Shown here piece by piece: positions 1 to 64,000 of a DNA stretch of 64,000 nucleotides. The stretch lies in NCBI GenBank assembly GCA_973895155.1, contig OZ316894.1:5170944-5234943 (forward strand). Reading direction: 5' to 3'. Each line of letters opens with the position of its first letter. Positions within the stretch are counted from its first letter, which is position 1. Position numbers and translations under genes: made by a program. Below the pieces are notes generated by a model. That model did no database searches and had not been told where the DNA came from. It saw only the letters and a list, made by a program, of their open reading frames with translations. This DNA comes from Marsupella aquatica. Taxonomy: Eukaryota > Plantae > Marchantiophyta.

Positions 1-17
1 AAATTCATGGAGGCCTC

Positions 18-100
18 TGTTCTCATGGTGGTTGTTAGTAACCCACCTAGCCTGTGTTGTTCTCATGGTGGTTTGTTAGTATCCCACCTAGCTTGTGTTG
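18..100. repeat. Two-copy ~40-bp tandem repeat
   Basis: tgttctcatggtgg(t)ttgttagta(a/t)cccacctagc(c/t)tgtgt starts at 18 and again at 58. Confidence 0.8.
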
Positions 101-3049
101 TCAATAGTAACTGATGTTGAGCAGAAGTGCTCTTGGGGGGGAAGTGAGATGGCCAGGCAATTGCATACTGCGGGGAGTTGGCAAGTCAGTCAATTAGTTG
201 GATTTCAATTAGTGTGCAAGTTGAGGGGAAAGTGATGGGTTGGACATGGAAAAGGTGCACCCTACAGTGGCCTGTGAAGTTGCCGCTCATAGTTAGGAAA
301 AGATGTCCTATGAAGGTACTTCTCATGGTTAGTAAAAGATGTCAAAGTAATGCAACCTCACCTTAATCGAACTGCCAAGGAGGCATGACATTTTGTAAAG
401 CACACTATGAGAAAGAAATAGTAGGATTGCACATTATAGTGTTTAGGAAGATACAATATCATATACTCTGAGTCCCTTCAATTTTCAGGCACTTTCATCA
501 GTTCCCTATCAGTCAATTTATCATTCACTCCCATCAGAGGTCTTGCTTGTTTAGAAAACTCTATCAGGCAGTCCCTTAGGCAAATTTCTTCTCCGCTGAT
601 CTTGCTGAATGGCCTTTTCTTTCAGTAGTCTTGCCATGGAGGAAAATTCCACTCAGCTGATCTGGCCGACTCATTGTTTTGCTTGGCGGCCTCAATGACT
701 GGACATTTTTAGGGGAAAGAATCCACTTGTCCAAACTTCACTCCTTCAACTCGACAGCCCCGCTCAGGAGGACGGATCTTTACAAAAAGCACTGATGGAG
801 AGACTGATACCTGATACCAACTACTGATAACCTAATGGGGTTATGACACTCGGTGTCATGTTAGTTGCATTGCTTGGTCTGGGAGTAAGGACGAGTGGAA
901 AGGTAGCTGAACACCTGAGTCACAAGTATGACCTATTGATCACTCAACCTGGCAATTAAAGATTTGCTCTGGAGTCAAGCTATGAAGCTACAAAGTACTC
1001 TGTAGGTAATGTTTTGCGTGTTAAGTTGAAGTAACAGGTATGCCCTTTTGAGAGGTTTGGAAAATCCTCCCCATTTGTTGAGAAGAAATGAGCTGCCTCT
1101 AATATATCTTTTCAAGTTAGCAAAACCCTTGAAGGAGGCCTTGCTATGTGCATGGTTAACCAATTTCAGAGGAGAAGCAAAGTGAGATCTTACCAGGGTA
1201 TTTTCTAGGGTGTTTTTGTTGATTTGCCTAGGCAGTGAATGTTACCATGTGTCAAGGAGGAGATGCTACAAAATTCATGTGTCCATCCAAGTACCATTGT
1301 CAAACATTTTTGTCCGTCCCGCTTCCACTTCCAATAAATGTTTTATTGATCTTTTTCATGGTTTCTTTCCTTTCTTTACTATCCTATATATCCCCCACAC
1401 TAGTGGAAATTACTAATCTGCCCCCAAAACTAAACTAATTATCAGATTGCCCCCATTTCGTGTACCGGCTGGCTTAGCTCGACTATACTGACCCAAGATT
1501 ACTGGCATGCCAATGGGTTGCGCCCCACTTAAACGGCTGGAGGGGGTTAGCTTGGACAAATTATGTGCCTCAAACTATGAGCCTCCGTCCACTTGTCCCA
1601 AGACAAAATACGTGGCATCTTGGGCTTGTCTAGTCTGGTTGAGCCAAACCACATACAAAATGGGGGCATCCTGGTGATGCATTAGTTTTGGAGGCAGGTT
1701 ATTAAATCTTCATATTTTCATTTGAGTTCAAACTCAATTACCTACTGTCTTCCGGGGTCATTCAAGGGGGCATTCTCTTCATATAGAAAGTCTGGACCTT
1801 CAATTTGAGTTTCAACAATAAATATTGTAACATTTTTCTGTTGTAGGTCAAACTGACCTACCAACTTCCCCTGAACAGGTGGCCCAGGCCTTGTATTCGA
1901 ATAGTGCATGAGGGGGGAGTTCTACTGAAATCAAAAGCCCAATGGTAGACCTTCTATTTGCCTTTTTCAAACCATAAGTTCTGGCAAGAATCATATAGAG
2001 CCCTGTTTGAAACATGGCTTAGAACTTTTCTAATGGAGACAAGGCCAAGTTTGTCTCACTACATTGAAGGAAAAGATTGCATGTGCAAACATAACAACAA
2101 AAATTCAATTCACTTCATATACCAGGCCTATCTTCCAACACAAAGTCCAGGTGTTCTATTACAGGATAGCCTCATGTTTTAAGAGAACACTTTTTGTCGG
2201 ACTCCATGTTTCTGTAATTTTTCAACTCTACAATGCATGTTAACTTCAAATCCTCATTTCCATCAATTTTGGGAAAAATGGACTTAACCAAGTCCCTCCT
2301 GTGTCTTGTGGACTAGATGGGCACCATAGATGGATTTTAGACTTAACCAGCCAGTGGAATGTCCATAGTAGTTGAGATGTGGTTACACCCCTCACTTGAA
2401 CGCAGTCAACACCAGGTTCTTCTCCACTACGCAGGGTGCGACCACTTGACTCAGAGCACAACCCTTCTTTGGGAAGACTTAATATTTTACTGGTTACAAA
2501 ATGACCCCTATTGGAGCTGAGAATTGCTTGGTGTGATCTATGAAGTTCAAGCTACTTAACAAAAAACGTTTTGTACATTTCCAACACTCAATCCTATATA
2601 CTCAAAATCATGCCTAGTCTGGCTTCGTAGTGCATAATTATGTAGGACTCCACATAGCCAGCCAGTTTGCTAAGAGCATCCCCACCGGACGCGGCAAATA
2701 CGGGGGCAAATAGCTGCCCGGTGAGGGTTTTATGGCAGGGAAGACTGTGGGGGGATATCTTCACCCCCACTGGGACACGATATTTTTTAAAAACACCATC
2801 CCGTCTCGCCAAAATAGACCTCCCGCGCAGCATTCTGCCGCGCACTACCCCTGCCCACTCAAACACTCCATTTGAATCGCACGAAGGAGAGTTGTGAATC
2901 TGGGAAGAAATGGACGGCTCTGCCTTCACTAGGGGGGCGCCATCCTTGTGGTGGAACTGGAGGACTATTGACAGACTGGTGGAACTGTGTTGCTACAGGT
3001 ACGTGTGTTGTGCAGAAATTGCACAATAGAGAGCCTGCGGCACGTTCCC

Positions 3050-6000
3050 TGTGACGGGGTCCCCATCACTCAAAATCACGAATAATGATCGCGGGGTGTT
3101 GCGAGTGTAAATAACCATTGTAAATAAGCCATTTTTTTGTTTTTTTGTTACGACCGTCATTATCGGTTGCTATGCCCCGAAGGTCTCTACATTCTTTGAT
3201 ATCCTAATAGTTTGGAGGCCTAAGGCTTCCCAGCAAGCAAGGACGTTGGGACCTTGAAACTAGGGTCGGTCTAAGTGGACACCTTGTTTCCCTTAGGTCC
3301 TGATTCCTTCTTTCTTTTGTTGAGACCCCAATAAGGTTTAGGAGGAGTGCTAACCTTTACTGAATATGGGAAAAGCGAGGCGCCACCGGGGGGAGCGTTA
3401 AGGTAAGGCTGTAGGGGGGGAGGTAAACCCCCCCAAAAGAAGCTGCCCTAACAAGGCGCGGCGCAGCCGGGGTGCGCTCGGGGATTTAGGGGGGTTAAAA
3501 ATTCCCCATTAGGGAGCCCCCGCGAGATGAAGGAAGCGGTGTTGGGGGGGGGGGGAAATTAAAATTCCCCCTTAAGGGGCACCGCGAGTACTTGTCCCAA
3601 GGAGGCCGGGGTAGCGGGAGGCCGGTGATCAGGAAGGTCGCGGAGGGGGGTTAAATGCCCCTTGAAGTGGCCTGGCAGAGGGCGAGCACTTGGGGGCCCA
3701 TAAGGGGCAGCCCTAGAGCCGCCACGTGGAATCCCCAGGCTGAGCGGGGCGAGCTGGGGCAAGCCAAGGTAAGCCGGAGTTGGGCAGCCAGGGCGAGGGC
3801 AGCCGGGCTGCAGCCGAGGAGTAAGAGGAGTAAAGGAGGTGGGGTATTAAACCCTCCCGTGAGCCCGCGAGCGGGGGTGGCCGCGAGTGGAAGAGGGCTG
3901 CCGGGGGGGAAATTAAATCCCCCAAAGCGGGGCGCAGCACTCTGGAGCGGGGGAGGCACCTTGTACCCTCCCATGAGGGGGACTAAATGGCAGCCGGCAA
4001 GCCGAGGCGCAGGATGGGGCTCTGCGAGTGAAGAGGGGACCGCAGGAGGGAGCGAGCCCTGCATAGGGCCACGCGCCATTAAACGCCCCGCGAGGCAAGA
4101 CAAGCCAGGGCACCGGGGCGCAAGGCGAAAGGAGGTGTCGGGGGCATTTTTTTGTTTTTTTGTTCTTCCCTTCTTTTCTCCCTCTTTTGCACGATCCTCT
4201 CCTTGCCGAAAGCAAAACTCGAGCTCTCTCCCAACACCTTGCCGAAAGCTCTCTCCACATTCTAATTATTTTTGAAGCTCTCTCTCTTAGGGTGGATTGT
4301 TTCCCCAGGACAGGAAGACACTGGATCATCCCTTACCACGGAAATCAGGAGTATTGCCACTACCATCTTGGGGAAACTAACGGAGGGATCATCCTCGGCA
4401 GTTGGGGATGATAATAGAGAGGAAGAAAACCAGGATGAGGACTCCACATTGGAGTGGCTTGAATCACTTGTGGGAAATCCGGAGGAGCCCCTGGTCTGTG
4501 ACATTCCTGATGTCTACCTGGCGGAGTTACGGGAATTCCAGGAGGGAGTCCATGAGGGACTCAAGCTAGTCCACGCATTCAGAGATTCTCTCCAGCAGGC
4601 CACCGCTAGAGTAGAGACTTTGGAGCAGAGTGCCCTGTCTATGAAGGAGGTTATCAAGGCCAAGGAGGAGGCCATTCATGAGAAGGTTAAACTTCTCCAA
4701 GCAGCTCACGTAGAGATTTCCAACTTGAAGGGAGCCTTGTCCACCAAGGCCAAGGAAGCGGAAGAGGTTGGAGTATTGAAACAAGCATTGGCCAAAGAGA
4801 AGCAGAATTCTGGAGAAATGGTGGAGTTAAGAGCCCAGGTGGGAGCACTACGGAGTCAATTGGTGATCTTTGAGACAAGGGCTAAGAGGGGTGAGGCCTT
4901 GAGTCTGGGGAAGCGAAAGAACCCCTGCACACCTAGCTCCACACTTTCCCCGGATTTGATCTCCAGGGCCATTGAGATGGTAGTGAAGGAAGTCAGTGGG
5001 AAGTTTGGGCCACTGTTGGATGCAGCCAAGAAGAGTCAAGAGAAAAGCAAGAGCTTAGAGAAGAAGCTCAGGGAGGTTCGTAAATCGTTATGAGAGGCTC
5101 AGGTCAACACGGGACCCCGGGGACCCCGGGGATGCCGCCCCGATCTGTCACCCCTGGGACTCCCATGGCCACCGGGCAGGTTTTACCGTTGGAGTTGCGG
5201 TCCGGTGAAGAGGCGGCCTTATGGAAGGACACCATTGGTGAGGGGTACATTAAGGCGTGGCAGGCCTTGGCCAATTTGAGAAAGCAGGGGAACACTAGCA
5301 CAAGGAGTACCCCAGTAAAGAAGAAGAGGAGTGAAGTGACACTCACTCTAGTGGATAGTGATGAGGAGGCCCACTCACGGGGCTCAAGCCAAGGCACCGT
5401 GAGTGAAGAGGAGGAGGATTAGAGTGGTCGTACGGACGTGGTTGTACGGCCCCTAGACTTTCCAACTTTTTTGTGAGGGGTCACTCACGGTCTCGTTGGA
5501 AAGAGCTCGCGGAGCTGATTCCAACAAGGGGCGGCGCTCCTCAAACGGGGCCAGGATGAGCAGGTTATGGCCCGACGAAGTTGTGTCACGGGATACGGAA
5601 ACGGCCATAACTTGGTCGTCCGATGTCCGTTTCGAGAGCGGTTGAGTGATTCGTGCTCAGGAGGGGGAGAGCTACCCAGGGGTGAACTCAGAAGTGCAAG
5701 TGGAAGGGCACCTAATTTCGGCCATTGTGGGGTTCCTTGCCATTTCACGGTTCACGGAGTAACGTTGGGGCACCGTCGAAGGCACTGTCGGCCCCATTGT
5801 TAGTTTAGGGTTTAGGGTTTTAGAAGCATGTGTGTGCCGCATGCTTTTAGGTTAGGGGTTCCTTAGTAAAGGGTTTATCGGCGCCGCGAGGGTAGCCGCC
5901 ATCCTTGTGACCCCGTGAGGGGTGCTTTGGTGTGTTTTTTCAGTATTTAGGGGAGGTTCACAGAGTAGTGGGGGGGAACTCAGTCTAGTGTTTGCTTAGG

Positions 6001-6524
6001 GAAGTTAGCTCATAGCCAGAAGAGGGAATCAAGCCAGAGTAGTGAGGTAGAGGTGTAGCACTTGCCCCAGTGAGGCAGTAGTTGGGCAGACGGCAGGAGG
6101 CCGGGTTGTCCTTGCAATGTGTTACGACGTTTTGCCAAAAGATATGGATTTGGTTTGATTCCTCAAGTTTTGGTGTGGTGTTACCTTTTCTAGTTCACGA
6201 TTGTGTTCTTTCCACAAGAAACATCTAAGGAATCCTTGCACGGTTTGGTTAACCATGTGAGTAGGGAGGGGTGGTGACAGCACTCCATCGACGACCAGTA
6301 GGAGTGTGTGTGTGGCGTAGTCCATGGGACTTGATCAAAAGTAGAGCGGCTAGTCGGTAGACTTGATCAAAAATTACATTTCCGGGAGCGGAAATAAACA
6401 TACTCATCCTACATGCAATAGAATCCTAATAGCGTCCCTTCACGTTCCCGTCATACGATAACAAACGATTTTAGTAGGAGTAAATACGTATTCAGCGTGT
6501 AAATCGTTTGATAAGCAGGTGACA
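3050..6524 (+). mobile_element. Family A TG...CA unit (solo-LTR-like, 3475 bp) with 5-bp TSD TTCCC
   Basis: Starts tgtgac, ends gtgaca. TTCCC at 3045-3049 and 6525-6529. Empty site gtacgttcccctcgtgacc at ~37137-37155. No PBS, PPT or pol. Confidence 0.88.
4272..5422 (+). CDS. Coiled-coil protein of unknown function inside unit A (two ORFs overlapping at ATGA, or one frameshifted gene)
   Basis: ORFs 4272..5093 (273 aa, E/K/L heptad-rich) and 5090..5422 (110 aa, PVKKKRS NLS-like motif, acidic tail). True start uncertain because the first ORF opens at TTG. Confidence 0.5.
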
Positions 6525-7120
6525 TTCCCCTCGTGACCAGAGATAGCAACAATGGTAGACACAACCAAAGCAAGAGGCAGAATTTCTCATCTGCAGAGTT
6601 GAAGCAGTTGGTTTGTTCGTGGATGCATGTCTTGCAAGACCCAATCATCGGATCTGGGCAAAAGAATGACGCATTTTGGGATCGAACTACAATCCACTAC
6701 AACGACAATCGACCCAAGGACACACAGAAGAGGAACTGTTGATCTCTGGGGAGCAAGTGGAGCGACTTGAAACACGACGTTGCCAAGTTTTAAGGGTCGT
6801 ATGCATCTGTAGTTGATGTTGGTCATTCCGGTGAGAACAAGGAAGATACTGTGGCCAGGGCAAAGGAGTTGTATGTGACAAAGCATCCGAAGGCAAAGGA
6901 TTTCAGCTACCTTGACCAGTGGTATTTGTTGAAAGATTGTCCTAGATTTGCAATGACTATGGATGACATGAAGCAGAAAGTTGCACAAAAGAAGGCTAGG
7001 AAGTAGAAGGGAAAGGGAAAGGGCTTCCCTGATGACAAAGAAAATGAGTCTCCAGATGCAGAGTGTGGTGGACAGCAGGTTGAGAATGAGCAAGGCCAAA
7101 GGCAGAGCACTGGAGAGCTT

Positions 7121-10100
7121 CTTGGGAAAATATTTTTTATAATAAAAGGTGAGACCGCGAAAACCCCACGGCCGGGGGGAAGCAAACAGCCCCATAGATA
7201 AATCAGAACAACTCCCTCAGGGAGGCCAGCGGCAAAAGCAAAGGCCAGAATCACAATAAAAAAAAGGGGGGACTAAACCTAGTGGCCCAAAATGTGAGTG
7301 ACCCATACATCATGTCAACTTCTAGAGCCCTAGAGCCGGTAAAGCGAGGTATCCCATTCAACCTCTTCCAATAGCTATCACTCCTAGACCAGCAACGCAG
7401 CCACAGAGGTGACTCTGCCAGTACTCCTAGCAAACCACTGTCGTCGTTCTAAAGCTATGAGATCCCTAGCCTTAGCCAGTCTGATGCGCCGCCCACCAAT
7501 GGGGAGGCACCAGCCCGCAGCCCGCAAGTGAGTCTCGGTTTCCGATAGGACCAGCCCAAAATCAAATACTCGGATCACCTTTTTCTCAAAAATCTGCTCA
7601 TTTCGTCCCATCCATAGAGCCCACAACATTTGATAATGCAGGAAAAGGCAGGCAGATTGGGTGTGTGTTCTGGAATCAGTAGCAACAAGGAGTTCCAGGC
7701 TACCCCAACCCTTGCCAAACAGTTGTCTCAAGGAGCTGGACTCTCCGATTCCCCAACAGAGCATGGCGTGAGCACAGCCAAAGAAAAGGTGGGGGATGCT
7801 TTCAATTCTCCCAGGGCAAACATGGCATATACCTGAGCCTGCACCAATCTTAGCAGCCCAAGATCCCGTGAAGAGACCACCAACTATCAAGCGCCAAATG
7901 AATGTTTTTGCCCTGGAAGACAAATCAGAAGTCCAAATTCGAGTCCAGACAGAATTCCATTCTGTTTCTGATCGCCTGCATCCCCAAATTCGATTCCATC
8001 TCTCAAAGTCAGTGCTTTTGTCCCTCAAGAGTTCGTAAGCTCGCTGGTTGTTAATTCGAAAGGACTTTGAGAAATCCCGAGTGTCAGCCCAACGCCACTG
8101 CCTAGCACCCGGTTCCAGGTCCAGCCAGCAGGAGTGGCCACGATGGATGACATCCAGTATGAGTGCACACTATGACTTACATTCTTCAGAGACACCTCTA
8201 AGATAATGCCAGCGACAAGAAAGGTCGATCCATACCCCTGAGCCCCCAGACCAGCAGTCAGCTATTTTCCTGATTCCTAGTCTCCCTAAGGTCTTTGTGA
8301 CCTCCTCCAAATCAGTGACCGGCCAGGAGTGGGGCCCGGCGAGACATCAAATAGAGTCCTGAATGCTCCATCTGCCAGGTATACCGTCCACACCGGGCAC
8401 AAAAGAGAGGCCACGCCTTAAGGCCTCCCAAGCCATCCATAGGCCCCATGTGTAAGGCATTCCTCCGCTAGCCCGTGGCGAACACATCAGTAACTTATCC
8501 TGGAAAGTGTAATTGTTCCGACGTATCACCTTGTAAAGCCTCCAGCCCATGAGATCAAGGTTAGCCTGCAGCAATAGCGACCATTCAGCAGTGGGGCAAT
8601 CCAGAGCCTTCATGAACCATTGGGGAAGTAGAGCCTCAGAGTGAGTGCGGAAGTCTTTGAAACCAAGTCCGCCATCTGTTTTAGGCCTAGCCATCTTCGT
8701 CCAAGCCACCAGAGGAGTCTTCTTGTTCCCCTCATGATTATAGCCCCACAGAAAGTCCCTGCAAAGCGCCACCAATTTCTTTGCCAGCCCAACAGATGAT
8801 CGCAAGTGCATCACATGGTAGATAGGGATAGCCAACAAAACCTGTTTAATCAGCAGAGTCCTTCCTGTGAATGAGATCAGTTTGTTAGCCCAAGAAGCCA
8901 ATCTCTTAGCGATCTTGTCTAAACAGAATTTGTGAATTTGATCCGCCCCAAGCTCTAGTCCGAATGGCGCCCCAAGATAGATCTGCAGCTCTCCTGCTTT
9001 GCTGATCCTGCATTCAGTTTTGCTTAGCCATTCTCGATGCGCTCAAGCACGAATGGTATGATAATCGATTTTTGGAGATTCAGTCTAGCACCAGACGCGC
9101 ACTCATAGCAGGCCAGCGCTGCTCTAGCCTCAGAGAATGCAGTCTCACATGCAGGGATAAACATTCCAACATCGTCTGCAAAGAGTCTGAAGCAGATAGT
9201 ACATTGTTCGCTGATCTTGACTCCCTGCACTCTTCCTTCTTTGATCTCTGAATCTAAGAACGTCATCAGCGGTTGGGTGGACAGCACAAAGAGTAAGGGA
9301 GAGAGGGGGCAGCCCTGCCTCACCCCCCTACGCAACACAATTGCCTCTGAGATAAGCCCATTCACAGCCACCCGTGAAGAAGCCGTCGAGAGCAAAGCTT
9401 GAACTAGCTGAATGGTCCAACTACTGAACCCCAGGAGAAGCATTGTTTCCCACAAGTAATCGTGATTTACCCTGTCAAAAGCTTTTTCAAAGTCTAGCTT
9501 CAGAAAGAGTGTCGGACGTCTTGCGAGCCCATTCGCCAGTGAGCCATGCTACCGATATATTCTCTAAGATGTGACGGCCAGGGATGAACCCAGTTTGCTG
9601 CTTGTTAATCAACTTAGGGATGACCAATTGCATCCGGGCAGCCAAAAGCTTAGCAATCAATTTATAAATCGTATTTAGCATGGTCAGTGGTCTCCAATCT
9701 TTCAAGAATCTTTTGTCCTCTTTCTTGCGTATCAGCTTGATAATGCCCAGCTTGATGCTTGCCGCTAGCTTGCCTGTTAACCAGTAGTCTTGTATCATCT
9801 CCAGCAAATCCGTGTGAATATAATCCCAGCCTGCCCTGAAGACCTCTGCCGTTAGTCCGTCTGGTCTTGGAGTCTTATCAAGTGGGAGAGACCAAAGTCC
9901 ATCTTTAACCTCTTTTACCGATGGGATTTCTTCCATCATGCGAATCTCAGCTGCAGTAAGAGAGTGTCTTGTTTTCTCCAGCAGCCGCTTCCGAGCAGCC
10001 AAACAATCCTAGTGTTCCGAGTAAGAAAGTGACTCAGGGGAGTATAGATTGTTGCAGTGCTTTTCCACTTCTCTCATTATCAGCGCTGGGTCCACTATGG

Positions 10101-13100
10101 TCAAGTCATCCTCCCTTTGCAGGAAGGACATCTTCTCTCGGTCTCGTTTGGCTTTAATCGTAGCGAAATAGAATTTAGTGCTTTCTTCCCCTTCTCCAAG
10201 CCATTTAATTCGTGCCAATCTTCTGCCTAGCATCGCTTCCTCCATTTCAGCCAGGTGAAGCTGATCTTCCGCCAGGACGTACTCCGTCACTGTTTCCTCA
10301 GAGTTGAATTCTTCTAACGTCTCCTTCAGATTCCGTAGTTGGGCTCTTAAGAAGTTCATTTCTTCTTCCTTCTTCTTTGGTAGCGCCTGTATTTCCTTGT
10401 AAGCCTTCCGTAGTGAGCTGCAAGCTATGGCAAATCTCGCGTGTGGATCCCTAGCATTGTCCTTTCCGGTCCTCCAGGCAGCTTCGAGCTTCTCCCTGTT
10501 TTCCTCTTTTCTCAGTACAGTGGGGTCAGCCTTAAAGAGGTGAACCCGGTCCAACCCTTCGCACTCCCCAGCCTCCTGGAGTCGAAGTTCCAACAGGATA
10601 GGGTCATGATCAGAAAGCGTGGACCCACCATCGTGCATGAGGCAGACCAGACCACAGACCCACCAGCCTCCATCGCTAACGTAGAAGTGATCCAACCTTG
10701 ATTGCATCAGCTCCTCTCCTCTCCACCTCCTCCATGTGAATAGAGAACCAGACTTTAGCCCTCCGATCTTCATTGCATCCACCAGATCAAACCTGGTTGT
10801 CAGGAAGCGCCAAAATTCTGATTCCAGCCCCCTAATAAGCGAAGATCCTCCCGTTGAGTCCGCACAATCTTCCGTCATGTTGAAATCCCTGCATATAATC
10901 CAATACGCCTGAGGTAGAGCCAATTTGAGTTCATGCCATACAGCCGCTCGAGATCTGGCTGAGTTTGGTGCATAAATGTTGGCAATTCCAATCGGCCCTT
11001 TCTTATGTTCCAGAATTACCCATACAACTCTTCCTAAATCTAAGATTCCCTGATTAAGCACCTTCCACTTCGGGTGAATAGATAGCGTCGATCCCCCTCT
11101 GCCCTCCTCTGGTTCAGACATAAAGTGGTGGTAATCAGGTAGAATTGCTCGAAGTGCTATATCTAATCTAAAGCTATCTGTCTTGACTTCTTGAAGAGCC
11201 AGCGCTCCAAGTGGAGCAGTTAATCCTTTTATCCACTGTTTGACTAGTTGTTTCCTATTTGGTTCACCTAACCCACATACATTCCATGAAGCCATTCTCA
11301 GCCGGTCCTCCATCTTCTTAGAGCGCAAGGAGGCTCCCAGAATTCAAAGTTAGCGATTAGATACGGGGGCGCCCTCCAGGAGAAGCACCCCCCCCACCAC
11401 TCATGGGCGTTGAAGGCCGTGAGGACACAGTATAGCCATTCTTATCAGTGGGTCGAATAGCCAGGTTCTTCAGAGGCGAGGTCCTCCCTTCCGATCTACC
11501 ATCCGCAGATCTAGGTCTCTCCTTGTCCCAGCGTCCTTGCTCCCGATCGATCCCTTCCAATTGCTCCTCAGAACCTGCATCCATCAGATTATCGTGTGAG
11601 AACAGGAGAGAACGTTGCTTTTTCCCTTCTAATTTCTCTTTATTAATCTTTTCTCTCTGGGGTGTCCTCATTTCCTGCTTTCGTGCGCGCGCCTTAGCCT
11701 GGCTCCGGAGGATGTATTCATCATATTCAGACATCTCAATATCTGAGTCCCCATGATAGGAGAACGCTTCCTCTCCTCCAGCGCTTGAGTTAGGAGTAGC
11801 AGGGATTTGTCCAGACGGCTTTACAGTTCGTCCTAAGGGCACAGGTTCAAAGCTCGATGCTCCCGGGTCAAGTCTTCCCATGGGACGACTGACAGTGTTG
11901 CTTTCCTTCGAGGCATTCCCTGAGACTTGTAGAGGTGCAATGGACCTGTAGTCTGTTCCCTCGCGAGGGAACAAGGGCTCCCTCACACGGCCCTGCAGGC
12001 TCAAATTGATAACCCCACCACTATGAGCAACAAGCAAGTTAGATCGTGCACCCCGAGATTCTAAATCTTGCTCAATTTCTGCATTTTGGTTCATTTCCTC
12101 TCCTTCAAAAGCATCTCCTTCATGGCGTAAGGTGGCGTTTGCACAAACAGCCAAGGGAGGGCCCATCTCTTCAGGTCCGTGGATCTCCGTGATCGTGTTA
12201 TTGAAATCTGTGATCGTGTTATTGAAATCTTGTCCTGTTTCCTTCTTCTCCGGGCCCGAAATCCCACCTTGCCCCTTCCCAGCTTTGTCATTCTCTTGCA
12301 ATCCCGTAGTGCAGTCTCGTGCAAGGTGTCCCTTGACGTTGCATTTGTAGCAGTGGAAGGGAATGTTCCTGAAAATGACTGGTTGCCATATCACAATGTC
12401 TTCTCTCAGTTGAATCCGAACGCTAGCCGGTATTTCTCTTTCGGTATCCCATAAGATACAAGCTCTATCATGTGGGTAAGAGCTGTATTCCTCTCCTTGT
12501 ATGTAGTATAAGAGTGGTCCAAAAGATTCAGCAATCCTCCGGCGGCATCCTTCCAGAATCAAAGCTCTAAACGGAATTTCAATCCAAACCGGGAGCTTGG
12601 TGAAGCTCTCATTCTTAACATCAAACGCTGGTTCCCATGCAAATGCATATACAAATCTCCTCTCCATGAACCAAGGGGCCGATGCAAGCGCTTCATCTCT
12701 GTGGTCGGGCTGCTCAAAGACCACCAGGTAGAAGTTCCTGCCTACAAACTTAACCTGGACCACCGGCCACCTCATCTCCTTAACCATTGTCTCTTCAATC
12801 CATTCTCTGAAAACCTGCATTAGCGGTGTCCTGTCGGTGAAGTAAAACAAAGCTCCACAGTTGTACAGTTGACGGACGTTAACTGCCGCTTCCTCTAGGC
12901 TCCATTCCATAGTAGTATAGAGGTTGTCTTCCCACTTCTCTTTTGAGTTCTCTGCGATCCCTTTTAGAATTCTAACACATTCTTCTGTAACTTCTTCAGT
13001 CTCCCGTTGGTCCATCATAGTTGCGTCTTGAGGTCGATTGTTTCCATAGTGCCTGCCGCTGAAGGAGCTCATGTGACCCCTATACATGTTTTCCCTTCGA

Positions 13101-13215
13101 TGCTCAATTTGCGCTGGCCCCACTTGAGTTCCATAGTTGAATTCATTCTCTTCGTGCCCACCATCTTCCGCTGTTCTCTGTTTCTCCCATTCTGCCTGTG
13201 CTGATAGGAAAGTAG
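7121..13215 (-). mobile_element. L1-clade LINE retrotransposon, 5'-truncated, 10-bp TSD TGGAGAGCTT
   Basis: TSD at 7111-7120 and 13216-13225; empty site near 37723-37732; ORF1 and ORF2 on the minus strand. Confidence 0.92.
7384..11328 (-). pseudogene. LINE ORF2 (AP endonuclease, reverse transcriptase, zf-RVT), frameshifted
   Basis: SWNVCGL, LQEVK, DFN and SDHDP (EN); WRPLTMLN, GVRQGCPLSPLLF and FADD (RT); CHVC...ESIPHLFFGC (zf-RVT), spread over five ORF fragments. Confidence 0.93.
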
Positions 13216-13243
13216 TGGAGAGCTTGATCAAGAGAGTACCCAT
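11357..13243 (-). CDS. LINE ORF1 (DUF4283-like region plus CCHC zinc knuckle)
   Basis: 628-aa ORF with APWF...W.P.F..LPVWIEIP and CYKCNVKGHLARDC; the first residues derive from flanking Harbinger DNA. Confidence 0.85.
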   Translation of the reverse strand: MGTLLIKLSTTFLSAQAEWEKQRTAEDGGHEENEFNYGTQVGPAQIEHRRENMYRGHMSSFSGRHYGNNRPQDATMMDQRETEEVTEECVRILKGIAENSKEKWEDNLYTTMEWSLEEAAVNVRQLYNCGALFYFTDRTPLMQVFREWIEETMVKEMRWPVVQVKFVGRNFYLVVFEQPDHRDEALASAPWFMERRFVYAFAWEPAFDVKNESFTKLPVWIEIPFRALILEGCRRRIAESFGPLLYYIQGEEYSSYPHDRACILWDTEREIPASVRIQLREDIVIWQPVIFRNIPFHCYKCNVKGHLARDCTTGLQENDKAGKGQGGISGPEKKETGQDFNNTITDFNNTITEIHGPEEMGPPLAVCANATLRHEGDAFEGEEMNQNAEIEQDLESRGARSNLLVAHSGGVINLSLQGRVREPLFPREGTDYRSIAPLQVSGNASKESNTVSRPMGRLDPGASSFEPVPLGRTVKPSGQIPATPNSSAGGEEAFSYHGDSDIEMSEYDEYILRSQAKARARKQEMRTPQREKINKEKLEGKKQRSLLFSHDNLMDAGSEEQLEGIDREQGRWDKERPRSADGRSEGRTSPLKNLAIRPTDKNGYTVSSRPSTPMSGGGGASPGGRPRI

Positions 13244-14524
13244 TTTGGTGAGTTGAGGTCACTAGGGAATAAGAATGCAAAGAAGCAGAAAGTTGATGAA
13301 TGCAACTCAAGAATGGCAGCCTATGCACAAAGAGAATGGCAGAAATCAGTGCTAGGCGATTGAAGCTTGCAAAATCGCAAGACAGGCAAAATTTATTCAC
13401 ACTCAGGCTTTGTGACATTGATGAGGACTGCCGAGACTACTTCATCAAGAGTAGATAGAAGGAAATGAGAATTGCCATGTTGAAGCTGCAGAGGGAGGAG
13501 GAGGAAGAAGAGAGAGCTGCAGCTCGAGCTCTTAAGGTTGCTTCTAGGCGAGCTGCAACCCGAACCCCTATACTAACTCCGGTTGCAGCACCTCATTCCC
13601 CCCAGGTGATGTTGGTGCAGATAATGCCCCTCAAGAGAGTGCACCTGAAAATGTACAAGGGCACAACATTCCCACGAGGATACCTACAGAGAATTTGGTT
13701 ATATAACTATGGCAACCCACCTCTGAATTTCAGTATCTGGAATTCATTCCCTGGTGCAACACCATATGTACCTTATACCCCATCAACAAATCCACAGGCT
13801 TACTATGGATTTAGATCTATGCTTGCAGAAATTGACCGTGACCTAGCACAAAATCCGTGGTCCCTTTGGCTGAACCTATAGCACAATTTTTAATTGCCTC
13901 TTGAGATTGAGGATGTGCAATTGAGAATGAGTTCCACATTTTAATTTTGCGTACTCAATTAGACTTGGATGTCCATATGCAAGTATCCAATTGCAATTAT
14001 CTAATTTGAGTTTGTACATCATTATAATTGCATCTTTTTTGACTCAATCATGAATTCAGTTGGTATTATTTTTTACAAGATTCCAGTTGTGATCACAAGC
14101 AATGGCATTTCAAATATGCACCATTGTATCACCTGCGCTAGTACAGACAAGTCACTTTGGTAATACCCAATACTGTGTATGTTTTCGGGGCATTTCATGA
14201 GTAGAGGCAAGTCACATCAGCAGAGACTATCTCGTGTGTGTACATTCAGAGCACCTTCAGAAGCCACGAGTTTGGGCATTGGAATTGTGAAGGTCCTTTT
14301 TGTGCATTCATTGGCACAACTGTGAACCTGCCTAGCACAAAGTTCTTTGTTATGGGCCGTGGCAGATTTGCCCTAGAAATGCTTCGGGAGCTGAGTCGTC
14401 TCTCTCATTCTTCCTACGAGTTCTTCCTTGCTGTGCAGTCAGGCTGTCTTTTCCATCGAGCTTTGTTGTGCACAATATGCATTTGCGGGGCTGGGCAATC
14501 AAGGTCAACTTTTCAATCTGAAAA

Positions 14525-14920
14525 ATGCCTTTGAAGCGAGTGACAATGGCCGAAAAGGTCCTCACCATGGCTCCTTCTTGTGAACTTCTGCAGGCAACCC
14601 ATGAGCAGCAACAACAGGACCCCTCCTCCGCCGATGGGAACATCATGCCGGTTGTGGCTGATTCTCCAGAGGAGCCTTTTCCTGATGAGGACCCGGTTGT
14701 GCTTGATCATGAGCAAAGAAGAGTGGGTAGGATCATGCGAATGATCCAGCACCTGGAAGAGGAAGAGGCTGGAGCAGCACGGAAGAAGAAGAGGGAAGCT
14801 CGACTGAAGAGAATTGAGAAGAGCCAGGAGAGGCGAGCAGAAAAGGCTAGGGAAGAGGAGATTGAGCATGATAGTGAGGGCAGTGATGGGGATGGCCGTC
14901 TAATTGATGGAGTTCGCTGA
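14525..14920 (+). CDS. Small charged ORF inside Harbinger copy 1, function unknown
   Basis: 131 aa with RKKKREARLKR basic stretch; also open in copy 2 (39035-39448). Confidence 0.35.
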   Translation: MPLKRVTMAEKVLTMAPSCELLQATHEQQQQDPSSADGNIMPVVADSPEEPFPDEDPVVLDHEQRRVGRIMRMIQHLEEEEAGAARKKKREARLKRIEKSQERRAEKAREEEIEHDSEGSDGDGRLIDGVR

Positions 14921-15567
14921 CAGTATCCCTCACCTTAAGAGCTTCGAAGGGAAATCTCACATTGAAGAGATTCTTATTAGGTTTTGAATTAGCAGCGCAG
15001 CGTCAAAGGGCAAGAGAAAGTTGTAGTTGCACATCAACTTCGCAATAGTTGAGGCTCCACTTCAGGTTTAGGTAGTGCCATCAAATCGACATAGGCAGTC
15101 ACAATAGGTGACTTATTACTTAAACGTATTGCACTTCAGCAAAGGGTTTTTCTACCTACCTGAATACGGCATTCGTGAGAGCATTTTCACACTCTGCTCC
15201 ACTTTTGTACATTTTGAGAAAGATGAATGATAGCACACACTTTTCTGTATATGATGAGTAACTATTGCCTTCACGTTTTGGCCAGAGTGCCCCTCTCGAG
15301 ATTGGATGCAAATAGATTTTCAATTGCAATTGCAAGACAGATGTGATGCCATCAAATCACATTTTATTATAGACAAAGCAGACTCTAAACAATGAATAAA
15401 CTAGGTATCACAAGTCCTGATTTCCCACATAGTCAAAACGGTGGCCCTGTCCTTTCAGGGACCAAAGGTGTGATACCAGGTCATTTCTCAACGAAAAATG
15501 AGTTTCAGCATCTTCAATGGCTCGTGTAGTAGCCAAGTATTCCGCCCAATTCTGCCTACCAAGGTCT

Positions 15568-15910
15568 TGTTAGGTATTTACTCAAGGTCTAGGGTTATGA
15601 CATGTAACCATAGTTAGACTAACCGTAGTCGGAGACGTGGTTAGGTTAACTAGGATGCACACTATATGCCAAGCGATGTTTGCTTGGATAAGTGGAACTT
15701 AGGCTCATTATTATGGAGCCACTTGAGAGATGAGGAGAGCTTACACTGTGGAGACTTGGTATGGTCGATGGGCTTAGAGTTCAGTAAAGCTCTCTTGTGT
15801 GTTCCCGTGGACGTAGCCTCGAGGAGATGAAACACATATATCTTGTGTCGACTACTTGCGCGTTGGATGTGTCATGTGCTTATCGTTACGAGTGTCGTCT
15901 ATGCTCAACA
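15568..15910 (+). mobile_element. 5' LTR (343 bp) of an LTR retrotransposon, probably Copia
   Basis: Starts tgttagg exactly where Harbinger homology breaks, ends ctcaaca, followed by a PBS. Confidence 0.85.
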
Positions 15911-15912
15911 AT

Positions 15913-15924
15913 TGGTATCAGAGC
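15913..15924 (+). promoter_or_regulatory. Primer-binding site complementary to initiator tRNA-Met
   Basis: TGGTATCAGAGC two bases after the LTR's CA. Confidence 0.9.
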
Positions 15925-16691
15925 ATGCTTGGGAGGTGACGTGTGTTTGTGACGGGATTTTGTGACGGTTTTTCCAGCGTTGAGTGTTGGTGGATTTCCC
16001 GGAGTTTTATCGCATGGAACTTGGAGTTTATGGGCTCAACGGATAGCACTACAACACTACCAACCCCTTTTTCAAACCCCGTCCCATCGCAACTAACAAA
16101 GGACCAAATTATGAAATTCCGGCGTTTGCGAAACGCTACGCATCGCAACCCTTTCGCATTCTTTGAAACCCACAGCTTCACAATCGGACTTTCACAACCC
16201 CTTCGCAATACCTTCGCACACTGCGAAACTTATTTTATCACACATAAATCACATTTATGCGATCTCGACAGACTCTTTATCGGTTTGCGACGCGCTCTGA
16301 ACTATAACTTATTTGCGAAGCTGTTGTCTTGACAATTCCGTTGCCATTCATATGGTATCGCATAACTGCGTCAGTCAGGGTGTCGCACAATTGCGGAACC
16401 AAAAGTATCGCAATGTTCCAATACTCAATGTATGGCAAGTTTGCGATAGTATGGCGTTCGCATGTGTTTCACAAGGATAGTTTGAGGGCTGGGTTTTGTA
16501 TATTTGGGTTCATAATTGGGTTGGGGTCTTATTGCTCCACATGAAGATACCAAAGCAAAACTTTATATATGCCAAAAATCCCTGAATGTACAAAAATTAG
16601 GGTTTTCTAAAACCCTATGGGGTATCAAATACCAAGACACTGTCCTTTGACTAATCCATATGCCATATGGAGTGAACTACATCTGCATCCT

Positions 16692-18749
16692 CTAGAATGG
16701 AGCCCGCCTACTCCTCTTTGCTGGCCTCTTCCCCTTGTCCTTCTTGCTTTGGGCGGGACGAGCTGGACGGGAGGGGGGTGGTGGTGGCGGTGGTGGTGGT
16801 GCCTGCTGCTCCTCCCCATCTGGCTCATCCTCATCATCGTCATCATCCTCATCATCATCCTCCTGGTCTCCTGGTGTGCTAGGTGTGGCAACACTCCCTG
16901 CCCCTCTGGACCCACTCGTGGTGGCCCCGGTAGTGTCCCCATCATCAGCGCCGCTATCCTCCTCACTGCTATCCTCACTCCCCTCCTGCTCCTCCTTATC
17001 CTGCTTCCATGTCACAAGGTTAATTCGGGTTTAGGGTTAATAGGAAAAATGTATAAACCTTATAAATGGAATGGGTGCGGGTTTAGAAAGGGTACTACAA
17101 ATCACTCACACTAGCCAACTTTGCATCAACCAACTCAAAGAGATGTCTGGCCCCATGCTCTGCCCCTATCTCCATCTCCTTTGTTGTTATCTTGCGGCGG
17201 TACCTCTTATACTACCACAAAAAAATGAAACACCAAAACATAAGGGGCCCGGGTTAGTAACTAAGGGTACTTAAGCAAAAAAGGAATCCTAAAAAGGGTA
17301 AAAATGGTACCCTAACCAGAAAAAAACCCCATTACCCTAACAAACATTTGTCACTCGACACTAAACGTTTTTCAAAATGAAACAAGCTTTGCGAAACTCC
17401 CACCTTCGCAAATTCAAATATATTTAAGTTTGCGAAATAGACTGCGAATCGGATTGCTTTGCAATGGCTTCGCAAACCTTACGGGAAAAAGGTTATAATA
17501 GAGTTTGCAAAACAATTGCGAGGCAACCCGCTTCGCAATTGTTTTGCAAACTGTGCTTTTAAAAAAATCCGAGAAATGGCTAAGGCACGCAATGTGTCAG
17601 GGTGACCTAAAACGAAAGGGGAGGCCATAAGGGGTAAAGCAAAGGTCTGCGAGGGGCATTGCAGGCAAGCAAACAACAATTGAAGGCAAAGGAAAAGAAG
17701 CAGGGGAGGAGGGGAGAGGACTCACGAAGCTAGGTTGCTTTCAGGCCGGGAAGTCCACCTTGCCCCATCTTGTGTGTGGTCTTGGGGCGTTTGCTGACTC
17801 GGTCTGCTGCAAGGATGAACTTTTGGGGTGGTGTCCCCACTTCATCCACGATGTGCTGCAGCTGAGAGACCTTCTCAGCCAATGCCTTGAGGTCTTTGTC
17901 TGACTTCCCGGCCTGAAGTGCCTTGGCCTCCTTCTCCTTCCAGAATTGGAGGTCCTTGGCTGCTTTCAGCTGCACCTTGACCTTATAGAACGCGTTCCAC
18001 ACATCCTCTGTGAATTGCACTGGCCTCCTCATGTTCCTGTACTCCTGCAAGCTTGCTAGGTAGGCCCTCACCTTCCTCCTATCATGGTATCGTGCTTGAG
18101 ACATTGAATTCAAAATTCTATCTGCAAGCCACTGGTCATCAATCTCTGCTCCATTTCTGAATGAATCTTTGACCCGAGTCATTACTTTCCTCTGCTCTGC
18201 TCTGCTTAGTTTCCCCCACTCAACACCTCGTGCAAAGCTAGTCCTCACAGCAAGCCTGATAGTGCTCTTTGCCCCAGTGTAGGCCAACTCAGTAGGAATG
18301 CCCTCAACCAAGGCAATCAATGGCAGCTTCTTCCTCTCTTCCTCCTTTTTCCGCTGCGCCTCACGTTGTGCTCGAATCTCATCTCGTTCCTCCCTTCTCC
18401 TCTTCTTTTCGAGGGCTGCAGGAGAGAGTACTGCTGCCTTAGCCCTCTCCTCCTTCTTTCGTTTCTTCTCTCTGGCCTTCTCCTCAGCTGCAGCCTTTGC
18501 CTCTTTCTCCCTCTGAACCTGCCCTGCTGCAACCCCGGTTTGCAAAGCTTGCCCTAGAATTGCACTCAAAGAAGCAATCCCAGCTGGTGTACTCAAATCC
18601 AAATGGCTCAGCTGTGTGGCATTGAGATGCTCGGCCATCAAATTCGTCCATTGATTACTCTCCTCATTCATGTTCCCTCCATTGCCATTGCCACTCCCAC
18701 TCCCACTTGCCCCTGCCCCATCCCCTCCACGCCCTCCACTAGAATCCAT
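16692..18749 (-). pseudogene. TnpA/Ptta-like CACTA accessory gene, probably 3 exons, with a stop near the end of exon 1
   Basis: 339-aa ORF ending HKMGQGGLPGL (H..G motif as in Transposase_24-type proteins); GTGAGT donors near 17725 and 17110; acidic/proline-rich last exon 16692-16997. Confidence 0.55.
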
Positions 18750-20042
18750 AGCTATCCAACACCAAGCGCGCGCAAGCTCTCCTCCTGCCCTCCCTCACTT
18801 CAAAAAACGTCGAATGGGCCTCATAACCCGGCAGGAAGGTCCAAATGCCCAGACAAAACACATTTGCGACGCAGTCCGCATCGCAATTTGCAAATCAGCC
18901 CGCTTCGCAACTAGTATCTCAACTTTCCAAAACCAATGCGAAACCACACGCTTCGCAAAGCCTTCGCAAAGCTGTAGAGACGCGAAAAAACGCTCTCGGG
19001 CTCTGTTTTTCCGAAGCTATTGCGAAACATTTTGCTTCGCAAATAATGTGACCAAATTCTGAAGCAGGTTGCGAAGCAGGTCGGTTCTCAATATCGTGGC
19101 AATTCTTGGCGAAATTTTTTTTCACATTCTTTCCCTCCTCCTTTTGTTTAGGCCATGTAAGTTATACTATGCCTTTTTGTGTAATTAAGAAATTCCGCCG
19201 TTTCAAATCCCGGCGTTTGTTAGGGTTGGGTCTTGGATGAAGCTGGTTTTTTTAGGGGTTAAAAGCGAGATTACCAGTCAAACCTTCCGTTTTTTAAGCT
19301 ATACATGGTGTGGGTGTAGGCTAATTTTGATAAGAGTTGGGTTTTGGTTTAAAATTAATAAGTGAGGAAAGGGTTTAGGATTAAAGTTGGGTTTGGGTTT
19401 AGGGTTTAAGTCTTTAATTTTGGGTTTAAGCAGGGTTTGCATTTATGGTTGTAGGCTTTTAGGGTTCAAGCAAGGGTTTAGGGTTTAAAACAAAAGAGAG
19501 GAAGGGGATTGGGAGTGAGGGTCTAGGTTTTTGTAATAGGTCAGAGGTTTGGGGTTGAGGGTTTGGAAAAGGCAAAGCAAGGTTAGATGAGATTAATGTT
19601 TTAGTTGTTTTACCATGGGTTTTATGGGTTTTAATGGGTTTTATGGATCTTTTGGGTTTTAATGGTTTTTCCATGGGTTTTATGCTAACAAAGGAGGAGG
19701 AGCTATGACAACTTGCAGGGTGCGGCACTTTTGCATGAATTGATACTAGCTAATGCGTATGCATCGTGAGAGCCCGGGCATCTGGAGGTACAGACTAAAA
19801 TAGATGGGTCTAGTTAGGCTTATTCATGTAATTAAAATTTTTGGTTCCCACTATCTATAAAGAGGACATGTATGTAAGGTGTTCGCTTTGTGTACTTGCA
19901 GCTTTTCTCATACTTCCAGATTCGGTTCATTATTTTAGAGCCACAAGACCTATTGGCACCGCTGAGCCTGGGTCTCAGAAAGGTATTTTTTAGTGTTCCT
20001 TTTGTGTTTGGTTTCATGTCATCATTACTTGAGAACTTACAT

Positions 20043-22051
20043 TGTAGTATTGTACTAAGGACATAAATCAACATTTAATGTCCAAAACTCGGTATTCGAT
20101 CCCATGGAAGAACAAGAAAGGAATGATTTTCTATCGTTTAACACTTATGAATGACTAAGGTCACAAAAAACACAGGTTTGAGCCTTTTACTATGATTGCT
20201 CAGCAAGGCATAGATTTGAATGTTTGCTTAACATTGTAAATGCAATTAATAAAATGGAAACAAATAACAAAACACAATGAAATTTTGAGGTATGATGAGG
20301 GAGTCTGGAAAACACCAAGGTAACTTCTCATCAATACTTCATTTGATGTGATTTGGGTGGTATATCCGTAAGAACATTTTTGGAATGGTTTACTGTACTA
20401 GGATGATTACTAAAATGCCGTCAACACGTCTCAACTTTTCCTTCCAAAGGTACTCAGAAGAAACTAGTAATCAATCACTTCGATATCCAGTCGGTACTCT
20501 GAGTCACGAATAATAAACACCATCATGATCAAATTGAAGTCACAGGTAATTGGTGAGTAACAATCTTTGCATCCCATGCACAAGCAATGTCACGCCAAAA
20601 ACTATGCATCAAGAACTCAAGAAGATGGGTTGTCACCACTTAAGGAATCTATTCCCTTATACTTCTGAGATTCAACTTCATACAAGTAATTTTACTTCAA
20701 TGATCTAAACTCTCAATCATTCAGACCAAGGAAGGGAGAAGAATTCCTTTTGCATTTGCAAGCAAAGGTGATTCCAGTGCTGCAGCACATGCCACAGGCA
20801 CTACTTTATTTCTTCACACATGAAAATGACACAAATTCTACTTCATATAGGTTAGCAGGAACCCAAGGAGACTGAGATACTGAAAGGACATGCCCTTTCA
20901 TATCTAAAGGGTCTTGAATAAACTTAATAACGATCATCCTTGAAAAGTGAATGGACACTGCTGAAAGTGTCAAAAATGCAGGGGACGCTTCTCAAAGCGT
21001 CGAGGTTTGAGCGGACGCTTTGCAAAGCGTCGGTGTTTGCGGTAAAACTAATAAACAGTGATATTAATCTAATTTTAACTTCTAAACTAAGAGGCGGAAG
21101 GAGTTGAAACTTTTCTAGGGTACTCTACTACATATAGTCTATATGCTGGCAAAGTTTCAGACTTTTCTGAGATCACTAAGTGTCTCAAATAAATCGGTAA
21201 AAGTGGCGCGGTGTTATAAAAGTGCGAAAACTGAAAAATTTTCTAAGTGTCGGGAACATAGTGGACGCTTTAGAAAGCGTCCAAACCTACAAAGGACTTT
21301 TATGGACGCTTCAGAAAGCGTCGGCTGAATTTCGAGGTTTGGTCGTAGCGTCCGTCTTCTGGGCTCCGGGCGGGACGCTTCAGTGGGCGTCACAGTGTCG
21401 AGGTCACCTTCGGGGTAGCAGACGCTTCTGTGGGCGTCGCTCCTCATGTGGATTGCAGAGCGTCGGAGTACAACTGGTTGGGTGGTGGACGCTTCAGAAA
21501 GCGTCGTGGTCTTTGGGTGGACGCTTTTCAAAGCGTCCAAAAATACAAGGGACGCTTTACAAAGCGTCGGCGAAGTCGCGGCTATGCAAAAAACAGCAAA
21601 ACTAAATTAATTCTAACTTTCAAACCACATGTCGGTTTGAGATGAAACTTGCAGGGATGATTCTACTACGCAACTACTACCTCCTGAAAAAGTATGAGAC
21701 TTTTCTGACCATGATAGCTATTTAACTAAAATAGCAGAGATCGGCTGATTGTGATAATTGTATACAGAGCTCATTCTTGTTGAAAAAGTGTTTTGGAGGC
21801 CGGTTCTTGAATCTTCTAGTCTGCATTGCTTCTCCAATGATGTCCAGTCTTCTTTCTTGGTAGCATGTAAAGAACAAGGATTTATATTGGCGATCCTTGT
21901 CCAATACAATAGCCTCCGATGAAGCATAACATTAGGTTAAGTGTTCAGTTGATCTAAATTGCTATAAAAGGTAACTAGATTGTACCTTGAGTTAGAAAAA
22001 GTTTAAAATTTATAAAATTTCCATCATTTCTAACTAATGTACAGCATTACA
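20043..22051 (-). mobile_element. Family C TG...CA unit (solo-LTR-like, 2009 bp) with TSD TACAT
   Basis: Near-identical inverted copy of 58816-60823. TACAT at 20038-20042 and 22052-22056. Imperfect terminal inverted repeat tgtaatgctgtac / gtacaatactaca. Strand is relative to the other copy. Confidence 0.88.
20983..21570. repeat. Array of about nine 18-bp palindromes GACGCTT-N4-AAGCGTC
   Basis: e.g. gacgcttctcaaagcgtc, gacgctttgcaaagcgtc, gacgctttagaaagcgtc, gacgcttcagaaagcgtc; mirrored at ~59298-59883. Confidence 0.9.
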
Positions 22052-22129
22052 TACATTTGTCCAGCTTGATATTGTGATGTTATTTGGTAATAACCCCTAA
22101 CTTGCAAATTATACATCTTTGTAGGGGCA

Positions 22130-22363
22130 ATGTCTTCATCTTCTGAGATCTCCACCACAGATTCTTCCTCCTCCGATGAAGATATACCACCTCCTCCTCA
22201 ACCTCACACGACTGCACCTCCTCCTCGTGGTCCACCCCGTCAGCTTTGCCAATGTGCCAAATGCGTGGGTCAGGTTTCCCAAAAGTCCTATATATGCACC
22301 CAGCATATTGAGAGATATGGACGTTACGGACGTCATACAACAGGGGCTTCCTCATCCCATGTG
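22130..22363 (+). pseudogene. Exon with CxCxxC...H...G motif resembling the CACTA transposase-associated domain
   Basis: LCQCAKCVGQVSQKSYICTQHIERYG followed by a GTAAGT donor at 22364; gene cut off by unit B at 22741. Confidence 0.5.
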
Positions 22364-22740
22364 GTAAGTGTTTACGCCTTAGTTTCTACCCTATTTCCAC
22401 ATCGCAATGGTGAAGGTTTTTAATTTCACACCTCTTGTTGTTTGTTTTGGTTTGGGTGGAATAGGTATCTAGTAGGCCTAGACCTGCGGCATCAGCACCT
22501 TATGTCCCATCACAAGGTGTTCTAGATGCTATAGGCAATGCATTCCCACAAGCCTTGGGTCTAGCAACAGCCCCCTCCAGTCCTAGGGCAGTTGGGGGTG
22601 AGCCTGTTGTCCCAAGAGGGAGAAAGCGTTCCAAGAGACGGCCCCGAGGGGATACTGATTTGTACAAGGCAGTGGTTACCGGTAGGTGGGGTGATTGTGA
22701 GTTTACTGGCAGATGTGTTCCTATCATCAAGGACTCGGAT

Positions 22741-25700
22741 TGTGATGCCTAGACAGGAATCACTCGGCCAGTTAAGTGGGTAAAGCAGGAAGGCACCCTA
22801 GGAACACCTTAGTATAGGGACAAAACAAGGAAAATATAAACCATTAGGGGCAACCATGGAACCCGGGCCGAGGCCGGAGGTAAGGACGCTGAGGGTGAAA
22901 AATCAATTAGGGTTAGGGCGCATTAAGTGTCGGCGGCTAGGAAGGATCAACGGGAAGAAGGACCGGCAGAAGAGAGGGGTAAGGAGCGCTTGCAGGAGAT
23001 GGTGGCTCATTTGCGAGCACGAACTAGGCAGACGACTACGGGAGGCCAACTACTGTCAGCTGCTTAGGCAAGCACTCGGGGAGAGAGTAGATACCGATGA
23101 TCGACCTAAGGAGGGTATGAGCAACGTCAATCAAGCGGCACATTTCTGGGGATGCCTGTTCGAACGGGCAACTGAGTACATCAAGACTTACGAGGACGAG
23201 GAATCAGAAAGGGCAGCTCGAGAATGGCAGGAGCTCGCTCGATTGTGGGAGCTGTAGAAGACGGCTTTCTTAGAAGGCGAACTCATCAAGGACGAGTTCC
23301 TGTGGACGCCTACTTCCAATCAACTCGACGATCTTCTGTTTTGCAAAGACAACGTCGTCGGCATCCGAGAGGCCATCAAGAACTGCAACGACATACACTG
23401 GGAATTAAAGGGTAGCACGGAAAGGTGGACCCAGGCAACGGTGCTAGGAGAAACCTCCACGGCAGCAGAGATGAAGAGGAAGGGAGCCATCAACGATGAA
23501 GCCACCCCGGCAAAAAGAACGAGGTCGGCGGCACCAAAGAAGCCAGCCGAGCAGCAGAGCAGGAGGCAGGGAGAAGCCGAAGAGGAGGAGGTTGATCCCA
23601 TCAAGGCCATTCCAACCAGGGATGACACCTGGAAGGGCTGGGCGGCAACCCTACCGGTGGAGGTGCAACTACATTTTGCACGGGAGGAGGATGCATGCTT
23701 CACGGCCATGCAGACCAAGAAGTACCAAGGCTTCATGGCCGGATCCGGCTTAGAGGCCTTTGTAAGATTACCATGGCTGAAGCCGGAGGTACCGGAGTCA
23801 GACCTATTAGAATTCGTGGGGTCATGGGAACCCGAGACCAATTGCACGAGGATATATGGGAAGGATTTCTATCTTACTCCCAAGGTAATTGCCGAAGTGT
23901 TTAGCTTGCCGATAGGCAATAAGACCAAAGTTGATACCAGGAAGACCTTGCCTGACAAGGAGTTCCGGTCGTTCCCCGGGCCATCAACGAAGAATGGCTT
24001 CTTCCGGAACACCTGCACCAACCCGCACATAGGAGAGATGATCGACTTCTTGCGGGTGACCATGCATTGTAACTTGCCAAGGGCAGAGATCGGCAAGGCA
24101 CAGGTCTATCTGGCAGAAAGGCCAGACCCAAGCCGGGACTACAACGGGTACCTCCTCAACCAATTGAAGAAGCTCTTAAAGGAGGAGCAACAGGTAATCG
24201 GCATGGGGAGCGTATCGCGGCTTGGCTATCACATGCCGCTGTTGTGCCGGTATGCCAGAGGTCAGACTTTTGCCCCGGTACTTCCCCTGCAGGTAAGGGC
24301 ACCCGAGGAAGCTCCAACGCCGAGGCCGTTGGCTGAGAAGCCTCAACCACCTGTTAGCCCTACGATCGAGCAGGTGTTTAGGCCCAGGAAGGAGGACTTG
24401 CCGATGCAACAACCAGGCATGCAGAGTCTGCTGAAACTACTGGAGAACGAAAAGAAATCGGCATCGGCAACAACAACAGCAACGACAACAATGCAGGACA
24501 CTACTACAGAGGTAGGCCTACACCGGCTCACAAGAGAAAACCCCTTTGCTGGAGACAAGAAGAGAATCAGGCCGGAATCCAAGCCTGGTGTTCGAATGTA
24601 TGTGGGAATCTCAAGCTCCGAATCTGAGGCAGAATTGCCTGAAGCTCCTACCGACGAAGAGGAGAGGGAGAAGCCGGACGGCCAAGAAGTAGAGGAGGCA
24701 GTGGAGGACTGCAGCCATGATAATTCCGGCTATGGGTCGGACCATCACGTCCCAGGAGTAAGGACCTGTGGCCGGTTTGTCCCCACACTTCCAAGGGTAG
24801 TGCGAGGGGACCCCAACCAGCAGAGTAGCCCTGAGTCTCCCCCACCAGATGTTGCTCCCCCGAGCTTCGACAGCATAAAACAGACGGTGCAGGAATTTCA
24901 GGAGCGAATCAAGCAGGAAGAGGAGGCAGCCCTGGCTAGGGAAAAGGATTTACCAGGAGGAGATTGGCCGGAGGACATCAGGCGGCTAGCCAAAAAAGGA
25001 AGCAAACCTCTAGCCACGATTGAAGAGATCCGCAAGACGGCTTGGGAGCAGAGGCCGCGATGGGCGATGCCGATTACTTCTACTTACTCCACCTACGCTA
25101 AGAATAGAGCCATGGAGTATGGTGAGATGTGTGGGGAACTTGCGCTCGGCATCTTTGGAGAGGAGTTGGACGTAGGACCCTTTTTCCATAGGGAGCAGTT
25201 GGAGAAGCACCAATTAGAAGAAGCGGTGGCTTTAGAGAGAAGCAAGAAGGACGAGGTCATTCGGCGGCTTAGGAGGATGGAAGCCGAGATTGAAGATCTA
25301 AGGGCGGCCAAGAAAGCCCAAGATGAACTGCGGATTAAACGACATGAGCTGAACATCATGCAGGGGCAGTTGGACACCGCGCAGGCTGATAATCAGAATA
25401 TCAAGGATAAACTGACTCAGATGCAGGGAGAGTTGGCCGACACAATCAAAGAGAGGGAGAAGTGGAAGCAAGAGCTGAAGAATACAGAGGAGGCCCACAT
25501 AACAACCAACAGCCGGGCCATGGCGGAGACCCAAAGAAAGGAATGGGCGTTGAAGGGGGAGCTCAAGAAAATCCGCAGAGCCCTTGAGCAGAAGGAGGCC
25601 GAGTTAGGGAAATCCTATCAAGGGATTATGGCGCTGCAGCAGGAGCTTGCGTCCCTGACGGCCAGCTTCAAGGCCGACCTAAGGGAGAAGGACGAGATGC

Positions 25701-27403
25701 TCGAACAGACTTACGCCAAGATGAACCAGATGGAGTCTGTCATCATTGCAGAGCTCGACAAGGAGCTAAGAGCAACCCAGGAGGAGAGGACTACCTTGAA
25801 ACAAGAACGGGAGGAAGCCCAGAAGGAACTAGAGGAGGCACGCAAGGACCTGGATGAGACCCAGGAGGAGTTGGAGGAAATCACGAGGAAGATGGAGAAC
25901 CTCCAGCGGCGGGCCGACAACCAAACGGAGCGGCTGAAGAAACAAGCCGCAGTATTTAAGTGCTTGTCTTCATCAGGCCCAACTCCAATTGGGGCAACCA
26001 AGTTACCAGGAGTGGTACTGGCCGAAGAAAAAGCCGCGCCACCTGCACCAGTGCCGGAAGTAAGTGGGAAGGGGAAGGGACCAGCTGCCGAACCAGAAAA
26101 GAAGAAGAAGCAGAAACCTTCAGGGTCAAGGAGTAATCCGACTCCACAAGCCGTGGTGACCAAGGAGGTAGAACCAGCACCATCCTCCGACATGAATACG
26201 GCAATAGATCCCGCTATCATCACAGGTGGGGGTGGTGCGGCCCAAGCCGAACTACTCAGTAATGAGGCCGGTATCCCAGATCCGCCTCTTGAGCAGGCCG
26301 GGGAGACCCAAGCCGTGGCTGAGGCCGTAACCGGTTCCCGAGCCGATGCCGACGCCGATGGTGGACCCAGTCAGGCCGATGGAGAGTTGACTCAGTCAAG
26401 GGCAGGTAATCTGTCAGAGAATGAACCTACGGCAGTGGCTGAGGAGGAAGCGTTGTGGGCGTCCATTAAGGATCCACCACCGGTGTTGTGACGGTGCAAG
26501 GGCGTCGTTCCTTTTAGGGAGGGCGGACGTGGAGGGAGGAGGCGTGAGTGGGCAGGGCGGGCGCTGATCTCCAAGTTTAGGATTAGGATCAGGACCAGGA
26601 GCGGCCCTGACACTTAGCTTAGTGGGATTGCGGTTCCACTGGTAGGAGCAACACTTGTGCTCCTGCCTTGCTGTACATAGGTAGATTCGGGCAAGTAGAT
26701 TACTGTTAAGTAGATTAGGCTTACGATGCAAAGAATGGCGGATCCACTACCAGGATAAGTACCTGGGCAGCGGGGAGCTCAGGGCCTCTTCTTTAGCAAG
26801 TTTTTAGTTTGCACCAGCCGGGCTGGGATCAAGTAGTACGAGAAGCTCTCGGTTAGTCATACAGTGACCCTTGTGTATATTCATGTTTCCTCATGCCTAA
26901 GAGCTGAATAGAGTTGGCCTCACGGCTTAGTTCGCAGAACTTGTGTATGAGATGTACTGTTTGTATGGCAAGTGCATGGTATGACTCAATCAGAATGAGT
27001 CATTTTGCTATTTGTGTGTCGCATTAACTTTTGTGAAGAGTGCCCACATCAACCAAAAGGAAGGAAAGTAAGCAAGGGAGTGAGAGTTGGATGTGTCGAG
27101 CTGAGAGAGGTCTTAGCGGCTTAACCAAGCCTATTGGGGATCATTCCGGCGGTGGAATCCAAACATACCTAACAAGACAGAGGGGAAGACAGGGGAAGGC
27201 CTAGATTAGGCCGGCTACGTATCTCATGACCCGATGAAGGATCTGTCCAGTATATGTGTGTAAAATGTTAATAGTAGTAGTAGAAGGTTAGCAGCGTCCC
27301 ATGCCGCTAAGCCGCGGAAACGGCCTCGCCAAGCGCGAAACCTGCGGGAATCGGCTTGAGCTGGGGGGTTTCTTGGGTTTAGGGAGCCATGGGACGCACC
27401 ACA
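22741..27403 (+). mobile_element. Family B TG...CA unit (4663 bp), copy 1, with non-matching flanks
   Basis: Termini tgtgatgcc...gcaccaca as in 31166-35993; flanks CGGAT and CGCCC differ. Confidence 0.88.
22856..26491 (+). pseudogene. ~1211-codon ORF of unit B (PMD/Athila-ORF1-like motif plus long coiled coil) with one premature TAG at 23255
   Basis: ORFs 22856..23257 and 23441..26491 share a frame and are separated only by TAG (CAG in copy 2); FYLTPKVIAEVFSLP motif; SMC-like coiled coil; KGKGP and KKKK basic motifs. Confidence 0.75.
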
Positions 27404-28316
27404 CGCCCCGTTTTGGGGGATTTAATTTCCCACCCGGCAGCCTCACTCACCGCCAGCCCCACTCGCGGCTCACGAGAGGGTTTAATACCCCCCCACTTTA
27501 CTCGCCCCTCTCTTTGGGGCCTGGCTCCTGGTACGCCTTCCGTAGCGCTCCCCCTGGTATGGGGAATTAAATTCCCCCCCCTCCCTTTACTCCACTCATG
27601 GGAGAGTTAATACCCTCCCGACTCCTTCCTCCTCCTTGGCTGCGGCCCGGCTGCCCTCGCCCCGGCTGCCCTGGCTCCGGCTCACCTTGGCTCGCCCCGG
27701 CTCCAGCTGACCTTAAAATGGCACGCGGCCCTATGCAGGTCGCGCACTCATTTTATTTTATTTTTGGGGGGGGGGGAATTTTAACCCCTCCGGCTCACCC
27801 CCGCTCGTGGTCTCACCTACGCCCTGGCCAAGCCTGCCACTCGCGGTGGCCCTTCAAACGGGGGATTTAATTCCCCCCGTCCTCCTCCTGCACGCGGTCC
27901 TATGCAGGGCTCGCGGCAGCCTCCTCCGTGCCCAGCCCGGCTCATGCCCCCTTACTCCCGAGGTCACGCCCTCCGAAAAAACTTCCCCAGGGCTACGTCC
28001 ACTGTCGGGGTCACCTTTACTCATGAAAAAAAACTTCCTTGCTCCCGGTCATGTTTTATTTCTTCTTCCCATCAACCTTGCTATTGAGGTCTCTAAAAAT
28101 GGCCATAAAATAATGGGGAGTCCCCCAAAGGCAGGGCCCTCCGCCCAACATATTTGCAGAACAATTAGGGGATAAAAATAAATACAGTTCTTCGGTCACA
28201 AGTGATAGAATTAACTTTTTTTTTTTTGAAAAAATGCTTATTTACAATGGTTATTTACACTGCGCAACACTCCGCGACCATTATTCATGATTTTGAGTGA
28301 CGGGGACCCCGTCACA
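27404..28316 (-). mobile_element. Partial inverted family A unit (5' ~0.9 kb)
   Basis: Reverse complement resembles 3050-3935; terminus ...ggggaccccgtcaca at 28316 abuts Copia RT. Confidence 0.8.
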
Positions 28317-29743
28317 TTGTACAAGAAGAAGCAGGATGGCATTTACAAGGCACGCCTTGTGGCCAAAGGGTACACCCAAAAGGAGGGTTTGGACTACACA
28401 AAGATTTTCTCGTGACCAGTTGTCAAACTCGCCACTATCCGTGTTTTACTTGCGATTGTGGCATTCTATGATCTTGAGTTAGATCAGATGGATGTAATTA
28501 CTGCTTTCCTCATGGATTGCTTGATGTGGAGATTTATATGACTCAACCTCCAGGATTTATAGACGAGAACACAAGACACTTGGTATGTAAGCTCTTGCGC
28601 TCGTTATACGGATTGAAGCAGAGTCCCAGACAATGGAATAAGCATTTTGATTCCTTCATGTTATCTCAAGGGTTCACAAGGAGTGAACATGATTGCTGTA
28701 TTTACATGAAGGAGGTGGAGAATTGCTCACGCTTTGGTTACATTGTGCTGGCACTATATGTGGATGACATGCTAATCCTGGCTGAGAATAAGCCTGATGT
28801 TGCCCATCTGAAAGCAATGTTGAGTAAGGAGTTTTCAATGAAGGACTTGGGTCAGGCCAAGAAGATTCTAGGGATGGAGATTCATCGTGACAGGGAGCAG
28901 AGACAATTATGGTTGTCTCAAAGGCAGTATTTGGAGAAGGTACTTGCCAAGTATGGAATGGAGAATGCAAAACCAGTTGGTACTCCATTGGCTTCCCACT
29001 TTAAACTCTCAAAGAATGATTGCCCTTCTAGTGAGAGTGATAGACTGGCGATGAAACATGTTCCCTATGATAGTGTTGTGGGTAGTTTGATGTATGCGAT
29101 GACATGCACTAGACCTGACATTGCCCACGTTGTTAGCATTTTGAGCAGATTTATGGCAAATCCTGGTAAGCTTCACTGGGAAGCAGTGAAGTGGGTTTTG
29201 TGGTATCTGAAAGGTACCTTAGATTGTGGGATCTTATTTGACGGTAAAATAGACTCTACATTAGAGTTGGAAGGTTTTGTAGATTCAGATTATGCTGGTA
29301 ACTTGGATAACAGAAAGTCTACTACAGGCTATGTGTTTATGCTGGGTGGAGGTTGTATTAGCTGGAAGTCAGCAACTCAATCCTGTGTTGCATTGTCTAC
29401 TACTGAGGCTGAGTACATGGCTGCCTGTGAGGCAACCAAGGAGCTGATCTGGCTACGGAGATTGGTGAGTGATCTGGGTCTTTCACCTGAAAGACCGGTG
29501 CTGCTGTGTGACAGTCAAAGTGCTTTGCATCTGGCTAAGAACCATGTGGTCCATGCCAGGACAAAGCATATTGATATTTGTTATCACTTCATCCGTGAGG
29601 TGATTGAGACGAAGCAGATGTTTCTAGAGAAAGGGGCTTCAGAGGAGAATGCAGCAGACATGCTTACCAAAGTTTTACCTACCAGTAGCTTTAGTCATTG
29701 TGTGAATATTATTAATGTTAGGGCCAAACCGAAGACTATGTAG
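28317..29743 (+). pseudogene. Ty1/Copia pol C-terminal part (RT plus RNase H), Tnt1-like
   Basis: YKARLVAKG, SLYGLKQSPRQW, LYVDDML, TRPDIA, VDSDYAG, STTEAEY, RTKHID; disrupted near 28411-28500. Confidence 0.95.
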
Positions 29744-29810
29744 ATATGATACTTAGTTACATATTGTATATCACCTAACTCATTGTGTGAACTGGAGTCA
29801 AGGTGGAGAT

Positions 29811-30104
29811 TGTTAGGAATTGACTCGAGTTCCCGGCTTAGTTAGTTTGGCCTTACTAGGGTTAGTTAACCCTGGATTACATTAGGATAAGATCCGCTTA
29901 GTTTAGGCCCACACATCTTGGCCCCCTTGGGGGGTATAGGTTGGAGGGAGAGCTTTCTCTCCCTCATTCTTCACATGTACTTCTCATGAGCTATGGATCC
30001 TTCAGGAGTTTCTCCATTGCACGGTGTCTTGTTGGTGTAGTGTGAGATTGAGTGCTTTCATGTTCCGCATTGCTGTCTAGTACATGAGCCGACGATTTCT
30101 TACA
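29811..30104 (+). mobile_element. Copia 3' LTR (294 bp) preceded by a polypurine tract
   Basis: PPT-like ggagtcaaggtggagat, then tgttagg...tttcttaca; duplication copy 2 starts immediately after. Confidence 0.85.
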
Positions 30105-31165
30105 GTTATGACACTCAATGTCATGTTAGTTGCATTGCTTGGTCTGGGAGTAAGGACGAGTGGAAAGGTAGTTGAACACCTGAGTCGCAAGTATGACCTA
30201 TTGATCACTCAACCTGGCAATTAAAGATTTGCTCTGGAGTTAAGCTATGAAGCTACAAAGTACTCTGTAGGTAATGTTTTGCGTGTTAAGTTGAAGTAAC
30301 AGGTATGCCCTTTTGAGAGGTTTGGAAAATCCTCCCCATTTGTTGAGAAGAAATGAACTGCCTCTAATATATCTTTTCAAGTTAGCAAAACCCTTGAAGG
30401 AGGGCTTGCTATGTGCATGGTTAACCAATTTCAGAGGAGAAGCAAAGTGAGATCTTACCAGGGTAATTTCTAGGGTGTTTTTGTTGATTTGCCTAGGCAG
30501 TGAATGTTACCATGTGTCAAGGAGGAGATGCTAGAAAATTGATGTGTCCATCCAAGTACCATTGTCAAACATTTTTGTCCGTCCCGCTTCCACTTCCAAA
30601 AAATGTTCTATTGATCTTTTTCATGGTTTCTTTCCTTTCTTTACGATCCTAGTGGAAATTACTAATCTGCCCCCAAAACTAAACTAATTATCAGATTGCC
30701 CCCATTTCGTGTACTGGCTGGCTTAGCTTGACTATACTGACCCCAAGATTACTGGCATGCCAATGGGTTGCACCCCACTTAAACGGCTGGAGGGGGTTAG
30801 CTTGGACAAATTATGTGCCTCAAACTATGAGCCTCCGTCCACTTGTCCCCAGACAAAATACGTGGCATCTTGGGCTTGTCTAGTCTGGCTGAGCCAAACC
30901 ACATACAAAATGGGGGATCCTGGTGATGCATTAGTTTTGGAGGCAGGTTATTAAATCTTCATATTTTCATTTGAGTTCAAACTCAATTACCTACTGTCTT
31001 CCGGGGTCATTCAAGGGGGCATTCTCTTCATATAGAAAGTCAGGACCTTCAATTTGAGTTTCAACAGTAAATATTGAAACATTTTTCTGTTGTAGGTCAA
31101 ACTGACCTACCAACTTCCCCTGAACAGGTGGCCCAGGCGTTGTATTCGAATAGTGCATGAGGGGG

Positions 31166-34100
31166 TGTGATGCCTAGCCAGGAATCACTGGGCTAGTTTA
31201 AAGTAGAAAAGGGAAGTGTACCCTAGAAACACCTTAGTATAGTTACAAAAATGAGGAAAATATAAACAATTAAGGGTGACTATGGAACCCAAGCCGAGGC
31301 CGGAAGTAAGGATGCCAGGGGAGAGAACACGATTAGGGTTAGGGCACGCTAAGTGCCGGCGGCTAGGGGTCACCAACAGGAAAGAAAAGTCGAGGAGGAG
31401 AGGGGTAAGGACCGCTCGCGAGGAATTGTGGCTCATTTGCAGGCACGAATTGGGCAGACGACTACGGGCGGGCAACTACTATCAACTGCTTAGGCAAGCA
31501 CGTAGGGTGGGAGTAGATACCAGCTATCAAACTCGATTAGGGTATGAGCAACGTCAATCAAGCGGCACATTTTTGGGGATGCCTGTTCAAACGGGCAACT
31601 GAGTACATTGGTACTTACGAGGACGAAGAGTCGGAGAGAGCAGCTCGAGAACGGCAGGAGCTCGCTCGATTGTGGGAGCTGCAGAAAGCTGCCTTCTTAG
31701 GAGGAGAACTCATCAAGGCCGAATTCTTATGGACTCCTACTACCAATCAACTCGACGACCTTCTGTTTTGTGAAGACAGAGTCGTCGGCATCCGCGAAGC
31801 CATCAAACGCTGCAACGACCTACACTGGGAGTTGAAGGGTAGCACGGAGGGGTGGACAAAGGCAACCGTGCTCGGAGAGACATCCACGGCAGCCGAGATG
31901 AAGAGGAAGGGAAATAACCATGACGAGGCCACCCCGGCAAAAAGAACAAGGTCGGCGGCACCAAAGAAACCAGCCGAATAGCAGAGCAGGAGGCAAAGAG
32001 AAGCCGAGGAGGAGGAGGTCGACCCCATCAACGCCGTTCCAACGAGAGATGACACCTGGAAAGGCTGGGCGGCGATCCTCCCCGAGGAGGTCCAATTACA
32101 CTTTGCTAGGGAGGAGGATGCATGCTTTACGGCTATGCAGACTCGGAAGTATTAGGGCTTCATGGCCGGATCCGGCTTGGAAGCCTTTGTAAGGTTACCG
32201 TGGCTGAAGCCGGAGGTGCCGAATTCAGACTTACTTGAATTCGTGGGATCATGGGAGTTCGAGACCAATTCCACAAGGGTGTATAGGAAGGATTTCTATC
32301 TCACTCCCCAGGTGATTGCCGAAGTGTTTGGGTTGCCAATGGGCAATAAGACCAAGGTAGATACTAGGAAGACCTTGCCAGACACGGAGTTCAGGTCGTT
32401 TCCAGGGCCTTCAACGAAGAATGGCTTCTTTCGTAGCACTTGCACCAACCCGCATATAGGAGAGATGATCGATTTCTTGCGGGTAACCATGCATTGCAAC
32501 TGGCCGAGAGCAGAGATCGGCAAGGCACAGGTCTATCTGGCAGAGAGGCCAGACCCAAGTCAGGACTACAATGGTTACCTCCTCACTCAACTGAAGAAGA
32601 TCTTGAAGGAGGAACAGCTGGTGATCGGCAAGGGAAGCGTGTCCCGGCTTGGTTATCACATGCCGCTATTGTGCCGGTATGCCCGGAGTAAGACCTTTGC
32701 CCCGGTACTTCCCCTACAGGAAAGGGCACCAGAGGAGGTTCCGGAACAGAGGCCGGCAACGGAGAAACCCAACCCGCCCGACAGTCCTACAATTGAGCAG
32801 GTGTTTAGGCCGAGGACGGAGGACTTGCCGATGCAGCAACCAGGCATGCAGAATCTGCTGAAACTGCTGGAGAAAGAGAAGAGAACGACTACGGCATCGG
32901 CAACAACAACAACAACGACAACGGCAACAATGCAGGACACTACTCAAGAGGTAGGCCTAAACCGGCTTACAAGGGAAAACCCCTTTACTGGAGCCAAGGA
33001 GAGAAAGAGGCCGGAACACGAGCCGGGAGTCCGGATGTATGTAGGAGCCTCTAGTCCCGAGGCCGAAGAGAAGCAGGCCGTAGCTCCCGGCCACGACAAG
33101 AAGAACAAGAGATCAACACGGAAGCCGGAGGAGGAACCAAGACCGGCAAGTGGTGAAGCCATGTTCACGACAAAGCCAGGAGAACAGCAGGAGAAGCCAG
33201 TAGTCCAAGCCGAAGAGGAGGCGGTGGAGGACTACAGCAATGATAACTCCGGCTATGGGTCAGATCATCATGTTCCAGGAGTAAGGACCTGTGGCCGGTT
33301 CATCCCCACGCTCCCAAGAGTAGTCCGAGGAGACCCGAGCCAGCAGAGCAGCCCCGAGTCTCCCCCGCCAGATGTCGCTCCCCCGAGCTTTGACGGCATA
33401 AAACAGACGGCGCAGGAATTCCAGGAGCGAATCAGGGAGGAAGAGGAGGCAGCCCTGGCTAGGGAGAAGGATTTACCAGGAGGAGAATGGCCAGAGGACA
33501 TCAGGCGGCTTGCAGAAAAACGAAGCAGCCCGCCAGCCACAATAGAAGAGATCCGCAAGGCGGCTTGGGAACAAAGGCCGCGGTGGATGATGCCAATGAC
33601 TGCTACTTCCTCCACCTACGCTAAAAATAGAGCCATGGAGTACAGGGAGATGTGTGGAGAGCTGGCGCTCAGCATCTTTGGGGAGGAGTTGGAGCAGGGA
33701 CCCTTTTTCCAGAGGGAGATGTTGGAGAAGCGCCAATTAGAAGAAGTGGTGGCTTTGGAAAGAAGCAAGAAGGACGAGGTCATCCGTCGGCTTAGGGAAA
33801 GGGAAGCCGAAATCAAGGATCTGAGGACGGCCAAGAAAGCCCAAGATGAGCTGCGGATTAAGCGGCATGAGCTAAATATCATGCAGGGCCAGTTGGATAC
33901 CGCACAGTCAAACAACCGGATTATCGAGAATAAACTGACTCGAACCTTAGATGAGTTGGCCGATGCGATCAAGGAGCGGGAGAAGTGGAAGCGAGAGCTG
34001 AGGAATGCAGAGGAGGCCCACATAACAGCCAACAACCGGGCCATGGCAGAGACCCAAAGAAAGGAATGGGCGTTGAAGGGGGAGCTCGAGAAAATCCGCG

Positions 34101-35993
34101 GAGCCCTTGAGCAGAAGGAGGCCGAGTTAGGGAAATCCTATCAAGGGATTATTGCGCTACAGTAGGAGCTTGCGTCCCTGACGGCCAGCTTCAAGGCCGA
34201 CCTACGGGAGAAGGACAATATGCTCGATCAGACTTATGCCAAGATGAACCAGATGGAGTCTGTCATCATTGCAGAGCTTGATAAGGAGTTAAGAGCAACT
34301 CGGGAGGAGAGAGCTGCGTTTAAGAAGGAATTGGAGGAAGCCCACAGGGAGCTGGAGGAAGCCCAGAAAGAACTGGAGGAGGCGCGCAAGGACCTGGACG
34401 AAGTACAGGAGGAGTTGGAGGAAAGCACGCGGAAGCTGGAGAACTTACAGCGGCGAGCCGACAACCAATCGGAGCGGCTGAAGAAACAAGCCGCAGTATT
34501 TAAATGCTTGGCTTCATCAGGACCAACTCCAATTGGGGCCACCAAGTTACCAGGAGTGGTACTGGCCGAAGAACAAGCCGCGCCACTTGCACCAGTGCCG
34601 GATGTAAGTGGGAAGGGGAAGGGACCAGTTGCCGAACCAGAAAAGAAGAAGAAGCGAAAACCTTCAGGGTCAAAGAGTAATACGGCTCCACAAGCCGTGG
34701 TGACCAAGGAGGTAGACCCAGCACCGACCCCAGGCAGGGTCACGGCAGAGAATCCAAAAATAACTACCCTAGAAGGAGGGGACGGCAAAGCCAAGGCCAG
34801 GATCTCGGTAATGAAGCCGAGGTACCAAATCCGCCACTTGAGTGTGCAAGAGAGGCCGTAGCCGATGCAGAGGCCATAGCCGATGCAGAGGCCATAGCCG
34901 ATGCCAAGGCAGAAGCCGATGCCAAGGCAGAAGCCGATGGTGGACCCAGTCAGGCCGATGGAGAGTTGACTAAGTCCAGGGCAGGTAATCTGTCAGAGAA
35001 CAAACCCATGGCAGTGGCTGAGGAGGGAGCGTTGGGGGCGTCCACTGAGGAACAGACACCGCTGCCATGACGGTGGTGGAGGGCCGCTCCTTTCAAGGAG
35101 GGCGGACGTGGAGGGAGGAGGCGTGAGTGGGCAGGGCGGGCTCGAATCTCTAAGTTCAGGATTAGGATTAGGATCAGGACCAGGAGGCGGCCCTGACTCT
35201 TAGCTTAGTGGGATTGCGGTTCCACTGGTAAGAGCAACACTTGTACTCCTGCCTCGCTGTACAAAGGTAGATTTACAAAGGTAGATTCAGATAAGTAGAT
35301 TAGGCTTACGCTGCAAGGAATTAGGCGGATCCACTACCAGAATAAGTACCTGGGCTGCGGGGAGCTCAGGGCCTCTTCTTTAGCAAGTTTTTAGTTGCAC
35401 CAGCCGGGCTGGGATCAAGTAGTAAGAGAAGCTCTCGGTTAGTCATACAGTGACCCTTGTGTATATTCATGTTTCCTCATGCCTAAGAGCTGAATAGAGT
35501 TGGCCTCACGGCTTAGTTCGCAGAGCTTGTGTATGAGATGTACTGTTTGTATGGCAAGTGCATGGTATGACTCAGTCAGAAGGAGTCATTTTGCTATTCG
35601 TGTGTCGCATTAACTTGTGTGAAGAGTGCCCACATCAACTAATAGGGAAGGAAAGTAAGCAAGGGAGTGAGAGTTGGATGTGTCGAGCTGAGAGAGGTCT
35701 TAGCGGCTTAACCAAGCCTATTGGGGATTATTCCGGCGGCGGAATCCAAATATACCTAACCAGAAGGAGGGGAAGACAAGGGAAGGCCTAGATTAGGCCG
35801 GCTACGTATCTCATGACCCGATGAAGGATCTGTCCAGTATATGTGTGTAAAATGTTAATAGTAGTAGTAGAAGGAAGTTAGCAGCGTCCCATGCCGCTAA
35901 GCCACAAAAACGGCCTAGCCAAGCGCGAAACCTGCGGGAATCGGCTTGTGCTGGGGGGTTTCTTGGGTTTAGGGAGCCATGGGACGCACCACA
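31166..35993 (+). mobile_element. Family B TG...CA unit (solo-LTR-like, 4828 bp), copy 2, TSD GGGGG
   Basis: GGGGG at 31161-31165 and 35994-35998; empty site catgaggggggagttc at ~1907-1922; terminal inverted match 7/8. Confidence 0.9.
31282..35070 (+). pseudogene. Unit B long ORF, copy 2 (three stops, two frameshifts)
   Basis: ORF pieces 31276..31602, 31544..31981, 32162..34165 and 34220..34861 are colinear with 22856-26491. Confidence 0.8.
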
Positions 35994-37006
35994 GGGGGGA
36001 GTTCTACTGAAATCAAAAGCCCAACGATAGACCTTCTATTTGCCTTTTTCAAACAGTAAGTTCTGGCAAGAATCATATAGAGCCCTGTTTGAAACATGGC
36101 TTAGAACTTTTCTAATGGAGACAAGGCCAAGTTTGTCTCGATCACTACATTGAAGGCAAAGATTGCATGTGCAAACATAACAACAAAAATTCAATTCACT
36201 TCATATACCAGGCCTATGTTCTAACACAAAGTCCAGGTGTTCTATTACAAGATAGCCTCATGTTTTAAGAGATAACACTTTTTGTCGGACTCCGTGTTTC
36301 TGTAATTTTTCAACTCTACAATGCATGTTACAATCTAACAGTTTGAAATCCTCATTTCCATCAATTTTGGGAAAGATGGACTTAACCAAGTCCCTCCTAC
36401 GTCTTGTGGACTAGATGGGCACCATAGATGGATTTTAGACTTAACCAGCCGGTGGAATGTCCATAGTAGTTGAGATGTCATTACACCTCACACTTGAACG
36501 CAGTCAACACCAGGTTCTTCTCCACTACGCAGGGTGCGACCACTTGACTCAGAGCACAACCCTGCTTTGGGAAGACTTAATATTTTACTGGTTACAAAAT
36601 GACCCCTGTTGGAGCTGAGAATTGCTTGGTATGATCTATGAAGTTCAAGCTACTTAACAAAAAATGTTTTGTACATTTCCAACACTCAATCCTATATACT
36701 CAAAATCATGCCTAATCTGGCTTCATAGTGCATAATTATGTAGGACTCCACATAGCCAGCCAGTTTGCTAAGAGCATCCCCACCGGACGCGGAAAATACG
36801 GGGGCAAATAGCTGCCCGGTGAGGGTTTTACGGCAGGGAAGACTATGGGGGGATATCTTCATCCCCACCGGGACACGGTATTTTTAAAAACACCATCCCG
36901 TCTTGCCAAAATAGACCTCCCGCGTGGCATTTTGCTGCGCACTACCCCTGCCCGCTCAAACACTCCATTTGAATCGCACGGAGGAGAGTTGTGGATCTGG
37001 GAAGAA

Positions 37007-38042
37007 ATGGACGGCTCTGCCTTCACTAGGGGGGTGCCATCCTTGTGGTGGAACTGGAGGACTATCGATAGACTGGTGGAACTGTGTTGCTACAGGTATG
37101 TGTGTTGTGTAGAAATTGCACGATAGAGAGCCTGCGGTACGTTCCCCTCGTGACCAGAGATAGCAACAATGGCAGACGCAACCAAAGCAAGAGGCAGAAT
37201 TTCTCATCTGCAGAGTTGAAGCAGTTGGTTTGTTCGTGGATGCATGTCTTGCAAGACCCAATCATCGGATCTGGGCAAAAGAATGGAGCATTTGGGATCG
37301 AACTACAATCCACTACAACGACAATCGACCAAAGGACACACAGAAGAGGAACTGTTGATGGAGAGCAAGTGGAGCGACTTGAAACACGACGTTGCCAAGT
37401 TTTCAGGGTCGTATGCATCTGTAGTTTGATGCTCGTCATTCCGGTGAGAATGAGGAAGATACTGTGGCCAGGGCAAAGGAGTTGTATGTGAAAAAACATC
37501 CGAAGGCAAAGGATTTCAGCTACCTTGACCAGTGCTATTTGTTGAAAGACTGTCCTAGATTTGCAATGACTATGGATGACATGAAGCAAAAAGTTGCACA
37601 AAAGAAGGCTAGGAAGCATAAGGGAAAGGGAAAGGGCTTCCCTGATGACAAAGAGAATGAGTCTCCGGATGCAGAGTGTGGTGGAGAGCAGGTTGAGAAT
37701 GAGCAAGGCCAAAGGCAGAGCACTAGAGAGCTTGATCAAGAGAGTACCCATTTTGGTGAGTTGAGGCCACTAGGGAATAAGAATGCAAAGAAGCAGAAAG
37801 TTGATGAATGCAGCTCAAGAATGGCAGCCTATGCACAAAGAGATATGGCAGAAATCAGTGCTAGGCTATTGAAGCTTGCAGAATCGCAAGACAAGCAAAA
37901 TTTATTCACACTCAGGCTTTGTGACATTGATGAGGACTGCCGAGACTACTTCATCAAGAGTAGACAGAAGGAAATGAGTTGCCATGTTGAAGCTGCAGAG
38001 GGAGGAGGAGGAAGAAGAGAGAGCTGCAGCTCGAGCTCTTGA
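37007..38042 (+). pseudogene. Harbinger Myb/SANT-like gene, frameshifted
   Basis: FSSAELKQLVCSW..QDPIIGSGQK, SKWSDLKHDVAKF and RPLGNKNAKK motifs in different frames; start approximate. Confidence 0.75.
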
Positions 38043-39034
38043 GGTTGCTTTTAGGCGAGCTGCAACCCGAACCCCTATACCAACTCCGGTTGCAGCACCT
38101 CATTCCCCCCCAGGTGATGTTGATAATGCCCCTCAGGAGAGTGCACCTGAAAATGTACAAGGGCACAACATTCCCATGAGGATACCTACAGAGAATTTGG
38201 TTAACTATGGCAACCCACCTCTGAATTTCAGTAACTGGAATTCATTCCATGGTGCAACACCATATGTACCTGATACCCCATAAACAAATCCACAGGCTTC
38301 CTATGGATTTAGATCTATGCTTGCAGAAATTGACCGTGACCTAGCACACAATCCGTAGTCCCTTTGGCTGAACCTATAGCACAATTTGTAATTGCCTCTT
38401 GAGATTGAGGATATGCAATTGAGAATGAGTTCCACATTTTAATTTTGCGTACTCAATAATACCAACTGAATTCATGAGTGAGTCAAAAAAGATGCAATTA
38501 TAATGATGTACAAACTCAAATTAGATAATTGCAATTGAAATTTTTTTTGACTCAGTCATGAATTCAGTTGGTATATTTTTTTACAAAATTCTAGTTGTGA
38601 TCACAAGCAATGGCATTTCAAATATGCACCATTGTATCACCTGCGCTAGTACAGACAAGTCACTTTGGTAATACCCCCAGTAATGTGTATGTTTTCAGGG
38701 CATTTAATGAGTAGAGGCAAGTCACATCAGCCGAGACTATCTCGTGTGTGTACATTCAGAGCACCTTCAGAAGCCACGAGTCTGGGCATTGGAATTGTGA
38801 AGGTCCTTTTTGTGCATTCATTGGCACAACTGTGAACCTGCCTAGCACGAAGTACTTTGTTATGGGCCATGGCAGATTCGCCCTAGAAATGCTTCGGGAG
38901 CTGAGTCGTCTCTCTCATTCTTCCTACAAGTTCTTCCTTGCTGTGCAGTCAGGCTGTCTTTTCCATGGAGCTTTGTTGTGCACAATTTGCATTTGCGGGG
39001 CTGGGCAATCAAGGTCAACTTTTCAATCTGCAAA

Positions 39035-39448
39035 ATGCCTCTGAAGCGAGTGACAATGGCCGAAAAGGTCCTCACCATGGCTCCTTCTTGTGAACTTCTG
39101 CAGGCAACCCATGAGCAGCAACAACAGGACCCCTCCTCCGCCGATGGGAACATCATGCCGGTTGTGGCTGATTCTCCAGAGGAGCCTTTTCCTGATGAGG
39201 ACCCGGTTGCGCTTGATCATGAGCGAAGGAGAGTGGATAGGATCATGCAAATGATCCAGCACCCGGAAGAGGAAGAGGCTGGAGCAGCACGGAAGAAGAA
39301 GAGGGAAGCTCGACTAAAGAGAATTGAGAAGAGCCAGGAGAGGCGAGCAGAAAAGGCCAGGGAAGAGGAGATTGAGCATGACAGTGAGGGCAGTGATGGG
39401 GATGGCCGTCTAATTGATGGAGTTTGCTGGCAGTATCCCTCACCTTAA
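39035..39448 (+). CDS. Small charged ORF inside Harbinger copy 2
   Basis: Paralog of 14525..14920. Confidence 0.35.
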   Translation: MPLKRVTMAEKVLTMAPSCELLQATHEQQQQDPSSADGNIMPVVADSPEEPFPDEDPVALDHERRRVDRIMQMIQHPEEEEAGAARKKKREARLKRIEKSQERRAEKAREEEIEHDSEGSDGDGRLIDGVCWQYPSP

Positions 39449-40029
39449 GAGCTTCGAAGGGCAATCTCACATTGCAGCGATTCTTATTAGGTTTTGAATT
39501 AGCAGCGCAGCGTTGAAGGGCAAGAGAAAGTTGTAGTTGCGCATCAACTTCGCCATTGAGGCTCCACTTCAGGTTTAGGTAGTGCCATCAAATCGACATA
39601 GGCAGTCACAATAGGTGACTTATTACTTAAACATTTTGCACTTCAGCGAAGGGTTTTTCTACCTACCTGAATACGGCATTCGTGAGAGCATTTTCACAGA
39701 CTCTGCTCCACTTTTGTACATTTTGAGAAAGATGAATGATAGCACACACTTTTCTGTATATGATGAGTAACTATTGCCTTCACATTTTGGCCAGAGTGCC
39801 CCTCTCGAGATTGGATGCAAATAGATTTTCAATTGCAATTGCAAGACAGATGTGATGCCATCAAATCACATTTTATTATAGACAAAGCAGACTCTGAACA
39901 ATGAATAAACTAGGTATCACAAGTCCTGATTTCCCACATAGTCAAAACGGTGGCCCTGTCCTTTCAGGGACCAAAGGTGTGATACCAGGTCATTCTCAAC
40001 GAAAAATGAGTTTCAGCATCTTCAATGGC

Positions 40030-41265
40030 TCATGTAGCAGCCAAGTATTCCACCCAATCCTGCCTACCAAGGTCTTTTCCAGCTTGAGCTCTAGCTCTGT
40101 CTAAGAAGTCCCAATCAGCAGACAATCTATCACCTCTCTCATCCTCCACAATCATGTTATGTAAAATGACACAAGCCAGAAGGATGTCCTTGATTTCATG
40201 TTGATAGTGCATTCGAACTGGGTTCTTCACAATTGCAAATCACTGGTGCAAAACACCAAAAACCCTCTCAACATCCTTCCGGGCCCCCTCTTGGCACTTA
40301 GCAAACCATTTTCTGGCATTTCCTTGTGGCAGTTGAATAGTTTTAATGAAGATAGACCAGTCTGGATAAATGCCATCAGTGAGCAAATAATACCTACCAT
40401 AGTGGCGATCATTCACAATAAAACCAACCTCATTAGCTTCACTTCTCAGGAAATTGTTGATCAAAGGGGAATGATCCAGCACATTCAAGTCGTTGTTTCC
40501 ACCAGGCAATCCAAAGTAGGCATGCCAAATCCACAGGGATTGATCTACTATGGCCTCCAAAACAATGGATTTCTTTCTGTCCCTTTTGGCAAAGAGCCCT
40601 TGCCAAGTCACGGGACAATTCTTCCACTCGTAGTGTATACAATCCAGAGATGTAAACATGCTAGGGAAACCACGTTGTTCATTGATTTGTAATTGATTGA
40701 TGATGTCCTCCTTGGTGGGCTGTCTGAGGTACTCCTCCTCATAATGCTCTCTAACAACAGAACAAAATTGCTTCAAGCATTTCATGGCAGTGCTCTCTCC
40801 AATCCGCACATATTCATCAAGGGCATCAGCAGAGACACCCAATGAACACATCCTTAAAGCAGCAGTCAATTTTTGGATTGAAGATAATACAAGAATTCCT
40901 GCAACATTTCATTTTTGGATGAAATACGGATCGACCTTGCACATAGCATCATGAATTCGCCAAAAGAGAGGTCTTCTCATTCTATACCTTCTTCTGAAAT
41001 GTCTGTCAGTGTAGATTGGAGAGTCAGCGAAATAATCCTTCCAAATTCGCTCATGGCCTTGTGCTCTGTCCCGATCAATGTCCCTTCCCTTTCCTGGCCT
41101 TGATCCACCTCACTTCCTTGGGCCCTGTTCATAGTTGTTAATAACTGACCCTGCCACCACAACAGTCTCCCACCATGTTTGCTCCTCATTATCCCATTCT
41201 TGATAAGCTTGCTCGATCTGCCTCTTCAAGTTATTTCTCCATTGTATGAGTCGGTTGGATGCCAT
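40030..41265 (-). pseudogene. Harbinger DDE transposase (HARBI1/Plant_tran-like), frameshifted
   Basis: RGFPSMFTSLDCIHYEWKNCP, LWIWHAYFGLPGGNNDLNVLD, YYLLTDGIYP, RKDVERVFGVL, ACVILHNMIVEDE. Confidence 0.92.
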
Positions 41266-41727
41266 GCTTCCAAGTCTGTTCAATTCGCTTCAGATTCATT
41301 CAATTCAATATTTTGCAATGCATCGACCTCAATTGTCTGATTGCGCCTTGAAAATGTAGCGCCCATTCGCTTGACAATCCATGGTGTTCGATTTGAATTG
41401 CAGAGCTTCAAATGCTCCTGGACACCTTCGCGCGTCCGACAAGACTGTAGCAGCAGATGGTGGGACTGTAGTTGTCTAGACTGGTGACCACAGTCACTCC
41501 ATTTGTCGCGGTAGAATAGCGGGACCGGTGGGGTACCTTATTGGCAGGTACACACCAATTGGGCCCCACATGCCACTAAAGTAGCCAAAAAGTCCTTATA
41601 CGGTGTCCTGGACACCGAGTCTGGTGGGGATGCTCTAACCAGAAAAGGAGGAACAAAAATTAGGTTTTGTGGGCAATATGACACAAATTGGGCTAGTGAG
41701 AGACTACGTGTGCTAGCGAAGTGGTGT

Positions 41728-44700
41728 CTATTTGAGTTTTTCCCTCTTATGAAAAAAACGTTTGCCAATGCGACGAAAAATTCCTCGCATGGTACTTATG
41801 CGCCGGCTGTCCTCATCAGGCGGTTGATGAGGCGGTTGCCTTTGATAACATGTCGTACTGAAAATATCAGAGGACACATACGTCCAGCCTAAACTTTCCA
41901 TTTTCGAGTCGTCGAGTAAGGGACATTTATATACGAAAACTCGCATGACATTCGTTTGCGTTGTCTGGGACGACTGCTCTACTTGCAACCTGAGCTCGTC
42001 ACCTTGCTCCCCTTGTGGCAATGCTACTTGAACCGAGGACGGATTTCCCAAGCTTTCTGACAGAGTCTTCAGTCTATTGCAAACCTTAAGTGTGATTTCT
42101 TTCAGAGAAGAGAGTTGCCCCAAACTGTCCGGAAGGCTCTCCAACGCATGACAACCTTCGATGGTGAGCCTTTCTAGAGAAGAGAGAGTTCCAAGCTCAT
42201 CCGGTAATGTCTCCAAACTCCACAACCACTGCAGACTCAGGGCCCTTAATGACGAAAGGCTACCCAAACCTGCCGGGAGGATCCGTGTCTCCCGCCCTGT
42301 GAGAGTTAGGTCATGTTCAAAGCACCGAAAGTGTTCAAAAAGGTCGGGTGCCTCCTCATGCCCATCACAATAAAATTCAACCTCTTGCAATGATGGAATT
42401 TGCCCGATGCAATCGAGTAGGCTTCTCGCGTTCTTTCCCACCGCAAGAGTCACTTTCTTCAGAGACTGAAACTGCTGTACGCTCTCCGGCAGGCTTTCCA
42501 ATCTTGTTGACCGGATAGATAATTCTTGCAGGGAAGAGAGGGTTCCAAAATCGTCGGGCAGCCTCTCCAATTTAGAGCACTCCAATATCAAGCTTTGAAG
42601 AGACTTCAGTCGGGAAAAGCTGTCTGGTAGGGTCTGCAGCAAAGGAGCATTAGAAATCTTCAAGTACTGCAGCTCAAGGAGCTGGCCGAAATCCTCTGGC
42701 AACCTCTTCAATCTCCTAGCTTTTCCGAGACTCAAGTCTCTCAAATTCTGGAGCCCCCCCAAGCTCTCTGGCAGGCAGTCAAAGGTTGATGAATCAATTG
42801 ACAACACTTCTAGTGCGGAGAGCTGTCCTAAAGTGTCCGGCAATTCCTCCAACTTGGGGCATTGTAATTTGAAAGTTTTCAATGAAGAAAGCTCCTCCAT
42901 GCTTTCAGGAAGAAGCTTAGCAACCGAAGACTTGAAAGTCAAATCACGCAGTGCATACAAGTTACCCACACTCAGAGGGAGAGTCTCCACCCTATCGACA
43001 TCAAGCTCCAATTCCTCCAGTAGAGCAAGCTCTCCTAGGCTTTCGGGCAACATCTCCAATTTTCGACAAACTATCGTTAACTGGCGGAGAGACTTCAGAC
43101 AGCAGAAACTTTCAGGTAAAGTCTCTAGGTGCGCAGATGAAATGTACAATTCCTTCAGCGCCGTCCATTCAGTGAAATCGTCGGGCAAGCTCCTTAGTTG
43201 TCCAGCCTTGCTAATGTGAAGTGATTCTAGTCCCGACAGAAGGCTGAAGCTCGGAGGGAGCCTTTCCAGAGCCACGCCTCTCAAATACAGTACTCGTAGA
43301 GAGGCTAAGTTGCCAAAAGCATCCCCCAACTCTTCGAAGCCACGGCACGACTGTATGCTTAATTTCTTCAGTCCCGAAAGGCGGGAGAAAGACTGCGGTA
43401 GACACTTGATCAACGGGCAGCTCGTGATGTGCACTTCTTCCAATGACGTGAGTGAACTGCCAAAGGAGTCAGGGAGACCTGCAAGCTCTTCACAGTTTTT
43501 AATTGTTAACGTTGCAAGGCAGGATAGATTCCCTAAGGATTCAGGTAACGCCACAGATTCTATGTTGTTAAGTACAAGATGTTCGAGGGCTCGGAGGTTG
43601 CCAAATGATTTCGGCAAAGTGAGAGACCTTAGATTCCTCAACTCCAACCGTCTCAACCGAGGTAGATTCCCAAAATTCTCAGGCAGATGGACCAAACCTT
43701 CTAGTTTAGATAGACACAAAATGCGCAGATTGGTCAGGTTTCCCAATGCTTCCGGAAACTTCATTGGAATCCAAAAATTCGACAGTTCCAGCACAGCCAA
43801 ATTCTCCATTTTTTTGAGGCTCAGCTCGAACTTCGACGATTTCAATCTGTCACCTCCATCAAACCGTAGGAGCGATATTTCCCTCGTGAGACCATTTCCC
43901 GAACCTTCTGTGGAGACACGACAAAGATCTATGTATTTCAATCCCTCCAGTTTGGCCAGCGAATCCAACTGAAGGGTCCGTTGGCTCTTGTAGGGTTCAA
44001 AACGATACCAGAGCCTCAAACATTTTGTCCTTACGTCCACCTGCACATTTAACGGTAAACATTAAATGATTATTTCCTAGCTACAAGAAGTGGTCGACTA
44101 AGAAGGCAAATATAAGGAAAGTCGATATGGTTGAATTTTCTCCTTCTAGCCTACCTTGCATGATTTTAATAGGTACATCAGTTTACTGTACTGGAAAGAA
44201 CAGTTACCTCCTTGACATTCAACCGATCCACTGCTGAGTCTGATGATGCATCATCAGTAGCCAAAACCATGATGTCATTGGAAATATTCTGAGCCAAGTC
44301 TCGAAGCTGCTCATGGACCCATACTCGGTTCTTGATTTCTTTGACCAATGACCTGCTCACCAAGTTGTCCCACGTTGTTTGCATAGTTTGCGTTAGACTG
44401 CTCCATGCGGCAAGGGCCCGGTCCAATGGCCGTTCGAAGAAACATGACGCAGCCTCTGTGAACATCTCCTGTTCCTCTGGTAACAGGGCATCATAGCTTA
44501 TCCTCAAGGAAGCCCACACTCTGTCCCTTTTCTCCCCAGTTATGGCTTGTGCTTCTCTCAACCTCTGTAGAGCTTCTATCCACACTTGAACATTTCTTCC
44601 TCTGAGGTAAGTGCCGATAACTTCCAACGTCAACGGCAACCCACCACACTTTTTAACCACTGCATTGACTTTGTCAATCAGAAAGTCTGGAACGTGATTC

Positions 44701-47447
44701 AATTCAAATGCATGATGGCAGAACAGAGTCTTTGCATCATGGTCTTTCAAAAACTCTACCTCATGGACAATGCAACCTTTATAATATTTGAAAACTTCTT
44801 TGTCACGGCTTGTCATGATAACACAACTGCCCGCTCCAAAGTGCTCCAATTTTGGTAGAGCTTTGAGCTGATCCTGCGCATCTATGTCATCCATGGCAAT
44901 TAAAGCTTTCTTGCTGCGCAAATGCTGCCACTCCATTGAACCCTTGCCTGGTTTCTTCCCATTGTGATGAAAGTGACTGAGAACCCCATCCTGCAATTCG
45001 TGTGATGGGATGCCTTTTACATTATCCACAAAGCACGTGTATTCAAAGTCTTTGGAAAGAATGTTAAATGCTTGCCTTGCAAGAGTGGTCTTGCCAATCC
45101 CGCCCATGCCGAAAATTCCAAGAGCTGCTCCACCAACAAGCTTGTCCTTCACATCCAAGGCGCGTCTCTCCAAATCAAGAGGGAAGTTTGGAAGCCCATG
45201 AACTTCATGAATAGGCACTTCCACCTGAAGAGATCAAATAATTTGGATCAGAACACTCCAAATTATAGATAGCAACTACAGTGTTCATATGACAACAATC
45301 ATTCATGGTTGAACCCAGCGATATTCTTAGCTCTAAAAACATTCCGAAGCTAGAGGAGCATATGGTGAACTAGGAGGGTATTTGGGTTTTGGAGGATGTG
45401 AACATTTAAGAAAACGTTGTTGCGACTAGGCAGCTAGATTGAGGCTATTTAACTTCAGAAATATGTGGAAAGCAAGAGACTTTTGGTCTATGGCCCTTGC
45501 GGACTCTTTCACACCTCAAAGGTGGACCTCTGATATGATCGATTTAACAAACTATCCAGTCAAAATCTATGGTCTTGCCCATGAAACTAGATGTTGACCA
45601 AGTGAGATTATAACGACTGGAAGTAAATAATCCCACTAGCACTGAACTTACCACTTAAGGTACATATAGCATTCATAACCATCTGTGTAATTCTTCGTGG
45701 TCTACTTCAGAAAAGTTTCTATCATTTTAGGAGACTGACTCTGTCTATCCACTCTTCTTGTTTTTCCTCGAAGCAAAGTTTTGCAATGCAACAGTTCATG
45801 TTGGCATTGCACATCCAGGTTGGTTATGTGCTTTGGGAGAGAACGAAAATCTTGAGTTTCTTCTTCATCCTAAATTTCCGATAACATATGTCACCAACAA
45901 ATTCCTATGATTATTTGTTGTCATCTTTGAAGGAAATACTCTTTGACACGCATGCAACTCAACGTTAAAATGATATCACGAAGCCAAACATAGGAACAAT
46001 TCAGTGCCAGCCATCGGCTGCATAATCCTACCTTCATATCGTCAACAATGTGTATGAGGAAGTCCTTCAGTTTGTGGAAGCTCCTTGACGACTTGGCCCT
46101 TGGTCGACAAATAGAAAAGTGGTCTGCTCCGCCTACAACATTAAAATTGTCCTTCCTCACAGATGCCTCAGGGCCCACCATGACTTCCCCACCAAACCAG
46201 CCCTGCCCATCAATGGCCAAAGGTTGAACTTCATTAGATTACAACTGTGTGCCTGTGTCCATCTTAGGCTTTGAGAACAGACTTTTCCACACCTGAGAAT
46301 CGGCAATCCAAAGGAACAGGTGCTTGTAGATTACTCAAATCTTACTCCAGCATTGAGAAAATGCCGCTGGAAACCATATGCTAGAAGGTTGAATGCTCTG
46401 ACAGCATCAATTGTTACTTTATGCAGAATTCTACCAATTGCTACTCATACACAACAGTAGGCAATGCGAGATTCTGATTAAATGATTGGGTAGCAATCGC
46501 AGTTGTACCAAATTTGTAGGGCGGCCTTCTCCAAGTCCTGCCAACTGCCATTTCTCATACACTTTACGTATGGTATCAAATCGACTATTCAGCCGTTCCG
46601 TGTCTCTACTCAACGTTTTGAAGAATTTTAACAAAGCACCTCCCATTTTATCTGCCAGACGGTCTGCAGCAGGGCTTCCGTGATGAGGGGTAGCATAATA
46701 GAATACCCCGCTCATGTTGTTCACCAACTTCTCCAACTTCTTCGTCTCGAAATCTCGGCGCACTTGGAGTCTCTCATGCGCTTGGCAACACAATTCTTTG
46801 ATCACCAATCCTCCAATGGAGTGGCCCACCAATACAATTGGACAATCCGACTCTTGCCCAATGTTGGCCATCAGAAGATCTGAGATCAGATTTTCCCCTA
46901 AATTGAACATATCAATGTTATCGTTTGAGTTCTCTCTTAGGATTGCACTGTAAGACACTGAAAATATCTGAGCTTCAGGAATGTCCTCAACCAACCACTC
47001 CTGCGGCCAGATGCAGGAGTCATCCTCACATTTCCATGTAGACAGATGCGGGTCCCTGCTGTTTGGTCCCAACTGGAGGCCATGGAAAAACACAACCTGT
47101 ATGCTCGTTCTGCCTGCAGGCTTGTACAACTGGTACACGGAGTCATTCACCTGAGAAAACCAATCACAATGAGAAAAAAGGGACTGCGAATGTCACCAGT
47201 CGTGCTCTGCATGGATGACAGAGGCACGTGTTAAACAGCTTTAATGGGATTGCTAAGGTATGACTACAGTGATGCTCAAGAGCTTTCCAAATTGACTCAA
47301 CTACAAAAACAAACCTAAAGCGATTTGGACAAATAGACTCAACGAAAAAGCAAAAACCTCGAAGCCCGATTTCAGGGGATCTGGACTGCGTATTACCTTA
47401 AAACTTTGAGAAGACCCTTGCGGTGTGGATGAGGAGGCACCCAACAT
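41728..47447 (-). CDS. Alpha/beta-hydrolase-NB-ARC-LRR immune receptor (HNL), ~1397 aa; proposed exons 47447-47397, 47150-46509, 46202-46032, 45224-44208, 44040-41728
   Basis: All four introns GT-AG and phase 0. Hydrolase motifs VVFFHGL, GHSIGG, ATPHHGS, DHFSICRP. P-loop GMGGIGKTT, kinase-2 IAMDDI, RNBS-B IMTSRD, GLPL, VHEQLRD. More than 20 LxxLPxSxxxLxxL LRRs. Exon 1 is the least certain. Confidence 0.9.
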
Positions 47448-48907
47448 TGGGTGACAAGGAATTAAGAGCTTTGGGGACAATCAATGGGCCGTAGTTACAA
47501 GGAACCCACAAATCAAGTTTAGGGAAGGCTACTAATATCGTATAAGGAATCACCGTCTTGATCTTCAGAGTCTTTCTCATATCATTTAGGAGACTCATGC
47601 ACTCACTTAAAAGTAGAGCAAGTGGTGTACTCAGTTCAGGGCTCGGTACTCAATTGGAAGACGACTATTTGAGGAGTTCAGGACCTGTCCGGTAGAAGTT
47701 TGTGACCCAAGACTAGAAATAAATTTGACATTTCTTAGTCATTGTGAACTGGAGCAAAGTATGAATTACATATGCCGAAGTCTAATTTCAGGAAAACGAT
47801 TCTCAGAAGAATGCCGCGCGTATAAATCCGCAATGGAGACGTGGAGGCAACGGTCGGAATTGTGCGTAGTTAATACGACCACCGACTTGGACTCTCCTCG
47901 ATCCATATACATCAGGTGAGCAGGAGCTCCAGAGGTCTAGAGTGGGACCGACTTGAATACAAACTGAACAGTTTGCTTTGCGTAGAACAAGGGGATGTTG
48001 ATGTGAATGGTGACAATTTAGTCTAAGATAAGACTACGCATTGGTCACGCTGGTTAAAAGAGAAAACTAGGCCGATCCTCCGTCTCTTCTTTCCCCTGGA
48101 CTGCTGTGACTTCTGCAATTGCACATTCGAGACAATATCCGGACACATTGTTAGTGATCTCTGTCTCACAGCATGTGTGGTATGAAGACGACATAATTGT
48201 TCACACTTGCGGGTGGACGACAGGGAATGCACGATGCAGTCGAGGTGGCAGAGAGACATTACTCAAAAACAAAAGCGGCGAACGACAATGGAATTTGAGG
48301 TGGGATATGGACGAAGACATCTGTTTTTGAACACTGTCTGCCTCTGTCCAACGAGCCTTGCTGAGCTCCAGAGATTCGGAGGTGATGGTGAAGGTTTGAG
48401 ATCAGGGAACGATTTATTGAGAAGGTTGATCAGTTCATTAAAGATCAAATATCTTTTGAAGAAGTCACTGTTCGGTCAGTTTCCTTCGGTACTCGAGGAT
48501 CAGCCAGGCTCTCAATGTACAGGTGAATATCGTGATTAAGTGAAATCTTCTGTAGATGAGCTTGCAAACTATAGCTTTCACGAATTGGGTCTCTAGCAGT
48601 CCAGGACATCGCTATTGAACAGGCCCAAACAAAGATGGGAACAACATCACGCGAAAATGAAACCAAAACGCACAATTTTTGTGGCTAACCAAGATCTAGA
48701 AGTATCGTGCAAGACCTGATGAGCGCGTTTTCTGGTTCCTCAAGATCACGTAAAAATATCGACCGTCCCACAGCACAGCAAAGTTGACCTTGTCGAGGCC
48801 GTTCACATCCCTTCAATATCATCAGTCGTCCGCACTGTAGAACAATTGGAAATCATAAGAAATCACGAAAAGATACAAGAAACTGACGATAATCTGATGC
48901 CACGGTC

Positions 48908-48962
48908 ACCTGGTGCACCGGTTCTAATCCAAGAGCCTAGCGAAAGCCGGCAGAACAAAGGT
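48908..48962 (+). repeat. 55-bp direct repeat, partner at 53715-53769
   Basis: acctggtgcaccggttctaatccaagagccta(g/t)cgaaagccggcagaacaaaggt, one mismatch. Confidence 0.9.
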
Positions 48963-50671
48963 GGACGGCTTTGTGACGTTTGTACGAGAACAATTCCTTG
49001 GGATTGTGTGACTTTTGGTGCTCGGACCGATTGACCTGGCTTTTAAAGTTTACCCTTCTAATGCTCATCCTACCAAGTCAGCCCTTGAAGGAATTGTAAA
49101 CTATGATTTTTCCTAGGGGCCCACCTTCCTACTGAGGAGTCCACCGAGCGACCATAGCGACTGTAAACCTGACAGTTTGAGTTTGTACCCTTTTGCACTC
49201 GGTCTCCTGTTTCACTTGAACTAAAGGAAGGTTGCCCCTGCAGCGATCGGTTTTAGTGGACGAGAGATTATTTTACATGATTGTATGAGTTGGAACTTTG
49301 TTAAACTGATGGCTAATTTAAGAGACCAAGCTAACTTGGAAAGTTGGCCAGTCGGGGAATTTTGCTATTGCAACTTGGAGCTTGTTGATATCACAAGTTT
49401 TTCTTGCACTTTCAGGTTGTTAGTGCCCTTGACAGCCTTGTCTGAAATACAAACCCAACACACTGGGAGGGCTTAATGGATCAATTAAATCAGTTGCATA
49501 AGAGGTCCAGTACTCACCTGAAGAAGAGTTCATTATTAAAACTATCGTGAGAATACAGCGGGTGAGTGTAGATAGCATAGAACGTGGACAATCCGGACAA
49601 TTTATCAGCACTGATGTATCAATCCTATAGTTTTTTGACCAATAGTCATGGGTATGCAGGAGAGCAAACATTACCTTGAGAATTAAACAACAAAAAATTA
49701 CATTTTCCAACCTTGAGTTTCTTCATTAATTTGACCTCAGGACCTTTACAAAAGTTCACAAAGAGTTTCTTCTTAAAATGTGGTGCGACTTTGGCTCTCA
49801 TAGATTAAATATATCATGACCCAAAGCAACTTCTGGGATAGATGAGTACTGTAGTGCTGGGTGACACACCCCAACAATCAAATCAACTCCTTTTTGTATG
49901 ACATTCTACATTCAATTGTTTTTTTAGCTTAACACAAATCACCTCCTTTCCGCATGGCATTTTTGCAAATATATTTTGGCTTTGCATGGGTACTAACAGT
50001 GACACATAGGACTTATGCAAATACTGAGAGAACATGCTTTTCCAATTCAGGATACCCTTCTATATAATCTTTGAATGTTCTTGTCTAACTACCTTACCAT
50101 ACCAGCATAGCCAGCTAGATTACCAAAAACAAAAGCATAAGAGATAGATCCATACTTTGCGATAAGATAGATTGAATCCATGCACAACATCTGCTATACA
50201 TAGTTGTAAAATTCAACTGCCTAAGAGCCTTGGGCATTGTACTCAAACAAGCATTACACACATGTTGAGCCCAAAGCCACAATTAATCCTTCCCTCAGCT
50301 CCCCCTCCAAACCTGGAAAGTGTAAGCTGGAAGCAATCTATTGGTATCTATATTTAGGTGGCTGATACTTTCAAGCTCCAAGCCATCAAGTAATGGATAG
50401 ATCCCGGTAACTGCACATCAAAATATGACATATACGGTGTAGAACATCACTCCATACCATGATAAATCTCTTTATTTTCCTTAAATCAATGAGTGCACAC
50501 AATATATTAACACATTTTGATGTATGATTATCGGCAGGGGTAACAGACACTTGCATGTCCTTCACTTGAGTCAGTTCTGGCCAATACCCGATGCAAGCAA
50601 AGAGTATTTTTTCCCAGCGAGGAAGGGTAATGCTATCACCCCTGTAGTTCGTTATCCCTTTGATTTTGGCC

Positions 50672-50856
50672 GAATCTGTTTCCGTAGTGCATAATTATGT
50701 AGGACTCCACATGCCCAGCCAATTCGCCAACCAGAAAAGGAGTAAAAAAATAAGGTTTTCTGGCAATATGACACAAATTGGGCTAGTGAGAGACTACGTG
50801 TGCTATGAAGTGTGTATTTGGGTTTTTCCCTCGTATGACAAAAAGTTTGCCAATGC
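50672..50856 (-). pseudogene. Relic of the NLR 3' end/3' flank lacking the Harbinger insertion
   Basis: Joins sequence left of 36769 directly to sequence right of 41638 and runs to tttgccaatgc, the last NLR codons. Confidence 0.85.
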
Positions 50857-52194
50857 TTATTGGTAAGTGGTGCATAAACTCAACTCTATGCACTTATTGT
50901 TTACTAGTCCATACCAAGGATAAGTGCAGGCTTGGGGCCTCTCCCCAATTATGTGTATTCTCCCAAGGCATGGCCTGTTTACAAAATGACATTGAGGCAG
51001 GAATGAGCTAGGTCTGGCCATTGGATGAAGGGTGCCTTTTTGTAGATCCCTCCATTGCATTTCCAAAGGGCAGCCAAGAAAGATCTGGAAACCCTTGAAA
51101 ATGCACAAGAAATCTAGCTTGTTAGACCCAAAAGATCAGTGCATGCAATTGGCAAGAGGCAGTGGTGAATGGTGGGCAAGAGCCACCACGCACAAGTCAT
51201 CAAATCTCCAATTTCAACGGATGAAATTAAGTTGAACCGGTGACAGTGTGTACTACAAGCCGACAGTAGTTTAAGGTTGCAAGGGTGTTTCTTCCTGGGG
51301 TTTTATAGTGAAGTTTCTATGATAATATACATAAACCTCCTTTGTTGCGTCAAATGAGTGAGTTTGGGTTTTTAGGTACACCTTTTGAGAAATTTTGGCT
51401 GCAGCTTCATCATTTTAATCTGAATGGGCTGAAAGTTTTGGTGTTGGTGTCAATACGGGGACATTCACTGCCATTGTTTTGGAAAAAATGAAACTCCCAG
51501 AATTTTCTGACTAGCAACACCAAACCAATCAGATAAAGGAACTCCAAAAGAGTGTTAAAATGCCTCTATAAATGCTATCCTTAATACAGACAGGCAGGGC
51601 CACAAAGGAGAGGGGAAACTTCCCATACTCCACATCAGAAAACACCATGAGGGTGGGGACAGGAGAAAGATTGGCAGGAAGGAAGGGTGGGGAAAGGGTG
51701 AGGGGAGGGTCTCATTGTTTCAACACTCTCAACAACTTACCACTTGACAACACTTCTTTGCTCCATCTCAAGATTTTCTATGCGACACGCAGACATAGAA
51801 CTAGTGACAACAAAAAAGAAAAGAAAAAATAATTTAAAAAAAAAATAGAACTAGTGACAACAAATTATGTACTATATGTGCAAACCAAGATGGCACTAAA
51901 TTAAAGAAATAGGCTATTGCCAGAGTGGCTACCTCCCTCATTCACGAGATGTACTTGATGGACCCCTACAATAAGAAGATTAATCGATGAACCCCATGCA
52001 TGATCCAGACCCTTGATGGTCCTTAAATCAATGGACCCAGAACTCACCTAAATTGAAAAACTCATGCGGTACATGAAGCAACATTCCACTCATTCTTCTC
52101 CTCTCCCTTATCCATTTTGCTCCACAATTTCAAGAAAAGGGCACTATTTATGGTGAAACCCGGTGGATCAGGTTTTGTCATAGTTGGAGGTGGT

Positions 52195-52480
52195 TTAAAG
52201 TAATTTGGGAGAGAAATTAATATACCCAATAGACACCTAATTTGAAAAATGTTGCTCTATGTACCGCATGAGTTTTTGGGGAAGCGGAATGACCATAAAT
52301 ATATTCTAATGGACACCTAAATTGAAAAAATATACTTCGATGAACACCCTTCTATATGGCTAGTGGCCGTTTCAGAAAAAAAACAGCAACCAACACTTTT
52401 CAATTTAGGTGTTCATGGAGTATATGTTTTTCAATTTACAGTAGGTGTCCATCGAGAATATTTTTCTCCCCAATTCCTTA
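52195..52480. mobile_element. Degenerate MITE-like inverted-repeat element
   Basis: Imperfect terminal inverted similarity (ttaaagtaatttgggagagaaa / tttttctccccaattccttaa) and repeated cacctaaattgaaaaa motifs in both orientations. Confidence 0.4.
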
Positions 52481-53775
52481 ATCAGAACCAAATGGGCCTG
52501 ACTTAGAGACACGCCTGCACCTGTCCCTGTGCTTTACCAGTACCTTATCTGGGCGCCGCGTTGCAATGCAGTCATTACCGTTTGTTCTTCAAAAGCTATT
52601 TGATTCCTTTCCTCAGTCTTTCCTTTCCTTACTGTTCTTCTCTCACTGCTCTCGTCCAAAGCTTTATCCTTTGCAGAAGGTCGCGAAGGTCAGCCCTGCA
52701 GAGTCCAAACAGTCGACTGCCATGTCGGTTCAGGTTCAGGTTCATGTCCTTCCCAAGCTGCCACGGCACTCAAGAATGAGAAGCATGTCTTTGTGATGCA
52801 GTTCAATTCGCTACGGCTCGGAAATGAGCCGCATCGCCATGGGATGCTCCTCATTTCTACCTTTCATGTGTTGAGGTCTCGGCTTAAGTGCGGACTCGTC
52901 TTTCGGCTGCTCTTTCTTCCTCTACTGTTGGCATGTGTGTTGTCCGTGTGAGGATAGCTTGCTACATGCGAGCGAGATCCTAGGTTCCATTCTTTTCGAT
53001 TCCCTATCGGCGCAATATGGGTTTGATTTCCAGCATCTTATAGTTAGCTATGTGTGAGCGAGATGCTAGGGTTTTGGAAAGCTCGGACCTGATCGGCACT
53101 GCCATTGTCGAGACTTGTGCATTGTTGCAGTAGGGGTTCAGCTTTAGAGGCAGGGTTGATATTTGTGGCAGGGATGATGATCTCGATTAGATGTATGAGG
53201 CAGCTTGCTGCCTTTGATTTGAAACATTAACGAGGCATATCCATTCTATGGCTGAATTGTCCTTCGCTAGTTTTAGTTTCAGTTTTCTCTTTCACTCCCT
53301 GTGTCTGTGGCTGACCGTCAGAGGACGAGCCACCGGCTGACAAGGCAGTTGCAGAGTCTTGGGGTCCTTTGTTGCTTGGCCTGCAGCTGGGTGATGTGTT
53401 GAAGTTGATTCCAAACTTTGCTATAATATTGTTTTTGGGAGAACCGAATGAAGGCCGTAGGGGGGAGGGAGGAAAGAAACGGGAAAAGCGCATGGCGCTG
53501 CGACCACCGAGAGGCTGGAGGCCTGCAAATGAATTATCCACGCATAAGAAGACTCGTCCCTATGCATGGAGTCTTCTTGCCTCTTTCTCACCTGTCTATT
53601 GTGCGAAATCTGGAGCATAAATTCTAAGTTAGTTGTGGATGCAGATTTCCATGGCTATCGCTCTTTTGATTTGTGCTCGTTATTAGTATGCTACCTCCTT
53701 CTAGTCTCTGTTGTACCTGGTGCACCGGTTCTAATCCAAGAGCCTATCGAAAGCCGGCAGAACAAAGGTACCCAC

Positions 53776-56617
53776 TGACATCACTGGCCTTACTTTTCTA
53801 TTGGATTATATTGTGATTAACCCAGACATACCTTCTAGTTTTCCAGTACTCCTAGGCAGGCCATGGTTATATAAAGCCAAGGTAAACGTGAACTGGAAGG
53901 ATCAGGAATTATCTTTTGGAAGTCCTAAAGTGACCTTACGCTGGGTATTGACCAATATCAAGGAGAGACACAGAGTGATGACGGATATACCTCTGATTTT
54001 TCGGATTCCAATCTACTAACTACTACTCACAAATTCTCAGAGGTTAACTATCTCTCAGTATTTGAGACAGAAGAAGAAAATACTGGGTCAGTTCCAAAAT
54101 GACAATTAACCAGGGGTCGGGATCTGACAGTGACCTACTAGCCTTGGAGGGATCATGGGAGAAAACCCCTGCTAATTTAACTGATGGGATTGTTGACCCG
54201 CGGAAGTGTCAGAAGGTGGAGATTGAGCCAGGAAAGTTTTTAAATATTAGTGACCATATACAAGGGGAATTAAGAGAGAAGTATATTTCCTTGCTACAAC
54301 AATATCGAGATGTCTTTGCCTGGAGTCATACTGACCTTAAAGGTATACACCCTAAACTGGGAGAACATAGAATTGATTTGTTACCAGGGGCTATACCAAT
54401 AAGACAACGCCAGTATCGACTAAATCCAAAGTATTCCATTATGGTTAAGGAGGAGCTTGATAAGTTATTATCAGCCGGCTTCATTTATCGAGTACTCAGT
54501 AGTGAATGGGTATCACCAATTGTAATTGTTCCAAAGAAGCCTGGACCTGATGGTAAACCAAAGATCAGAGTATGTCAGGATTTCAGAAAACTTAATGACG
54601 CCACCCAGAAGGATCATTACCCTTTACCTTTCATTGATATGGTATTGGATATGGTGGCTCTTCATGAACTTTACAGCTTTTTAGACGGCTACTCGGGTTA
54701 TAATCAAGTATCCATAAGGGAAGAGGACCAAGATAAAACAACCTTTACCACAGATTGGGGAACTTATGCATTTTGGGTGATGCCATTTTGGGTAATGCAC
54801 CAGGCACCTTTCAAAGAATCATGATGATTATTTTCCAGGATTTTCTCAGAATGTTTTTAGAAATATTCATAGATGATTTCTGCGTTTATGGAGCTGCAAA
54901 ACTTCATTTACATCATCTTGAGCAAACTTTTCAGCGATGTCGAGAGTCCCAGCTATGCCTTTACCCAGATAAATGCTTTATCAGAATGAAGGAAGGAATT
55001 CTTCTAGGTCATGTCATATCACAAAGAGGAATTGAGGTGGATACTGAAAAGGTTCGCATTATTCAAGCCTTACAACCTCCAAGTATTTTGAAAGAGCTTC
55101 GGGCATTCCTCGGATATGTTGGGTATTATAGACGCTTCATTCATAAATATGCTGAGTTAGCCATGAACCTCACCCAGCTATTAAAAAAGGACATAGATTA
55201 TATGTGGACTGAGGATCGTCAGCTAGCTTTCGATGCCTTGAAAAGCAAACTGACCTCTGCCCCCATACTTCAGCCACCAAATTGGGAAAAACCCTTTCAT
55301 GTATATATAGATGCGTCTGCTTTTTGTGTTGGAGCAGCCTTAAGTCAGCTTGACGAAAATAAAAAGGACCACCCTATTTCTTATGCCAGTCGACAAATGA
55401 ACTCTGCTGAGAAGAACTATACAGTCACTGAGAGAGAAGCCTTGGCGGTAATATTTTCTTGTAAGAAATTCAGGCACTATTTGTTGGGCTATAAGACCAT
55501 TTTTCATACAGATCATTCTTCTCTTAAATACTTAGTCAATCAGGCGGATTTAAGTGGCAGGATAGCAAGGTGGGTACTACTTCTGCAAGAATTTGATTAC
55601 GAGGTTGAAGTTGAGCTGGTAAGCATCATGATAATGCTGACTTCCTCTCTCGCTTACCTGGTCAAGAGAGTGCAGAACCTCTAGAAGATAATTTCCCTGA
55701 TGAGCATATCTGGCATATTGAAGGAGAGGAATCTAAATATTATGATATAGTTCAAATGCTCGCTCATGGAACTTATCCACCTGGACTTACTGTTGAAGAG
55801 AAATCAGTATTTATGCATAAAGTTGGTCCTTATACTTTAGTTAAAGGAGTTCTATTTAAATTACTGCCCAACCAAAAGTTGCACCGGTGTTTGGAAAACC
55901 GAGAGATATCCCGAGTAATTCCTGCTATGCACACAGAGCAAAGTGGAGGGCATTTTGCGGTTAATACCACTGTTGAAAAAATCAAAGATGCCGGTTATTG
56001 GTGGCCGACGATGCACAAGGATACTTATCAGTTCATTAAAAGTTGTGATCCCTGCCAACGGATAGGAAAACCAACTGCATCCTCCAAATGGCCTTTGACT
56101 CCAATATTACCACTTGCCCCCTTTGAGAATGGGGTATAGACTTTATTGGACCCATAACTCCTGCAGCTAGATATAGCAGAAGTTGGTATATTATTTTAGC
56201 AACGGACTATGCCACAAAATGGGTTGAAGCTAAGCATACTAGACTGAACAACAAAGATACTGCAGCTACCTTCCTATTTGACCACATTATTATCTGATTT
56301 GGTTGCCCTTTGGAGCTGGTGAGTGATAGGGGCTTACATTTCTTGAATAAAACTATTGAGCTTATTACTTCCAAGTATCTTATTAAACATCGAAAGACCA
56401 CACCATACAACCCCCGAGCCAATGGATTAACAGAGAGAGCCAACGGCATAATGGGTAAGATTTTAAATAAAATGGTCTCTGCTCACAAGGTTGATTGGGA
56501 TACCAAGTTAGCCTCAGCATTGTGGGCATACCAAACAGCAGAAAAGATAACCACCAAGAAAACTCCATTTTTTCTTACATATGGATTAGATAGTATTGTC
56601 CCAGTTGAATTTGAGAT
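53776..56617 (+). pseudogene. Ty3/Gypsy pol fragment (protease tail, RT, RNase H, integrase)
   Basis: LLGRPWL, WVSPIVIVPKK, FLDGYSGYNQ, FIDDF, DASAFCVGAAL, GGHF...GYWWP...CDPCQ, SDRGLHF, NGLTER, ALWAY; several frameshifts. Confidence 0.95.
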
Positions 56618-58656
56618 TCAGTCGCGAATACAACTTTCACCTACTCGTAATTGCTCCGGCGTTGCCTAACTCCAGCATTGAGCCCCTCTTAGATTTGCTA
56701 CCATCATGGCCATTAGGGATGCGACTAACAAAGAGGAGGCTAGTAAGAGCAAGGACAAGACTTGAGAAAAGCGCGCTCCAATTTAACTCTATTGGGCCCG
56801 TTGCCGATCACGGAAAAATGAACTATTTTTCCAACGGATCACCATAGGGGCCCAAGAAGCCCCACATGAGCCTGATCATGGGGCCGCATATTTCTCGGCC
56901 AACGGACCCAGGGGCCAAAAGTTATGGTCGACTCAAGCCGCATACTTGTAGTTTGGGCCCGTTGCCGATCACGGAAAAATGAACTATTTTTCCGACGGAT
57001 CATCATAGGGGCCCAAGAAGCCCCACATGAGCCCGATCATGGGGCCGCATATTTCTCGGCCAATGAACCCAGGGGCCAAAAGTTATGGCCGATTCAAGTT
57101 GCATACTTGTAGTTTGGGCCCGTTGCCGATCACGGAAAAATGAACTATTTTTCTGACAGGTCACCATAAAGGCCCGAGAAGCCCCACATGAGCCCGATCA
57201 TGGGGCCGCATATTTCTCGGCCAATGGACCCAGGGGCCAAAAGTTATGGCCGATTCAAGTTGCATGCTTGTAGTTTGGGCCCATTGCCGATCACGGAAAA
57301 ATGAACTATTTTTCCGACGGATCACCGTAGGGTCCAGAGAAGCCCCACATGAGCCCGATCATGGGGCCACATATTTCTCGACCAATGGACCCAGGGGCCA
57401 AAAGTTATGGCCGATTCAAGTTGCATGCTTGTAGTTTGGGCCCATTGCCGATCACGGAAAAATGAACTATTTTTCCGACGGATCACCATAGGGGCCCAAG
57501 AAGCCCCACATGAGCCCGATCATGGGGCCGCGTATTTTTTGGCCAACGGACCTAAGGGCCAAAAGTTATGGCCGATTTAGACTCGATTAGAGTCGCCGCG
57601 CATCGATGGACCAAGAAGGGGTTGCCTGGACCACGGGGGGTTGCCTGGACCAGAGCGGGTTTAGGGCTGTAACTTTTAGCCCCTTATGCCACAATTTATG
57701 CTCGAGGCCAAGTTACGAAAGGTTTCCGATTATCTTCGTTTCGAGCTAAGTGGCGGGGCCCACGGACCCTCGGGTAGGGGGCCAAAAATAGGGGACCAAA
57801 GCTGGTCCGAGGGTGGCAGGTCCCCAGAAGCATATATGAGGGGAGTGGTCCTCTCAAGTTTGAGCTCGAGCTGATCGCGATCGACGAAGATACGTCGTTT
57901 CGAGTTTTGAAGCGGAAACAAACATAACTCGACGACCGGATCTCCGTTGGGGGAGTTCTTGGGATCGTTGGAAAGCTAATGAAGAAAGATACCTCATGGT
58001 GCTCTCTGATTGTGCATTGGATGGTTTTGGTTTTGAGGCTTGTAATGGGGGGAGTCCCTCTTGCCGATCCGAAGTCGAACAGTGACCAAACCGCATTTGG
58101 TTCCCACGGGGACCTGATGTTGGAGAGGTAGAACCAAGTAGACTCTGGGGGCTGCCGTTGAGATCTGGTACCGATGCATGGTGAGAGGATGAGCGGAACC
58201 CGGTTTCGTCGAGAGGTGGCTAAGATCTAGAAACTGAATGGTCCCGGCGTGTTACTACTAGTTTGCGACAAACTGAGACTGGGCCATGGGCATGTCCTGG
58301 AGGCAGGGCGGTCAGCCATTGACGGGTAGAAAGTGGGGAAGCTTGGGCGACATCCGGTAGATAGACTGTTCTGGACGAACAGTGATGTCGACCTTAGTTT
58401 CAGCTTATGGCAAGGCCATGCGGGCCTGGGAGGCTCTATCCGCTGACCTACTTACTAACGACTGTTGAGCTTGAGGCAAGACAATGGTCTTGGGAGTTCC
58501 GAGATCAAGACAAGTTCTTACCGGTTGGTTGGTTGGTTGTGCAGATAGCAAAGACCGTTGAGCGACGGTTGTGCTGACGAGGGCAAGTGCGGCTTCGTAT
58601 GGGAGGGGTCGCTAACGACAAGGGGTCGCTAACGTCGGGGAGAACTTGCCCCAACA
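56618..58656 (-). mobile_element. Probable LTR-derived insert containing the 161-bp tandem array
   Basis: Ends ...ttgccccaaca (TGTTGGGG on the minus strand, an LTR-like terminus); left terminus and TSD unresolved. Confidence 0.4.
56792..57577. repeat. Tandem repeat, 161-bp monomer, ~4.9 copies
   Basis: ttgggccc(g/a)ttgccgatcacggaaaaatg starts at 56792, 56953, 57114, 57275 and 57436. Confidence 0.95.
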
Positions 58657-58815
58657 TTCCGTGTTAGTGCAAGGTTCAACTTGTTTCAAGGCTGAGAAAC
58701 GAGTTTGGACGGGCACGTGGTGGGAGGGCCACCACTTGCTTGCCATTTCTTTCCCTGACACTCTTCCACCCAGTCAAGACAAATCATGCCAAGTCAATTT
58801 TATCCCTACCCTGCA

Positions 58816-60823
58816 TGTAATGCTGTACATTAGTTAGAAATGATGGAAATTTTATAAATTTTAAACTTTTTCTAACTCAAGGTACAATCTAGTTACCTTT
58901 TGTAGCAATTTAGATCAACTGAACACTTAACCTAATGTTATGCTTCATCGGAGGCTATTGTATTGGACAAGGATCGCCAATATAAATCCTTGTTCTTTAC
59001 ATGCTACCAAGAAAGAAGACTGGACATCATTGGAGAAGCAATGCAGACTAGAAGATTCAAGAACCGGCCTCCAAAACACTTTTTCAACAAGAATGAGCTC
59101 TGTATACAATTATCACAATCAGCCGATCTCTGCTATTTTAGTTAAATAGCTATCATGGTCAGAAAAGTTTCATACTTTTTCAGGAGGTAGTAGTTGCGTA
59201 GTAGAATCATCCCTGCAAGTTTCATCTCAAACCGACATGTGGTTTGAAAGTTAGAATTAATTTAGTTTTGTTGTTTTTCGCATAGCCGCGACTTCGCCGA
59301 CGCTTTGTGAAGCGTCCCTTGTATTTTTGGACGCTTTGAAAAGCGTCCACCCAAAGACCACGACGCTTTCTGAAGCGTCCACCACCCAACCAGTTGTACT
59401 CCGACGCTTTGCAATCCACATGAGGAGCGACGCTCACAGAAACGTCTGCTACCCCGAAGGTGACCTCGACACTGTGACGCCCACTGAAGCGTCCCGCCCG
59501 GAGCCCAGAAGACGGACGCTGCGACCAAACCTCGAAATTCAGCCGACGCTTTCTGAAGCGTCCACAAAAGTCCTTTATAGGTTTGGACGCTTTCTGAAGC
59601 GTCCACTATGTTCCCGACACTTAGAAAATTTTTCAGTTTTCGCATTTTTATAACACCGCGCCACTTTTACCGATTTATTTGAGACACTTAGTGATCTCAG
59701 AAAAGTCTGAAACTTTGCCAGCATATAGACTATATGTAGTAGAGTACCCTAGAAAAGTTTCAACTCCTTCCGCCTCTTAGTTTAGAAGTTAAAATTAGAT
59801 TAATATCACTGTTTATTAGTTTTACCGCAAACACCGACGCTTTGCAAAGCGTCCGCTCAAACCTCGACGCTTTGAGAAGCGTCCCCTGCATTTTTGACAC
59901 TTTCAGCAGTGTCCATTCACTTTTCAAGGATGATCGTTATTAAGTTTATTCAAGACCCTTTAGATATGAAAGGGCATGTCCTTTCAGTATCTCAGTCTCC
60001 TTGGGTTCCTGCTAACCTATATGAAGTAGAATTTGTGTCATTTTCATGTGTGAAGAAATAAAGTAGTGCCTGTGGCATGTGCTGCAGCACTGGAATCACC
60101 TTTGCTTGCAAATGCAAAAGGAATTCTTCTCCCTTCCTTGGTCTGAATGATTGAGAGTTTAGATCATTGAAGTAAAATTACTTGTATGAAGTTGAATCTC
60201 AGAAGTATGAGGGAATAGATTCCTTAAGTGGTGACAACCCATCTTCTTGAGTTCTTGATGCATAGTTTTTGGCGTGACATTGCTTGTGCATGGGATGCAA
60301 AGATTGTTACTCACCAATTACCTGTGACTTCAATTTGATCATGATGGTGTTTATTATTCGTGACTCAGAGTACCGACTGGATATCGAAGTGATTGATTAC
60401 TAGTTTCTTCTGAGTACCTTTGGAAGGAAAAGTTGAGACGTGTTGACGGCATTTTAGTAATCATCCTAGTACAGTAAACCATTCCAAAAATGTTCTTACG
60501 GATATACCACCCAAATCACATCAAATGAAGTATTGATGAGAAGTTACCTTGGTGTTTTCCAGACTCCCTCATCATACCTCAAGATTTCATTGTGTTTTGT
60601 TATTTGTTTCCATTTTATTAATTGCATTTATAATGTTAAGCAAACATTCAAATCTATGCCTTGCTGAGCAATCATAGTAAAAGGCTCAAACCTGTGTTTT
60701 TGTTACCTTAGTCATTCATAAGTGTTAAACGATAGAAAATCATTCCTTTCTTGTTCTTCCATGGGATCGAATACCGAGTTTTGGACATTAAATGCTGATT
60801 TATGTCCTTAGTACAATACTACA
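58816..60823 (+). mobile_element. Family C TG...CA unit (2008 bp) with TSD CTGCA
   Basis: CTGCA at 58811-58815 and 60824-60828; termini tgtaatgctgtac...gtacaatactaca. Confidence 0.9.
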
Positions 60824-61626
60824 CTGCATATCGATCCAAAAACCCCTCAGGAAGTATTAAACAGTTTGCTGAGTTTGTTAGAGTCTCAGACCTTAGATCC
60901 CCTCCTATTTTAGAGTTTTGGAAATACTACCATAAGAAGAGAGTTGAATGCCTTTATATTTTGAAACTTCATTTGCTAGAGGTCACTCGCTTGGAGATAG
61001 CAAAGATGGATGAGATCTGGACAGAAGCTGAGTATTTTCGCCCTGTTCTTGCTGTCATGATCCTCGTTGGACACCTTGTATTGGAGAATGGAGATCTGGC
61101 TCTAGCTTATTTCGGGAATCTACCTGCTTATGTCCTGGAGTTCATCATTGTCTTCTTAAGACAAACCAAGAGGAGATTTCAGATGAATCATGAAGCTTCT
61201 CCAGTCCAACCCGTTGTGCTCCAACGATTTGTTACTCCAGTCACTGAGAAGCAGAGGATCTGGAATAACATTACTTCTCAGCGATTAACAGAGTATACTC
61301 TGAAGTGGCGTGAACTCCTACCTAGAGTTACTTCATTTCTACCACTTGCCAGAGACTCCGAGATATTCATGGCCAAGTTTCCTCAAAACTACCATGCTAC
61401 TTGCTGCACTTACGACTTCATTGGTATTTACATGCAAGCTAGCAAGGTAAATACCATGCTACATCGGAGGCTACTTCCTGTACTTGATCTTGAACGACAG
61501 TGGAAGTCTCTACCTTTCTATCGGCATCACACTCAAGATATGGATGCTATTCGAGAAGCTATGCAGACCAACACCTACACCAGAGCTCAGCAACCAGATC
61601 CGACGGCACTACTCCAACAAGATTAG
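60802..61626 (+). CDS. 274-aa ORF of unknown function in unit C' (original start probably ATG 58786)
   Basis: Long open frame in AT-rich DNA; its C-terminus MLHRRLL...RQWKSL..EAMQT is homologous to decayed 58940-59149. Confidence 0.55.
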   Translation: MSLVQYYTAYRSKNPSGSIKQFAEFVRVSDLRSPPILEFWKYYHKKRVECLYILKLHLLEVTRLEIAKMDEIWTEAEYFRPVLAVMILVGHLVLENGDLALAYFGNLPAYVLEFIIVFLRQTKRRFQMNHEASPVQPVVLQRFVTPVTEKQRIWNNITSQRLTEYTLKWRELLPRVTSFLPLARDSEIFMAKFPQNYHATCCTYDFIGIYMQASKVNTMLHRRLLPVLDLERQWKSLPFYRHHTQDMDAIREAMQTNTYTRAQQPDPTALLQQD

Positions 61627-64000
61627 CTCTACTGCGACCATAGTTAAGTTATATAGATCTACGCAATTTTAGTTAAATATTTAAAGTAGTCAGAAAAGTC
61701 TCATACTTTTCCAGGAGATAGCCCTTACCTAGTAGAACCTACCCTGAAAATATCAACTCAAACCGACCTGTGGTTTGAAAGTTTAAAAATATTTTAGTTT
61801 TGTTGTTTTCTGCTTAGGCGCGAATACGCGCATGCGCCTATACTCTTATGCGCGCATGTGCCTAGCACTTAGAAAATTTTTCGGTTTCGTTTTCTGTAAC
61901 ATTTTTAACACTTTTACCTATTTTATTGAGACACTTAGGCACCTCATAAAAGTCTCATATTTTTCCAGCATAAAGAATATACATCAGAGACCACTTCAGC
62001 AAAGTCTCACCTTTTTATGACTTTTAGTTTAGAAATTAAAATTTAGATAAAACCCCTATTCATTAGTTTTACCACACATTCCCTTTTACAATAGTTAACC
62101 CCTAAAATATCTTTTAGTTAGTTTTTCATTCCAGGAACATTCCACTGAACCATAAGTACTCCTGTAGTACACTTTTGTTACTTTTACTTTTACCCATGAC
62201 CCTTGAGATAAGAAAGGGCATGTCCTTTCATTATCTTTTTCCCTTTTGGTTCCTCCTAGCCTATAGATAGTAGTTCTCATGTCATTTCTTGTGTGAAGAA
62301 ATTTCATGAGCGCTCAGTTGCAAGTCTGCAACTTTGTTACCTCCATTTGTAGCAAGCACTCTATGTTGTTGATGAGTACTTAATACAAATGATTTCTTCC
62401 CCTTCCTTGTGTTTGAATGTTGAAATTTCAGACTAGAGAAGTAAAACTTTGTGATTGATGAATCTTTTGAATGTGTGGAGATAGATTCCTTAATTGGTGA
62501 AGGCTATACATTCTTGAGTTCTTGATGCATATGTTTTTGGCATAACATTGCTTGTGCATGAGGTGCAAAGAATGTTATCACCCAATTACCTATGACTTTA
62601 AGTTGTTGATGATGGTACTTGATATTTGTGACTCAAAGTACCGATTGAATGCTGAAGCGATTGGTTGTTAATCCTAACTTAGTACCTCGGAAGGAAAGGT
62701 TGAGATGTGTAGACGGCACCCTAACAACCATCCCAATAAAGTATTCCATTCCAGAAATGTTCTTACAAGTTCAATACCTTAAATCATCTCAAATTAAGTT
62801 ATGTTGAGAAGTTACCTTGGTATTTTCCAGACTCCCTCACCATACCTCAAGATTTTCGTTGTGTTTTATTAATTGTTTCCATGCATTTGTTAATTTTATT
62901 TTTAATGTTAAGCAAACATTCAAAACTATGCCTTGCTGAGCAACCATAGTAAAAGGCTCACCTTTGTGTTTTGTTACTTAAGTCATTCAAAAGTGCTAAA
63001 TCATAGAAAATCATTCCTTACATGTTCTTCCATGGGAACGAATATCGAGTTTTGGATCTTAAATGTTTATTTATGTCCCTAGTGTGATACTACAGACATC
63101 GATTTCGCACGTAGAATCAAGGCAGATGAAGGAAATTGATGTAATATTTGGGTAGAGCTGATAAACACACCTCGCAAATTCAAAATTTTTGTCACCCACA
63201 AATTTTGCTGCTTACCAGCACGAGAATTGAGCCAGAGATAAATGTGGAATTCTGTAGATCAATTGAACCACTCCTACCCCATGAGCAGGTACTCGCATTT
63301 GAAAAGTTAAACATTGGAGAGTGACCAAAATTGTCACAACCTGACTTCTTGCCTAGGCATTACCAAAGCACCTAATGCTAATGCCAGTTGCTTTGGATAA
63401 AATCCTGATTGCTTTGGATCCAGAGTGCGCTGGTGAAGGGAGAGGGGATGGGAGACTGCACCATCCACTCGGGCATTCACTCGTTGCGGAGATTGTACTT
63501 TATTCTATTTCAACATCATCTGCGTTAGCTCGTCTACCGCTGCATGAAATTGCGAACATGCAATTCAGGACCTAGGAGTTTGGAAAAGGAGAGACAACTC
63601 AAAATGATCTTCACTATCAGCTATGTATTGGTACTGTGATTGCCGTCATAGCTTCTTTCAGTAGAAATGTGCAAGCATTTAGAGTGATAAGATAAGGGCA
63701 GTGTTGTACGTCGTGGCACAAAGTAGGCGACCATTGATTGACCATAAACTTAGACTGCCACAAATGGACTCAATCTAGGGTGAAAGGAAGACCCTCTCCA
63801 TTTGTATCTCATCTGAGCACTGGTGGCTACAGAAATTGGGAAACATGTCCACCTATCCTCGTCAACGTTGTATGCAAGGACTCGACTGCTAGAGTCCACC
63901 CTAAAAAAATGTAATTACTATCTCCCACAGGTTGACCAAATATATTGCCCACTTTCAGATCAGCGGGAGGGCCCCGAGCCAACTGCACCCAATCGTATAG

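Follow-up and report, generated by a model that had tools for sequence, protein, structure and literature searches.

Candidate solo LTRs with a selected accessory gene in the liverwort Marsupella aquatica

Two TG...CA units, their target sites and their copies

The window analysed here is a 64,000-nucleotide stretch of the Marsupella aquatica genome (assembly GCA_973895155.1, contig OZ316894.1, positions 5,170,944 to 5,234,943), and all coordinates refer to it and to its + strand unless stated otherwise. It holds two copies of a repeat unit designated family B, copy 1 at 22741–27403 (4,663 bp) and copy 2 at 31166–35993 (4,828 bp), both bounded by TG...CA to the exact base at which a first-pass annotation had placed their ends. 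The boundaries are identical in both copies. Terminal inverted similarity amounts to 7 of 8 bp in both units, copy 2 has no terminal inverted pair of at least 14 nt, and the single inverted local match of copy 1 that exceeds shuffled sequence (score 35) is internal, not terminal. Comparison of the first with the last 800 bp revealed no direct repeat (score 20–21 against a shuffled maximum of 27). Neither unit contains an internal pair of terminal repeats or long terminal inverted repeats (TIRs), features that the first-pass annotation had named as counting against its reading, nor two short direct repeats enclosing a PBS and PPT, the layout of a TRIM or LARD as a complete single unit. A Pfam scan of three ORF pieces from the unit matched no gag, RT or integrase, in agreement with the earlier reading, and no integrase-like DDE transposase was found within the unit by Pfam. 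Beside the two units no PBS, PPT or gag-pol was seen, and both copies lack an internal region.

Copy 2 is a clean insertion. Its target site duplication (TSD), GGGGG at 31161–31165 and 35994–35998, lies inside a G run, so its length was read from the corresponding empty site, six G at 1912–1917 in a duplicated host segment that is 94–96% identical. The filled site has 5 + 6 G against 6 G in the empty site, and the insertion therefore added exactly 5 G. Joints of the empty allele, skipping 4,832–4,833 bases, are present in 4/4 Logan runs examined (at most four samples from two studies, the window's own source possibly among them). The proposed 5-bp TSD is thus confirmed, and the empty site occurs both in the window, at ~1912, and in public runs.

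Copy 1 lacks a TSD and is bordered by sequences from two unrelated elements. To its left lies the interrupted exon-like frame of another element; to its right it abuts the interior of a family A unit (27404–28316, − strand) that is truncated, reversed and inserted into a copia pol frame. Solo LTRs without a TSD arise by unequal recombination according to the available text of PMC7251063, and copy 1 shows that pattern, along with a marked change in divergence at 26707; judged by its flanking sequence, it resembles an inter-element recombinant, for which a missing TSD is expected. A link between the unit and either the Gypsy pol of the window or family A was considered and rejected, as DNA and protein similarity are absent; the Gypsy pol fragment at 54.1–56.6 kb has no sequence in common with the unit.

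The unit family is large and diverse. Between 6,777 and 23,908 contigs were placed per Logan run, figures that count contigs and not copies. The right end was joined to other places inside the unit in at least 4 joints, among 12 listed, which indicates that this end repeatedly serves as an insertion junction. Of 86 joints and ~2,200 loose ends, the 15 and 24 listed included no head-to-tail or internal-region joint, and none of those 24 loose ends lay at a unit terminus. Searches of metagenome, prokaryotic genome and viral collections returned no loci (terminal motif, 0 matches; 0/94 and 0/5 stretches confirmed).

A gene under purifying selection and an asymmetric 3' end

Most of each unit is occupied by one ORF, which spans 1,124 codons at 23117–26491 in copy 1 and lies at 31544–35070 in copy 2. 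The copies carry different lesions, as noted earlier: a single premature stop at 23255 in copy 1, and three stops (31979, 32153 and 34163) in copy 2, whose ORF tail also contains a frameshift near 34804. The whole-ORF dN/dS between copies is 0.211 (95% CI 0.17–0.26; 1,116 codons), far from the value near 1 that would have spoken against selection, and extends across the ORF a synonymous bias first noticed in a short stretch. The same residue is encoded at 873 of 1,045 aligned codons, and five of the six indels between copies preserve the frame. The other two + frames have dN/dS of 1.0 and 1.6 and the − frames 1.0, 1.8 and 0.28; the value of 0.28 is an antisense shadow cast by the sense frame. 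These results confirm that the ORF evolved under purifying selection; both window copies of the gene are now decaying. Upstream, 87 codons starting at the ATG at 22856 (22856–23116) are stop-free in both copies and may represent a 5' leader or a fast-evolving extension. Selection on them is not evident (dN/dS 1.18, CI 0.61–2.64), and in copy 2 their reading frame differs from that of the main ORF. The supported gene is therefore 23117–26491, and the ATG at 22856 is rejected as the selected start. The gene consequently fills 72% of the unit, and the original description of an ORF starting 115 bp from the terminus and filling 78% is not supported.

A TATAAA box at 22835–22840 (copy 2 at 31261) is kept in both copies and is a putative promoter of the ORF. 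At the other end, the non-coding 3' segment (26707–27403) is 3.4% divergent between copies compared to 15.7% upstream, with a sharp step at 26707 (changepoint log-likelihood gain 48.5); a recent crossover instead of R-U5 constraint could account for this conservation. Within the segment, a TATA-like TATATG at 27251–27256 (copy 2 at 35838), a putative genomic-RNA promoter, precedes by ~30 nt a rod-like, putatively U5-like hairpin formed by the last ~115 nt of the unit (27284–27403; copy 2 35871–35993). Its folding z-scores in the two copies are −4.26 and −4.74 on the + strand and −3.65 and −4.27 on the − strand, 0/200 shuffles folded as well, and it was the best of 76 windows. The hairpin forms on both strands and G-U counts favour neither. 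A strong terminal hairpin occurs at one end only, which makes the unit ends asymmetric. Rfam gave no match for the hairpin, and ARAGORN found no tRNA.

Architecture and possible affinity of the encoded protein

Besides a globular core and a coiled coil, the predicted protein contains disordered linkers. A conserved N-terminal domain of ~110 aa (23117–23446) has a dN/dS of 0.14 and a single homologue found (P0005, 37% over 84 aa). The stop-free 217-aa globular core (23630–24280) has a dN/dS of 0.087, and a long coiled-coil-like region (25217–25981; dN/dS 0.18) is 45% E/K/R/Q; in copy 2 it holds a 21-bp heptad repeat at 34323–34441. Basic NLS-like motifs are present, and a hydrophobic stretch is absent (maximum 19-residue Kyte-Doolittle mean 0.83), so the protein is not env-like; with no transmembrane segment, that identity was rejected. 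A gag identity was likewise rejected, with neither gag nor zinc-knuckle match in Pfam.

Of 21 representative matches one, the bacterial repeat protein P0008, was removed, and the only relatives with a species name come from the liverwort Calypogeia (homologues CAM6082161, CAM6090539, CAM6122807 and CAM6082591). Word-indexed homologue searches, which fused forms could escape, recovered 0/711, 0/5,769 and 2/7,864 candidates, and both of the last are Calypogeia proteins with no Pfam domain listed. Pfam assigned the core to no family in 20/20 alignment members, save for one unrelated weak match, and no host-gene family matching the core was found.

The first-pass annotation had sensed a resemblance to PMD and Athila ORF1 domains, on which Pfam is silent for the core, and two other comparisons converge weakly on it. 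The motifs of the core are similar to those of Athila ORF1 (PF03078), the Ogre PMD eORF (PF10536) and Transposase_32 (PF20167), and an Atlas query with homologue P0016 reached the PF20167 cluster at 0.84 and the PF03078 cluster at 0.83, below the threshold of 0.9. In the suggested structure search, VANC21 (9lnk_A) was the top-ranked of 48,161 chains with either model, also with the longest alignment, at Z-scores that are at noise level since the usual chance best Z is 7–8: 3.4 for the first model (rmsd 5.5, 148 aligned; mean pLDDT 62.5) and 3.6 for the second (rmsd 5.1, 142 aligned; mean pLDDT 51.5), where it tied with filovirus VP30. Identity to VANC21 is 7–8%. Foldseek returned no match at E ≤ 0.001 in its pdb and viral sets, and a PDB sequence search gave two chance matches and otherwise nothing. 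The available text of PMC13547354 and bioRxiv 2024.09.27.615353 indicates that VANC and PMD share structure and that VANC and Athila proteins have been modelled as coiled-coil oligomers. We consider it somewhat more probable than not that the protein belongs to the PMD/VANC/Athila-ORF1 fold group and acts in the nucleus as an oligomerising, DNA-binding factor. That it counters silencing of its own family is conceivable, at a little below even chance, and a role of the gene in the escape of the element from host silencing is predicted only tentatively.

Giant coding LTRs or single-unit elements

The units are probably solo LTRs left by a Ty3/Gypsy retrotransposon; its LTR, ~4.7 kb long, would carry the accessory gene in U3. 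An integrase would have inserted a two-LTR element, creating the TSD; LTR–LTR recombination would then have deleted the inside and left copy 2 with its TSD retained, and recombination between two separate insertions would have produced copy 1 with its mismatched flanks. The element would be read on the + strand; the ORF would be served by a separate TATA box near nt 95 and end in a 3' UTR of its own, and genomic RNA would start ~30 nt past the TATA-like box at 27251, with the hairpin as R-U5; this orientation is only marginally favoured over its reverse. The protein, as a likely member of the PMD/VANC/Athila-ORF1 fold group, may counter silencing of its own family, in which case any solo LTR still intact would act as an expression cassette independent of the rest of the element. 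The first-pass annotation had left a giant coding LTR and a single unit mobilised in trans side by side. The TSD-less recombinant copy, the U5-like terminal hairpin and the missing TIRs now favour the former as the more probable, although a pair of units enclosing an internal region was not among the copies seen.

A non-autonomous DNA element that stands alone, holds only the accessory gene and depends on a Ginger-, TDD- or GingerRoot-type integrase-like transposase for cut-and-paste mobilisation in trans is improbable, though it accounts directly for the occurrence of both window copies as single units. Integrase-like transposases likewise leave TG...CA ends and a short TSD, a VANC/PMD-type accessory gene is typical of DNA transposons, and the absence of head-to-tail and internal joints among those listed lends slight support. 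However, Ginger, TDD and GingerRoot transposons have TIRs of tens to hundreds of bp, and here the inverted similarity stops at 7/8 bp, the inverted local match of copy 1 is not terminal, and the 115-nt hairpin makes the two ends unlike each other.

A special case of the giant-LTR reading, in which the units are LTRs of a non-autonomous LARD- or TRIM-like parent that has hardly any coding sequence between them, contributes only the LTR gene, borrows the gag-pol of a helper and is possibly self-primed by the hairpin, is quite unlikely. Collapse to solo LTRs would be easy where very long LTRs enclose a short interior, and 2/2 copies are solo; the hairpin starts ~30 nt past a TATA-like box, and the available text of PMC6317226 predicts that 12% of plant elements, among them bryophyte Tcn1, prime themselves. 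Yet an internal region was nowhere seen, and extra ORFs of this type belong, according to the same source, to tRNA-primed OTA lineages. The proposal that the ORF never lay within an LTR, the unit being either a captured host gene or a short-LTR element that has lost internal sequence, agrees with the placement of extra ORFs between the LTRs in the plant families described in the available text of PMC7264820 and PMC3485330, but it is very unlikely and already largely refuted here by the lack of direct terminal repeats, the identical boundaries of both copies, and an intron-free, high-copy ORF whose core matches no host-gene family.

The preferred reading, a giant coding LTR, has partial parallels among known elements. 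Non-chromovirus Gypsy elements are characterised, in the available text of PMC6317226, by LTRs that reach ~5 kb and by extra ORFs encoding PMD, TRP28 or Athila-ORF1 domains; the LTRs of its OTA lineages, at up to ~5 kb, are comparable to the present unit. Unlike the extra ORFs of Ty3/Gypsy OTA elements, which lie between the LTRs, the ORF here is wholly inside a TG...CA, TSD-flanked unit. In the literature covered, a long ORF within the LTR was not described for any plant element, although the REXdb additional files of PMC6317226 may list some. Athila ORF1 and Transposase_32 are approached in the Atlas clusters of P0016, but neither the window protein nor its homologues match these or the Ogre PMD eORF in Pfam. 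The antisense extra ORFs of Retand, Grande and RIRE2, as described in the available text of PMC7264820 and PMC11963269, are similar: each is a long accessory ORF whose product contains a coiled coil, a small globular domain and linkers of low complexity, and each has its own promoter and is retained in most copies; those of Retand contain TRP28 and an SMC-like coiled coil (PMC11963269). In contrast, they lie between pol and the 3' LTR, and the LTRs listed for them measure 0.4–1.2 kb (PMC11963269) against ~4.7 kb here. Retand is reported only from flowering plants, and PF04195 is not matched by the window protein. Retrosat2, RIRE3 and RIRE8 have LTRs of >3 kb, an extra ORF (ORF0) and 2.6 solo LTRs per full element, but in the available text of PMC3485330 ORF0 lies upstream of gag-pol and is not described inside the LTR, so their solo LTRs would hold no gene.

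VANC21 of the MuDR-type VANDAL elements and the PMD proteins of the MAIN/MAIL group share with the present protein a globular domain and a coiled coil; the top fold match nevertheless stays at the low Z and identity given above, and VANC is described, in the text available, as specific to dicots and MuDR. MMTV sag and lentiviral nef are retroviral ORFs in or overlapping U3 that are duplicated with the LTR. They differ from the present case as unrelated proteins of animal retroviruses, encoded by ORFs about one quarter the length of this one.

Solo-LTR formation is the main route by which plants delete retrotransposon genes. If the giant-LTR reading is true, an LTR of which 72% is one selected gene outlives this purge, and the deletion products become sources of an element-encoded regulator. 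The function of plant Gypsy extra ORFs would also become directly testable, as gene, promoter and likely target lie within one 4.7-kb unit, and the PMD/VANC-like accessory group would come to include retroelements of bryophytes. Such units would be misfiled by LTR finders with the usual length caps and by gene predictors. In its fullest and rather unlikely form, the proposal is that the LTR of a liverwort-type Ty3/Gypsy lineage has taken up an entire VANC/PMD-like anti-silencing gene of 1,100 residues. The gene would then occur twice per element, and solo LTRs, ordinarily the end point of purging by the host, would persist as self-contained genes and protect the family in trans; the parent may be little beyond two hairpin-primed LTRs.

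Ends, insertion sites and abundance of family B

Self-comparison of the window identified two homologous family B units, at 22741–27403 (copy 1) and 31166–35993 (copy 2), with 84–87% identity. Both start with TGTGATGC and finish with GCACCACA, the termini forming an inverted repeat over 7 of 8 bp. The integrase-type TG...CA ends and the 5-bp target site duplication (TSD) with an empty site that the first-pass annotation described for copy 2 were upheld: copy 2 splits a host segment, and its TSD is 5 bp because six G stand at the empty site versus 5+6 G at the filled site. The segment belongs to a local segmental duplication (840–15568 versus 30105–40076, 94–96% identity), in which the two copies carry different insertions, thus providing clean empty sites for family A, family B and a LINE. 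Copy 1 lacks a TSD. On its left it interrupts a reading frame that belongs to another element; the flank on its right begins within a reversed family A unit, itself inserted in a copia pol frame. Unequal recombination is described as yielding solo LTRs without TSDs in the accessible text of PMC7251063.

Family B is a large and diverse family, because 13,407, 23,908, 6,777 and 9,367 contigs matched it in the four public runs examined (contig counts, which differ from copy number). Contigs skipping the whole unit, i.e., an empty allele, occurred in all four runs (at most four samples from two studies, one possibly the source of the window). In 4 of the 12 joints listed, the right end of the unit is joined to other positions inside the unit, suggesting insertion into other family B copies.

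Selection on the gene and its protein

The gene evolved under purifying selection, with a dN/dS between the copies of 0.211 (CI 0.17–0.26; 1,116 codons, from 23117), far from the value near 1 that the first-pass annotation had named as refuting its reading. The ratio was 0.137 in the N-terminal domain (23117–23446), 0.087 in the core (23630–24280), 0.184 in the coiled coil (25217–25981) and 0.71 in the tail; the remaining plus-strand frames gave 1.0 and 1.6. Indel length was divisible by three for 5 of the 6 indels within the ORF and for 1 of the 8 beyond it (Fisher p 0.026). A single premature stop interrupts copy 1, and copy 2 bears three together with a late frameshift; none is common to both, which bears out an ancestrally open ORF. 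From the selection signal, the in-frame indels and the unshared stops, we infer that the gene was functional while the lineages behind both copies were replicating, and that decay followed insertion. One long gene per unit therefore stands, with an altered extent: the supported gene comprises 1,124 codons from 23117 (72% of the unit), rather than about 78% from a start 115 bp from the terminus. That start, the ATG at 22856, was rejected: although its 87 codons are open in both copies, their dN/dS is 1.18 and in copy 2 they do not share the frame of the main ORF. This R/K-rich upstream frame (22856–23116 and 31282–31602) keeps motifs such as ICxHELGRRLR despite that ratio, and could represent either a uORF or an extension that evolves rapidly.

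Pfam returned nothing above threshold, and the weak sub-threshold matches all lay in the coiled-coil part. A phmmer search of 1.84 billion representatives, for which the query was the 360 residues directly following the stop, gave 21 matches, of which P0008, a bacterial repeat protein, was dropped as a homologue. Among the 20 clusters looked up, four are species-named, all Calypogeia fissa, 14 are unnamed Logan proteins, one carries JGI "hypothetical protein" names and one is the dropped bacterial protein. By eye, several long homologues share the arrangement in which the core is followed by an acidic linker and a coiled coil. For one homologue (P0016), the Atlas placed two unnamed clusters on top, followed by PF20167 (0.84) and PF03078 (0.83), all leads only. 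Foldseek with the first of two AlphaFold models (pLDDT 62.5 and 51.5) found no match in the pdb and viral databases. VIA-align with both models ranked VANC21 (chain 9lnk_A) first among 48,161 chains at a Z of only 3.4–3.6; its alignments spanned 148 and 142 residues, versus at most 112 and 91 for others among the matches listed, and filovirus VP30 equals its score in the second-model run. What makes the modelled likeness of the core to VANC21 suggestive is its agreement with an earlier expectation rather than the score.

Other elements and genes in the window

Family A shows no similarity to family B. Its solo-LTR-like TG...CA unit (3050–6524, plus strand, 3,475 bp) has the TSD TTCCC, an empty site near 37142 and a broken coiled-coil ORF with a basic motif (~4266–5422); a fragment lies at 27404–28316 (minus strand). 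The adjoining copia 3′ half (28317–30104) contains RVT_2 (Pfam) and a ~290-bp LTR ending at 30104. A LINE (7121–13217, minus strand) has ORF1 with DUF4283 and a zinc knuckle (Pfam), endonuclease-RT ORF2 pieces by eye, an 8-bp TSD (GAGAGCTT) and an empty site near 37726. Two 2-kb inverted copies (20040–22055 and 58812–60826; 99% identical, internal inverted similarity 1.2 kb), by eye a young non-autonomous DNA element, include one just upstream of the exon-like frame split by family B copy 1. A PIF/Harbinger-type transposase fragment (PF04827) occupies 40240–40908 (minus strand), and an HNL-type NLR with alpha/beta-hydrolase, NB-ARC and long LRR domains (Pfam) occupies 41728–47192 (minus strand); hydrolase-NB-ARC-LRR NLRs are linked to bryophytes. 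Taken with the homologues of the family B protein, this gene points to a bryophyte source, probably a liverwort. A truncated Gypsy RT-RNase H-integrase (54066–56620), Athila/Tat-like by eye, is followed by a 161-bp tandem repeat (4.9 copies, 56792–57577). A 162-bp centromeric satellite is on record for Marchantia in the available text of PMC12885004 or PMC13468544.

Organisation of the unit and proposed mechanism

We interpret the unit as one LTR, and family B most likely shows Ty3/Gypsy organisation in a new form. Both copies have a TATAAA box at nt 95 and ~900 non-coding bases downstream of the ORF stop codon; divergence steps at 26707 from 15.7% (621/3,964) to 3.4% (24/696). The final 115–120 nt form a single rod-like hairpin (z −4.26/−4.74 on the plus strand, −3.65/−4.27 on the minus), equalled by 0 of 200 shuffles, without an Rfam match and the strongest fold among 76 windows along copy 1. 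It begins ~30 nt downstream of a conserved TATATG, and the opposite unit end folds no better than shuffles. For an element on the plus strand, a U3 of ~4.5 kb would house the separately promoted gene, and the hairpin, as R-U5, would mark where the genomic RNA begins. Reverse transcription would duplicate U3 into both LTRs, and recombination between the long LTRs would then yield solos that carry the gene. The reverse orientation, in which U3 would have taken in a Retand-like antisense ORF, is almost as good a fit and has somewhat less than an even chance of being right. Neither window copy was observed to be paired or to adjoin a PBS, PPT or gag-pol, and the window's Gypsy pol (54.1–56.6 kb) is unrelated in sequence to the unit. 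A stand-alone unit mobilised by an integrase-like transposase is improbable given the absence of TIRs: the short internal LTRs and long TIRs named by the first-pass annotation were sought, and neither long TIRs nor direct repeats between the two unit ends were found in either copy.

Extra ORFs are described as common in plant Gypsy elements, where they sit either downstream of pol, ahead of the 3′ LTR, or upstream of gag (PMC7264820, PMC6317226, PMC11963269 and PMC3485330, in their accessible portions), and the available part of PMC6317226 records LTRs of up to about 5 kb. Coding LTRs go unmentioned in the accessible text of two liverwort-related papers (PMC12885004, PMC13468544), and a plant LTR enclosing such a gene was not found in the open literature searched. 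Because its ORF lies inside the unit, family B is not filed under Athila, Ogre or Retand, which differ in placement. In how it works, the gene is likened to OTA-type accessory genes. By analogy with VANC and PMD (PMC13547354 and bioRxiv 2024.09.27.615353), its product probably oligomerises through the coiled coil, binds DNA and acts on the family that encodes it; a predicted anti-silencing function is a more tentative proposal. This genome may tend to harbour LTR-like units that code for proteins, and family B is a real, well-supported oddity, in that a single gene under selection takes up most of a TG...CA unit flanked by a TSD.
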